Shown piece after piece: positions 1-64,000 of a stretch of 64,000 nt of DNA. Position numbers and translations under genes: made by a program. The notes under the pieces are model-generated. The model was given only the letters and a program-made list of their open reading frames with translations, ran no database searches and was not told the DNA's origin. The stretch's first letter is position 1; every line of letters begins with the position of its first letter. The stretch is from Eledone cirrhosa (Eukaryota): the NCBI GenBank assembly GCA_964016885.1, contig OZ024742.1, forward strand, positions 149,048,001 through 149,112,000, in the 5' to 3' direction.

Positions 1-3000
1 AACACCAAATACACAGTAATTACACACCAAACAAAATATCACAACAGGCATTACACATACTCTACACAATAGAACAAACACTAAAATAACACTATAAACG
101 AGCTAAACCCCATAAAAAAGCAAGACTGGTTGGTGTGTGTTACACTAACATGGGTCTATACTCCATTCCAAAAAATAAAAACACAATGCTGCACACACCT
201 CGGTAACACAGAAGTACACCGGGTGATGCAGTAGAAAATTACATAAAATTGAAAATAATAATAATAATAATAATATGCCTCAGATTTACAGAGAAGTGGA
301 ATGCAGAAGCTTGTGAGGTTCATACTTTACTTTAGCAATGCAAGTTTCCAACCGAAAATCAAAACTGGGTAATTGAGAATTAATTACCACATTACTTACA
401 ACACCTGCCATATTTATCATTTATACTATAAATAATGATGATGAAAATGATGATATAAATAAAAAACAACTCCCTTCCCCTTCGAAAAATATTAACTCAC
501 TTATAAATCACATTACAGCCTAAAGTGATCCAAAGAAAGAACAAAACTTTTACAATGTATAAGAAGTTGATTAAAATATTCAGAATATAGCAAAGAAAAT
601 TCTCCACAATTTTTTCTTCGTTTTTTTTTTTTATAGTAGCAACAGTCCATTTGGTTAATAAATAAATAAATAAATCAACAATTTACAAAGGCCTGAAAAA
701 GAGAGGTGTTTTGAAAAACTTCATGCCAGAAGTATCAAAAAAGAACCATTTAAATAGGAAAAAAACTCACAGAATGTTTTGTTAGGTTATACAATTTCAT
801 AAATTTTGATTTCCATCATATCCTAATATAACCAATGTTTAAATGACTTAAGAGAGAAACCTGTACAACCTAAGACCAGAACTGCTGAGAGCAACACTTA
901 GAATACTTTGTCTATGGCATAAAAGGCCCTAACTACATGGAAGCGCTTTCAAATCAATTACTTGTTTTCTCCTTTTACTCCATTAATATGTGTGTTGTCT
1001 GTATAGTCTCAGGTCAGCTAAGATTGAGCAAACCGATGATAAAAGCATTCCAGCCATAATCAAGCCATATTTTGTTCCCCCTAGTTTATCTAGGACTGCA
1101 TTATTCAATTTGTCCTATTAAGATGGAGGAGGGTAATTTGTGAATTGGCTGGTATTTTGAGCAGGATGAAAGACCACATAAAGATTCCCTCACTATCTTT
1201 TTGTTGCTAAAGTGATGAAGATATATGAGACTGTAAATTCCCAGGCAGCTTGCTTTAATGTAATGAGTTCTTGTGCTAAAATCCTGCTGGAGTTGAGTTG
1301 CTTTTCAATTCACCAGGGTTGATAAAAACAAGAAGTAATAATATACCAAAGTAATTGAAAAGTGTAGACCAGTTCCTGTGAGGATTAACCTCCAATATAA
1401 TAAACAGAAAGAAATAATATGGTTGTTGCCATTGGTACCAAGTTTAGAGATTAATGCTTGGTAGTAAACAGAGATAGTCTACTTTGCTTTTTCACCATTT
1501 ATCTTAATACAATACTAATGTGTTTGTTTTTTTAACCCAGGAAAAGATGAAATATTTTAGTAAAATTTGAACTCAGCAGTTTATTCATTGACACAACAGC
1601 CATTCAGCCTACCTTCCATGAGGTTGATCAGAATAGATATACCTATTTGCCACATTATCATCCTACATTCTCTGCATTTTATGTGGTCTGCTGGCTGACA
1701 GAACAACATCATATTTTGTGGCTTGAAAACCAACTGAATACTACTGGTCAAAGGTATTTACAGCTGATCCCAAAACGCTGAACCTCAGTGAAGAGATGAC
1801 AAAGAAACACGTGTGGAGGCATGATATGCTGGAGAGGATCCATTAAACTCATGCATGGAAAAGTGGACATAAAATGACAATGATGATGTTCTGTAACATA
1901 CTGTGTCACATTAATAGCATTTAAAGACTGTCTTATGCATTATGTTAAATTAGACTGGCAGAGACATACACAAAATGTGATTTAAACTTAGAACATCATG
2001 CATCTGTGAATTACACAGCTTTTTTATAGTGTTGAGATATATTTACTCCTGTTACCTATTTACAACTAGGTTATACACATACAATTAGAGTGTTATAAAT
2101 TTGGAAAGTGTGCACAGCTGGTGACAACATACAAACCACTAACCTTGCTACTAATAAGCTAACACTTTATCAAGTTAGTCAGCTGCAACTCTATTCAAAA
2201 TTAAAATCCTATCAAAAATTACCATAAGGTCAAGTAGATACATCCATGACAAAAACAATTAGGAAGACTGCATTAGAATATCATCAAATGCAAATTCTTT
2301 CTAATGCAGACTCTTATTTCTCAAGTAATTGAAATTAAAATTTTAACACACATCCTACCCATCTATGCTAGAAAGATAGTTTAAGAACTAAGAAAGATCA
2401 TTTCAAATTTAAAACAACACTAACACTGATCTTTAAGGTTTTAGAGGCTTGGAGAACAGATATCCCTTCACTGCCATGAAAAGGAAAGGTCAGGTAAACC
2501 ATTATGATGTCATCATCATCATTGTAGTTTAACATCTATTTTCCATGCAAGCATGGGTTAGACGGAGGTGCATGGGATTATATATATATATACATACACA
2601 CAGCATATATCGTCATCACTGTTTAAAATCTATTTTCTATGTTAGCATGGGTTAGATTGGTTGTCATGTTATGAGGTCAGACAGGCCAGGTGCTCAGTCT
2701 TGCTCTTATGTTCTTGGTTTGTTTTCTAAGACCCTATGCCCTTCCTAATGGCAACTAACTTACAGGATGGACTGGGTGCTCTTTTGTCATTCAGCAAATT
2801 GAAGCAAGTGTCCTAAATTTATAAGCTATAGTATGTTTTACATTTCTTATAAATAACTGGTAAAAAAAGGTTTAATTCTGCTATTTAAGAAAGCAGAGAT
2901 GGAATCATTGATAGTTAACTACTTTGCAGATAATGTAACCATGAATCCACTCATTGTTGGAGTAGGAAACAAACTCTAGTTACTTTAGGTGATACTTTCA

Positions 3001-3311
3001 GCAGTTCCAGCGTCAAAAGTGGGAAAACTTTTATATAAAAAATTTTCCTGTGGCTAAACTTGATAAATGATCTTTAGATATAACAGAATGCTTATTTAAT
3101 TTGTACTTTCTCTTCCAAAAAGCCTTCCATCACTTCCATTGAACTTTTAGACCTTAGTTTGAGACAAACAGCCCCCCTTCCCACCCTCTCTGTAATTTAT
3201 GTATCACAGTTTATAATCAATCTGCCCTTATGTTACACCAGACTACTATGGGCACCTCACTAAAATGTTTTCTTTCAAGGACAGAGCCTTGCTACATCAA
3301 AAATTAATCAC

Positions 3312-3401
3312 CTCTCTGGATTCTTTTTCTTCTTGTAAGGCTTTTTCCCTTTCTTCTAAATATTCGTCTTGTATACTTTTCATCTCATATTTCATCAGAG
3401 T
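3312..3401 (-). CDS. CCDC91: Coiled-coil exon: TLMKYEMKSIQDEYLEEREKALQEEKESRE
   Basis: Long polypyrimidine tract ending ttttatag, GAG|gtgatt donor; 90 bp, E/K-rich. The remaining C-terminal exons were not located. Confidence 0.8.
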
Positions 3402-4326
3402 CTATAAAAAAAAAGAGAAAAGAAATAATGAAGTAATGCAATAAATACAATATTACAAATGAGTCTTTGCCAGTGACATAATATGTAACTTGGTACCTTA
3501 TCAAATGAATCAGAATGAATAAAGGAAGAATCATTATCCATTTGATGCCCACATCTGCTGCAAATATATTGAATGTTACTTTTATAATATAGAGAAGTAG
3601 TACATCCCAACATAATGTTTTGGAGTTATGGGGTTATTGTTGTTATTTAGGTCTAACTCAGTCCTGATCAAGTAGACTCATAAACAAGTGTTTCACTGTT
3701 ATAATCCTAACTTTTGGAATATTAGAGATTACCACACTGTCTGAAACAGCATTCTTTATTTAAGACGATAAGTATGATTTAATGGAGATTTTGCTGTTAT
3801 TTCTAGCAGTTTAAGTACATAGAAGTGCCTTCTGATTTTTTTTTTTCTGTAGCAAGCTCCGACTCACACAATTTTTAATAATTCAAGAATAATCACCCTC
3901 AAACACCAAGACATACATATCTACAACATCCCATAAGAGTCTTGCATCTTACTTACCTATGTTCCCGCACTCTACCAAGTGCTTCGGTGGGCTGGAGTCC
4001 CTTATCTCACTTACAAAACATTTCCACGTTCTAGGGAGGTTGTATTATTTTTGACACAACTAAAGAGTCCTTTTGACCAGGTGTTCAACAAATTTTCTAC
4101 AGTAAGATGCCTTTCTTATCACCAACTACTTTATAGAGTGCACTGGATGCATTTATCATATAGATCCCCATATATATATATATATATATATATCATCATC
4201 ATCATTGTTTAACATCCGCTTACATGCAGTCTCATGTTCTACCCAGTGCACCAGTATGAGAGCGGTGTCATGTCTCTGACTCAACTGAAGGGACCCCCAT
4301 ATGTATATGTACATATATATATATAG

Positions 4327-4652
4327 GGGTTAGAGCATTGGCCTTGCAATCGAAAGGTTGTGAGTTCAATTCTCAGACCGGGCGATGTGTTGTTTCCTTG
4401 AGCAAGGCACTTTATTTCACATTGCTCCAGTTTACTCAGCTGTAGAAATGAGATGATAGGACTGGGGTCCCCATCATTCCACTGCAAAGTGGTCGTGGAG
4501 GTGCCACGGCAAAAAAGCACCCAGCACTCACTGTAAATGAGGTTGGTGTTAGGAAGGGCATCCAGCTATAGAAATCAAGCCAGAATCAGTTCCCGTCCCA
4601 CCCTTGCAAGCAGGTAAAAGTGGACATAAAATGAAATAATGATGATGATGAT
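4327..4652 (+). mobile_element. tRNA-derived CORE-type SINE with RTE-related tail
   Basis: A/B-box-like ggttagagc...gagttcaattc, CORE-like ccttgagcaaggcactt, aggaagggcatccag motif, RTE terminus and (GAT)n tail. Confidence 0.8.
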
Positions 4653-4924
4653 ATACAGTGGAACCTCAGTTCACAAACGATCCTCATCACAAAAAAAAAA
4701 ATCAGTTCACAAATGGTGTCTCAAGTAATGAACATGCAAGCCAGCAACAACGGTTAGCAACAAGATTGAAGTATCAGCAGGAAAGTGTCACATGCTGTGT
4801 AGATAGTTACTATGGTGATATCTATCTGTCTTTCACTGTATTTTTTCTCTCAACATAGTTTCATGTACTACTCACGGACATACATAAGTACGTATGTACA
4901 TATGTATATGCATATATATACACA

Positions 4925-5410
4925 AGTGCCCAACCCAAACTGTAAAGTGGTCGTGTAAGTGTCATGACAAAGGGCACCCAGTACACACTGTAAATGTGGT
5001 TGGTGTTACAAAGGACATCCAGCCATAGAAACCAAGTGAAAATCAGTTCTGTATGAGCAAGACATCTGACCTGGCTTGTCTCACAATGAGACAGCTCGTC
5101 TAACTCATGCTTATGTGAAAAATGGATGTTAAACGCTAATGATGATATATTTATATATATATATATAATCACCATCATCATCATCGTTTAACAACCATTA
5201 TCCTATGCTAGCAGGGGTTAGACGAGCTGTCCTGTTCTGAGCAATGCCAGTCAGGTGACCATGTCTTACTCATACAGAAATGATTTTAGCTTGGTTTCTA
5301 TGGCTGGATGCTCTTCCTAATGCCAACCTCATTTACAGTGACTACTAGGTGCTTTTTGTTGTGACACTTACACAACCATTTTACAGTGTGGGCTTTTGAC
5401 TAGTCCTTTT
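4925..5410. mobile_element. Two SINE tails, tail-to-tail across a (TA)n tract
   Basis: + copy 4925-5147 and - copy 5170-5410 carry the same motifs. Confidence 0.8.
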
Positions 5411-5529
5411 TATGCTATTCCATGATTTTCTCCTATGTAGTGGGCAAATCACATTTATATGATTCTCCATAATGATTTTGATTTTAACAATGGCTCCTTT
5501 CTACACCCTGACCCTGTCTCTTTGGTTAT

Positions 5530-6020
5530 AACCAGAAAACTACAAGCGGTGGATAAAGTGCTGTATGTGTCTCTTTAACTCTGTTGGATGGCACATGCAG
5601 GACACATTTCTCATCACCATTACCAGGTCTGCTATCAAGATATTGAACTTAGCACTATTTAAGATAGTTGTGTTCCAGTGGATCATCAGACATGCCTTCC
5701 AGTGAGTTCTATCAGAAGCAACCATCTCCAAATGATCCAACTGGATCCCCAAGAGAGACCAACTGAGTTTATAGATGTTATCCAACCATCTTGCTCATGG
5801 TCGACCTCTAAGTCTCCTGCCTGTTAAACCTGTCCAGTGGCAGGTTTAACGTGGCTAGAATATCTAAGTTTCCTTAGATATTCTAACCATGTCTATAGTA
5901 CCAGAGCTATGATCTGTGGAGAAGTAGTGGCTCTACTTGGAGAAACTCGTTGACCTCCAAGCTATGCACCCTATCAAATAACATTACTCCAAAGCTCTTT
6001 GGAAAAACTCCATTTAAACT
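5530..6020 (-). mobile_element. Decayed LINE 3' fragment (third RTE-like family)
   Basis: Translates as RGRP..WLDNIYKLSWSLLGIQLDHLEMVASDR; homologous to 13110-13560 and 57020-57178. Confidence 0.7.
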
Positions 6021-6081
6021 CCTACTGAACAAAATGTGATGTACAATGCACTGAATATACAAAATATTAAAAAATACTTGC

Positions 6082-6168
6082 CATTTCTTCTTTGAATTTC
6101 TTTTGAGATTCCAGCTGTTGTTGGTGAAGTGCTTCATCGAGAGCTCTTTGATGGATAGTTTGTTCTTC
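6082..6168 (-). CDS. CCDC91: Coiled-coil exon: EEQTIHQRALDEALHQQQLESQKKFKEEM (GC donor)
   Basis: attttag acceptor; 87 bp; followed by GCAAGT, which keeps phase 0 into the next exon. Confidence 0.8.
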
Positions 6169-8299
6169 CTAAAATACATAGGGAACATTTAAATATTTCC
6201 ATACAAAGTACAATAGAATCACTAAAAGAAGTTGCAAACAAAATAAATAAATGAAATATATTTTTTATGTGTGGTAACTAGCAATTTTAATCCATAACAA
6301 AGTTTCACATTTCCTCAGTTTTGATCCACAACAACTATATCAACAACATATTTACATCATCTTCATCTTCATCATTGTCATTTAGCATTCATTTTCCTTG
6401 CCAGCAAGGGTTGGACATGTTGTCACAGACTAGTCATTATTCAAGTAGAGCAACTAACCTCCAGGTAAACTGGGGTCTTGACATACAATCTCACATTCCA
6501 CTGAGTACATTTTATCATGGCATAAAGACTAGGGAAGTTGTCATATCCTGGACGCCAGCTAAAGAGTCCTTAATCATTTGTTTGTCAAGTTTCCTATGGC
6601 TAGATGCCCTTTCTATCACCAACCACTTTACAGAGTATACTGGATGGTCATTTATTATATGGTTCACCAACATTAGGAAGGTTGTTATGTCTAAGGCACA
6701 GCTGAAGCGTCCTCTCGAACTTTGCATTTATTGTGTCATAAAATATTAGCAAATCATTAAGTCATAGTTAAAGCATTAGTCTCAAAAGATGAAAAGACTT
6801 TTTAAAAGTAGGAATATCAAATTTAACATCACATTGGCAAAAGACAAAATGGAGCATATATTAATTAAATATATTTGTTTCAACCTATTTTTAAATCTGT
6901 TTACTCTTTGTTATAGGGGAAAAAAAAAAAAAAAAAAAAAACGTTTCATGGGGTAAACCCAAATACAAATTTTAGAAAAATCTTATTAGAAAGCTGAAAA
7001 CAGTGAGTTATCTTTCAGAAAATAGACAACGTGAACACAACAAAATCAGTAAAGAATCTAATAATGATTAAAGGATTATCATCAAAGGGAACTTCTGTGA
7101 TGATTAGACTTACGGTCATAACTTTCTGCAATGATTCCTGATAACGGTTTTGTTCTTGGTGGAAATACTTTTCAAATTCATCCTAAACAAGAAAGTTAAA
7201 CTTTTAATCAATAAGGTTGGGAAAGAAGAAAGAGGAGGAGGGGAGAGAGGGAGAAAGAGTGATAAGGAGGAGAGAGGGGTGGAGAAAGGGGAGAGAGATA
7301 TAAAGAGAGGAGAAAAAAAGAAGAGAGGGAAGAGAGAGTGAAAGGAAGAGAGTGCTACAAAACCAATTCAGATTCAGCTGTTCAACAAACATTCCCAGTC
7401 AGCAAAAACATTGCAGATGATAATGATCACCACCATTTAATGTCTATTTTATATGTTAGACAGCTTGTCATATTATGAGACAAGTCAGGTCAGGTGACCA
7501 TGTCTTGCTAATATGGAACTGCTTCTGGCTTGGTTTCTATGACTGAATGCCCTAACACCAACTACTTTACAATATGAATTGGGTGCTTTTTCATTGTGGT
7601 ACCAGCAAATCTTTAAAGAAATGAACAATGGCATATTATAAATATGACTTGGCTTATAATTTTGTTTTCTTTTAGAGTTATAGCTCTTTGGTATGTAACT
7701 TTATCTGAGAGTGTGTATTGAAACAAACAATCTCATTGTGGTAGTCATGATAGGCATTAAAAATTACAGATATATAATGTTATATTCACTTTTGTTTTAA
7801 TTGATGACATCCTGATTTCTAGAATCGGTATATCCAAGCCCACACTGTAAAGTGGCCATGTAGGTGTCACAACAAAAAGCACCCAGTACTTATCATAGTG
7901 TGCAGTATGGTAATCAGTTAGAAGTACACATAGTGGGACAGATAGAAATCTTAGGATGATATTGCATATGTGCCTGGGTGTTTAGGGATGCTTTTTCATG
8001 AAATAAGACAGAATGTGGAAGACTGAAGCTTGATGTATCAACAAAATATTCCCCCTCACATATCCTAGGGTTCTTTTATTTTTTAATACATTTATTTTGT
8101 TTTGTATATAGTCTGTGAGTGTAGTTTGGATTCATAGTGCACAATTCTGAGTTCTGTGTAGTCAATTGTAGCTTGGTTTGGAGAACTTAGATGGCCTAGA
8201 CATTAAGGACACTGACTGATAACAACAACTATGAAAATAATGATGGTGATGATAATGTTGGTGATGAAAGCTATAATAAATTACAAAGTCCATTAATCT

Positions 8300-8522
8300 G
8301 GGAACACAGTCAACCCTGTAAGGTTGTTGTACTGGTGTAAGGACAAAAAGCATGCAGTCTACCTTGTAAGGTGGCTGGCATTAGAAAGGGCATCCAGCCC
8401 CAGGAAACACAGCCAAAAATGATGCGTATGAGCAAGATGCTGTCACCTGACCTGCCTGGCCTCATAATGTGACAACCTGTCTAACCCATGGAAAATAGAT
8501 GTTAATTGGTGATGATGATAAT
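8300..8522 (+). mobile_element. SINE/RTE tail fragment
   Basis: agaaagggcatccagc motif, tctaacccatggaaaatagatgtta terminus and GAT tail. Confidence 0.75.
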
Positions 8523-8559
8523 AGGAAACTACCAAGTTACTCTCCTCCTCTAAACTTAC

Positions 8560-8652
8560 TCGCTGCACAGACTTCTGATCTTCAAGGGCAGTTTTGATTC
8601 TGTGTTCATTTTCTTCTTTTTCTTTCTTGAGAACATCAAAAAGTTGTTCATG
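8560..8652 (-). CDS. CCDC91: Coiled-coil exon: HEQLFDVLKKEKEENEHRIKTALEDQKSVQR
   Basis: tctttcag acceptor and gtaagt donor; 93 bp. Resembles HQRLLEMLDTEKE of CCDC91. Confidence 0.88.
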
Positions 8653-10514
8653 CTGAAAGACATAAAATCATTGGCTTGTTAAGTCACTCAGCTCAAATAT
8701 AAAAAGTATTCTCCAACTAAAAAGAAGAGCCCTAGTCTTTTTGTACAGACATGGTTGTATGGTTTACAAGTTCTCTGCACAATCTGGCTTGACCCACTGC
8801 ACAACATCTTAGACAAGTGTCTTTTACCATAGACTTGGGTTGATCAATGCCTTGTGAATGGAATTTGCGAGACGGACCACTGCTATATGTATGTGAATGT
8901 GTATATGTATACATCGAGGTATATCAGTGAGAGATGTAAAAATCAGAGAGAAAATTGAAAGTTCAGTGTTTTCAAACAAAATTCCTTGTGATATTTGTTC
9001 TGCAATGAGTTTCACAAATGCTCCCTTGTTAAGGATGCTCTCCTTGCCATCAAAAATGCAGTGAACCAGTGATTGGTTCATTAAAAACTTGCAACCAATA
9101 ATACTTTTGTCTCCTCATTGCATCCTGCCTGTGAATGGAAGTCCCTGAGATGAAGTGGCTGATGCAGTGAATGTTGCAGGCTGTCCTCCACAGCAATACT
9201 GTCACCATATTGTCCACAGTGTACAGCTGAGATATACCACCTAGACAGGGATGTAGAGTCTGCCTTTCTCTTCCTCTTTTCCATTCTTTTTTAATTATTT
9301 AATTTGTTGTTGTTCATTATGTGGAAATATAATATTCTCAGTTTATAAAGCATATTAGCTTGAGATGATGTAGACAAAGTCCCCGATGATAATGAGCGCC
9401 AAGGTCGTTGAAGATCATACAAAACAATATCACTTAAGATGATTTTATTTGAGATGGGTTGCCTGAGGTGAAGTGAATGTGTCATTGCCTGAGATGAAGA
9501 GTGCAGTGGCTAAATGGTTTAACTCTTAACATCCTGTACCACATGAAACCACATTAACCAGATATTCTTGAAAAGTATAAAACAGGACTATGGCTCCATC
9601 AAACATTATTTTCTACTAAATCATTATAGGCTGATAAGAGTTAACTTATTGTTTACTTTCACTCTTCGTCATCATTTTTACATTGAGGTTTCCATGTAGG
9701 CATGAGTTGGGTTGAAATTTTTGAGGCAATGTGTTATAGCTGGATACCCTTTCCTGGCATCATCCATTTTAGTGCTTCTTATGGTATACAAGGATACAAT
9801 GTACCCATTCTAATCAGAATACACACAGTAAAAATAGTATTTGAAATGATGTTCAAAGGTCCCAAAGTTATTATGGAAAAGACATTGGTTTATTAGTTAT
9901 TATTTCAATGAAGTGTAAGTAACCTAGTCCTGTAGAACATAACTGTGTTTAGTGTCCTTTTTCATTCAGCCATTTTCGATTCCCTGCTGGATGAACCCTC
10001 AGCAATTATACTTGTTTTAGGCTTACTTATCCATATTGATCAAGTGTAGATTGGAGGAGATATTTCAGTGGTCAGCTGATAAGCCCCAATCATCAGGACC
10101 TACATAGAATATAAATTCAGAATGTAGAGAGTGGGAACAGATTTTTCAAATCATCTCGTCTGATGTTCTAACAATCCCATTTATCCATTACCTTGGACTG
10201 ATTCATTATCGACCCCAAAAAGATGAAAGATGAATTTGATCATGGCAAGGTTCAGTAAGTCAGAATAAATACTGTAAGGCATTGTCTGCTACTGAAACGG
10301 CTCTGCCAAATTGTTGCCTCATGTCTCTCTGTCAGCTTTCTAGCTTTCTAAGATTAGATATAACTGATTTGGCAGAACTGTTAGCAGGTAGAACAAAATG
10401 TCCTGCAGTCTATATTTGATGGTTCTGCTGTAGTGTAGTGCATGAAACATTTAGTAGAAAGTTTGATATGTATTTTCTTCAGTTGTTCATATTTTGTGTC
10501 TGCATGCGTGGACA

Positions 10515-10985
10515 GATCATCATCACCACCATTTAACATCCATTTTACATGCTTGCATGGGTTAGACAGGCTGTCATATCATGGGGCCAGACTTGTCAGG
10601 TGACCACATCTTGCTCATATGATCCATTTTGGGCTTGGTTTTCTTCCTAACACCAACCATCTTATAGGGTGGATTGGATGGTTTTGTCATGTCACCAACA
10701 TGACTACCTTACAAGGTAGACTGATTGCTTTTTGTCATATCACCAGCATAACCACCTTGCAGGGTAGACTGGGTGCTTTTTGTCATGGCACCAGCATGAC
10801 TACCTTACATGGTGGACAGAGTGCTTTTTGTTATGTTACTAGCACAACCACCTTACAGGGTAGACTGGGTGCTTTTTGTCATGTCACCAGCACGACCACC
10901 TTATAGGGTAGAGTGGGTGCTTTTTGTCATGTCACTAGCACAACCACCTTACAGGGTTGACTGGATGCTTTTTGTCATAGCATGT
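10515..10985 (-). mobile_element. RTE-tailed SINE fragment with an internal 48-bp unit expanded to ~7 copies
   Basis: (CAT)n tail and catgcttgcatgggttagac terminus; the tgtcat/tgttat anchor recurs every 48 bp from 10686 to 10974. Confidence 0.88.
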
Positions 10986-11006
10986 GCATGACTAAACATA
11001 ACTCAC

Positions 11007-11114
11007 CTGTTCCTGCAACATTTGAGTGTATTGGTCAGCTTCACTTTTTAGTTTCTCCTTCAAATGTGATTCTGCTACTTCTTGTTGCTGTAGTACAGCG
11101 GTCCGACACAAACT
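11007..11114 (-). CDS. CCDC91: Coiled-coil exon: SLCRTAVLQQQEVAESHLKEKLKSEADQYTQMLQEQ
   Basis: ttgttaaag acceptor and gtgagt donor; 108 bp, phase 0-0. Confidence 0.88.
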
Positions 11115-11499
11115 CTTTAACAACAAAAAGATAACAATAACAATATAGGACATTTAACTATCATCATCATCATCACCACCATTTAGCGTCCATTTTTCCA
11201 CGCTTTGATGGGTTAGACGAGTCGTCCATGTTGGAAGATATGTCTGGCAAGAGTTGGTCACGCCATACCTTGCTCCGATGAGGATGTAAATTTGGCTGGG
11301 TATTTTACAGATGGATGCCCTTCCTAACACCAACCACATTTAGAGTGTGGAACTGGATGGCACTGTTATGAGGAGGGACAGGCCAGTTGGCTGTGCTGAA
11401 CCCATCTCACAGCAGAACCTTAGTTTTGGAGTCGGGTACTGGAAAAAATAACTTACCCCCCCTAGCATCTGTCCATGTTTATATACTGAACCTCCATCA

Positions 11500-11760
11500 G
11501 TTCTGATGCCAAGTGTTCCAGTTATTTGAACAACTGAACAGCCTGCTCATGAAATTAATGTGCAAGTGGCTGAGCATTCCACAGACAGTATGTTATAAGG
11601 CTGGTCCTTTGACACAACGCATGCCAACTGAGGGGGACTGGAACAACATGGAATAAAGTATATTGCTCAAGGATGCAATGCAGTGGCCAGGCCTGGATTT
11701 GAACTTACAACCTTAGAACTATGAGCCTAACACCCTAAACACTAAACCCCACACCTTCAC
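11500..11760 (-). mobile_element. tRNA/CORE-type SINE (related copies at ~12560-12890 and ~53690-53905)
   Basis: Minus strand reads gtttagtgtttagggtgttagg...aagttcaaatcc...ccttgagcaa; gcctgctcat...gcaagtggctgagcattcca is shared with the copy at 12600. Confidence 0.65.
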
Positions 11761-12029
11761 ATATTTACGTATATACAAATATTTACATAGTCACTACACT
11801 TCTTAATCCATTGCAACCTTTTAGTGTATCCTTAATAGCATCTGGTTTTTAGTCTTTTTAAACCTCTATACTGTCTCCCCGTCACTAATCAAGAACTTGA
11901 GAGAAATTTCTAACCAAGTAAAAGGGGAGAAAGGAAGAAAGATATATAAAGTGGCAAAAAGAGAGACAGAGTGTGAAAGTAAACAAAACTGATGAAAGTA
12001 GTTGAAGACCTACTACCATAGTACTACCA

Positions 12030-12295
12030 TAGTACCCAGTCCACATGGTAAGGTGATAGTGCTGATGCCATGATGAAAAGTCCACCCTGTAAGGTGGTAG
12101 TACCAGAGTTACTATAAAATACTCCCAACACTGCTGTAAAGTGGTTGATGTTAGGAAAAGCATCCAGCTACAGAAACCATACCAAAATAAAGTGTACAGG
12201 CAGAACCTAGACACCTGACCAGTTTGGTCTCAGTACATGACAGTTTTCTAACCGATGCATGAATGAAAACTAGACATTAAACAATGATGATGATA
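12030..12295 (+). mobile_element. SINE/RTE tail fragment
   Basis: Internal repeats, gttaggaaaagcatccagc motif and GAT tail. Confidence 0.75.
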
Positions 12296-12520
12296 AACAC
12301 CACTTTACCGACTAGGTTTATACAACAGCTAACACTACTGGATATTGCTTAGAGGCAAATATATAATAATTTAGTTAAAGGTGTGAGAGTTTAGAATGAA
12401 ACTGTACTATCATACAACCACCATAAACACCACTTTCTCGACTAGGTTATACAACAGTTGATACTATAAACATTGCTAGAGGAAAATACAAGATAATATA
12501 ATTGAAGATGAGAGTTTGAT
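12292..12520. repeat. Diverged ~130-bp tandem duplication
   Basis: aacaccacttt..cgactaggtt.atacaacag occurs at ~12295 and ~12426. Confidence 0.75.
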
Positions 12521-13109
12521 AGATTAAACATTTGATATAAACATAAATAGACTTCTGTCGCTTTGATGAGAGTTCCAGTTCCTTGATCAACAGAATAGCC
12601 TGCTCATTAAATTAATAAGTAGCAAGTGGCTGAGCATTCCATAGATGCATGTATTCTTAACATAATTTTCAGAGGGAGATTTAGCATGACACATTGTGTG
12701 ACAAAGATGGCCCTTTGAGTTACAGATCCCATACATCAAATGGGATTCCAAACATTATACCTAATTTCATTCATGAAGCTTAGATTGACTCCAAGCTTTG
12801 GTAAACAACACTTGCCTAAGACAATATGCAGTATGATCAAATCCCAAACCTTACTATTGCAAAGTACATCTCTTAACCATTTAGCCATAATGCATCCATT
12901 GAATTGAAGGTAACGACAAATTGAATGATATTCTAAATTTTGGCTTAATGAGGGATCAACAAGGGTAGAAAAAAAAAAGGGGAATAGAATGGGTGAGAGA
13001 GAGAGGGAGGGAGGGAAAATAAAGAAGAAAGAAAAGAAAAAAAGAAATCTAAGACAACCACAACACAGCTAATAAAATCTAACAAAAATTATATAACACA
13101 TATAATGCT

Positions 13110-13560
13110 TCTTCACCCACTTATTCCTGGGAAGATCCTGTCAGAAGTAACTGTCTCCAATTGATCTTGCTTGATCACTAAGCAAGACCAGCCGAGCTCA
13201 TGGATGTTATCTTGCTCAGGGTCAACCCCTAGTTTTCCTGCGAGTTCGTTTTGTTCATGAAATCTGTCCAGCAATTCTTTCCTGAGACATTCTAACCACA
13301 TGTCCGTACTATTGTAGCTCTGATCTCTCAATTTGGAGAAGTAGCGGTTCTACCTGAAGTGACTCTCTGGGCTACACACTCTATCGAGAAACGTTACTCC
13401 AAAGACCCTTCGGAGGAACCCCATTTTGACTGTTTGTATTCGCAATCGTTTTCTTTTGGTTATTACCCAAGATCCATGACCATAGGAAAGGGTTCGCATT
13501 AAGTTCCAAATTGAAGATAGCGAGTTTAGCTTTTACATCTAGCTCCCTTCTTCTGGTTAT
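13110..13560 (-). mobile_element. Decayed LINE 3' fragment, same family as 5530-6020
   Basis: DNIHELGWSCL..QLETVTSDR, with an FKYLQFGT-like RT end upstream. Confidence 0.7.
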
Positions 13561-13662
13561 TGATTACATCCACAACACAGCCAATAAAAACTAACAGCTA
13601 TTATATAGAACACATAATGCAGTACAGTGCATAATGGTATCTGGAAAAAGAAATTAACTGAC

Positions 13663-13740
13663 CTTATATTCTTCAACAACAACAGCTAAAGCATCATGTC
13701 CAGCTTGTCGAATGGCTTCCAAATCAGATGCATGTTTTGC
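13663..13740 (-). CDS. CCDC91: Signature exon: AKHASDLEAIRQAGHDALAVVVEEYK
   Basis: tttcag acceptor and gtcagt donor; 78 bp. Resembles the human CCDC91 segment KHKQELEDMRKAGHEALSIIVDEYK (recalled from memory, not searched). Confidence 0.92.
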
Positions 13741-15409
13741 CTGAAATAGAAACAGCAAAAATAAGTTTTTACCAAACAGTGGGACATCATTTAAGGGAGA
13801 TTTGACTACTATTTCTAGCAGATTGAATGACCATATAGAAAATCCCGCATTAAGTTGCAAAGCTGACTGATATCCTATCCAAAGAAAAAGATTTTTCTTA
13901 GCCTTTTCTTAACCATATTTCAATTAATGAGGGATTTACTAAAATCATTAATCATTTCATTACTGAGAGAGTAACTTAATATATGCTTCTTATATATAAA
14001 ATGATGTTAGATTTTAATTTGAATAATAATTCTTTAAAATGGATGGTTTTGTTTCATTGGACCAGAGGTAGTTTTGAGTAGATTGATAATGAAATGGTTA
14101 ACATTTTGATGCTATGAACAATGTAAGATCTAGTATTAGATCATAGCACAAAATGTCAATCAATATATTTGCTCTCTGCACTGAGATCAAATCCTACCTT
14201 GATCAACTCTGCTTTTTTTTTCAAGGTCAATGAAATAAAGCATCTGTCTGGGGTGATGACTAGTGGAATTGGGTGAAATTGTTAGAGTTGAACAAGATAC
14301 TTTGTGGTGTCTGTTTTGGTCCTTTGTATTTTAAGTTCAAATCCCAAAGCAGGCTATATGGATAGTAGATTTAATGCGTCACCTTGATTAACACATGCCC
14401 ATTAGGTGCTTTTAGTAAAGTCCACTCCATTGCAAGCATCATGTTTTTAGTTTGAGGATGTCTTCCTCACTTCCTCCCAACATTCCTGGAGGCTTTGAAA
14501 GGAGTCATAGACACTGCCCTTATCTTCTTGACTAAACAGTAAAAAAAAAAAAGTCAGAAGGACCCTTCCGCTGTCAAAGACATGACAATGATCCCACACT
14601 CTACCGAGTGTGTTATCATGATACTAGCACTGAGAAGGTTGTTATGCCTTTGACACAGCTGAAGGGTCCTCCCAACATTTTATTTGGCAAACTTTCTACA
14701 GCTATATGCCCTTCCTATCACTAACCACTATACAGTGTACTGGGTGCATTTATCATGTACATCAACAACACTAGGGAAGTTATGTCTTTGACACAACTGA
14801 AAACGTTTATAGCGTAACCAGATGAAGAAGAGCACCGTTATCTCTTTTCAGAGCTGCCATGTTTGATGGCAGGAAAGAAGAAAGTTATCCTATGACTGAA
14901 GACCTGCACTTAAAATGCTTACAGCTGAGTGAACTGATATCATAGTTTTTAACTCAGTGACCAATTAAACCTACCACACAAAACTTAGCCTTCATCTCCC
15001 TGTTTATGAGGATTAGCATATCCCAGAGTATGATCACCCTGTCCTTCTCTGATTATTATTATTATACTATATAACAAAGATTTTGTTACAGAGATGTTTG
15101 AAAGAGTTTCTAGGTAATTTCGGAAAACTGATGTAAAATATGTTGTACCCATGATCCTTTTTCAGGGCTGTTAAGACTGGTAGAAGGAAAGAAGAAAGTT
15201 TCTCATTCTTGCCAAAACTCAATGAGAAAGCGCTTGTAGTTTCAACATCTTTTTTAGAGTTCACTAAAAGGTTTTCTCAGGAACCAAATAGTTAGAAACT
15301 ACTGTGAGCTCATAACTTATTAAAATGTATATAAAAGAATAACTTGCAGAATATCCTTCAAAATAGATATTTTGCATTCATATTTTGACTTCTTTGTAAA
15401 TCTCAATTG

Positions 15410-15710
15410 TCATTATCATCGTTTTATGTCTGCTTTTTGATGCTTGCATGGATTACATGGGTTTTTTTTACCAGCACAGCATCCCTCCACTCATTGCAGT
15501 GCTTCAGCAACTTGAGATCAACTCTCACAACCTCAGCATAGGTTATCCTTGGTCTCCCTCTACTGCAGCTTCTTTCTACTGGGATTTCTTAGCACATCTT
15601 CACCAACAATCATCATCCCTATGCATCACATGTCCACACCAGCACAGTTTTCTCTCCTGCATACTAAATCACAGCTTTTCTCTCAGCTCATCTATACTTT
15701 GTCTTAATGC
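15410..15710 (-). mobile_element. Old RTE 3' fragment
   Basis: Remnant of RLRWxGHVM...GRP, plus RTE terminus. Confidence 0.65.
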
Positions 15711-16223
15711 AGTAAGTAATGAGTATGGTGAATATTTCCATCAAGATCTCTGTCATTGGAAGGCACATGGAAAGGTAATTTCAACTTAAACAGGATGGAT
15801 AATTATTGGTTTTATATACCAAGACTTCTCTGAATCTCATAAACAAAAAAGAATAACACAACAGAGTGTTACTTTGCAAAAAATAACCATGAAGTAGTAA
15901 ATTTCAGTAATAACTTTATGCACATAGGGTGGATGTTTGTTTGCATGGATGATAACTCTGCCAGTGAAAATATATAGTCTACTCTGTTGCAAGCATTTGA
16001 ACCAGATCTCTGATCATGGGTTAATTTCATCCTTTTCTCCCACCATTCTTGAGGTCTTGAAATATGCTCATGGCTCTTACCCTGCCTCTTTTCACTAAAC
16101 CATAACGTTCTATTTCTTAATCATGACTGGCTGTCATACATCCAAGTAGTTACAATATCAATTTCCTCTCACTGACATGAACTTAGATTTGGAGAGACTA
16201 AAATGTAAAATGGTGACACTTAC

Positions 16224-16328
16224 TTGTAAAGACTCATATTTAGATTTCTGCTCAGAAAGTTGAACTTGCAGGCTATCTACCCGAGAGGTTAGCTCTATAT
16301 TTCTGCTACGCAGTTCATCCAGTTGCTT
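16224..16328 (-). CDS. CCDC91: Coiled-coil exon: KQLDELRSRNIELTSRVDSLQVQLSEQKSKYESLQ
   Basis: gttttacag acceptor and gtaagt donor; 105 bp, phase 0-0; Leu heptads. Confidence 0.88.
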
Positions 16329-17288
16329 CTGTAAAACAAAATTTAAAAAATGCTTTAATAACTGTTGGTATACAAGGGTTATATTTGGCTGTGAGTTATA
16401 TGTGTAGCTGCATAGTCATATTTGTGTGTGTATGTATATCTCTGCATGGTTCTCTATGTGTATGTATATATTTGTGTGCTTATATCCATTTATGTAGATG
16501 TCCATCTTTATATTATAATAATGCCCATAGTAAATGGAGGTTGTATAATATTGTTGGTGCACCCAATTGTGTTCAAACGTAATTAAATGTCCATCTGTAT
16601 ATATGCATTATATGACTAGTCAATGCAACGGTTACTCAATATTAAAAGAAATCACTTCAAGATATCTTTAATCTACATCAAACCCAATCTATTCATTCCC
16701 ACAATCACACTACTTATATACTGCACACAATTATTTCTCATCATATCATCATCATCATTTTTACATCAACTTTTCCATACTGGCATGGGTTGGATGGGAC
16801 TTTTGAGGCAATGTTTTACAACCACATGACCTTCCTAATATCAACCCTTTTAGTCACTTCTTACCACACTCAGAAATACTGTGTACTTATTCTAAACTGG
16901 ATACACACAGCCATATATCTATGCCATTAAAGTTGGTTCTTCCCAATACAGTGAACGATGCTTGTCATATCGAAATGTCTTATTTGATAATTTACAAAAT
17001 CCTGCTGCACCTAAAACAAACCAGACACACATAAATGTTCTATAATATCTATGTTTTGCTTCTATTTAGGACAAATGAATTATGATGACACCACTGTAAG
17101 ATGAGCATAGCAGATAAGAAAGTTTGGCAGATGTTGTTGAGGTTGTGTGTGAATGTGTGTTGACTAGTCAAAATCTAGAGAATGGCTGAATCTAAGTTGG
17201 AATTCAATAGTCCAGCATCTCATAGCTTCACAACCATTATGTTGATTACAAAGCTGAAAATATAAATAAACACTTTATCAATAATTAC

Positions 17289-17870
17289 CAATAAGTAACT
17301 GTCTCTTTGTCCATCAGAATGATCACGTCGCCTCTCCTGCTTTGGAACAACGGGCAAACCACCAGTAGCACCACCAAGATCTTCAATTACAGAGGGTGGT
17401 TGCTGCTGCTGCTGTTGTGATGTTGGTGGATGTGTGCGTTGGTGGTGTGGATGATGGTGTTGTGGTAAAGATTGGTGGTGGTGGTGCTGTTGTTGTTGTT
17501 GTTGTTCCTGCTGCGGCAGAGGTGTGGGAGGGTGTGGTTGCGGCGGCAGAGGTTGCCGTATACATTGGTCAGGGACATAATGTTGGGGTCCATTCATAAC
17601 CTCATCAAAGCTTGGACAGCGAGGAGATGCAGATGCATTTCCATGTCGCCAGTTTGCTGACTGGTTGAGGTCCGGTACATCAGCCATGGAGATGCCTTCG
17701 TGGCCATATGATGGACGCCTCCAGCTTGGTCCCGCGGGGCTGACTAGATCTACACCAGCAACACTGTTATTGAGATCACACCGCCTCACTTGGTGATCAG
17801 TCATAGTCGGAGCATTAAACATTCCATTCATCATATTTTGTTGCATACCATGCCGTTCCAGATTCAAATT
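17289..17870 (-). CDS. CCDC91: Large Q/H/P-rich exon (194 codons): NLNLERHGMQQ...RDSYLL
   Basis: TACTAAT branch point plus ttttcag acceptor, gtaatt donor; 582 bp open frame, phase 0-0, GC-richer than the flanks. The donor position is less certain. Confidence 0.75.
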
Positions 17871-17910
17871 CTGAAAATTAAAAAAATTAGTAAAACTTGA
17901 AAAACTATGA

Positions 17911-20900
17911 TGTAAGCACTAGAGATGGTGGTATTATAGTGAGGTAAGCACTAGAGATGGTGGTATTATAGAGAGGTAAGCACTAGAGATGGTGGTATTA
18001 TAGAGAGGTTAGCACTGGAGATGGTGGTATTATAGAGAGGTTAGCACTAGAGATGGTGGTATTATAGAGAGGTAAGCACTAGAGATGGTGGTATTATAGT
18101 GAGGTTAGCACTGGAGATGGTGGTATTATAGAGAGGTTAGTACTAGAGATGGTGATATTATAGAGAGGTTAGTACTAGAGATGGTGGTATTATAGTGAGG
18201 TTAGTACTAGAGATGGTGGTATTATAGAGAGGTAAGCACTAGAGATGGTGGTATTATAGAGAGGTTAGCACTAGAGATGGTGGTATTATAGAGAGGTTAG
18301 TACTAGAGATGGTGGTATTATAGAGAGGTTAGCACTAGAGATGGTGGTATTATAGTGAGGTTAGTACTAGAGATGGTGGTATTATAGTGAGGTAAGCACT
18401 AGAGATGGTGGTATTATAGTGAGGTAAGCACTAGAGATGGTGGTATTATAGTGAGGTTAGCACTAGAGATGGTGGTATTATAGTGACGTTAGCACTAGAG
18501 ATGGTGGTATTATAGTGAGGTAAGCACTAGAGATGGTGGTATTATAGAGAGGTTAGCACTGGAGATGGTGGTATTATAGAGAGGTTAGCACTAGAGATGG
18601 TGGTATTATAGAGAGGTAAGCACTAGAGATGGTGGTATTATAGTGAGGTTAGCACTGGAGATGGTGGTATTATAGAGAGGTTAGTACTAGAGATGGTGAT
18701 ATTATAGAGAGGTTAGTACTAGAGATGGTGGTATTATAGTGAGGTTAGTACTAGAGATGGTGGTATTATAGAGAGGTAAGCACTAGAGATGGTGGTATTA
18801 TAGAGAGGTAAGCACTAGAGATGGTGGTATTATAGAGAGGTTAGCACTAGAGATGGTGGTATTATAGAGAGGTTAGCACTAGAGATGGTGGTATTATAGA
18901 GAGGTTAGCACTAGAGATGGTGGTATTATAGAGAGGTTAGCACTAGAGATGGTGGTATTATAGAGAGGTTAGCACTAGAGATGGTGGTATTATAGAGAGG
19001 TTAGTACTAGAGATGGTGATATTATAGAGAGGTTAGTACTAGAGATGGTGGTATTATAGTGAGGTAAGCACTAGAGATGGTGGTATTATAGTGAGGTTAG
19101 TACTAGAGATGGTGGTATTATAGAGAGGTTAGCACTAGAGATGGTGGTATTATAGAGAGGTTAGCACTAGAGATGGTGGTATTATAGAGAGGTTAGCACT
19201 AGAGATGGTGGTATTATAGAGAGGTTAGCACTAGAGATGGTGGTATTATAGAGAGGTTAGTACTAGAGATGGTGGTATTATAGTGAGGTTAGCACTAGAG
19301 ATGGTGGTATTATAGAGAGGTTAGTACTAGAGATGGTGGTATTATAGAGAGGTTAGTACTAGAGATGGTGGTATTATAGAAAGGTAAGCACTAGAGATGG
19401 TGGTATTATAGAGAGGTTAGTACTAGAGATGGTGATATTATAGAGAGGTTAGTACTAGAGATGGTGGTATTATAGAGAGGTTAGTACTAGAGATGGTGGT
19501 ATTATAGTGAGGTAAGCACTAGAGATGGTGGTATTATAGAGAGGTAAGCACTAGAGATGGTGGTATTATAGAGAGGTTAGCACTAGAGATGGTGGTATTA
19601 TAGAGAGGTAAGCACTAGAGATGGTGGTATTATAGTGAGGTAAGCACTAGAGATGGTGGTATTATAGAGAGGTTAGTACTAGAGATGGTGGTATTATAGA
19701 GAGGTTAGTACTAGAGATGGTGATATTATAGAGAGGTTAGTACTAGAGATGGTGGTATTATAGAGAGGTTAGTACTAGAGATGGTGGTATTATAGTGAGG
19801 TAAGCACTAGAGATGGTGGTATTATAGAGAGGTTAGTACTAGAGATGGTGGTATTATAGTGAGGTAAGTACTAGAGATGGTGGTATTATAGTGAGGTTAG
19901 CACTAGAGATGGTGGTATTATAGAGAGGTTAGTACTAGAGATGGTGGTATTATAGTGAGGTAAGTACTAGAGATGGTGGTATTATAGTGAGGTAAGCACT
20001 AGAGATGGTGGTATTATAGTGAGGTAAGTACTAGAGATGGTGGTATTATAGTGTGGTAAGTACTAGAGATGGTGGTATTATAGTGAGGTAAGCACTAGAG
20101 ATGGTGGTATTATAGTGAGGTAAGTACTAGAGATGGTGGTATTATAGAGAGGTTAGTACTAGAGATGGTGGTATTATAGTGAGGTAAGCACTAGAGATGG
20201 TGGTATTATAGTGAGGTAAGCACTAGAGATGGTGGTATTATAGAGAGGTAAGTACTAGAGATGGTGGTATTATAGAGAGGTTAGCACTAGAGATGGTGGT
20301 ATTATAGTGAGGTTAGCACTAGAGATGGTGGTATTATAGTGAGGTAAGCACTAGAGATGGTGGTATTATAGAGAGGTTAGTACTAGAGATGGTGGTATTA
20401 TAGTGAGGTTAGCACTAGAGATGGTGATATTATAGTGAGGTAAGCACTAGAGATGGTGGTATTATAGAGAGGTTAGTACTAGAGATGGTGGTATTATAGT
20501 GAGGTAAGCACTAGAGATGGTGGTATTATAGAGAGGTTAGCACTAGAGATGGTGGTATTATAGTGAGGTAAGCACTAGAGATGGTGGTATTATAGTGAGG
20601 TTAGCACTAGAGATGGTGGTATTATAGTGAGGTAAGCACTAGAGATGGTGGTATTATAGAGAGGTTAGTACTAGAGATGGTGGTATTATAGAGAGGTTAG
20701 CACTAGAGATGGTGGTATTATAGAGAGGTTAGCACTAGAGATGGTGATATTATAGTGAGGTAAGCACTAGAGATGGTGGTATTATAGAGAGGTTAGTACT
20801 AGAGATGGTGGTATTATAGTGAGGTAAGCACTAGAGATGGTGGTATTATAGAGAGGTTAGCACTAGAGATGGTGGTATTATAGAGAGGTTAGCACTAGAG

Positions 20901-23900
20901 ATGGTGGTATTATAGAGAGGTTAGCACTAGAGATGGTGATATTATAGTGAGGTAAGCACTAGAGATGGTGGTATTATAGAGAGGTTAGTACTAGAGATGG
21001 TGGTATTATAGTGAGGTAAGCACTAGAGATGGTGGTATTATAGAGAGGTTAGCACTAGAGATGGTGGTATTATAGTGAGGTAAGCACTAGAGATGGTGGT
21101 ATTATAGAGAGGTTAGTACTAGAGATGGTGGTATTATAGTGAGGTAAGCACTAGAGATGGTGGTATTATAGAGAGGTTAGTACTAGAGATGGTGGTATTA
21201 TAGTGAGGTAAGCACTAGAGATGGTGGTATTATAGAGAGGTTAGCACTAGAGATGGTGGTATTATAGAGAGGTTAGTACTAGAGATGGTGGTATTATAGT
21301 GAGGTAAGCACTAGAGATGGTGGTATTATAGAGAGGTAAGCACTAGAGATGGTGGTATTATAGAGAGGTAAGCACCAGAGATGGTGGTATTATAGAGAGG
21401 TAAGCACTAGAGATGGTGGTATTATAGTGAGGTAAGCACTAGAGATGGTGGTATTATAGTGAGGTAAGCACTAGAGATGGTGGTATTATAGAGAGGTTAG
21501 CACTAGAGATGGTGGTATTATAGAGAGGTTAGCACTAGAGATGGTGGTATTATAGAGAGGTTAGCACTAGAGATGGTGATATTATAGTGAGGTAAGCACT
21601 AGAGATGGTGGTATTATAGAGAGGTTAGCACTAGAGATGGTGGTATTATAGAGAGGTTAGTACTAGAGATGGTGGTATTATAGAGAGGTAAGCACTAGAG
21701 ATGGTGGTATTATAGAGAGGTAAGCACTAGAGATGGTGGTATTATAGAGAGGTAAGCACTAGAGATGGTGGTATTATAGTGAGGTAAGCACTAGAGATGG
21801 TGGTATTATAGTGAGGTAAGCACTAGAGATGGTGGTATTATAGACAGGTTAGCACTAGAGATGGTGGTATTATAGAGAGGTTAGCACTAGAGATGGTGGT
21901 ATTATAGAGAGGTTAGCACTAGAGATGGTGATATTATAGTGAGGTAAGCACTAGAGATGGTGGTATTATAGAGAGGTTAGCACTAGAGATGGTGGTATTA
22001 TAGAGAGGTTAGTACTAGAGATGGTGGTATTATAGTGAGGTAAGCACTAGAGATGGTGGTATTATAGAGAGGTTAGTACTAGAGATGGTGGTATTATAGT
22101 GAGGTTAGCACTAGAGATGGTGATATTATAGAGAGGTTAGCACTAGAGATGGTGGTATTATAGAGAGGTTAGTACTAGAGATGGTGGTATTATAGTGAGG
22201 TAAGCACTAGAGATGGTGGTATTATAGTGAGGTAAGCACTAGAGATGGTGGTATTATAGTGAGGTAAGCACTAGAGATGGTGGTATTATAGAGAGGTTAG
22301 TACTAGAGATGGTGGTATTATAGTGAGGTAAGCACTAGAGATGGTGGTATTATAGTGAGGTAAGCACTAGAGATGGTGGTATTATAGTGAGGTAAGCACT
22401 AGAGATGGTGGTATTATAGTGAGGTAAGCACTAGAGATGGTGGTATTATAGTGAGGTAAGTACTAGAGATGGTGGTATTATAGAGAGGTTAGTACTAGAG
22501 ATGGTGGTATTATAGAGAGGTTAGCACTAGAGATGGTGGTATTATAGTGAGGTAAGCACTAGAGATGGTGGTATTATAGAGAGGTAAGCACTAGAGATGG
22601 TGGTATTATAGAGAGGTTAGTACTAGAGATGGTGGTATTATAGAGAGGTTAGTACTAGAGATGGTGGTATTATAGAGAGGTAAGCACTAGAGATGGTGGT
22701 ATTATAGAGAGGTTAGTACTAGAGATGGTGGTATTATAGAGAGGTTAGTACTAGAGATGGTGGTATTATAGTGGGGTTAGCACTAGAGATGGTGGTATTA
22801 TAGTGAGGTAAGCACTAGAGATGGTGGTATTATAGTGAGGTTAGCACTAGAGATGGTGGTATTATAGAGAGGTAAGCACTAGAGATGGTGGTATTATAGA
22901 GAGGTAAGCACTAGAGATGGTGGTATTATAGAGAGGTTAGCACTAGAGATGGTGGTATTATAGAGAGGTAAGCACTAGAGATGGTGGTATTATAGTGAGG
23001 TAAGCACTAGAGATGGTGGTATTATAGAGAGGTTAGTACTAGAGATGGTGGTATTATAGAGAGGTTAGTACTAGAGATGGTGATATTATAGAGAGGTTAG
23101 TACTAGAGATGGTGGTATTATAGAGAGGTTAGTACTAGAGATGGTGGTATTATAGTGAGGTAAGCACTAGAGATGGTGGTATTATAGAGAGGTTAGTACT
23201 AGAGATGGTGGTATTATAGTGAGGTAAGTACTAGAGATGGTGGTATTATAGTGAGGTTAGCACTAGAGATGGTGGTATTATAGAGAGGTTAGTACTAGAG
23301 ATGGTGGTATTATAGTGAGGTAAGTACTAGAGATGGTGGTATTATAGTGAGGTAAGCACTAGAGATGGTGGTATTATAGTGAGGTAAGTACTAGAGATGG
23401 TGGTATTATAGTGTGGTAAGTACTAGAGATGGTGGTATTATAGTGAGGTAAGCACTAGAGATGGTGGTATTATAGTGAGGTAAGTACTAGAGATGGTGGT
23501 ATTATAGAGAGGTTAGTACTAGAGATGGTGGTATTATAGTGAGGTAAGCACTAGAGATGGTGGTATTATAGTGAGGTAAGCACTAGAGATGGTGGTATTA
23601 TAGAGAGGTAAGTACTAGAGATGGTGGTATTATAGAGAGGTTAGCACTAGAGATGGTGGTATTATAGTGAGGTTAGCACTAGAGATGGTGGTATTATAGT
23701 GAGGTAAGCACTAGAGATGGTGGTATTATAGAGAGGTTAGTACTAGAGATGGTGGTATTATAGTGAGGTTAGCACTAGAGATGGTGATATTATAGTGAGG
23801 TAAGCACTAGAGATGGTGGTATTATAGAGAGGTTAGTACTAGAGATGGTGGTATTATAGTGAGGTAAGCACTAGAGATGGTGGTATTATAGAGAGGTTAG

Positions 23901-26900
23901 CACTAGAGATGGTGGTATTATAGTGAGGTAAGCACTAGAGATGGTGGTATTATAGTGAGGTTAGCACTAGAGATGGTGGTATTATAGTGAGGTAAGCACT
24001 AGAGATGGTGGTATTATAGAGAGGTTAGTACTAGAGATGGTGGTATTATAGAGAGGTTAGCACTAGAGATGGTGGTATTATAGAGAGGTTAGCACTAGAG
24101 ATGGTGATATTATAGTGAGGTAAGCACTAGAGATGGTGGTATTATAGAGAGGTTAGTACTAGAGATGGTGGTATTATAGTGAGGTAAGCACTAGAGATGG
24201 TGGTATTATAGAGAGGTTAGCACTAGAGATGGTGGTATTATAGAGAGGTTAGCACTAGAGATGGTGGTATTATAGAGAGGTTAGCACTAGAGATGGTGAT
24301 ATTATAGTGAGGTAAGCACTAGAGATGGTGGTATTATAGAGAGGTTAGTACTAGAGATGGTGGTATTATAGTGAGGTAAGCACTAGAGATGGTGGTATTA
24401 TAGAGAGGTTAGCACTAGAGATGGTGGTATTATAGTGAGGTAAGCACTAGAGATGGTGGTATTATAGAGAGGTTAGTACTAGAGATGGTGGTATTATAGT
24501 GAGGTAAGCACTAGAGATGGTGGTATTATAGAGAGGTTAGTACTAGAGATGGTGGTATTATAGTGAGGTAAGCACTAGAGATGGTGGTATTATAGAGAGG
24601 TTAGCACTAGAGATGGTGGTATTATAGAGAGGTTAGTACTAGAGATGGTGGTATTATAGTGAGGTAAGCACTAGAGATGGTGGTATTATAGAGAGGTAAG
24701 CACTAGAGATGGTGGTATTATAGAGAGGTAAGCACCAGAGATGGTGGTATTATAGAGAGGTAAGCACTAGAGATGGTGGTATTATAGTGAGGTAAGCACT
24801 AGAGATGGTGGTATTATAGTGAGGTAAGCACTAGAGATGGTGGTATTATAGAGAGGTTAGCACTAGAGATGGTGGTATTATAGAGAGGTTAGCACTAGAG
24901 ATGGTGGTATTATAGAGAGGTTAGCACTAGAGATGGTGATATTATAGTGAGGTAAGCACTAGAGATGGTGGTATTATAGAGAGGTTAGCACTAGAGATGG
25001 TGGTATTATAGAGAGGTTAGTACTAGAGATGGTGGTATTATAGAGAGGTAAGCACTAGAGATGGTGGTATTATAGAGAGGTAAGCACTAGAGATGGTGGT
25101 ATTATAGAGAGGTAAGCACTAGAGATGGTGGTATTATAGTGAGGTAAGCACTAGAGATGGTGGTATTATAGTGAGGTAAGCACTAGAGATGGTGGTATTA
25201 TAGACAGGTTAGCACTAGAGATGGTGGTATTATAGAGAGGTTAGCACTAGAGATGGTGGTATTATAGAGAGGTTAGCACTAGAGATGGTGATATTATAGT
25301 GAGGTAAGCACTAGAGATGGTGGTATTATAGAGAGGTTAGCACTAGAGATGGTGGTATTATAGAGAGGTTAGTACTAGAGATGGTGGTATTATAGTGAGG
25401 TAAGCACTAGAGATGGTGGTATTATAGAGAGGTTAGTACTAGAGATGGTGGTATTATAGTGAGGTTAGCACTAGAGATGGTGATATTATAGAGAGGTTAG
25501 CACTAGAGATGGTGGTATTATAGAGAGGTTAGTACTAGAGATGGTGGTATTATAGTGAGGTAAGCACTAGAGATGGTGGTATTATAGTGAGGTAAGCACT
25601 AGAGATGGTGGTATTATAGTGAGGTAAGCACTAGAGATGGTGGTATTATAGAGAGGTTAGTACTAGAGATGGTGGTATTATAGTGAGGTAAGCACTAGAG
25701 ATGGTGGTATTATAGTGAGGTAAGCACTAGAGATGGTGGTATTATAGTGAGGTAAGCACTAGAGATGGTGGTATTATAGTGAGGTAAGCACTAGAGATGG
25801 TGGTATTATAGTGAGGTAAGTACTAGAGATGGTGGTATTATAGAGAGGTTAGTACTAGAGATGGTGGTATTATAGAGAGGTTAGCACTAGAGATGGTGGT
25901 ATTATAGTGAGGTAAGCACTAGAGATGGTGGTATTATAGAGAGGTAAGCACTAGAGATGGTGGTATTATAGAGAGGTTAGTACTAGAGATGGTGGTATTA
26001 TAGAGAGGTTAGTACTAGAGATGGTGGTATTATAGAGAGGTAAGCACTAGAGATGGTGGTATTATAGAGAGGTTAGTACTAGAGATGGTGGTATTATAGA
26101 GAGGTTAGTACTAGAGATGGTGGTATTATAGTGGGGTTAGCACTAGAGATGGTGGTATTATAGTGAGGTAAGCACTAGAGATGGTGGTATTATAGTGAGG
26201 TTAGCACTAGAGATGGTGGTATTATAGAGAGGTAAGCACTAGAGATGGTGGTATTATAGAGAGGTTAGCACTAGAGATGGTGGTATTATAGAGAGGTTAG
26301 TACTAGAGATGGTGGTATTATAGTGAGGTAAGCACTAGAGATGGTGGTATTATAGTGAGGTTAGCACTAGAGATGGTGGTATTATAGAGAGGTAAGCACT
26401 AGAGATGGTGGTATTATAGAGAGGTTAGCACTAGAGATGGTGGTATTATAGAGAGGTTAGCACTAGAGATGGTGGTATTATAGAGAGGTTAGCACTAGAG
26501 ATGGTGGTATTATAGTGAGGTAAGCACTAGAGATGGTGGTATTATAGTGAGGTTAGCACTAGAGATGGTGGTATTATAGAGAGGTTAGCACTAGAGATGG
26601 TGGTATTATAGAGAGGTTAGCACTAGAGATGGTGGTATTATAGTGAGGTTAGCACTAGAGATGGTGGTATTATAGAGAGGTAAGCACTAGAGATGGTGGT
26701 ATTATAGAGAGGTTAGTACTAGAGATGGTGGTATAATAGTGAGGTAAGCACTAGAGCTGGTGGTATTATAGAGAGGTTAGTACTAGAGATGGTGGTATTA
26801 TAGAGAGGTTAGCACTAGAGATGGTGGTATTATAGTGAGGTTAGCACTAGAGATGGTGGTATTATAGTGAGGTTAGCACTAGAGATGGTGGTATTATAGA

Positions 26901-29900
26901 GAGGTTAGCACTAGAGATGGTGGTATTATAGAGAGGTTAGCACTAGAGATGGTGGTATTATAGAGAGGTTAGTACTAGAGATGGTGATATTATAGAGAGG
27001 TTAGCAATAGAGATGGTGGTATTATAGAGAGGTTAGCACTAGAGATGGTGGTATTATAGAGAGGTTAGCACTAGAGATGGTGGTATTATAGAGAGGTTAG
27101 TACTAGAGATGGTGGTATTATAGAGAGGTTAGCACTAGAGATGGTGATATTATAGAGAGGTTAGTACTAGAGATGGTGGTATTATAGAGAGGTTAACATG
27201 AGAGATGGTGGTATTATAGAGAGGTTAGTACTAGAGATGGTGGTATTATAGAGAGGTTAGCACTAGAGATGGTGATATTATAGAGAGGTTAGTACTAGAG
27301 ATGGTGGTATTATAGTGAGGTTAGTACTAGAGATGGTGGTATTATAGAGAGGTTAGTACTAGAGATGGTGGTATTATAGAGAGGTTAGTACTAGAGATGG
27401 TGATATTATAGAGAAGTTAGCACTAGAGATGGTGGTATTATAGAGAGGTTAGTACTAGAGATGGTGATATTATAGAGAGGTTAGTACTAGAGATGGTGGT
27501 ATTATAGAGAGGTTAGTACTAGAGATGGTGGTATTATAGAGAGGTTAGTACTAGAGATGGTGGTATTATAGAGAGGTTAGTACTGGAGATGGTGGTATTA
27601 TAGAGAGGTTAGCACTAGAGATGGTGATATTATAGAGAGGTAAGCACTAGAGATGGTGGTATTATAGAGAGGTTAGCACTAGAGATGGTGGTATTATAGA
27701 GAGGTTAGTACTAGAGATGGTGGTATTATAGTGAGGTAAGCACTAGAGATGGTGGTATTATAGAGAGGTTAGCACTAGAGATGGTGATATTATAGTGAGG
27801 TAAGCACTAGAGATGGTGGTATTATAGAGAGGTTAGTACTAGAGATGGTGGTATTATAGTGAGGTAAGCACTAGAGATGGTGGTATTATAGAGAGGTTAG
27901 CACTAGAGATGGTGGTATTATAGAGAGGTTAGCACTAGAGATGGTGGTATTATAGAGAGGTTAGCACTAGAGATGGTGATATTATAGTGAGGTAAGCACT
28001 AGAGATGGTGGTATTATAGAGAGGTTAGTACTAGAGATGGTGGTATTATAGTGAGGTAAGCACTAGAGATGGTGGTATTATAGAGAGGTTAGCACTAGAG
28101 ATGGTGGTATTATAGTGAGGTAAGCACTAGAGATGGTGGTATTATAGAGAGGTTAGTACTAGAGATGGTGGTATTATAGTGAGGTAAGCACTAGAGATGG
28201 TGGTATTATAGAGAGGTTAGTACTAGAGATGGTGGTATTATAGTGAGGTAAGCACTAGAGATGGTGGTATTATAGAGAGGTTAGCACTAGAGATGGTGGT
28301 ATTATAGAGAGGTTAGTACTAGAGATGGTGGTATTATAGTGAGGTAAGCACTAGAGATGGTGGTATTATAGAGAGGTAAGCACTAGAGATGGTGGTATTA
28401 TAGAGAGGTAAGCACCAGAGATGGTGGTATTATAGAGAGGTAAGCACTAGAGATGGTGGTATTATAGTGAGGTAAGCACTAGAGATGGTGGTATTATAGT
28501 GAGGTAAGCACTAGAGATGGTGGTATTATAGAGAGGTTAGCACTAGAGATGGTGGTATTATAGAGAGGTTAGCACTAGAGATGGTGGTATTATAGAGAGG
28601 TTAGCACTAGAGATGGTGATATTATAGTGAGGTAAGCACTAGAGATGGTGGTATTATAGAGAGGTTAGCACTAGAGATGGTGGTATTATAGAGAGGTTAG
28701 TACTAGAGATGGTGGTATTATAGAGAGGTAAGCACTAGAGATGGTGGTATTATAGAGAGGTAAGCACTAGAGATGGTGGTATTATAGAGAGGTAAGCACT
28801 AGAGATGGTGGTATTATAGTGAGGTAAGCACTAGAGATGGTGGTATTATAGTGAGGTAAGCACTAGAGATGGTGGTATTATAGACAGGTTAGCACTAGAG
28901 ATGGTGGTATTATAGAGAGGTTAGCACTAGAGATGGTGGTATTATAGAGAGGTTAGCACTAGAGATGGTGATATTATAGTGAGGTAAGCACTAGAGATGG
29001 TGGTATTATAGAGAGGTTAGCACTAGAGATGGTGGTATTATAGAGAGGTTAGTACTAGAGATGGTGGTATTATAGTGAGGTAAGCACTAGAGATGGTGGT
29101 ATTATAGAGAGGTTAGTACTAGAGATGGTGGTATTATAGTGAGGTTAGCACTAGAGATGGTGATATTATAGAGAGGTTAGCACTAGAGATGGTGGTATTA
29201 TAGAGAGGTTAGTACTAGAGATGGTGGTATTATAGTGAGGTAAGCACTAGAGATGGTGGTATTATAGTGAGGTAAGCACTAGAGATGGTGGTATTATAGT
29301 GAGGTAAGCACTAGAGATGGTGGTATTATAGAGAGGTTAGTACTAGAGATGGTGGTATTATAGTGAGGTAAGCACTAGAGATGGTGGTATTATAGTGAGG
29401 TAAGCACTAGAGATGGTGGTATTATAGTGAGGTAAGCACTAGAGATGGTGGTATTATAGTGAGGTAAGCACTAGAGATGGTGGTATTATAGTGAGGTAAG
29501 TACTAGAGATGGTGGTATTATAGAGAGGTTAGTACTAGAGATGGTGGTATTATAGAGAGGTTAGCACTAGAGATGGTGGTATTATAGTGAGGTAAGCACT
29601 AGAGATGGTGGTATTATAGAGAGGTAAGCACTAGAGATGGTGGTATTATAGAGAGGTTAGTACTAGAGATGGTGGTATTATAGAGAGGTTAGTACTAGAG
29701 ATGGTGGTATTATAGAGAGGTAAGCACTAGAGATGGTGGTATTATAGAGAGGTTAGTACTAGAGATGGTGGTATTATAGAGAGGTTAGTACTAGAGATGG
29801 TGGTATTATAGTGGGGTTAGCACTAGAGATGGTGGTATTATAGTGAGGTAAGCACTAGAGATGGTGGTATTATAGTGAGGTTAGCACTAGAGATGGTGGT

Positions 29901-32900
29901 ATTATAGAGAGGTAAGCACTAGAGATGGTGGTATTATAGAGAGGTAAGCACTAGAGATGGTGGTATTATAGAGAGGTTAGCACTAGAGATGGTGGTATTA
30001 TAGAGAGGTAAGCACTAGAGATGGTGGTATTATAGTGAGGTAAGCACTAGAGATGGTGGTATTATAGAGAGGTTAGTACTAGAGATGGTGGTATTATAGA
30101 GAGGTTAGTACTAGAGATGGTGATATTATAGAGAGGTTAGTACTAGAGATGGTGGTATTATAGAGAGGTTAGTACTAGAGATGGTGGTATTATAGTGAGG
30201 TAAGCACTAGAGATGGTGGTATTATAGAGAGGTTAGTACTAGAGATGGTGGTATTATAGTGAGGTAAGTACTAGAGATGGTGGTATTATAGTGAGGTTAG
30301 CACTAGAGATGGTGGTATTATAGAGAGGTTAGTACTAGAGATGGTGGTATTATAGTGAGGTAAGTACTAGAGATGGTGGTATTATAGTGAGGTAAGCACT
30401 AGAGATGGTGGTATTATAGTGAGGTAAGTACTAGAGATGGTGGTATTATAGTGTGGTAAGTACTAGAGATGGTGGTATTATAGTGAGGTAAGCACTAGAG
30501 ATGGTGGTATTATAGTGAGGTAAGTACTAGAGATGGTGGTATTATAGAGAGGTTAGTACTAGAGATGGTGGTATTATAGTGAGGTAAGCACTAGAGATGG
30601 TGGTATTATAGTGAGGTAAGCACTAGAGATGGTGGTATTATAGAGAGGTAAGTACTAGAGATGGTGGTATTATAGAGAGGTTAGCACTAGAGATGGTGGT
30701 ATTATAGTGAGGTTAGCACTAGAGATGGTGGTATTATAGTGAGGTAAGCACTAGAGATGGTGGTATTATAGAGAGGTTAGTACTAGAGATGGTGGTATTA
30801 TAGTGAGGTTAGCACTAGAGATGGTGATATTATAGTGAGGTAAGCACTAGAGATGGTGGTATTATAGAGAGGTTAGTACTAGAGATGGTGGTATTATAGT
30901 GAGGTAAGCACTAGAGATGGTGGTATTATAGAGAGGTTAGCACTAGAGATGGTGGTATTATAGTGAGGTAAGCACTAGAGATGGTGGTATTATAGTGAGG
31001 TTAGCACTAGAGATGGTGGTATTATAGTGAGGTAAGCACTAGAGATGGTGGTATTATAGAGAGGTTAGTACTAGAGATGGTGGTATTATAGAGAGGTTAG
31101 CACTAGAGATGGTGGTATTATAGAGAGGTTAGCACTAGAGATGGTGATATTATAGTGAGGTAAGCACTAGAGATGGTGGTATTATAGAGAGGTTAGTACT
31201 AGAGATGGTGGTATTATAGTGAGGTAAGCACTAGAGATGGTGGTATTATAGAGAGGTTAGCACTAGAGATGGTGGTATTATAGAGAGGTTAGCACTAGAG
31301 ATGGTGGTATTATAGAGAGGTTAGCACTAGAGATGGTGATATTATAGTGAGGTAAGCACTAGAGATGGTGGTATTATAGAGAGGTTAGTACTAGAGATGG
31401 TGGTATTATAGTGAGGTAAGCACTAGAGATGGTGGTATTATAGAGAGGTTAGCACTAGAGATGGTGGTATTATAGTGAGGTAAGCACTAGAGATGGTGGT
31501 ATTATAGAGAGGTTAGTACTAGAGATGGTGGTATTATAGTGAGGTAAGCACTAGAGATGGTGGTATTATAGAGAGGTTAGTACTAGAGATGGTGGTATTA
31601 TAGTGAGGTAAGCACTAGAGATGGTGGTATTATAGAGAGGTTAGCACTAGAGATGGTGGTATTATAGAGAGGTTAGTACTAGAGATGGTGGTATTATAGT
31701 GAGGTAAGCACTAGAGATGGTGGTATTATAGAGAGGTAAGCACTAGAGATGGTGGTATTATAGAGAGGTAAGCACCAGAGATGGTGGTATTATAGAGAGG
31801 TAAGCACTAGAGATGGTGGTATTATAGTGAGGTAAGCACTAGAGATGGTGGTATTATAGTGAGGTAAGCACTAGAGATGGTGGTATTATAGAGAGGTTAG
31901 CACTAGAGATGGTGGTATTATAGAGAGGTTAGCACTAGAGATGGTGGTATTATAGAGAGGTTAGCACTAGAGATGGTGATATTATAGTGAGGTAAGCACT
32001 AGAGATGGTGGTATTATAGAGAGGTTAGCACTAGAGATGGTGGTATTATAGAGAGGTTAGTACTAGAGATGGTGGTATTATAGAGAGGTAAGCACTAGAG
32101 ATGGTGGTATTATAGAGAGGTAAGCACTAGAGATGGTGGTATTATAGAGAGGTAAGCACTAGAGATGGTGGTATTATAGTGAGGTAAGCACTAGAGATGG
32201 TGGTATTATAGTGAGGTAAGCACTAGAGATGGTGGTATTATAGACAGGTTAGCACTAGAGATGGTGGTATTATAGAGAGGTTAGCACTAGAGATGGTGGT
32301 ATTATAGAGAGGTTAGCACTAGAGATGGTGATATTATAGTGAGGTAAGCACTAGAGATGGTGGTATTATAGAGAGGTTAGCACTAGAGATGGTGGTATTA
32401 TAGAGAGGTTAGTACTAGAGATGGTGGTATTATAGTGAGGTAAGCACTAGAGATGGTGGTATTATAGAGAGGTTAGTACTAGAGATGGTGGTATTATAGT
32501 GAGGTTAGCACTAGAGATGGTGATATTATAGAGAGGTTAGCACTAGAGATGGTGGTATTATAGAGAGGTTAGTACTAGAGATGGTGGTATTATAGTGAGG
32601 TAAGCACTAGAGATGGTGGTATTATAGTGAGGTAAGCACTAGAGATGGTGGTATTATAGTGAGGTAAGCACTAGAGATGGTGGTATTATAGAGAGGTTAG
32701 TACTAGAGATGGTGGTATTATAGTGAGGTAAGCACTAGAGATGGTGGTATTATAGTGAGGTAAGCACTAGAGATGGTGGTATTATAGTGAGGTAAGCACT
32801 AGAGATGGTGGTATTATAGTGAGGTAAGCACTAGAGATGGTGGTATTATAGTGAGGTAAGTACTAGAGATGGTGGTATTATAGAGAGGTTAGTACTAGAG

Positions 32901-35900
32901 ATGGTGGTATTATAGAGAGGTTAGCACTAGAGATGGTGGTATTATAGTGAGGTAAGCACTAGAGATGGTGGTATTATAGAGAGGTAAGCACTAGAGATGG
33001 TGGTATTATAGAGAGGTTAGTACTAGAGATGGTGGTATTATAGAGAGGTTAGTACTAGAGATGGTGGTATTATAGAGAGGTAAGCACTAGAGATGGTGGT
33101 ATTATAGAGAGGTTAGTACTAGAGATGGTGGTATTATAGAGAGGTTAGTACTAGAGATGGTGGTATTATAGTGGGGTTAGCACTAGAGATGGTGGTATTA
33201 TAGTGAGGTAAGCACTAGAGATGGTGGTATTATAGTGAGGTTAGCACTAGAGATGGTGGTATTATAGAGAGGTAAGCACTAGAGATGGTGGTATTATAGA
33301 GAGGTTAGCACTAGAGATGGTGGTATTATAGAGAGGTTAGTACTAGAGATGGTGGTATTATAGTGAGGTAAGCACTAGAGATGGTGGTATTATAGTGAGG
33401 TTAGCACTAGAGATGGTGGTATTATAGAGAGGTAAGCACTAGAGATGGTGGTATTATAGAGAGGTTAGCACTAGAGATGGTGGTATTATAGAGAGGTTAG
33501 CACTAGAGATGGTGGTATTATAGAGAGGTTAGCACTAGAGATGGTGGTATTATAGTGAGGTAAGCACTAGAGATGGTGGTATTATAGTGAGGTTAGCACT
33601 AGAGATGGTGGTATTATAGAGAGGTTAGCACTAGAGATGGTGGTATTATAGAGAGGTTAGCACTAGAGATGGTGGTATTATAGTGAGGTTAGCACTAGAG
33701 ATGGTGGTATTATAGAGAGGTAAGCACTAGAGATGGTGGTATTATAGAGAGGTTAGTACTAGAGATGGTGGTATAATAGTGAGGTAAGCACTAGAGCTGG
33801 TGGTATTATAGAGAGGTTAGTACTAGAGATGGTGGTATTATAGAGAGGTTAGCACTAGAGATGGTGGTATTATAGTGAGGTTAGCACTAGAGATGGTGGT
33901 ATTATAGTGAGGTTAGCACTAGAGATGGTGGTATTATAGAGAGGTTAGCACTAGAGATGGTGGTATTATAGAGAGGTTAGCACTAGAGATGGTGGTATTA
34001 TAGAGAGGTTAGTACTAGAGATGGTGATATTATAGAGAGGTTAGCAATAGAGATGGTGGTATTATAGAGAGGTTAGCACTAGAGATGGTGGTATTATAGA
34101 GAGGTTAGCACTAGAGATGGTGGTATTATAGAGAGGTTAGTACTAGAGATGGTGGTATTATAGAGAGGTTAGCACTAGAGATGGTGATATTATAGAGAGG
34201 TTAGTACTAGAGATGGTGGTATTATAGAGAGGTTAACATGAGAGATGGTGGTATTATAGAGAGGTTAGTACTAGAGATGGTGGTATTATAGAGAGGTTAG
34301 CACTAGAGATGGTGATATTATAGAGAGGTTAGTACTAGAGATGGTGGTATTATAGTGAGGTTAGTACTAGAGATGGTGGTATTATAGAGAGGTTAGTACT
34401 AGAGATGGTGGTATTATAGAGAGGTTAGTACTAGAGATGGTGATATTATAGAGAAGTTAGCACTAGAGATGGTGGTATTATAGAGAGGTTAGTACTAGAG
34501 ATGGTGATATTATAGAGAGGTTAGTACTAGAGATGGTGGTATTATAGAGAGGTTAGTACTAGAGATGGTGGTATTATAGAGAGGTTAGTACTAGAGATGG
34601 TGGTATTATAGAGAGGTTAGTACTGGAGATGGTGGTATTATAGAGAGGTTAGCACTAGAGATGGTGATATTATAGAGAGGTAAGCACTAGAGATGGTGGT
34701 ATTATAGAGAGGTTAGTACTAGAGATGGTGGTATTATAGAGAGGTTAGTACTAGAGATGGTGGTATTATAGTGGGGTTAGCACTAGAGATGGTGGTATTA
34801 TAGAGAGGTTAGTACTAGAGATGGTGGTATTATAGCGAGGTTAGTACTAGAGATGGTGGTATTATAGAGAGGTTAGTACTAGAGATGGTGGTATTATAGA
34901 GAGGTTAGCACTAGAGATGGTGATATTATAGAGAGGTAAGCACTAGAGATGGTGGTATTATAGAGAGGTTAGTACTAGAGATGGTGGTATTATAGAGAGG
35001 TTAGTACTAGAGATGGTGGTATTATAGTGGGGTTAGCACTAGAGATGGTGGTATTATAGAGAGGTTAGTACTAGAGATGGTGGTATTATAGCGAGGTTAG
35101 TACTAGAGATGGTGGTATTATAGAGAGGTTAGTACTAGAGATGGTGGTATTATAGAGAGGTTAACATGAGAGATGGTGGTATTATAGAGAGGTTAGTACT
35201 AGAGATGGTGGTATTATAGAGAGGTTAGCACTAGAGATGGTGATATTATAGAGAGGTTAGTACTAGAGATGGTGGTATTATAGTGAGGTTAGTACTAGAG
35301 ATGGTGGTATTATAGAGAGGTTAGTACTAGAGATGGTGGTATTATAGAGAGGTTAGTACTAGAGATGGTGATATTATAGAGAAGTTAGCACTAGAGATGG
35401 TGGTATTATAGAGAGGTTAGTACTAGAGATGGTGATATTATAGAGAGGTTAGTACTAGAGATGGTGGTATTATAGAGAGGTTAGTACTAGAGATGGTGGT
35501 ATTATAGAGAGGTTAGTACTAGAGATGGTGGTATTATAGAGAGGTTAGTACTAGAGATGGTGGTATTATAGAGAGGTTAGCACTAGAGATGGTGATATTA
35601 TAGAGAGGTAAGCACTAGAGATGGTGGTATTATAGAGAGGTTAGTACTAGAGATGGTGGTATTATAGAGAGGTTAGTACTAGAGATGGTGGTATTATAGT
35701 GGGGTTAGCACTAGAGATGGTGGTATTATAGAGAGGTTAGTACTAGAGATGGTGGTATTATAGCGAGGTTAGTACTAGAGATGGTGGTATTATAGAGAGG
35801 TTAGTACTAGAGATGGTGGTATTATAGAGAGGTTAGCACTAGAGATGGTGATATTATAGAGAGGTAAGCACTAGAGATGGTGGTATTATAGAGAGGTTAG

Positions 35901-37826
35901 TACTAGAGATGGTGGTATTATAGAGAGGTTAGTACTAGAGATGGTGGTATTATAGTGGGGTTAGCACTAGAGATGGTGGTATTATAGAGAGGTTAGTACT
36001 AGAGATGGTGGTATTATAGCGAGGTTAGTACTAGAGATGGTGGTATTATAGAGAGGTTAGTACTAGAGATGGTGGTATTATAGTGGGGTTAGAAAGAGAG
36101 ATGGTGGTATTATAGAGAGGTTAACATGAGAGATGGTGGTATTATAGAGAGGTTAACATGAGAGATGGTGGTATTATAGAGAGGTTAGAACTAGAGATGG
36201 TGGTATTATAGAGAGGTTAGAAAGAGAGATGGTGGTATTATAGTGGGGTTAGCACTAAAGATGGTGGTATTATAGAGAGGTTAGAACTAGAGATGGTGGT
36301 ATTATAGAGAGGTTAACATGAGAGATGGTGGTATTATAGTGGGGTTAGAAAGAGAGATGGTGGTATTATAGTGGGGTTAGAAAGAGAGATGGTGGTATTA
36401 TAGTGGGGTTAGAAAGAGAGATGGTGGTATTATAGTGGGGTTAGAAAGAGAGATGGTGGTATTATAGTGGGGTTAGAAAGAGAGATGGTGGTATTATAGT
36501 GGGGTTAGAAAGAGAGATGGTGGTATTATAGTGGGGTTAGCACTAAAGATGGTGGTATTATAGTGGGGTTAGCACTAGAGATGGTGGTATTATAGAGAGG
36601 TTAGCACTAGAGATGGTGGTATTATAGTGAGGTTAGCACTAGAGATGGTGGTATTATAGAGAGGTTAGTACTAGAGATGGTGGTATTATAGTGAGGTTAG
36701 CACTAGAGATGGTGATATTATAGAGAGGTTAGCACAAGAGATGGTGGTATTATAGTGAGGTTAGCACTAGAGATGGTGGTATTATAGAGAGGTTAGCACT
36801 AGAAATGGTGGTATTATAGTGGGGTTAGCACTAGAGATGGTGGTATTATAGAGAGGTTAGTACTAGAGATGGTGATATTATAGAGAGGTTAGCACTAGAG
36901 ATGGTGGTATTATAGTGAGGTTAGCACTAGAGATGGTGGTATTATAGAGAGGTTAGTACTAGAGATGGTGGTATTATAGTGAGGTTAGCACTAGAGATGG
37001 TGATATTATAGAGAGGTTAGCACTAGAGATGGTGGTATTATAGTGGGGTTAGCACTAGAGATGGTGGTATTATAGAGAGGTTAGCACTAGAGATGGTGGT
37101 ATTATAGTGAGGTTAGCACTAGAGATGGTGGTATTATAGAGAGGTTAACACTAGAGATGGTGGTATTATAGTGAGGTTAGCACTAGAGATAGTGGTATTA
37201 TAGTGGGGTTAGCACTAGAGATGGTGATATTATAGAGAGGTTAGTACTAGAGATGGTGGTATTATAGAGAGGTTAGCACTAGAGATGGTGATATTATAGA
37301 GAGGTTATCACTAGAGATGGTGGTATTATAGAGAGGTTAGCACTAGAGATGGTGGTATTATAGAGAGGTTAGCACTAGAGATGGTGGTATTATAGAGAGG
37401 TTAGAACTAGAGATGGTGGTATCATAGTGAGGTTAACACTACAGATGGTGGTATTATAGAGAGCTTAGCACTAGAGATGGTGGTATTATAGTGGGGTTAG
37501 CACTACAGATGGTATTATAGTGGGGTTAGCACTACAGATGGTTTTATTATAGTGCGGTTAACACTAGAGATGGTGGTCCCTATAGTGGGGTTAGCACAAG
37601 AGATGGTGGTCTTATAGTGGGGTTAGAACTAGAGATGGTGGTATTATAGTGTGGTTAGCACTAGAGATGGTGGTATTTAAGTTGGGGTAGTCCTAGAGAT
37701 GGTGGTATTATAGTGAGGTTAGCACTAGAGGTGGTGGTATTATAGTGAGGTTAGCACTAGAGGTGGTGGTATTATAGTGAGGTTAGTACTAGAGATGGTG
37801 GTATTATAGTGGGGTTAACATGAGAG
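17911..37826. repeat. Intronic 32-bp satellite, ~620 units: AG(C/T)ACTAGAGATGGTG(G/A)TATTATAG(A/T)GAGGT(T/A)
   Basis: Period read directly. Rare variants recur at 3360-bp and 7040-bp spacing. The right end is degenerate. Confidence 0.99.
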
Positions 37827-38472
37827 AAAAGCACCAAGTCCACCTTCAAGAGTGAACTACAACCATCCTAAAAGGTGGATTGGGTGCTTTGCATCATGAT
37901 ACCAGTATGACCAGCAAAGTAATATAATTTATCCATTTCAGATAAATTGCTTATCTGAAATAGTACTGCTTGTACCACGTAAAAAGCTACCAGTAAATGC
38001 TGAAATGTGGTTGGTGTTAAGAAGGACATATGAACGAGATGTGGCCACCAGACCTGTCTAGCTTCATAACATCTAACCTATGCAAGCATGGAAAATAAAT
38101 GTTAAATGATGATGATCATAATCTAATTCAATAATTTATAAGTATATTCAAATATTTACAGCTACTCAAACAACAGTATTAAGTTAGACAAGGCCTGAGA
38201 TTGTTTCCTAAAATATGTCAGAGCTTATCCTATTCATGTAACATGGTAAATTTATACCAACATGAAATGGAAAAGAAAACAAAGTGGTTGTAAATAATTG
38301 TTTTAAAAGAGAGAGAAAAAGAGATACAACATGAAAATTGTCTTTAGGGAGGCTATTTTCTGGAACAATAAAAATCTGATTTAAAAGAGTAAAAGTGTAA
38401 AGAGTAATTTTAATGAAAAATCTGAGAAAAAACAGGGGAAATCTAATATCCAAATTCATTACACAAACTGAC

Positions 38473-38648
38473 CTGTCCAATGTCTGGCAAGAGATTGGCA
38501 TCAAACTGACTAACTACGGCTGCTCCAGTCACAACACTATCTGCTGCCATTCGTTCGTGAACAGATGGTGGTGAATCAAGATGCCTGGGAAATGTGTTCT
38601 GAGCACACAGAAGATCTGGCTGAGAATGGGCTGGTCTTTGCTGCAAAT
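38473..38648 (-). CDS. CCDC91: CCDC91-like exon: (D)LQQRPAHSQPDLLCAQ...DANLLPDIGQ
   Basis: cattttag acceptor and gtcagt donor; 176 bp, phase 1-0, in frame with both neighbours. Confidence 0.8.
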
Positions 38649-38817
38649 CTAAAATGGAAATTCAAATATTATTACTTTTGAAATGCTGGATCGTGCAACA
38701 GAAAAATAAATCTTTCTGCTGGCATGATGTGTGTCTGATAAAACAAACAACAGCATTTAGTTGTTTTAATGACTGTTCTAGTTGGTTTGAAGCAAAAGAG
38801 AACACCTATATAATTAC

Positions 38818-38905
38818 CTGGAGGAAACATCATCCATGGTAAATTGCCTGCATTTGGTCCAGCAGCCATACCTTGAGGTTCATGAGGTGGTACTGGTTCT
38901 GCAGC
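38818..38905 (-). CDS. CCDC91: CCDC91-like exon: AAEPVPPHEPQGMAAGPNAGNLPWMMFPP
   Basis: ttacag acceptor and gtaatt donor; 88 bp, phase 0-1. Continues FGGFQ-AAE...PW..FP, as in the vertebrate FGGFEAAE...PWAAFP. Confidence 0.85.
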
Positions 38906-39784
38906 CTGTAACACGAATCATTAATATTAAGCCATCATATCAACACAGTAATGTTAAGCAATAACAAAAACTACACAGAAACACTAACTTTTAACATCCT
39001 GTAATGATTTAGCAGAGAATATGGAAAAATAGTTTTTTTTAATTCATATATTTATAGTATCTTTACTAGTGGAAAGATTGTTATGAAAATTTTCAGTATT
39101 ATCCTGTAGTGATTTAGCAGAAAGTATCTAAAAATAGGTTTGTTAATTCAAATGCTTGTTGTATCTTTACTGGTGGACAGATTATTGTAAAATGTACAGT
39201 ATTAGAGTAAAGACTTTAATTTCTAATGCGATGTAAGTCATAATGTTAAGTGTTAAACAATAACAGCCTGGCACATTTTTTGTTTTCATGTGAAACCAGA
39301 TAAAGGCTTTACTGCATACAAAGAGATGGAAATAATCAATCAGCATATGAATATAATAACATCTATTGGCAGAGTGCACTCTAAATTTAACACATCTATA
39401 AGCACCAAGTTTTTCCTAGATGAAACTATTCCATGATATCACACCTTTTCCATACATTTTCAAACTCACCAAAAGTGATTAGTGTTTTAAATGTTTCAAA
39501 GAAACCATTCAAGTATACAGCAACACTCATTCTATTTTTGAAATAAAATCAATGGAATACTTCCTTGAATAAAATACCACTAAAAGATGAGGAGTCAGTT
39601 AAGAGGACCTAGATGTGGTTGCTCACTCTTCAAGAAATAACAACCAAATTTCAATCACATCTCACTCTACTCTCTTAGAAAAAGGGCCTAGTGGTTAGGG
39701 TGTTGGGCTTACAACTGTACCATTGTGGGTTCAATTCAGTGATGCATTGTGTTCTTGAGCAAATCATTTCACATTGCTTTAGCC

Positions 39785-40305
39785 TACTATTCTTCTCTCC
39801 TTCTCACTAACACTTTAGTTTTGGCTAAGTTTACTCTTAGGCCTTTTGATTCTAAAATTTGTTTCCACAGTTGGAACTTATTTTCTAGGTCTTTAATGGA
39901 TTCAGCTATAAGAACCATATCAACCACATAGAGAAGTTCCCACGGGCAGCCAGACTTAAACTCCTCTGTTATAGTTTGGAGGACTATAATGAATAGAAGT
40001 GGGCTAAGAACTGAACCTTGATAAACTCCTATTTGAAATTTGAATTCCTCACTAAACTCATTTCCTACTCTCACTTTGCTGACAGCTCTTCTGTACATGA
40101 CTAGCACTACTCTCACCAATCATTCTTCCACACATAATTTCCTTAAGGACCAAAGTCAACGAAAGCTAGGTATAGTTTTGGCTAAGAACTTCTCTTGTAG
40201 TTGCCTCACTAAAAAGAGTGCATCTGTAGTACTTTTCCCAAGCATGAAACCAAACTGCATCTCGTCTAATTTGACTCTTTCCCTAATTAGTTGCGCTATA
40301 ACAAT
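39785..40305 (-). mobile_element. Internally deleted RTE RT fragment, abutted by a + strand tRNA-SINE head (39685-39783)
   Basis: QGSVLSPLLF, WELLYVVD and VNLAKTKV motifs; homologous to 41500-42050. Confidence 0.9.
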
Positions 40306-40754
40306 TTGTTATATTGTTTACCAATGAGTGGAACTGGTGATTCTGGTTAGTAAATATTGATGCAATAAATTAATGCACTCATGTTTTGCAGATCATCAAT
40401 CATAGATGTGGTATCCAGTGATTGGTGTAGGAACGGAGTTAAATATTCCTTAAAAACAAAAACAGTGGGCCAGACTGTAAATTCAAGGAAGACCTGCTGT
40501 TACAATAACACACACACACACACACACATGTATCAGTTTAATAGGGAGCTAACTGACCAAGGATGTGCAATCTACACTCTAATCAGTCGGCAGTGATGCA
40601 GATAAAATGAAGCACTCAATGACATGTATAGAAAGTACAAGTCGGAGCATTATAGAAAAGATCATCTAATGAGATCGGGCTGAGGGATTGGGTAGGAAAA
40701 ACACCTCCTAGCCATCAACCCCAGCAAAATATATATATATATAGTATATTTCTT

Positions 40755-42915
40755 ATATGACAACTTGCTGCAGGATACTGATGAAACTTGTGGCTGGAGC
40801 AGAGCTCCAACCAGACAAAGAGTGACCTGGTGGTGGAACAGCACAGTAGATAAGGCCATTAGAGACAAAAGACTAGCATGGAAGGCTTGGAAAAAGGGTG
40901 GGAGTAGGGAAGAATATACAGCCACTAAGAGAGAAGCTTGATGTCAGGTGTACTTAGCACGCAGGGAGGCGGAGAGTAGGAGGTTTGCCAATGTTCTGCG
41001 ACGGGAAGATCAGAGGCGTGCGGTGTTCCACATTGCAAGGCAGTGTGTCAATGCAAATCAGGAAGTTGTTGGAGATAAATGTGTCCGGGATGATGCCGGT
41101 GTACTTAGTGTCACGAATGATCAGAAAAAGGAGGCCTAGAAATATCTTTATGAGAGACTGATGAATGTGGAGAACGAATGGGAGAGAGAGAAATTACCCT
41201 TAGTAGATCCGACAGAGGGACCAGCTATTGAGATTGACGAATATAGGGTCCAAGAGGCAATTAGGGAAATGAAAAATGGTAAGGCTGCTGGACCATCGGG
41301 AATAGTTGCTGAGATGCTGAAGGCATCAGGGGACGTAGGCACTAAACTGGTTGCACGCATCATCAATCAGGCTATATATGGTGGTGTCATACCCAAAGAC
41401 AAATTGCTACAAAGGTAAAGGGGATGCTCTCGAGAGGAGCAATTATAGGGGTATAAAACTGATGGATCAGGTTATGAAAGTGGCAGAAAGGATATTAGCA
41501 CAACTAATTAGAGAAAGGGTCAAACTAGATGAGATGTAGTTTGGTTTTGTGCCGGGGAAGAGTACAACAGATGCCCTCTTCTTGGTGAGACAATTGCAAG
41601 AGAGGTTCTTAGAGAAAAATAAGCCACTATACTTAGCCTTTGTTGACCTAGAGAAGGCCTTTGATAGGGTACCCCGATCTGTCATCTGGTGGTCCCTAAG
41701 GAAGCTAGGTGTTGAAGAATGGCTTGTGAGGACAGTGCAAACTTTGTACAGAGGTACTCTCAGTAAAGTCAGGGTAGGAATGGAGTTTAGTGAGGAATTC
41801 CAGATACAAGTAGGAGTACATCAAGGTTCGGTCCTCAGCCCGCTCTTGTTCATTATAGTCCTCCAAGCCATAACAGAGGAGTTTAAGACTGGCTGTCCAT
41901 GGGAACTTCTCTATGCTGACGATCTGGTTCTTATAGCAGAATCAGGAGAGGAGCTAGAGAATAAATTCTGGCTATGGAAACAGCAGTTGGAAGCAAGAGG
42001 ACTGAGAGTGAACCTAGCTAAGACAAAAGTGTTGATGAGTAGAAAAGAGGACAAAACCCTGATTCCGTCAGGGAAATGGCCATGTTCGATATGCAGAAAA
42101 GGAACTGGCATAAATTCTATAAAATGCACACAATGCAGATCCTGGGTACACAAGAGATGTAGTGGGATAGCAGGCAAACTAACAGGTAGGGAGAAATATG
42201 TATGCAGTAGATGTACAGGGAAATTAGACAGTAGAAGTCGCATTGATAGACACATTTTTCAGATGCAGGAGGGCGCTATAGAAGTGGTGGATAGCTTCCG
42301 GTACCTAGGAGATCAGATTAGCATGGGAGGAGGGTGTTCCGAGGCCATAGTATCTAGAATAAGGACGAGTTGGAAGAAGTTTAGGGAGCTGCTTCCTCTG
42401 TTGATGAAGAAGGGTTTCTCCCTGCGTACGAAAGGCCGGTTGTATGATGCCTGTGTGAGGAGCGCGATGCTGCATGGTAGTGAGACATGGGCAGCAACTG
42501 CAGAGGATATGCGACGGCTGGAGAGAAATGAGGCAAGCATGCTCCGTTGGATGTGCAGTGTAAATGTGCGTGAACGACCCAGCATAAATATGTTGAGAGA
42601 GAAACTGTGTCTGAGAGGGATAGAATGTAGTGTATGGGAGAGGAGACTGAGGTGGTATGGACATGTGATGCGCATGGAGGATGATCGATGGGTGAAGAAG
42701 TGCCAGGAAATGCCAGTTGAAGGAAGACGTGGTAGAGGTAGACCACGAAAAACATGGGCGGAGGTGGTGAGAACAGACCTCAGATCATTGAAGCTCACGA
42801 TGGAGATGACGAAGGACCGTGACGAGTGTAGAGATGCTGTGCTGAATCAGACCCGTCCCACCCTTGCAAGCAGGGAAAAGCAGACGTAAAATGATGATGA
42901 TGAATGATGATGATG
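40755..42915 (+). mobile_element. 5'-truncated RTE LINE (family A, essentially no 3'UTR); RT open frame 41549-42889
   Basis: FVDLEKAFD, QGSVLSP, YADD, FRYLG, RLRWYGHVMR and GRPRKTW motifs; stops and a deletion in the 5' part; (GAT)n tail; no APE domain present. Confidence 0.97.
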
Positions 42916-43904
42916 ATATATATCATGGATATGGAATTAAACTTACATACAACTGCATATGGCCTTCGCTGTATGTAAATATTCTATATATATATATGTA
43001 CATATATATATACACATATACACACATATAAACAAGCAAGCCACTCTACATGTGATGCCCGCTATCTCAAGGCCATCCATGGAAAGATAAGCTTTCTTAT
43101 CTCTACCTATATTTTGAATTAATTACTCTAGTCAGTAAAATTTCTTTCCACAGTTTTTCCATTCTTTTTCAAATTTCTCAATTTGCTTACTTCATGGCTC
43201 TATCATCTCTGCATCCCACCGGCCCCCTATCAGCAGGGTCGATTGCTACTCTATGGTCCACTGCTGTTCTGAGTAAAATAGGATTATGATTTGGGGGAAG
43301 ACGTGGACTACACAAGCTGTAGTGAAAGCACACATCTAGGAGGGCAGTGACTCCAATTAAGAATGACTGCATGGAGCAGGCATGAACTCTGTAAGCCATA
43401 GTGAAGGTAACCCGTTTTGGAGGGCAGTGACTCTGATTAAAAACCACTACACGGGGCAGGCATGGACTTTGGAAGCTGTAGAGAAGGCAACCCATCTAGG
43501 AGAGTAAACATTCCAAATAAAAGCTGAAATAGGGTGGAAAAGACTCGAGTACAGTAAGACAACTTCTCTAGCGCTAGTGGCATGATACCGCACCCTGTCC
43601 ATACTGTAAAGTAGTTGATGATTAAGAAGGGCATCCAGCCAGAAAAAACTGCCAAAATATGACAAGCACAAATACGATTTTCACTAATTGCATATACAGG
43701 GCTAACACTAGTCATGATAGTGTTGCACACAGTCGTGGGGTAGCTAGAATAGCTATGTGAGAGAACCCCTCGACTGCCATTTTTCCCTTTTAGGTACATA
43801 GAACCTCTACCCAAAGAAATAACAGCAACTGTCAAGGTACAAATCTCAGGACTGCCACTCTCAATGTTGGCACCCTGAAAGGTAAATCAGGCGAAATTAT
43901 GGAA

Positions 43905-44632
43905 CTGTTCCCAGGGTGCTCAATGAAGATCAAAGGCAGAGGTGTGTTGATGACAGCAGGGAGATGGTTGAGTGGATCACTTCGAATTCAAGTGTCCTCG
44001 AGTCTTTGGCAACCTGTGACAAAAGATGGGTCTACTGTTATGATCTAGAGACCAAGAGACAGTGTCCAGTGGAAACATTCTGACTCCTCAAGACCCAAGA
44101 AGGCCAGGCAAAGCAGGTCCACTGGGAAGCTCATGGTGATCCCATTCTTCAACAGCAAGGGCATCATCTACATCCACTGGGTCCCCCACAGCCAGACAGT
44201 CAACAAAGAGTACTATGTAGATGTTTTAAGGCAGCTCAGAAAGAAATTTCATTGCAGCAGACCAGAACTCTTCAAGTCTGGTTCGTGGCACCTGCATCAG
44301 GACAATGTTACCTGCCACAAATCCATCCAGGTGACAAACTACTTGGCCAATATGGGGATCAAGACCGTCCCTCATCCTCCCTAAAGTCCAGACTTAGCCC
44401 CATGTTTTTGAAGCTGAAGGAGAAGCTCAGGGGTATACGCTTTGAGGATATGGAAGAGATGAAGGAGCACCCTGGACACCATTTTGAGGGGTCCTTCCAG
44501 AAGTGGCTGAAACACTACAAGTGAATTGATGTTGGAAGATCCTACTTTGAGGGAGACTACAGTTTTGTATTGATCTGAGTTAAATAAATGTCACTCGGAT
44601 AAAATCTCAAAACCTCACGAGTGTACCTAGTA
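43905..44632 (+). mobile_element. Decayed mariner (irritans-like) 3' part
   Basis: KLMVIPFFNSKGII, TVNKEYY, WHLHQDN and PHPP*SPDLAP motifs, disrupted. Confidence 0.85.
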
Positions 44633-44685
44633 TATGTATATATAGTATTAAGATATATATAGTATTAAGATCGGGGAGTCATAAG

Positions 44686-44966
44686 CAGTTGATTTATATC
44701 TCCATGATACATATTTTGCTGAGGCCTATCAATTTTGATAGCCTGAGCTCTTCAGACAGTATAAAAACCTTTTAAAAGATTTGAAAATATTAAAAATCTT
44801 CTTTAAAAAAAATTTTCAAAAACTTTGTTAAAAATTTTAATTATTTTTTTTGAAACAGTTTTTTAATATTTTCAAGTTTTTTTAAAGGTTTTTATGCCGT
44901 CTGAAAAGCTCAGGCAGAATTGATAGTCTTCAGTGAAATATGTATTATGAAGATATAAATCAACTA
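44686..44966. mobile_element. Foldback/MITE-like inverted repeat
   Basis: agttgatttatatctccatgatacatattt...ctgagctcttcagac pairs with gtctgaaaagctcagg...aaatatgtattatgaagatataaatcaact. Confidence 0.8.
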
Positions 44967-45169
44967 TTCAATCATTCTGGTGTTCTGGGAAGTATGGCCT
45001 TATCCATTAGTCACCATTATCTGCTCTGGCCCGGGGTGGTAACCTATGGGTTGAATAATCTTAGTGGCAAGGTTCTTCATTCGAAGACCTTGAATCTACC
45101 GACATGTTTTATAGCATCCAGCAGCCATGTCCCAGCCTGGGGAAAGGTTTCTCCCTATGTACAAAAGGA

Positions 45170-45625
45170 AGGCTCTATGTCATCTGAGTGCAGTGTGCAA
45201 TGCTGCATGGTAGTGAAACATGGGCTTTGACTGTAGAGGACATGCGTAAACTGGAGAGAAATGAAGCAACCATGTTTCGTTGGATATGCAATGTGAATGT
45301 GAGAAAAAGGCAGAGCTTGGATGAACTGAGGGAAAAGCTGGGTTTAAGGGGAATCTAAGGTGGTGTGCAGGAAAGAAGACTTCATGGATATGGACATGTG
45401 ATGTGCATGGACAATGACTGATGGGTGAAGAAATGCCAGTGGAAGGAAGCCGCAGTAGAGGACAACCAAGAAAGACGTGGGCAGAGGTTGTGAGAGCGGA
45501 TCTCAAATCACTAGGACTGTCAGAGGAGATGACAAAAGATTGCGACAAGTGGAGAGATGCCGTGCTGAGAAGGACCCATCCAACCCATGTAAGCATAGAA
45601 AAGCGGACATAAAAATGATGATGAT
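45170..45625 (+). mobile_element. RTE family A 3' fragment
   Basis: AMLHGSETW...[14 protein letters not shown], then the A-type terminus. Confidence 0.9.
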
Positions 45626-45783
45626 CGCATACATATATATACACATATACATACATATATATATACACATATATATATATATCATGATCATGATCATGAT
45701 ACATATATATATACACATATATATATATATATATATATATCATGATCATCATTATTTAATGTTATCTTCCACACTAGCATGGG

Positions 45784-45845
<62 letters not shown>

Positions 45846-45847
<2 letters not shown>

Positions 45848-47005
45848 AAGACTAAGGTCCTTGTAAGTAGACGAGAAAACAGAACCCAGATCCCCTCAGG
45901 GAAATGGCCTTGCCCAGTATGTAGGAAAGGTGTAGGTAGGAGCTCCATTCTCTGCCCCAAATGCAAACAATGGGTACACAAGAGATGTAGTGGGATCTCA
46001 GGAAGCTTAATTAAGAATGTAGGCTTCACATGTAGCAGCTGTGCTGGGACAGCAAGCAGCAAAAGCCACAGGAAACAAGTACCACCAATCTCTGGGAGGG
46101 CTCTGTAGAAACAGTAGACAGCTTCTGCTACCTAGGTGACCGAATTATCAGCAGAGGTGGGTGTTCAGAAGTACAATAACTAGGGTAAGAACGGGATGGA
46201 AGAAGTTCAGGGAGCTACTGCCACTGCTAGCTGCAAAAGGCTTTTCCCTCAAAATGAAAGGCAGACTGTATGATGCATGTATCCGAACAGCAATGTTACA
46301 TGGTAGTAAGACCTGGGTGCTGAATGTGGAAGACTTATGTAGATTAGAAAGAAACGAAGCCTGTATGCTCCAATGGATGTGTAATAGTAATATACGCGAA
46401 CGGCAAAGCATAAATGAATTGAGAGAGAGACTGAGCATAAGAGGAATCAAATGCATGCAGGAGAGGCAGTTGCGTTGGTATGGACATGTGATGCGTATGA
46501 AGGATGACAGCTGCATAAAAAGGTGCAGAGCACTAGAAGTCAATGGAAACCGCGGAGTGGGGAGCCCAAGAAGACCTGGGATGAGGTGATAAAAGCCGAC
46601 CTTACCCAATTACACCTCTCAAAGGTGATGACACACGACTGTGACCTCTGGCGTCACGCAGTAATACAGAGTACCCAATCTCCCATGGGTACAAGCTAAA
46701 GCATATAGACAATATGCCCCCACACCCTCCCACTGCAAAGTGGTCGTGGAGGTGCCATGGCAAAAAAGCACCCAGCCCACACTGTAAAGTGGTCGTGTAG
46801 GCACCACGGTAAAAACGCATCCAGTACTCACTTTAAATGAGGTTGGTGTTAGGAAGGGCATCCAGCTGTAGAAATCAAGCCAGAATCAGTTCCTGTATGA
46901 GCAAGACAAGGTCAGCCGACCAGACACTGCCTACAACAGGACAACCCGTCTAACCCATGCTAGCATAGAAGAACGGACGTAAAACGGTGATGATGATGAT
47001 GATGA
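45846..47005 (+). mobile_element. 5'-truncated RTE (B-like subfamily, long 3'UTR) inserted in (TA)n
   Basis: Starts at KTKVLV; contains the PHD-like segment and C-terminal motifs, frameshifted; ~320-bp SINE-like tail ending (GAT)n. Confidence 0.93.
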
Positions 47006-47087
47006 TATATATATATATATAGATATATTTATATATATATATATACACATACATATATAGACACACATATACACATATATATATACA

Positions 47088-49733
47088 TGGAAGCTAAAGG
47101 ACCCCACAGCCAGGAATAAATTTCAAAGCATATTACTTGATGCTTTCAACAGTAAGGAAGAACATTTAGAGTCGGACAATATAGAGGGAGAGTGGGAATT
47201 TCTGAAAGCAAACCTGCTGTTGGCGACAGACGAAGTCTGTGGCTGGAGCAGGCCTGTAGGCAGGAGGAGAGTAACATGGTGGTGGAACAGTAAGGTGGAG
47301 GGGTCAATTAAGGCCAAAAAGCAGGCTTGGAAAGTATGGCGGGATGGGGGAAGTAGAGAGGACTATCAAGTGGCCAGGAGGGAAGCTAGGAGACAAGTGT
47401 ACTTAGCAAGAAGGGAAGCTGAGGAAAGAAAGTTCAAGCATGTTCTACAACGCGATGACCAAAAACGTGAGGTGTTCAGGATTGCTAGGCAATGCGTCAA
47501 GGAAAACCGTGATATTGTCGGGGAGAAGTGTGTACTAAACGACGATGGCACACTTGCCATCACCGACGCTGATAAGAAGGTAGCTTGGAAGTGTCACTAT
47601 GAAAGGCTACTAAATGAGGAGAATAAATGGGAGAAAGACAGTCTCCCCCATATCGACCCAATAGAGGGACCAGCAGTGTTAGTCAAGGGGAGTATAATAA
47701 GTAAGGCAATCAAGGATATGAAGACGGGTAAGGCGGCTGGGCCTTCGGAAATAGTTGCTGAGATGCTGAAGGCATCTGGCACGGTGGGACACACCATGGT
47801 CACCCGCATAGTTAACCAAGTCGTACAGAATGGGGTTGTTCCGAAGGACTGGCATAGCAGCATCATCGTTAACTGTTATAAGGGTAAAGGAGACGCCCTC
47901 GATAGGAGTAACTATAGAGGCATTAAATTAATCGACCAGGTCATGAAGGTCACGGAAAAAGTAATAGCGCAACTAATCAGAGAGAGAATTGACCTAGATG
48001 AAATGCAGTTCGGGTTTGTGTCAGGCAAAAGTACCACAGACGCTCTTTTCATAGTACGACAACTACAGGAGAAGTACCTAGCTAAAGGTAAACCCCTCTA
48101 CTTAGCGTTTGTCGACTTGGAGAAAGCCTTCGACAGAGTCCCCCGCTCCATTATCTGGTGGGCTCTTAGAAAACTAGGCGTTGACGAATGGCTTGTGAGG
48201 GCTATACAAGCCATGTATAAAGAAACAGTCAGCAAGGTTAGAATTAACAACGAATATAGTGAAGAGTTTAGCGTAAAAGTTGGCGTCCATCAGGGCTCTG
48301 TTCTCAGCCCACTACTATTTATTATTGCCCTTCAGGCTATAACAGAGGAGTTCAAGACAGGCTGCCCATGGGAACTCCTATACGCAGACGACCTGACACT
48401 CATAGCGGAATCAATGGCCGAGCTAGAGAAGAAATTCCAAACATGGAAGCACGGCCTAGAGTCAAAAGGACTTAAAATTAACCTGGCTAAGACCAAAGTA
48501 CTAGTTTGTAGGAAAGAAAACAAGGCGGCGGTCCCTTCTGGGAAATGGTCGTGCTCGGTGTGTAGGAAAGGCGTAGGTAGAAACTCCATTTTATGTCCTA
48601 AATGCAAAGTATGGGTGCATAAAAGATGTAGTGGGATCACAGGTAAGCTAACTAAGAACATAGATTTTACATGTGGCCGGTGCTCTGGTGCAATAAGTAG
48701 CAGCAAGTGCCCACAAATACTAGCTCTTTCAATTGCGCAGAGGGTTCTATAGAAATAGTGGACAGCTTCCGTTACCTGGGCGATAAAATCAGCAGTGGGG
48801 GAGGGTGCTCTGAAAGTACTGTAGCTAGAGTCAGAACTGGTTGGAAAAAGTTCAGAGAGCTTATACCACTATTAGCTGCTAAAGGGTTCTCACTAAAAAT
48901 GAAAGGCAGGTTGTACGATGCCTGCATACGAACAGCAATGCTGCATGGCAGTGAGACCTGGGCATTGTGTGCAGAGGATATACGCAGACTAGAGAGGAAC
49001 GAAGCTTGCATGCTCCGCTGGATGTGTAACAGTAATATACGTGAACGGCAAAGCATAAACGAACTAAGGAAAAAAATTAGAGATAAGAGGGATCAGATGT
49101 TGTTTACTCGAGAGAAGGCTACGTTGGTATGGACACGTGATGCGCATGAAAGTCGATAGCTGTATAACAAAGTGCAGGGCAATAAAGATAGACGGTAGTC
49201 ACGGAATAGGCAGACCTAGAAAAACCTGGGACGAGCTGATAAACTCCGACATCACACACTTACACCTCTCCAAGACAATGTCACTGGACCGAGACCTTTG
49301 GCGGTACTCAGTAACAGAGAAGACCCGCCTTACCTAAATATATAGTAAAACCTACTCCAGCCAGTAGGCATCTCTAACAAAATACACCCCGTCCCACCAC
49401 CACCACCCCCACCCCATCCACACCACCCCGTTCTATGTAAAGTTATGTTGGTGCCGCGCCATCCAGGCCGAAACAAATGAGATCGTGTAGGTGTCACGAC
49501 AAAAAAACACACAGTCCACGCTGTAATGTGGCCGTGTAGGCAACACGGTAAAAACCTCCCAGACCCACACTGTAAATGTGGTTGGTGTTAGGAAGGGCAT
49601 CCAACTGTAGAAAACCTGCCAGACAGTCCTATGCGAGCAAGACAATCACTCTTGCCTCAAGTGGGACTACCCCCGTCCAAACCCATGCAAGCGTGGAACA
49701 CGGACGTTAAACGTTGATGATGATGATGATGAT
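47088..49733 (+). mobile_element. 5'-truncated RTE LINE family B; RT ORF 47220-48752 continued by frameshifts to 49337
   Basis: Full RT motif set including YADD; frameshifts near 48710 and in an A-run near 49075; ~400-bp 3'UTR; TA/CA microsatellite on both sides. Confidence 0.97.
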
Positions 49734-50267
49734 ATACACACACACATATATATATACATATATATATACACACATATATATATATACCCACATATATGCA
49801 GATACACACACACTCACACATATATGTGTATTATGTGTATGTATATATAATTTGAATCAAGAAACAAACCAAAGATGATACTTCAACTCCTTTTATTAAT
49901 GTCTACACACATTTCAAATTTAATGCTAACTGTTAACACTAAAATATCCCCAGGACTTTAGGATGCAAATCCCAAAGAAAACAAGTCAAAGTCAATAAAG
50001 TAAAGAAATTGAAGAGTTTTTTTCCACAGAGACGTATATGCAAAGAGGTCGTTTAGTTGTGCATGATGGATTTCCAAACTATTTTTGCCTACTAAATTTA
50101 AATCCCAAATAATTGGGTCAACCCAAGGATATAGTGGAAGACACTTGGCCAAAGTGGCACACAGAAGGAGTGAACTCAAAATCACTTGGTTGCAAAGTGA
50201 CCTGTGATTATTGTTAATCTTCACATTTATGCTTTCCATTACAAAAAGCTTACAACTAAACAAGTTT

Positions 50268-50848
50268 GGATGTACTCAAGTGTAGATGTACTCAAGTGTG
50301 TGTGTACTCAAGTGTGGGTGTACTCATGTGTAGATGTACTCAAGTGTGGATGTACCAAAGTGTGGATGTACTCAAGTGTGGATGTACTCAAGTGTGGGTG
50401 TACTCAAGTGTGGGTGTACTCAAGTGTGGGTGTACTCAAGTGTGGGTGTACTCAAGTGTGGGTGTACTCAAGTGTGGGTGTACTCAAGTGTGGGTGTACT
50501 CATGTATAGATGTACTCAAGTGTGGGTGTATACAAATGTGGGTGTATACAAATGTGGGTGTACTCAAGTGTGGGTGTACTCAAGTGTAGATGTACTCAAG
50601 TGTAGATGTACTCAAGTGTGGATGTACCCAAGTGTGGGTGTACTCAAGTGTAGATGTACTCAAGTGTAGATGTACTCAAGTGTGGATGTACTCAAGTGTG
50701 GGTGTACTCAAGTGTAGATGTACTCCAGTGTAGATGTACTCAAGTGTGGGTGTACTCAAGTGTGGATGTACTCAAGTGTGGGTGTACTCAAGTGTAGATG
50801 TACTCCAGTGTAGATGTACTCAAGTGTGGGTGTACTCCAGTGTAGATG
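50268..50848. repeat. 16-bp minisatellite GTACTCAAGTGT(G/A)G(G/A)T
   Basis: About 36 tandem units, seen directly. Confidence 0.95.
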
Positions 50849-51517
50849 TGGGGTTGATATAATAAAGGACTAGTCTATGGTGATGGAGGGGTGATATAAT
50901 AAAGGACTAGTCTATGGTGATGGTGGGGTTGATATAATAAAGGACTAGTCTATGATGATGGTGGGGTTGATATAATAAAGGACTAGTCTATGGTGATGGT
51001 GGGGTTGATATAATAAAGGACTAGTCTATGGTGATGGTGGGGTTGATATAATAAAGGACTAGTCTATGGTGATGGTGGGGTTGATATAATAAAGGACTAG
51101 TCTATGGTGATGGAGGGGTTGATATAATAAAGGACTAGTCTATGGTGATGGTGGGGTTGATATAATAAAGGAGTCTATGGTGATGGTGGGGTTGATATAA
51201 TAAAGGACTAGTCTATGGTGATGGTGGGGTTGATATAATAAAGGACTAGTCTATGGTGATGGTGGGGTTGATATAATAAAGGACTAGTCTATGGTGATGG
51301 AGGGGTTGATATAATAAAGGACTAGTCTATGGTGATGGTGGGGTTGATATAATAAAGGAGTCTATGGTGATGGTGGGGTTGATATAATAAAGGACTAGTC
51401 TATGGTGATGGTGGGGTTGATATAATAAAGGACTAGTCTATGGTGATGGTGGGGTTGAGATAATAAAGGACTAGTCTATGGTGATGGAGGGGTTGATATA
51501 ATAAAGGACTAGTCTAT
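50849..51517. repeat. 38-bp minisatellite GGGGTTGATATAATAAAGGACTAGTCTATGGTGATGGT
   Basis: About 17-18 units abutting the 16-bp array; a 4-bp-deleted variant recurs near 51171 and 51358. Confidence 0.95.
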
Positions 51518-51609
51518 AGAGATAGAAGAGTTGATAGTTAAAGCATCAAACAAGATGCTTTATGCAATTTATTCAGAGGCCTACTTGTGTGGTAGATGTA
51601 ACCCATTGC

Positions 51610-51948
51610 TTGCTTTAACTCCACCTTTTGGCCATTAGGTGCCTATATCAGAGACCAACCTCTTGCAAGCATTTAGACCAGGCATATAATTTGAGAATAC
51701 CTTCCTCCATCTTGTCTACCAACCTTGGAAATATTGAAAAGGGTCATGAGCAAGTTCTTGCGATAAAGCCTTTATCGCAAGAACTTTTTGTACTTTTTTT
51801 TTCAGGAAAAGGGTTGGGGGCAAATACCGCCAAGGTTGGTAGAAAATAAAGAGGAAGGTATACCCAAATTATAAGTCTGGTCTAAATGCTTGCAAGAGAT
51901 TGGTCTCTGATTTAGGCACCCAATGGACAAAAGGTGGAGTTAAAGCAA
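51610..51948. mobile_element. Foldback/MITE-like element with ~125-bp arms and an inner palindrome
   Basis: ttgctttaactccacctttt...ctaccaaccttgg pairs with ccaaggttggtag...aaaaggtggagttaaagcaa; centre agttcttgcgataaag-c-ctttatcgcaagaact. Confidence 0.88.
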
Positions 51949-52200
51949 CTCTACTTCATGCTAAATTAAAACACGTTTGCTTCATGAAAGAAACAATGTA
52001 AGTAGTCAACCTGAGATTATTTTAATAAAAGTTTTAAAAAACTTATGTAGGTTTAGCTGGCTTCATATGAAGAAGCATCTCATAGGAGGTCTCTTGTGTG
52101 ATTTAATGTTAGCGCAACGGGCTAGTCATCAACTTTAAAAGATAATTAGAAGAATGAATAAAAAAAAAAACTAGCAACAAGAAAATAGCTTACGCCTTAC

Positions 52201-52266
52201 CTGGAATCCACCAAATTCACCAAATTCATCATCAGAATCAAGGCCAGGACCATCTAACCTTTGGTT
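52201..52266 (-). CDS. CCDC91: CCDC91-like coding exon (most 5' exon found): NQRLDGPGLDSDDEFGEFGGFQ
   Basis: ttttccag acceptor and gtaagg donor; 66 bp, phase 0-0. The DDEFGEFGGF motif resembles the N-terminal acidic-Phe motif (DDDDFGGF) of CCDC91/p56, which binds GGA GAE domains. No ATG exon was found in the window. Confidence 0.85.
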
Positions 52267-52351
52267 CTGGAAAAGAAAATTGTTTAACTTGATTAACTCA
52301 CACATATATGCCTATATATAAACAATTAATATGACTACTCACCCACATATA

Positions 52352-53658
52352 CAGGGTGTGGACGATATTTGTTCGCAATTTTCAACTGCTAATTTTATGC
52401 AAATTTTTTTTACTTCTGTTGTCACTCTTGTCTTCATAAAAACAGTGACTATATTTCCATTATTTATTTTCAGAATAATTGATTATGAATAATTTTGAAC
52501 CTCCAAATTTGTGGAAGAGACACAGAGTTTTTCTTGGAATCTGCGCCGGGAGGACAAATAAGGAAATTTCAGACTTTCTCAGTGTCAGCAGGAGAATGGT
52601 GGAAAAGGTCAAAAAGGAATTGGAAGATTCAGGATTCAACTACGAAGCAACATCAGAGAGGAAAACACATGATCGACAATCTGACGCCTTCAGAACACCC
52701 GAGTTCATCGCTGAAGTTCAGGATATCATCAACAATGAACCTAGCAAGTCGATGTGTGCCATTGCAAGGCAGAAAGGCATGGATGAAAAGCCCATTAGGC
52801 TGGTGGTACATGAAGACATTCGCTACGTTTCATACAAGATGAGGAAAGGACAATTTCTGTCAAAGGCGATGCAAGAAAAGCGAGTGAAGCATGCAAAGAA
52901 GCTGATTAACAAGTTGAAACACCCACTGGAGCCAGACATGCTGTGGTTTTTCTCCGACGAGAAAAACTTCTGCCAAGACCAGAAGATCAACTCCCAGAAC
53001 AACAGGTGGCTCGCTGTTTCATCCAAAGACGTGCGCAGAGTCATGCAGACAAAGTTTCCAGCGACAACATTGGTCTTAGGTGTCGTCAGCAGTCTAGGTG
53101 ACGTCATGCCACCTCACTTCTTCCCTGAGGGCCTCAAGCTGAACACCGATGGCTACATCCGCGTTCTGAGCGAGATAGTAAAGCCCTGGATCGACCAGGT
53201 AGCTGCAGGTAGGCCGTACGTGTGGCAGCAAGACTCAGCGCCCTGCCATAGCAGCCGAAAGACCCAAGCCTGGCTGTCAGAGAACTTCGGCGACCACACT
53301 TCACCTGACATCTGGCCTCCCAGCTCGCCTGACTGCAACCCCCTCGACTTCTTTGTGTGGGGTGCAGTGGAACGAGACACCAACAGATCTAGCTGCAATA
53401 CGAAAGATGATCTGAAGGCCAGGATCACAAGTGCCTTTAGGGGCCTAAGTCGGGGGACAGTGACGAAGGCCTGTAGCCGGTTCCGAGGCCGCCTTGAGGC
53501 CGTCATCAAAGCCAATGGCAGGTTTATCGAGTGAGATCGAAAGAACAAGTCATGAAGACAAACTGACCCAAGTTTGATAAATATATCTTAAAAAATAAAA
53601 CTACTGTCTTATTTTTTCCTAGACAGTAATCTTGCGAACAAATATCATCCGCACCCTG
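52352..53658 (+). mobile_element. Full-length Tc1/mariner DD37D (maT) transposon
   Basis: 27-bp TIRs CAGGGTG(T/C)GGA(C/T)GATATTTGTTCGCAA with 2 mismatches; TA on both sides; intact ORF. Confidence 0.96.
52485..53534 (+). CDS. DD37D transposase (349 aa from the ATG)
   Basis: N-terminal HTH-like region; FSDEK, WQQDSAPCH and SPDCNPLD motifs with 37 residues between the 2nd and 3rd Asp. Confidence 0.95.
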   Translation: MNNFEPPNLWKRHRVFLGICAGRTNKEISDFLSVSRRMVEKVKKELEDSGFNYEATSERKTHDRQSDAFRTPEFIAEVQDIINNEPSKSMCAIARQKGMDEKPIRLVVHEDIRYVSYKMRKGQFLSKAMQEKRVKHAKKLINKLKHPLEPDMLWFFSDEKNFCQDQKINSQNNRWLAVSSKDVRRVMQTKFPATTLVLGVVSSLGDVMPPHFFPEGLKLNTDGYIRVLSEIVKPWIDQVAAGRPYVWQQDSAPCHSSRKTQAWLSENFGDHTSPDIWPPSSPDCNPLDFFVWGAVERDTNRSSCNTKDDLKARITSAFRGLSRGTVTKACSRFRGRLEAVIKANGRFIE

Positions 53659-54094
53659 TATATACACACATATGAATGTATATTCATAAGCCCAGGCAAG
53701 GTGTTTTTTGTGAAAGACCAGCAGTCACCCATGCATACCAGTTTCCTGTCCCCATGTCACTAGACGTAGCAACTCATTTTTTCCAGCTGAGTGAACTGGA
53801 GGAAGGTGAAATAAAATGTTTTGCTCACATACTTAATGCACTGCCTGGTCCAGGAATCAAACTCACAAACTCATGATTGTGACTCCAGTGTTCTAACCAG
53901 TAAGCCAAACATAGACACCCATAACTGTGGAGTAAAAGAGTTTTCTTTAAGACAAGGTATTAGGCTCAGTCCCACTGCATGGCATGCAAGACAAATGTCT
54001 TCCACTATAGCCTCCTGTTGTCCAATGTCTTGTGAATAGAACTGGGTAGATAGAAACTGTAAGGAAGTCTGTTGTATATGAGTGTGTGAGTCTA

Positions 54095-54280
54095 AGAAGC
54101 TGTAGTAGAGCAAGACCAAGGAAAACTTTGGCAGAGGTGGTGAGAGTGTATCTCAAAACACTGACCTTCACAGAGACGATGAAAGAATGCAACAAGTAGA
54201 GAGAAGGTTGTGCTGGAAAAGACCCATCCAATCCATGCAACCATGAAAAAGTGGACATAAAAAGGATGAAGACGATGATT
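54095..54280 (+). mobile_element. RTE family A extreme 3' fragment
   Basis: RPRKTLAEVVR...KTHP, followed by the terminus. Confidence 0.8.
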
Positions 54281-57019
54281 TATGTCTTGTAATAAATAGA
54301 GATCAATAATATAAGTATCAAACTAGAAAAATAAGTATTGGAGTCGATATCATTGACTAAATCCCTTAAAAGCAGTGCCACATCATGGATGTAGTTTAAT
54401 GACTGAAACCAGTAACAGAATAAAAGAATATATCCTCATCATCATTTCAATGTCTGCTTTATCAATGTGTGCATGGATTGGATCAAGACCTTTTGAAGCA
54501 AGTTTTCCTTGGTTGGATGTCCTTCCTGTCTAAATATGATATATAGTAAAGGCGCATGACTTAGTGGTTAGAGTTGGATTCACAATCATGAGGTTTCAAG
54601 TTCAATTCTCTGACGTTGCTCCTTCTGCCAGGAGTTGCAACTGGTAGATAGTATCAGCAATGGAAAGACCATTGTTTCCTTGGTTTGATTTGATGAGGTC
54701 CACCCCACTCGGCAAGCAAATGAGGTCTGGGATTTTGTTGATCAATCAGAGTGAGCGATGATATATACAGCATTAATGTTCATCAAACTGCTATATTGTA
54801 GGACATAGTGTTATATGGGACATAAATAATGTCACCCCTACCATCATTTATAAACACAGTTGATATTGTGTTTTGCAGCTACTGGCAGACACACACACAC
54901 ACATACATACAGGCAACCACCACATTAGATTAACTCGGGTTATGGAATGTTGTGCTTGTGGAAACTTGAATAAATTTTAACAACTACTTATCAGCACTTT
55001 AGTTAAGATCATAGTATAGTTAGCAACTTGAAAAACTGATCATGATGATAATCATAATACATATCTGAGTATATAAAAGGAAAAATATGTTAGTTTGGTA
55101 GTTAGTTTGTTACCTATAGAAAATTATATGATTAACCATTCAAATTTGAGAATAACTTCACAATAACTAATTTTTCACTAGAAATTGTGCTCAAATCTAT
55201 TTACAAGGCATCTATCATAATGCTCATTTTCCTTCAAGTAAAAGATGTTAAAAGGTATTTAAATATTGCATGACATAATTTTAAAATTTATTTAGAATAT
55301 CTAAATACAGAAAATTATAAAGAAAATAATAGAAAAATGTATTCTATGAAAATTATATGACATTAGACCTTTTCAGTATATACAATGTTTTTAACTTTTT
55401 TCTTTGTAGCATATATGAAGAGCTGGCTACCTCCAGGGATCATTTGTGAGAGATTTTTTATTGATGGCATTCACTGGTGTTTTGGGGGGGAGGCAAGGAT
55501 TGCTCTTTCACATAGCCACTCCTCATTGGAATTGTGGATTTCAAAATTGAGGAACACTTGATTAATGAAGTTTTCAATGCTTTCCACAACAGTAGAAAAT
55601 GAAGGATCAAAACATCCTTCAGTATCAAGGGATTCCTTTTCTATAAATTTAAACAGCCGAGAGGTGCTTATCTGTAACTCTGAGGGTCTCCCTCACGCCC
55701 TGCCTCCGTTTTCTGAGTTGTTGGCGATTGAGTTGGATATCAAATCAATCAAAATCAAACAAAAAATGTAGAAAAGAAAAAAATTTCCTGAGGCTGGGAA
55801 AATTGGAGGGTCAACCCTGGGTCCTTCCTCTCTACTGCTGATATATCGGCCATGCTGGAAGTTGGACAACTCAGACATATTTCATTTTTGTAGTGCAAAT
55901 ATGGCAGCAATGGAACCATTGTTGACATATTTGCACACATACTTTATAGACCCCCCCCCCCTCATTCCATTTTCAGAAGTAGAGGTACCTGCGAGAATGT
56001 TGGAGATCACAAGAGTTGAAAGCACGAAAAAACCTAGGAAAAAATAATTTCCTCCATGATCCCCACCGGGTGCTTTTCTATAAATTTAAAAGGCTGAGGT
56101 GCCTATCTGTAACTCCAAGTGTCCCCCCTCCTTTTTTGGAGTCATTGGCAAGTGATTCAGAATAACAACAATCACCTGTGATTATAGTGAAAGTCTTTTT
56201 TTTAAAGTCTGAGTTACATTGTTGAACATACAGAAACATACACAGAAATACAGAACGACACACATTAATGTTTTAGTGAGTTAGAGAGAGAGGGAGGTGA
56301 AGTGAGTGAGAGCCAGGCTAGTGTTTCACTCTATATATAGATAGCATGACGGGCGAACAGACTGTACCTGGGTGCTAGAAAGAGCATAAATTCTCCTCCA
56401 ACTGCCCCCTCATGTCATTTTCAGAAAATAAGTCAACAGCAAGCTTGTTGGAGGTCAGATTAATTGAAAATACATGAAAAACCTTAATTATTATCAATTT
56501 TATTTAGTGTTATTAGTGGTCAACGTACAAACAAACTTTCTTTTTATAAGTTTATAGAAGATTTAATGATGAAACTACTGCATTGTTTTTACGTGATTAA
56601 TAAATTGGGGATGCCATTACATCTTAAATTGCCCGCGGAAAGTTAAACATTGATTCACCTGGTACAATTAGGTAGAACTTTCAAATGTAAATGTTCACTC
56701 AATAATAAGCGCATGTAGTATTTTTTTCTAAGTCAAATTCAGTGAGTTCCAAATTGAATTTATGGATTTCCAAGTCAGAATAGAAGACGTTTTGTCAGAA
56801 AAATGTGAAAATCTTTTCATGGACAAAATGTTGGTGTTATGAATTTTTTCATAAAGATAATCCAGGGATATAATCCATTTTTCCTGACTGTTTACACAGC
56901 TTTGAGATACTTTAATTGTTTAAATCCATTATTGCTATACTTTTACAGGAAAGTAAATTATGTCTTGTGTATTTGATGTTTATCATTCTAACTCTCTTCT
57001 ATTAACAATCAATGTTTTC

Positions 57020-57178
57020 TTATGTCTTCTTTTTCGCTCACTTATTCCTGGGAGGGTCGTGGGGGCAGAGTCCTCAAACACTCCTTCCAGCAGGTCATGT
57101 CAGCAGCAACCATCTCCAACTGATCCAGCTGGATCCCCAAGCATGACCAGCCAAGCTCATGGATGTTATCCAACCATA
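57020..57178 (-). mobile_element. 3' end of the third LINE family
   Basis: Matches 13110-13210 and 5700-5790. Confidence 0.75.
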
Positions 57179-57188
57179 ATTACAAATC

Positions 57189-58110
57189 TTCCGTTACCTG
57201 GGTGACAAAATCAGCAGTGGGGGATGGTGCTCTGAAAGTACAGTAGCTAGAGTCAGAACTGGATGGAAAAAGTTCAGAGAGCTTATACCACTATTAGCCG
57301 CTAAAGGGTTCTCCCTAAAAATGAAAGGCAGGCTGTATGATGCCTGCATACGAACAGCAATGCTGCATGGCAGTGAAACCTGGGCATTGTGTGCAGAGGA
57401 TATATGCAGACTAGAGAGGAACGTAGCTTGCATGCTCCGCTGGATGTGCAATAGTAATATACGGCAAAGCATAAACGGCAAAGCATAAACGAACTAAGGG
57501 AGAAATTAGGAATAAGAGGGATCAGATGCTGTTTACTCGAGAGAAGACTACGTTGGTATGGTCACGTGATGCGCATGAAAGACGACAGCTGTATAAAAAA
57601 GTGCAGGGCGATAAAAATAGACGGTAGCCACGGAGTAGGCAGACCCAGAAAAACCTGGGACGACTTGCTAAATTCCGACCTCACACTCTTACACCTCTCC
57701 AAGACAATGTCACTGGACCGAGATCTTTGGCGATACACAGTAATACAGAAGACCCGCCTTGCCTAAGTACAAAGCGAAACCTACAGTCAGTAGGCACCTC
57801 TAACAAAAATACACCCTGGCCCCACTACCCCCACCCCATCCACACCACCCCTTCCAATGTAAAGTTATGTTGGTACCACAGCATCCAGTCCGAAACAAAT
57901 GAGGGCGTGTAGGTGTCACGACAAAAAACACACAGTCCACGCTGTAATGTGGCCGTGTAGGTAACACGGTAAAAACCTCCCAGTCCACATTGTAAACGTG
58001 GTTGGTGTTAGGAAGGGCATCCAGCCGTAGAAAACCAATCTTGCCTCAAGTGGGAAAATTCCCGTCCAAACCCATGCTAGTGTGGAAGATGGACGTTAAA
58101 CGATGATGAT
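57189..58110 (+). mobile_element. RTE family B 3' fragment
   Basis: Closely similar to 48766-49733; 14-bp internal duplication (acggcaaagcataa). Confidence 0.95.
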
Positions 58111-59069
58111 CATAATAGATATTTGGTGGATAAAACGTCTATGATGACAACATCACTCTAGATGCTTTACAGGATGTAACCAGTACTCTACTGTTCAAAA
58201 AAAGCTTTCATATTATTTACAAAGGTAAGCACTTTCAATTTTTTCACTAGGCAAATCTCCCTAAATTTCAGTTTCAGAAATCCCTAGAAATGAAGAAACT
58301 GCTGGGTTTTTTTGTTGTTTTTTTGTACAATATAATTTAAGATTTTTGAAAATCACTTACACCAAATGAATATATATTAAAACCTTTTTTTTTTTTAATT
58401 GTGTATATCCATTGCAAAGAATATAAATATTGAGTTTCAAATATATTTATGCTGAATTGCCATTATTCTTTTCCAAGAAATTTTCCACTCACTGAATTAT
58501 CACTTTCCTGAGCAACGTTACGAGTTAGTTATTCAATAGGTCTCCAATGGATAAATTATATGTTGGTGTACTCCTTAAAAGACATCACCTACTGGGGAGA
58601 AATCTGAGTTTTTGAGTCCACTAATTTTACCTCGCTTATTTTAACAATGGTATTAGGATTTTTTTCTGAGATTCAAAACAGCTGTATAGGTATAGTTTGG
58701 GTATAACAAGTAATATAACTAATATTTTTATGTTCTGATTACTTTTGTACCTTGTCATATGTATTACATTATATAATTAATATTGTTTTCTGTAAAAATT
58801 AAGTGTGCTCTAGAATGAGATTTTTCGCATCTTACTTCCCTTGAGCTCTTTACAGAACAATATCTAGATGTTTTTATTTTGATTTATTTTATTATATATA
58901 TACATACATACATACACACACAAACACAAATGTCTGTGTGCATGTGTGTATATGTGTATATACAGACACATACATATATGTAAGTGATGGTGTATGCATC
59001 ACTATAGGTACATACGGTGTGTAGGGGTGGAGTTTTCACTGAATATTTGTATGTGTATTTGTTAATGTC

Positions 59070-60201
59070 TTTGGGCTCAATATAAAGTTCATGTCATTTT
59101 TCAAAGGAGGTATTTTGGTAGAATTTTCTGGAAATGTTGAAGGTTACACATGTGCACGTATATAAGAAATGACGTTGGTATACCCTATGTACATTTCTCA
59201 TTTTCTGTTACGCTGTCAAAGGGACAGCAACACAGATCTAACTAAATTGTTTATCCGTGGTTGTTTACTTTATGACTTCAAATCTAGCCTAAGTGCAGCA
59301 GCATCAAGTTGTACATTAACAATGCATTTGGGTCACACACCATATCTGAACACAGTGTCAGGGACTGGTTCGCATGCTTCCATTCCCGTGAATACAGCCT
59401 TGATGATCGACCTCTAGTAGGACGTCCATCTGACTTCAATGATGAGCAGCTGTGTGAGCTGGTGGAAGCCGACCCACGACAAACATCACCTCAACTCTCC
59501 AAAGTGCTTGGAGCATCAAAAACAACCGTCCTCAATCACTTACATGACATAGGGAAGGTGTTCAAGCTGGTCCAATGGGTGCCCCACAATCTGACTGACC
59601 GTCGTCGTAAATGTCAGGCAGCAGTTGCGACTTCTCAGCTCTCCTACTATTGCACAACCAACTGGTTATGTTCCATCGTCACTGGTGATGAAAGGTGGTG
59701 TCTTCACATTAATGTCAAATGTAAGTGATCATGGATTAATAAAAAGAGCGTGTCACAATGACAGGCAAATGCTGGTCTCCACACTCGTAAGGCCCTACTG
59801 AGCATCTTTAAGGACTGGAAAGGTGTTATCTACAACAAGCTGCTCCCACCGAACACCTACATAAAGGATGACCCATGAGAAGCTACTGGAGCTAGGTTTG
59901 GAGGTTCTGCTCCACCTACTGTATTCATTTGACCTTGCACCTACAGACTGTCATTTTTTTTCTCTCAATGGGTTATGCAATGCAGTCAAAGACCTTGATC
60001 AATAAAGACCAGTTAAATCAGTGGCTGATGGAATTCTTTGCATCAAAGCCAAAAAAATTCTACATGTGCCTTCCTCAACAATGGCAGTAGGTAATTGCAA
60101 AGGATGGTGATTATTTGACTTGTAAAATGTTCCTAATATTAAAAAACAGCAATGTCAATAACAATTTGATAAATGGTGAGAAGTTTCTGTCCAACCCAAT
60201 A
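59070..60201 (+). mobile_element. Decayed mariner
   Basis: GRPSDF, WVPHNL and IVTGDERW motifs, SxDLAPTD remnant, TIR-like end ccaacccaata. Confidence 0.85.
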
Positions 60202-60724
60202 TATATGATATGCTCAGGGTTGGTACATCAGAAATGTAATAGTGTGAAGTGATTATTAAATAATGTGGTAGCTACATTTAAGTGAAAAGTTTGTATGATT
60301 AGAATATTGGGCAGAAAGAGGGAAGGAGGAAGACAAACATTGAATTGCAGAGGATGATAGGAATAGCACTAGTGATAAATGTTGTGAAGAGAAATGGAAT
60401 GAGATAGTTGGGTGATACATTGAAGAAGAGTGGTAGAAGGAAATAGAGGAAGGGAAGACCAAGAAAGATATGGTTAAAGAGTAGGGAGAAATAAAGGCCA
60501 GAGGATTGGTGAGAGGAGATGCTGAACATATTCTTGTATATATAATTGTTTCTACTTTAGGCACAAGGCCAGCAATTATCCAGTGCATTACTGGTACTTT
60601 ATTTTATCGACCCCGTAAGGATGAAAGGCAAAGTCAACCTCGGCGGGATTTGAACTCAGATCGTAAAGGGACGTAACTATGCTGGAAAGCATGGTGTCCG
60701 ACCCTCTACCGATACTGTCAATCC

Positions 60725-61125
60725 AATGTTGTTAGGAAGGGGATCCAGCTTAAGAAATCATGCCATAAATGGAATGTATGAGCAAGTGGTCCCTTCAATT
60801 TATGTTGTTTCAGACCATGACAACCTGTCAAACCCATGGAAGCAGACATAAAATGATGCTGATTATATATATATATATATCATCATCATCATCATCGTTT
60901 AACATCCACTTTCTACCCTAGCATAGATTAGATGGGTTGTCTCATTTGGGGCGGGTTGGGTAGGTGACCATGTTTTGCTCATATAGAACTGTTTCTGGCT
61001 AGATTTCTACAGCTGGATGCTCTTCCTAACACCAACCACATTTACAGTGTATGCTGGGTGCTTTTTGTTGTGACTTCACAAGACCACTTTACAGTGTGGG
61101 CTGGGTGCTTTTTGTTGTGACTCCC
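60725..61125. mobile_element. Two SINE tails, tail-to-tail across (TA)n
   Basis: + copy 60725-60863 and - copy 60880-61125. Confidence 0.78.
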
Positions 61126-61581
61126 TTCATATGACTGCTACAATATTGTATCAACCATTATGACAATGTACATGGGGGTCTAGTTTTATCTTTGACTTCT
61201 CTGTAGATAGCTGATATTTTAGGTTGCTCTTGGGACAGCCTACTGATGAGATACCATCATCCTAACTTTGCTAATTATCAATTTATAATAATTGTAATTA
61301 GTGGATATTTTCATGGCTCAAAACTGTGCACTCTAGGCGATTTACTAATGTAAGTATATAATGTTTATCTGTTAAACTATTTAAATGCTTATTATCTCTA
61401 TTTTCCCACTTGGTTTTATATTTTATGATATTCAGGTTTTGTTGTTTCCATAACATTATCATTTATGAGTTCGCTCTGATAAAGGTTTTTTTGCTCTTGT
61501 TTTCATTGAACAGCTGTGGTGCAACGAGGTTGAAATTACTGTATACCAATCTATGATCCATTTTTAGAAACATTGAGTGGG

Positions 61582-61785
61582 TACGTATTCATTGAAAATT
61601 CAGAAGCTTCAACGTATATTTTTTTTTTACTCTACTCTGAAAAATAATCTAACAAATTGAACAGTAAAAAGTTGACAGCACCACCTCTTTTCCATTCAGG
61701 GGCTCTTATACTCAATTTGTTAGACTATTTTTCATAGTGAAAAAAAAAAATATGTTGAAGCTTCTAAATTTTCAATGAATACATA
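61582..61785. mobile_element. Foldback/MITE-like inverted repeat
   Basis: gtattcattgaaaattcagaagcttcaac...tctaacaaattga pairs with tcaatttgttaga...gttgaagcttctaaattttcaatgaatac. Confidence 0.85.
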
Positions 61786-63044
61786 CGAGATTTGTCCCAA
61801 AAGTAAGTGTACTGATGTTTTATTTAAATGTATGTTAGATATACATGAAATTACAAGTTATCTCCTTCAAAATATGACCCTTGGTTAAATGTATGTTAGA
61901 TATACATGAAATTACAAGTTATCTCCTTCAAAATATGACAGTGGTTCAAATGTTTTTTCCATTAATTGTAGCAGTACTAGAAATCATTTTTTGTGAGTGT
62001 CTTAGCTTGTTGGTTGCAATCACAATCCCTAAACGATGACCCTTCAACTTCGATTTCAACTTAGGGAAGATGAAGAAATCTTACAGAGCAAGATCTGTAG
62101 AGAGGATGTGGAAAAATAGGAATCTTTTTGTTTGCCAGAAATTCTCTAATTGAAAGTGCTGTGTGAGCAGGTGCATTAGCATGATGCAGTACCCAATCTC
62201 TTGCAATGTCCTTTCAGATTCGCTGGACCCATTTTAAAAATCGTTCCAAGACATCTTTGTCTTTCTTATGATATGAACATTACCACAGCTATTGAAAAAA
62301 ATGCTAATCATTGTTTTCACACTGGATCTGCTCATGCATGCTACTCCACAATTTGACATTTTGTCCCTGGATCATACTCGAACACCCATGATTCATCTTC
62401 TGTTATTACTTTATCCAAGAAATTTGGCTCAATTTCGAGTCATTCTAACAAATCCTGCTAAATTACCGACTGGTTCACTTTTTGCACCACAGACAAGAGT
62501 TTAGGCACTAGTTTTGCACCATTTTTTTGCATGTACAAAATGTCTGTTAAAATTCTGTGAAATGCATTTTTATACAAGTCTGTTTCTTCTGCAATCATCC
62601 TAACACTTAATTGGTGATCTTTTGCCACCACCGCTCACACCACTTCTATATTTTGTTCATTTGTTTACAAGATTGGCCTTCCACATTTTCTCAGCCCTCT
62701 TTGAAAGCTTTGTGCCACTTAAAATCCTTACTTCTCAATATAGGATCATCTCCATAAGTTTGTGTTAAAGAATAAAATGTTTTGGTGGCAAATTTGTTAA
62801 GTTTCACACAAAATTTGATCGCATACTGTTGTTTGATGTTTTCCTGAATCGCAAATGTAACAGAGGTTATAAACACGCCTGTACATAAAAAGCAATAACT
62901 CATGTCTGACTCAATCAATCATGCTTAAACAAGTATAACCTGCAGCCAAAGTCATAACCAATACACCTATATACATCAATGAGGTGCTGCATTACCATGT
63001 CAAACATAAGAAAATTAGTACCCTTACTTTTGGGAAAAACATCA
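61786..63044 (-). mobile_element. Decayed mariner with recognisable TIRs
   Basis: tcccaaaagtaagtgtact / agtacccttacttttggga TIRs; QQYAIKFCVKL...KWHKAFKEG HTH; ~60-bp internal tandem duplication at 61824-61939. Confidence 0.85.
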
Positions 63045-63067
63045 TGTGTGCATCTGTATGTATGTAT

Positions 63068-63880
63068 ATCATCATCAACGTTTAACGTCCGTGTTCCACG
63101 CTTGCATGGGTTTGGACGGGGGTATTCCCACTTGAGGCAAGAGTGATTGTCTTGCTCGCATAGGACTGTCTGGCAGGTTTTCTACAGTTGGATGCCCTTC
63201 CTAACACCAACCACATTTACAGTGTGGGTCTGGGAGGTTTTTACCGTGTTGCCTACACGGCCACATTACAGCGTGGACTGTGTGTTTTTTTGTCGTGACA
63301 CCTACACGATCTCATTTGTTTCGGCCTGGATGGCGCGGCACCAACATAACTTTACATAGAACGGGGTGGTGTGGATGGAGTGGGGGTGGTGGGATGGGGT
63401 GTATTTTGTTAGAGATGCCTACTGGCTGTAGTAGGTTTTACTATGTATTCAGGTAAGGCGGGTCTTCTCTGTTACTGAGTACCGCCAAAGGTCTCGGTCC
63501 AGTGACATTGTCTTGGAGAGGTGTAAGTGTGTGAGGTCGGAGTTTATCAGCTCGTCCCAGGTTTTTCTAGGTCTGCCTATTCCGTGGCTACCGTCTATCT
63601 TTATTGCCCTGCACTTTTTTATACAGCTATCGACTTTCATGCGCATCACGTGTCCATACCAACGTAGCCTTCTCTCGAGTAAACAACATCTGATCCCTCT
63701 TATTTCTAATTTTTTCCTTAGTTCGTTTATGCTTTGCCGTTCACGTATATTACTGTTACACATCCAGCGGAGCATGCAAGCTTCGTTCCTCTCTAGTCTG
63801 CGTATATCCTCTGCACACAATGCCCAGGTCTCACTGCCATGCAACATTGCTGTTCGTATGCAGGCATCATACAACCTGCC

Positions 63881-63886
<6 letters not shown>
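63068..63886 (-). mobile_element. RTE family B 3' fragment, near-identical to 48899-49733
   Basis: Open frame MKGRLYDAC...KTRLT; same 3'UTR; truncated into (TA)n. Confidence 0.96.
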
Positions 63887-63929
<43 letters not shown>

Positions 63930-64000
63930 TGGTTAAGAATGCCTCGGGAAGCAGATACTATGTGAATAGGAAATACAAATGGTGAAACTAAAGTAGTGTA

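Follow-up and report, generated by a model that had tools for sequence, protein, structure and literature searches.

Does a 20-kb satellite that fills an intron of an octopod gene, and whose units read on the pre-mRNA strand as branch point, Quaking (QKI) response element (QRE) and AG in series, act on splicing, or are these words a by-product of repeat growth? The array lies in a 64,000-nt stretch of the Eledone cirrhosa genome (contig OZ024742.1, positions 149,048,001 to 149,112,000; the window) and is described here on the minus strand, that of the host gene. Tandem-repeat counting in the window gives 622 units of period 32 bp with 94% matches, which occupy 97% of the 20.6-kb intron 17871–38472 (Table 1). 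The consensus unit on the gene strand is UGCUAAC-CUCUCUA-UAAU-ACCACCAUCUC-UAG. Units stand head-to-tail, fall into 49 types with four common variable sites and diverge most at the 37.4–37.8 kb end of the array. The core word is TACTAAC in 175 of the 622 units, TGCTAAC in 200, TGCTTAC in 201 and TACTTAC in 22; YNYURAY is present in 397. The consensus has no ACUAAY, and the QRE (UACUAAC-N7-UAAU, minus strand) is confined to a minority variant, the 175 units (28%) with the first of these words. Each unit has a sole AG, in a UAG that ends 26 nt past the branch A, and the array holds 605 AG on the gene strand.

All 525 exact genome-wide matches of a 21-nt array core fall inside the window, with none on the other strand; there are no further copies, and elsewhere only low-complexity look-alikes of 71–72% were found. 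The array is a locus-specific minisatellite, tandem 32-bp units with interspersed variants at a single locus. The absence of copies at other loci rules out a dispersed satellite family, and the absence of any ORF of at least 80 aa within the array rules out coding sequence.

Table 1. Features of the host gene and of the array (window coordinates).
Feature	Position	Strand	Basis
GU-AG intron with the array, 20,602 nt, of which ~700 nt non-array	17871..38472	-	
Coding exon D, 582 nt, in-frame, Q/H/P-rich region	17289..17870	-	protein homology
True acceptor UACUAAU-UUUUU-UAAU-UUUCAG, bipartite QRE over likely branch point	17871..17892	-	sequence
Last array UAG (17921-17919) to true acceptor	17871..17921	-	ORF 17220-17918
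Coding exon C, 176 nt, upstream; donor CAG/GUCAGU (38472)	38473..38648	-	protein homology
Coding exon B, 88 nt	38818..38905	-	
Coding exon A	52201..52266	-	
Coding exon E, downstream, joined to D in X4 contig	16224..16328	-	
Coding exon F, downstream	13663..13740	-	
32-bp minisatellite array, 622 units	~17912..37820 (17915-37817 at period 32)	-	
Tandem duplication of 6,978 bp, exact (20699-27676 = 27739-34716), 220-unit lag	20699..34716		
Exact 3,397-bp block, three copies (19509-22905, 22869-26265, 29909-33305), 105-unit higher-order period	19509..33305		
Two fragments, decayed and inverted, of a ~48-nt dispersed repeat; array starts at the edge of one	37818..37913		

The host is a CCDC91-like gene. 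Its O. bimaculoides homologue (P0001) matches CCDC91 or CCDC91-like proteins of molluscs and echinoderms with E-values of 6e-37 to 5e-22, while a Pfam search of the host protein gave no family above the cut-off; the first coding exon was not found in the window or in the next 10 kb. Exons A, B and C share a CAG end, and skipping of B and C together (264 nt) or of exon D (582 nt) preserves the frame. One 2,491-nt contig of run X4 joins exons F, E and D and exits at the normal acceptor; the run was counted as RNA because this contig joins exons at exon boundaries. The RNA evidence amounts to this contig, from a single run whose type is unrecorded, and rare isoforms are lost in contigs. X4 cover is absent over intronic 17874–17960, over the other end of the array and over exons B and C; the hole at exon B recurs in one DNA run, and such holes, which bear on the upstream partner of exon D, are no proof of absence. 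Exon D is present in all 14 cephalopod proteins that span it.

The layout given in the preliminary description holds up: 20 kb of 32-nt units, the unit formula with its variable sites, a UACUAAC-N7-UAAU at 18125–18142 on the minus strand, a UAG about 25 nt past the branch A (26 nt to its end), and an array that stops 40 bp (~41 nt in our count) short of an acceptor at 17871 with a UACUAAU of its own. Its donor at 38472 and exon 17289–17870 agree with protein homology, and its acceptor with the exon-joined contig. The reading of the units as branch/QKI/AG modules stands for the 175 and was overstated for the array, the consensus word being UGCUAAC. Variants said to give absent branch points do not do so, because all four core words fit the loose pattern YUNAY.

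At a functional 3′ splice site the first YAG lies 18–40 nt downstream of the branch, and the 397 array units with YNYURAY have this spacing. They differ from the host acceptors in what precedes the AG. At positions −20 to −4 (17 nt) the array AGs have 3–6 U vs 8–14 at all 11 host acceptors; on a small acceptor matrix derived from these 11 host-gene sites they score −2.2 or less vs 0.2–10.6; the gene strand of the array has no run of four U. Because its AGs come without a U-rich tract, the spliceosome is likely to pass over the array, and exon definition would occur at the strong U-rich true acceptor. Since 604 of the 605 array AGs run into an in-frame stop within 31 codons, nonsense-mediated decay (NMD) would be expected to clear rare cryptic products. 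From the last array UAG the true acceptor is 48 nt away, and the stretch between them stays in frame without a stop, which gives a potential 16-codon extension of exon D; its use was not seen in the X4 contigs. A recursive-splicing ratchet juxtaposes AG/GU on the sense strand, and a field of such sites is ruled out by the count of zero AGGT on the gene strand of the array. The other strand of the array carries 219 AG/GTAAG donors.

How exceptional the motif appears depends on the scale. Shuffling a single unit with its three polymorphisms yields TACTAAC in 2.1%, a bipartite QRE in 4.2% and YURAY with an AG in 9.9% of cases, and the full three-part module, a composite defined post hoc, in 0.06% (12/20,000). 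This rarity per unit speaks against a chance reading, as do the placement on the transcribed strand and the ~41 nt that separate the array from a QRE-bearing acceptor. Genome-wide, the full module has 1,047 matches, 58 in the window and 989 elsewhere. Triple-tandem TACTAAC has 54,253 matches (28 in the window), fewer than the 166,776 of TACCAAC, a non-branch control. Tandem TACTAAC exceeds its own reversed control 9-fold (54,253 vs 6,164), an excess that also speaks against chance; for TACCAAC the corresponding excess is ~4-fold. Of 58 blind 10-kb samples, 6 are each taken up mostly or entirely by a single minisatellite with a period of 19–50 bp, comparison arrays being taken regardless of intronic position, and in one of these (L055) 94% of units carry TACTAAC and a QRE. 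That array is without the AG geometry (3/466), a further point against the chance reading. In the comparison with shuffles and other satellites proposed in the preliminary description, the composite is rare against shuffled units, and denser arrays of the motif exist elsewhere. The module is rare per unit, yet unexceptional at genome scale.

We place a probability of about 0.7 on the array being a young, locus-specific minisatellite whose branch and QRE motifs are a chance by-product of repeat expansion. The preliminary description had named such a chance origin, in a satellite that is neutral, as its alternative, and this fits best. The motif is likely a by-product and not a selected decoy because denser motif arrays occur elsewhere in this repeat-rich genome. 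Growth was likely recent, by slippage and unequal exchange, from what may have been a short seed in a ~700-nt intron, beside the dispersed repeat with its decayed pieces, and the units with UACUAAC/QRE probably represent a chance variant that was copied with the rest of the array. Both exact duplications (6,978 and 3,397 bp) carry every unit variant alike, and their youth suggests that the array is unstable. The boundary is homologous to the dispersed repeat up to the array start; an origin of the unit from the tail of that repeat is not supported, the similarity not being significant (58 of 300 shuffles equally good). The perfect motif, 175/622 over all units and 74/265 once duplicated blocks are taken out, does not become more frequent along the array in the direction of the acceptor. 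Some protein binding to the nascent array RNA is plausible because the motif occurs in 28% of units on the transcribed strand, a real acceptor is adjacent and a STAR-dimer protein of the Quaking/How type is encoded in the genome. Any SF1 or QKI on this RNA would be transient at most and of little effect, and the neighbouring exon may be affected incidentally.

Such an effect, unselected but real, is the first alternative, and we consider it unlikely. Dimers of the QKI type on 175 tandem QREs would increase the amount of QKI around the true branch point, and slower intron removal or tissue-specific, in-frame skipping of exon D would scale with array length. QRE geometry in 175 units, the STAR-dimer gene and the frame-preserving 582-nt skip are in keeping with this, and the true acceptor (UACUAAU-N5-UAAU) is the sole one among the 11 host acceptors with ACUAAY within 60 nt. 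A QRE consists of a NACUAAY core with a neighbouring UAAY half-site (PMC2697983), which the 175 units and the true acceptor share; the competition between SF1 and QKI at branch points is among the nearest known systems. QKI represses exons through tandem ACUAAC by the 3′ splice site; however, the sensitive elements lie 34–43 nt from the acceptor within an enrichment window of 20–60 nt (PMC13004596), whereas the nearest perfect branch A of the array lies 267 nt away. Known functional QREs number one or two within ~60 nt of the 3′ splice site (PMC2697983, PMC13004596); the array offers hundreds of candidate sites, at least 267 nt away and in a minority variant. The X4 contig contains exon D, and no D-lacking cephalopod protein was found among 17 matches, in a search with a length range that would have included one. 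The UACUAAC variant also brings in UAGUACUA, a self-complementary word with predicted pairing between adjacent units, which speaks against such an effect; structure prediction gave no stable fold, the signal being weak (z −0.8).

Part of the assembled length may be over-expansion, with the 7-kb duplication wrongly collapsed or doubled and a true allele of ~13 kb. This is rather improbable and would alter the size of the array, not its nature. The suspicion comes from 6,978 bp duplicated without a mismatch and from a 3,397-bp block present in three identical copies; exact recent duplications are also what unequal exchange is expected to give. Both array junctions are covered by short-read DNA contigs (17521–17941 and 37788–38099), and summed contig depth at the array ends, a crude figure that gives no copy number, is ~430–1,280 times single-copy and fits hundreds of units.

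Very improbable, in our judgement, is an array that works as a length- and variant-tunable QKI/SF1 field, competing with UACUAAU-N5-UAAU or feeding QKI to it and so causing tissue-specific skipping of the Q/H/P-rich exon. Least probable of all is a selected decoy or sponge, in which the intron or a stable lariat titrates SF1, QKI or U2, or supplies regulated decoy acceptors whose strength the variants tune: ACUAAY is 26 times denser in the array than in the flanks (8.8 vs 0.34 per kb) and on the correct strand, but the locus is single and young, the perfect motif occurs in a minority of units, unenriched and not spread, the AGs have no U tract and there are no ratchet sites, the exon-joined contig includes exon D via its normal acceptor, and UACUAAC arrays are common genome-wide, some denser than this one and all together rarer than those of the control heptamer. 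The sponge or decoy-field function put forward in the preliminary description is accordingly not borne out.

Repeat RNAs that gather splicing factors do exist, PNCTR (PMC6224606) and chicken LL2R (10.64898/2026.03.19.712899) among them, and like the array they repeat RNA-binding-protein or splice-signal motifs hundreds of times within a single tandem-repeat transcript. They are dedicated, accumulating transcripts with demonstrated protein recruitment, whereas the array is the intron of a coding gene. PNCTR reaches ~36 copies of 565–2,178 sites per cell (PMC6224606); 175 sites on the small number of nascent transcripts that two alleles yield would amount to ~10–100 times fewer, assuming no stable accumulation. 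The giant introns of Drosophila kl-3 and kl-5 are likewise nearly all tandem repeat, but are megabase-sized and tied to a dedicated spermatocyte programme (PMC6508621); the array measures 20 kb. As it stands, it is a large intronic minisatellite of an ordinary kind, one that fills ~1/10 of the blind genome samples. A search of a limited body of literature found no intronic satellite that sequesters splicing proteins, no tandem UACUAAC decoy array for SF1 or QKI and nothing specific on cephalopod minisatellites.

Human introns offer close parallels. The repeated pseudo-sites of the 37-bp VNTR in F7 IVS7 are normally silent (PMC1557585), and skipping of the exon downstream is correlated with the length of the 25-bp VNTR in ABCA7 intron 18 (PMC5954066), the latter in line with an incidental cis effect. 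These VNTRs and the array are alike as single-locus intronic tandem arrays beside a splice site with a splice signal in each unit. The human repeats copy a donor and start at it. The array lies upstream of an acceptor and copies branch-like and AG words; with 622 units over 20 kb it is longer, it contains higher-order duplications, and any effect of it on splicing is putative.

Mirroring the F7 donor VNTR on the acceptor side, the array offers a natural test of how the spliceosome ignores hundreds of branch-point/AG pseudo-sites. Were the reading as a QKI/SF1 field true, it would be a tandem-repeat decoy for branch-point binders, and the multi-kb UACUAAC arrays, of which this genome has many, might form a class of octopod splicing rheostat that has gone unrecognised; satellite turnover could then quickly retune cephalopod splicing.

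Within the host, a CCDC91-like gene on the minus strand, the array is a single minisatellite (Tandem Repeats Finder: period 32, 622 copies, 94% matches) that occupies 19.9 kb of an intron, 20,602 nt long, preceding coding exon D. Four sites commonly vary among its units, which fall into 49 types, and the minus-strand consensus is UGCUAAC-CUCUCUA-UAAU-ACCACCAUCUC-UAG. The branch-site heptamer is TACTAAC in 175 of the 622 units, TGCTAAC in 200, TGCTTAC in 201 and TACTTAC in 22; none of the four occurs on the plus strand of the array. A UAAU half-site lies 7 nt downstream in all 175 TACTAAC units. The sole AG of the unit ends 26 nt past the branch A, in agreement with the preliminary description, which had placed a UAG about 25 nt after it and whose example at 18125–18142 matches. 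The description of each unit as a module of branch point, Quaking response element (QRE; NACUAAY core and nearby UAAY half-site) and AG is correct in 28% of units, but the consensus unit lacks ACUAAY.

We regard the array as genuine: a young intronic minisatellite, confined to one locus, in which the words for branch point and QKI most likely owe their origin to chance (probability about 0.7). The left junction is spanned by contigs from three DNA-like runs of one sample, and the right junction in the one DNA-like run compared there; summed contig depth at the array ends, a crude measure, is hundreds of times single-copy depth. The array is a single locus, since all 525 matches to its 21-nt core in the 3.0-Gb assembly fall inside the window; no reverse-strand match was found in the assembly, and a check on the orientation of other copies thus met no second locus. 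Internally, a 6,978-bp block is duplicated with zero mismatches and a 3,397-bp block is present in three copies, pointing to very recent unequal exchange; assembly over-expansion is a less likely source of such exact blocks. With duplicated blocks removed, TACTAAC occurs in 74 of 265 units (28%). Divergence is greatest at the 37.4–37.8 kb end (boundary unit UGUUAAC), which adjoins two decayed, inverted pieces of a dispersed ~48-nt repeat (see table); the similarity that would indicate descent of the unit from this repeat is not significant.

When the unit was shuffled 20,000 times, its three main polymorphisms included (one strand scored), TACTAAC arose in 2.1% of shuffles, a bipartite QRE in 4.2% and YURAY with a well-placed YAG in 9.9%. 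The full composite (branch heptamer, UAAU and AG) is rare per unit, at 0.06%, for a pattern defined post hoc with a large number of trials. Fifty-eight blind 10-kb stretches at round-number positions (two others, one chosen and one neighbouring, were excluded) held 52 arrays of period 10–100, 28 of them not simple repeats. In six stretches a single minisatellite of at least 7.9 kb (period 19–50 bp) took up most or all of the sequence, with a different unit in each. Extrapolation would give ~1.4 × 10^5 arrays that are not simple repeats, and composites arising by chance on the order of 170. Multi-kb arrays may account for about a tenth of the genome; the literature searched yielded no description of such cephalopod minisatellites. 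In one of the blind stretches (L055), 94% of units carry TACTAAC and a QRE, with the AG too near for acceptor geometry. Triple-tandem TACTAAC has 54,253 matches genome-wide (28 in the window), against 6,164 for reversed TACTAAC and 166,776 for the non-branch sibling TACCAAC; the whole-module pattern has 1,047 (58 in the window), some of the rest containing an intervening AG. The comparable TACTAAC arrays elsewhere, together with the absence of any gradient of TACTAAC units along the array toward the acceptor, favour the chance match in a neutral satellite that had been offered as the alternative to function.

Features of the window and TACTAAC-bearing minisatellites elsewhere in the genome
Feature	Position	Strand	Remark
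Tandem run of dispersed ~48-nt repeat	10654–10994		short
Exon D	17289–17870	minus	582 nt
Exon D acceptor	17871–17892	minus	U-rich
Intron before exon D	17871–38472	minus
32-bp array	17915–37817
Inverted pair of dispersed ~48-nt repeat	37828–37890		array edge
Exons B + C	38473–38905	minus	264 nt together
Presumed reverse-transcriptase-like LINE or transposase-like ORFs (motifs judged by eye)	41140–42889, 44049–44524, 46140–49337, 52479–53534, 59288–59728		upstream introns of host and farther out
Two minisatellites	50261–51517		G 0.13 and 0.05 on gene strand
L055, blind stretch	G000:C2:340000001-340010000
L038, multi-kb, tandem TACTAAC	G000:C1:1530950-1535000
L102/L107, multi-kb, tandem TACTAAC	G000:C1:429.17 Mb
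L002, multi-kb, tandem TACTAAC	G000:C21:31.13 Mb

The plus (antisense) strand of the array carries 219 perfect AG|GTAAG donor words, and 3,436 AGs against 605 on the sense strand; splice words are therefore easily spelled by such units. Mirroring these donors, 219 minus-strand units with (U/G)CUUACCU or UACUUACCU resemble the U1 snRNA 5' end. Two other minisatellites of the window are likewise G-poor on the gene strand, and the orientation seen, across only three arrays compared, may be that of a survivor of selection against donor-rich arrays.

The Octopus bimaculoides protein aligns exon by exon on the minus strand between 52.3 and 3.3 kb of the window, and matches proteins of molluscs and echinoderms named CCDC91-like. 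Exon D is 72% identical to it and 53–60% identical to one Argonauta and five unnamed proteins, similarity that marks the organism as an octopod. All 14 cephalopod proteins spanning the region contain exon D, seven of them originally retrieved with exon D itself as query; the cluster has two more members outside the 14, both C-terminal fragments. A whole-protein search over a length range including the D-skipped form (17 matches) returned no extra cephalopod isoform, and among the three RefSeq isoforms of O. bimaculoides, differences are confined to downstream exons. A 2,491-nt contig (depth 22) from the RNA-like run X4, whose type is unrecorded, joins exons F, E and D at exon boundaries and departs from the window sequence at the normal exon D acceptor, with 454 letters more. 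As regards the proposed skipping of exon D, inclusion is what this one contig and the spanning proteins display. Exons A, B and C each end in CAG, and joint skipping of B and C would preserve the reading frame.

An incidental effect of the array on exon D is possible, if rather improbable. ABCA7 is a precedent for a length-dependent cis effect of a repeat (PMC5954066), and F7 for repeated pseudo-sites staying silent (PMC1557585), each as far as the source reports. QKI repression is described as acting via elements 34–43 nt from the acceptor (PMC13004596); the closest perfect branch A of the array is 267 nt from the acceptor of exon D. If an array AG were used, translation would run into a stop after 1 or 26 codons in 598 of the 605 cases; the exception is the last AG, which lies 48 nt upstream of the true acceptor and keeps the frame, with no stop in between.

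Positions -20 to -4 hold 8–14 U at the 11 host acceptors vs 3–6 at the 605 array AGs, and U2AF prefers U-rich tracts. On a matrix trained on those 11 acceptors, real sites score 0.2–10.6 (leave-one-out); no array site exceeds -2.2, and the array median is surpassed by 35% of the ordinary AGs on the window's sense strand. No AGGT occurs on the gene strand of the array, which consequently has no ratchet points. A STAR-dimer gene is encoded in the genome. PNCTR is put at ~36 copies per HeLa cell with 565–2,178 motifs each, vs ~286,000 PTBP1 molecules (PMC6224606); by that account 175 sites, carried by a few nascent transcripts of two alleles, would fall short by one to two orders unless the intron were to accumulate. 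The U-poor array AGs, the normal acceptor in the X4 contig and the retention of exon D in every spanning protein argue against the suggested sponge or decoy field, and a selected decoy is highly unlikely.

Alone among the 11 host acceptors, the true acceptor of exon D has ACUAAY nearby. It does have its own UACUAAU, as previously noted, within a bipartite QRE, UACUAAU-N5-UAAU, across the likely branch point. Judged by sequence, exon D could be SF1/QKI-sensitive whether the array is present or not.
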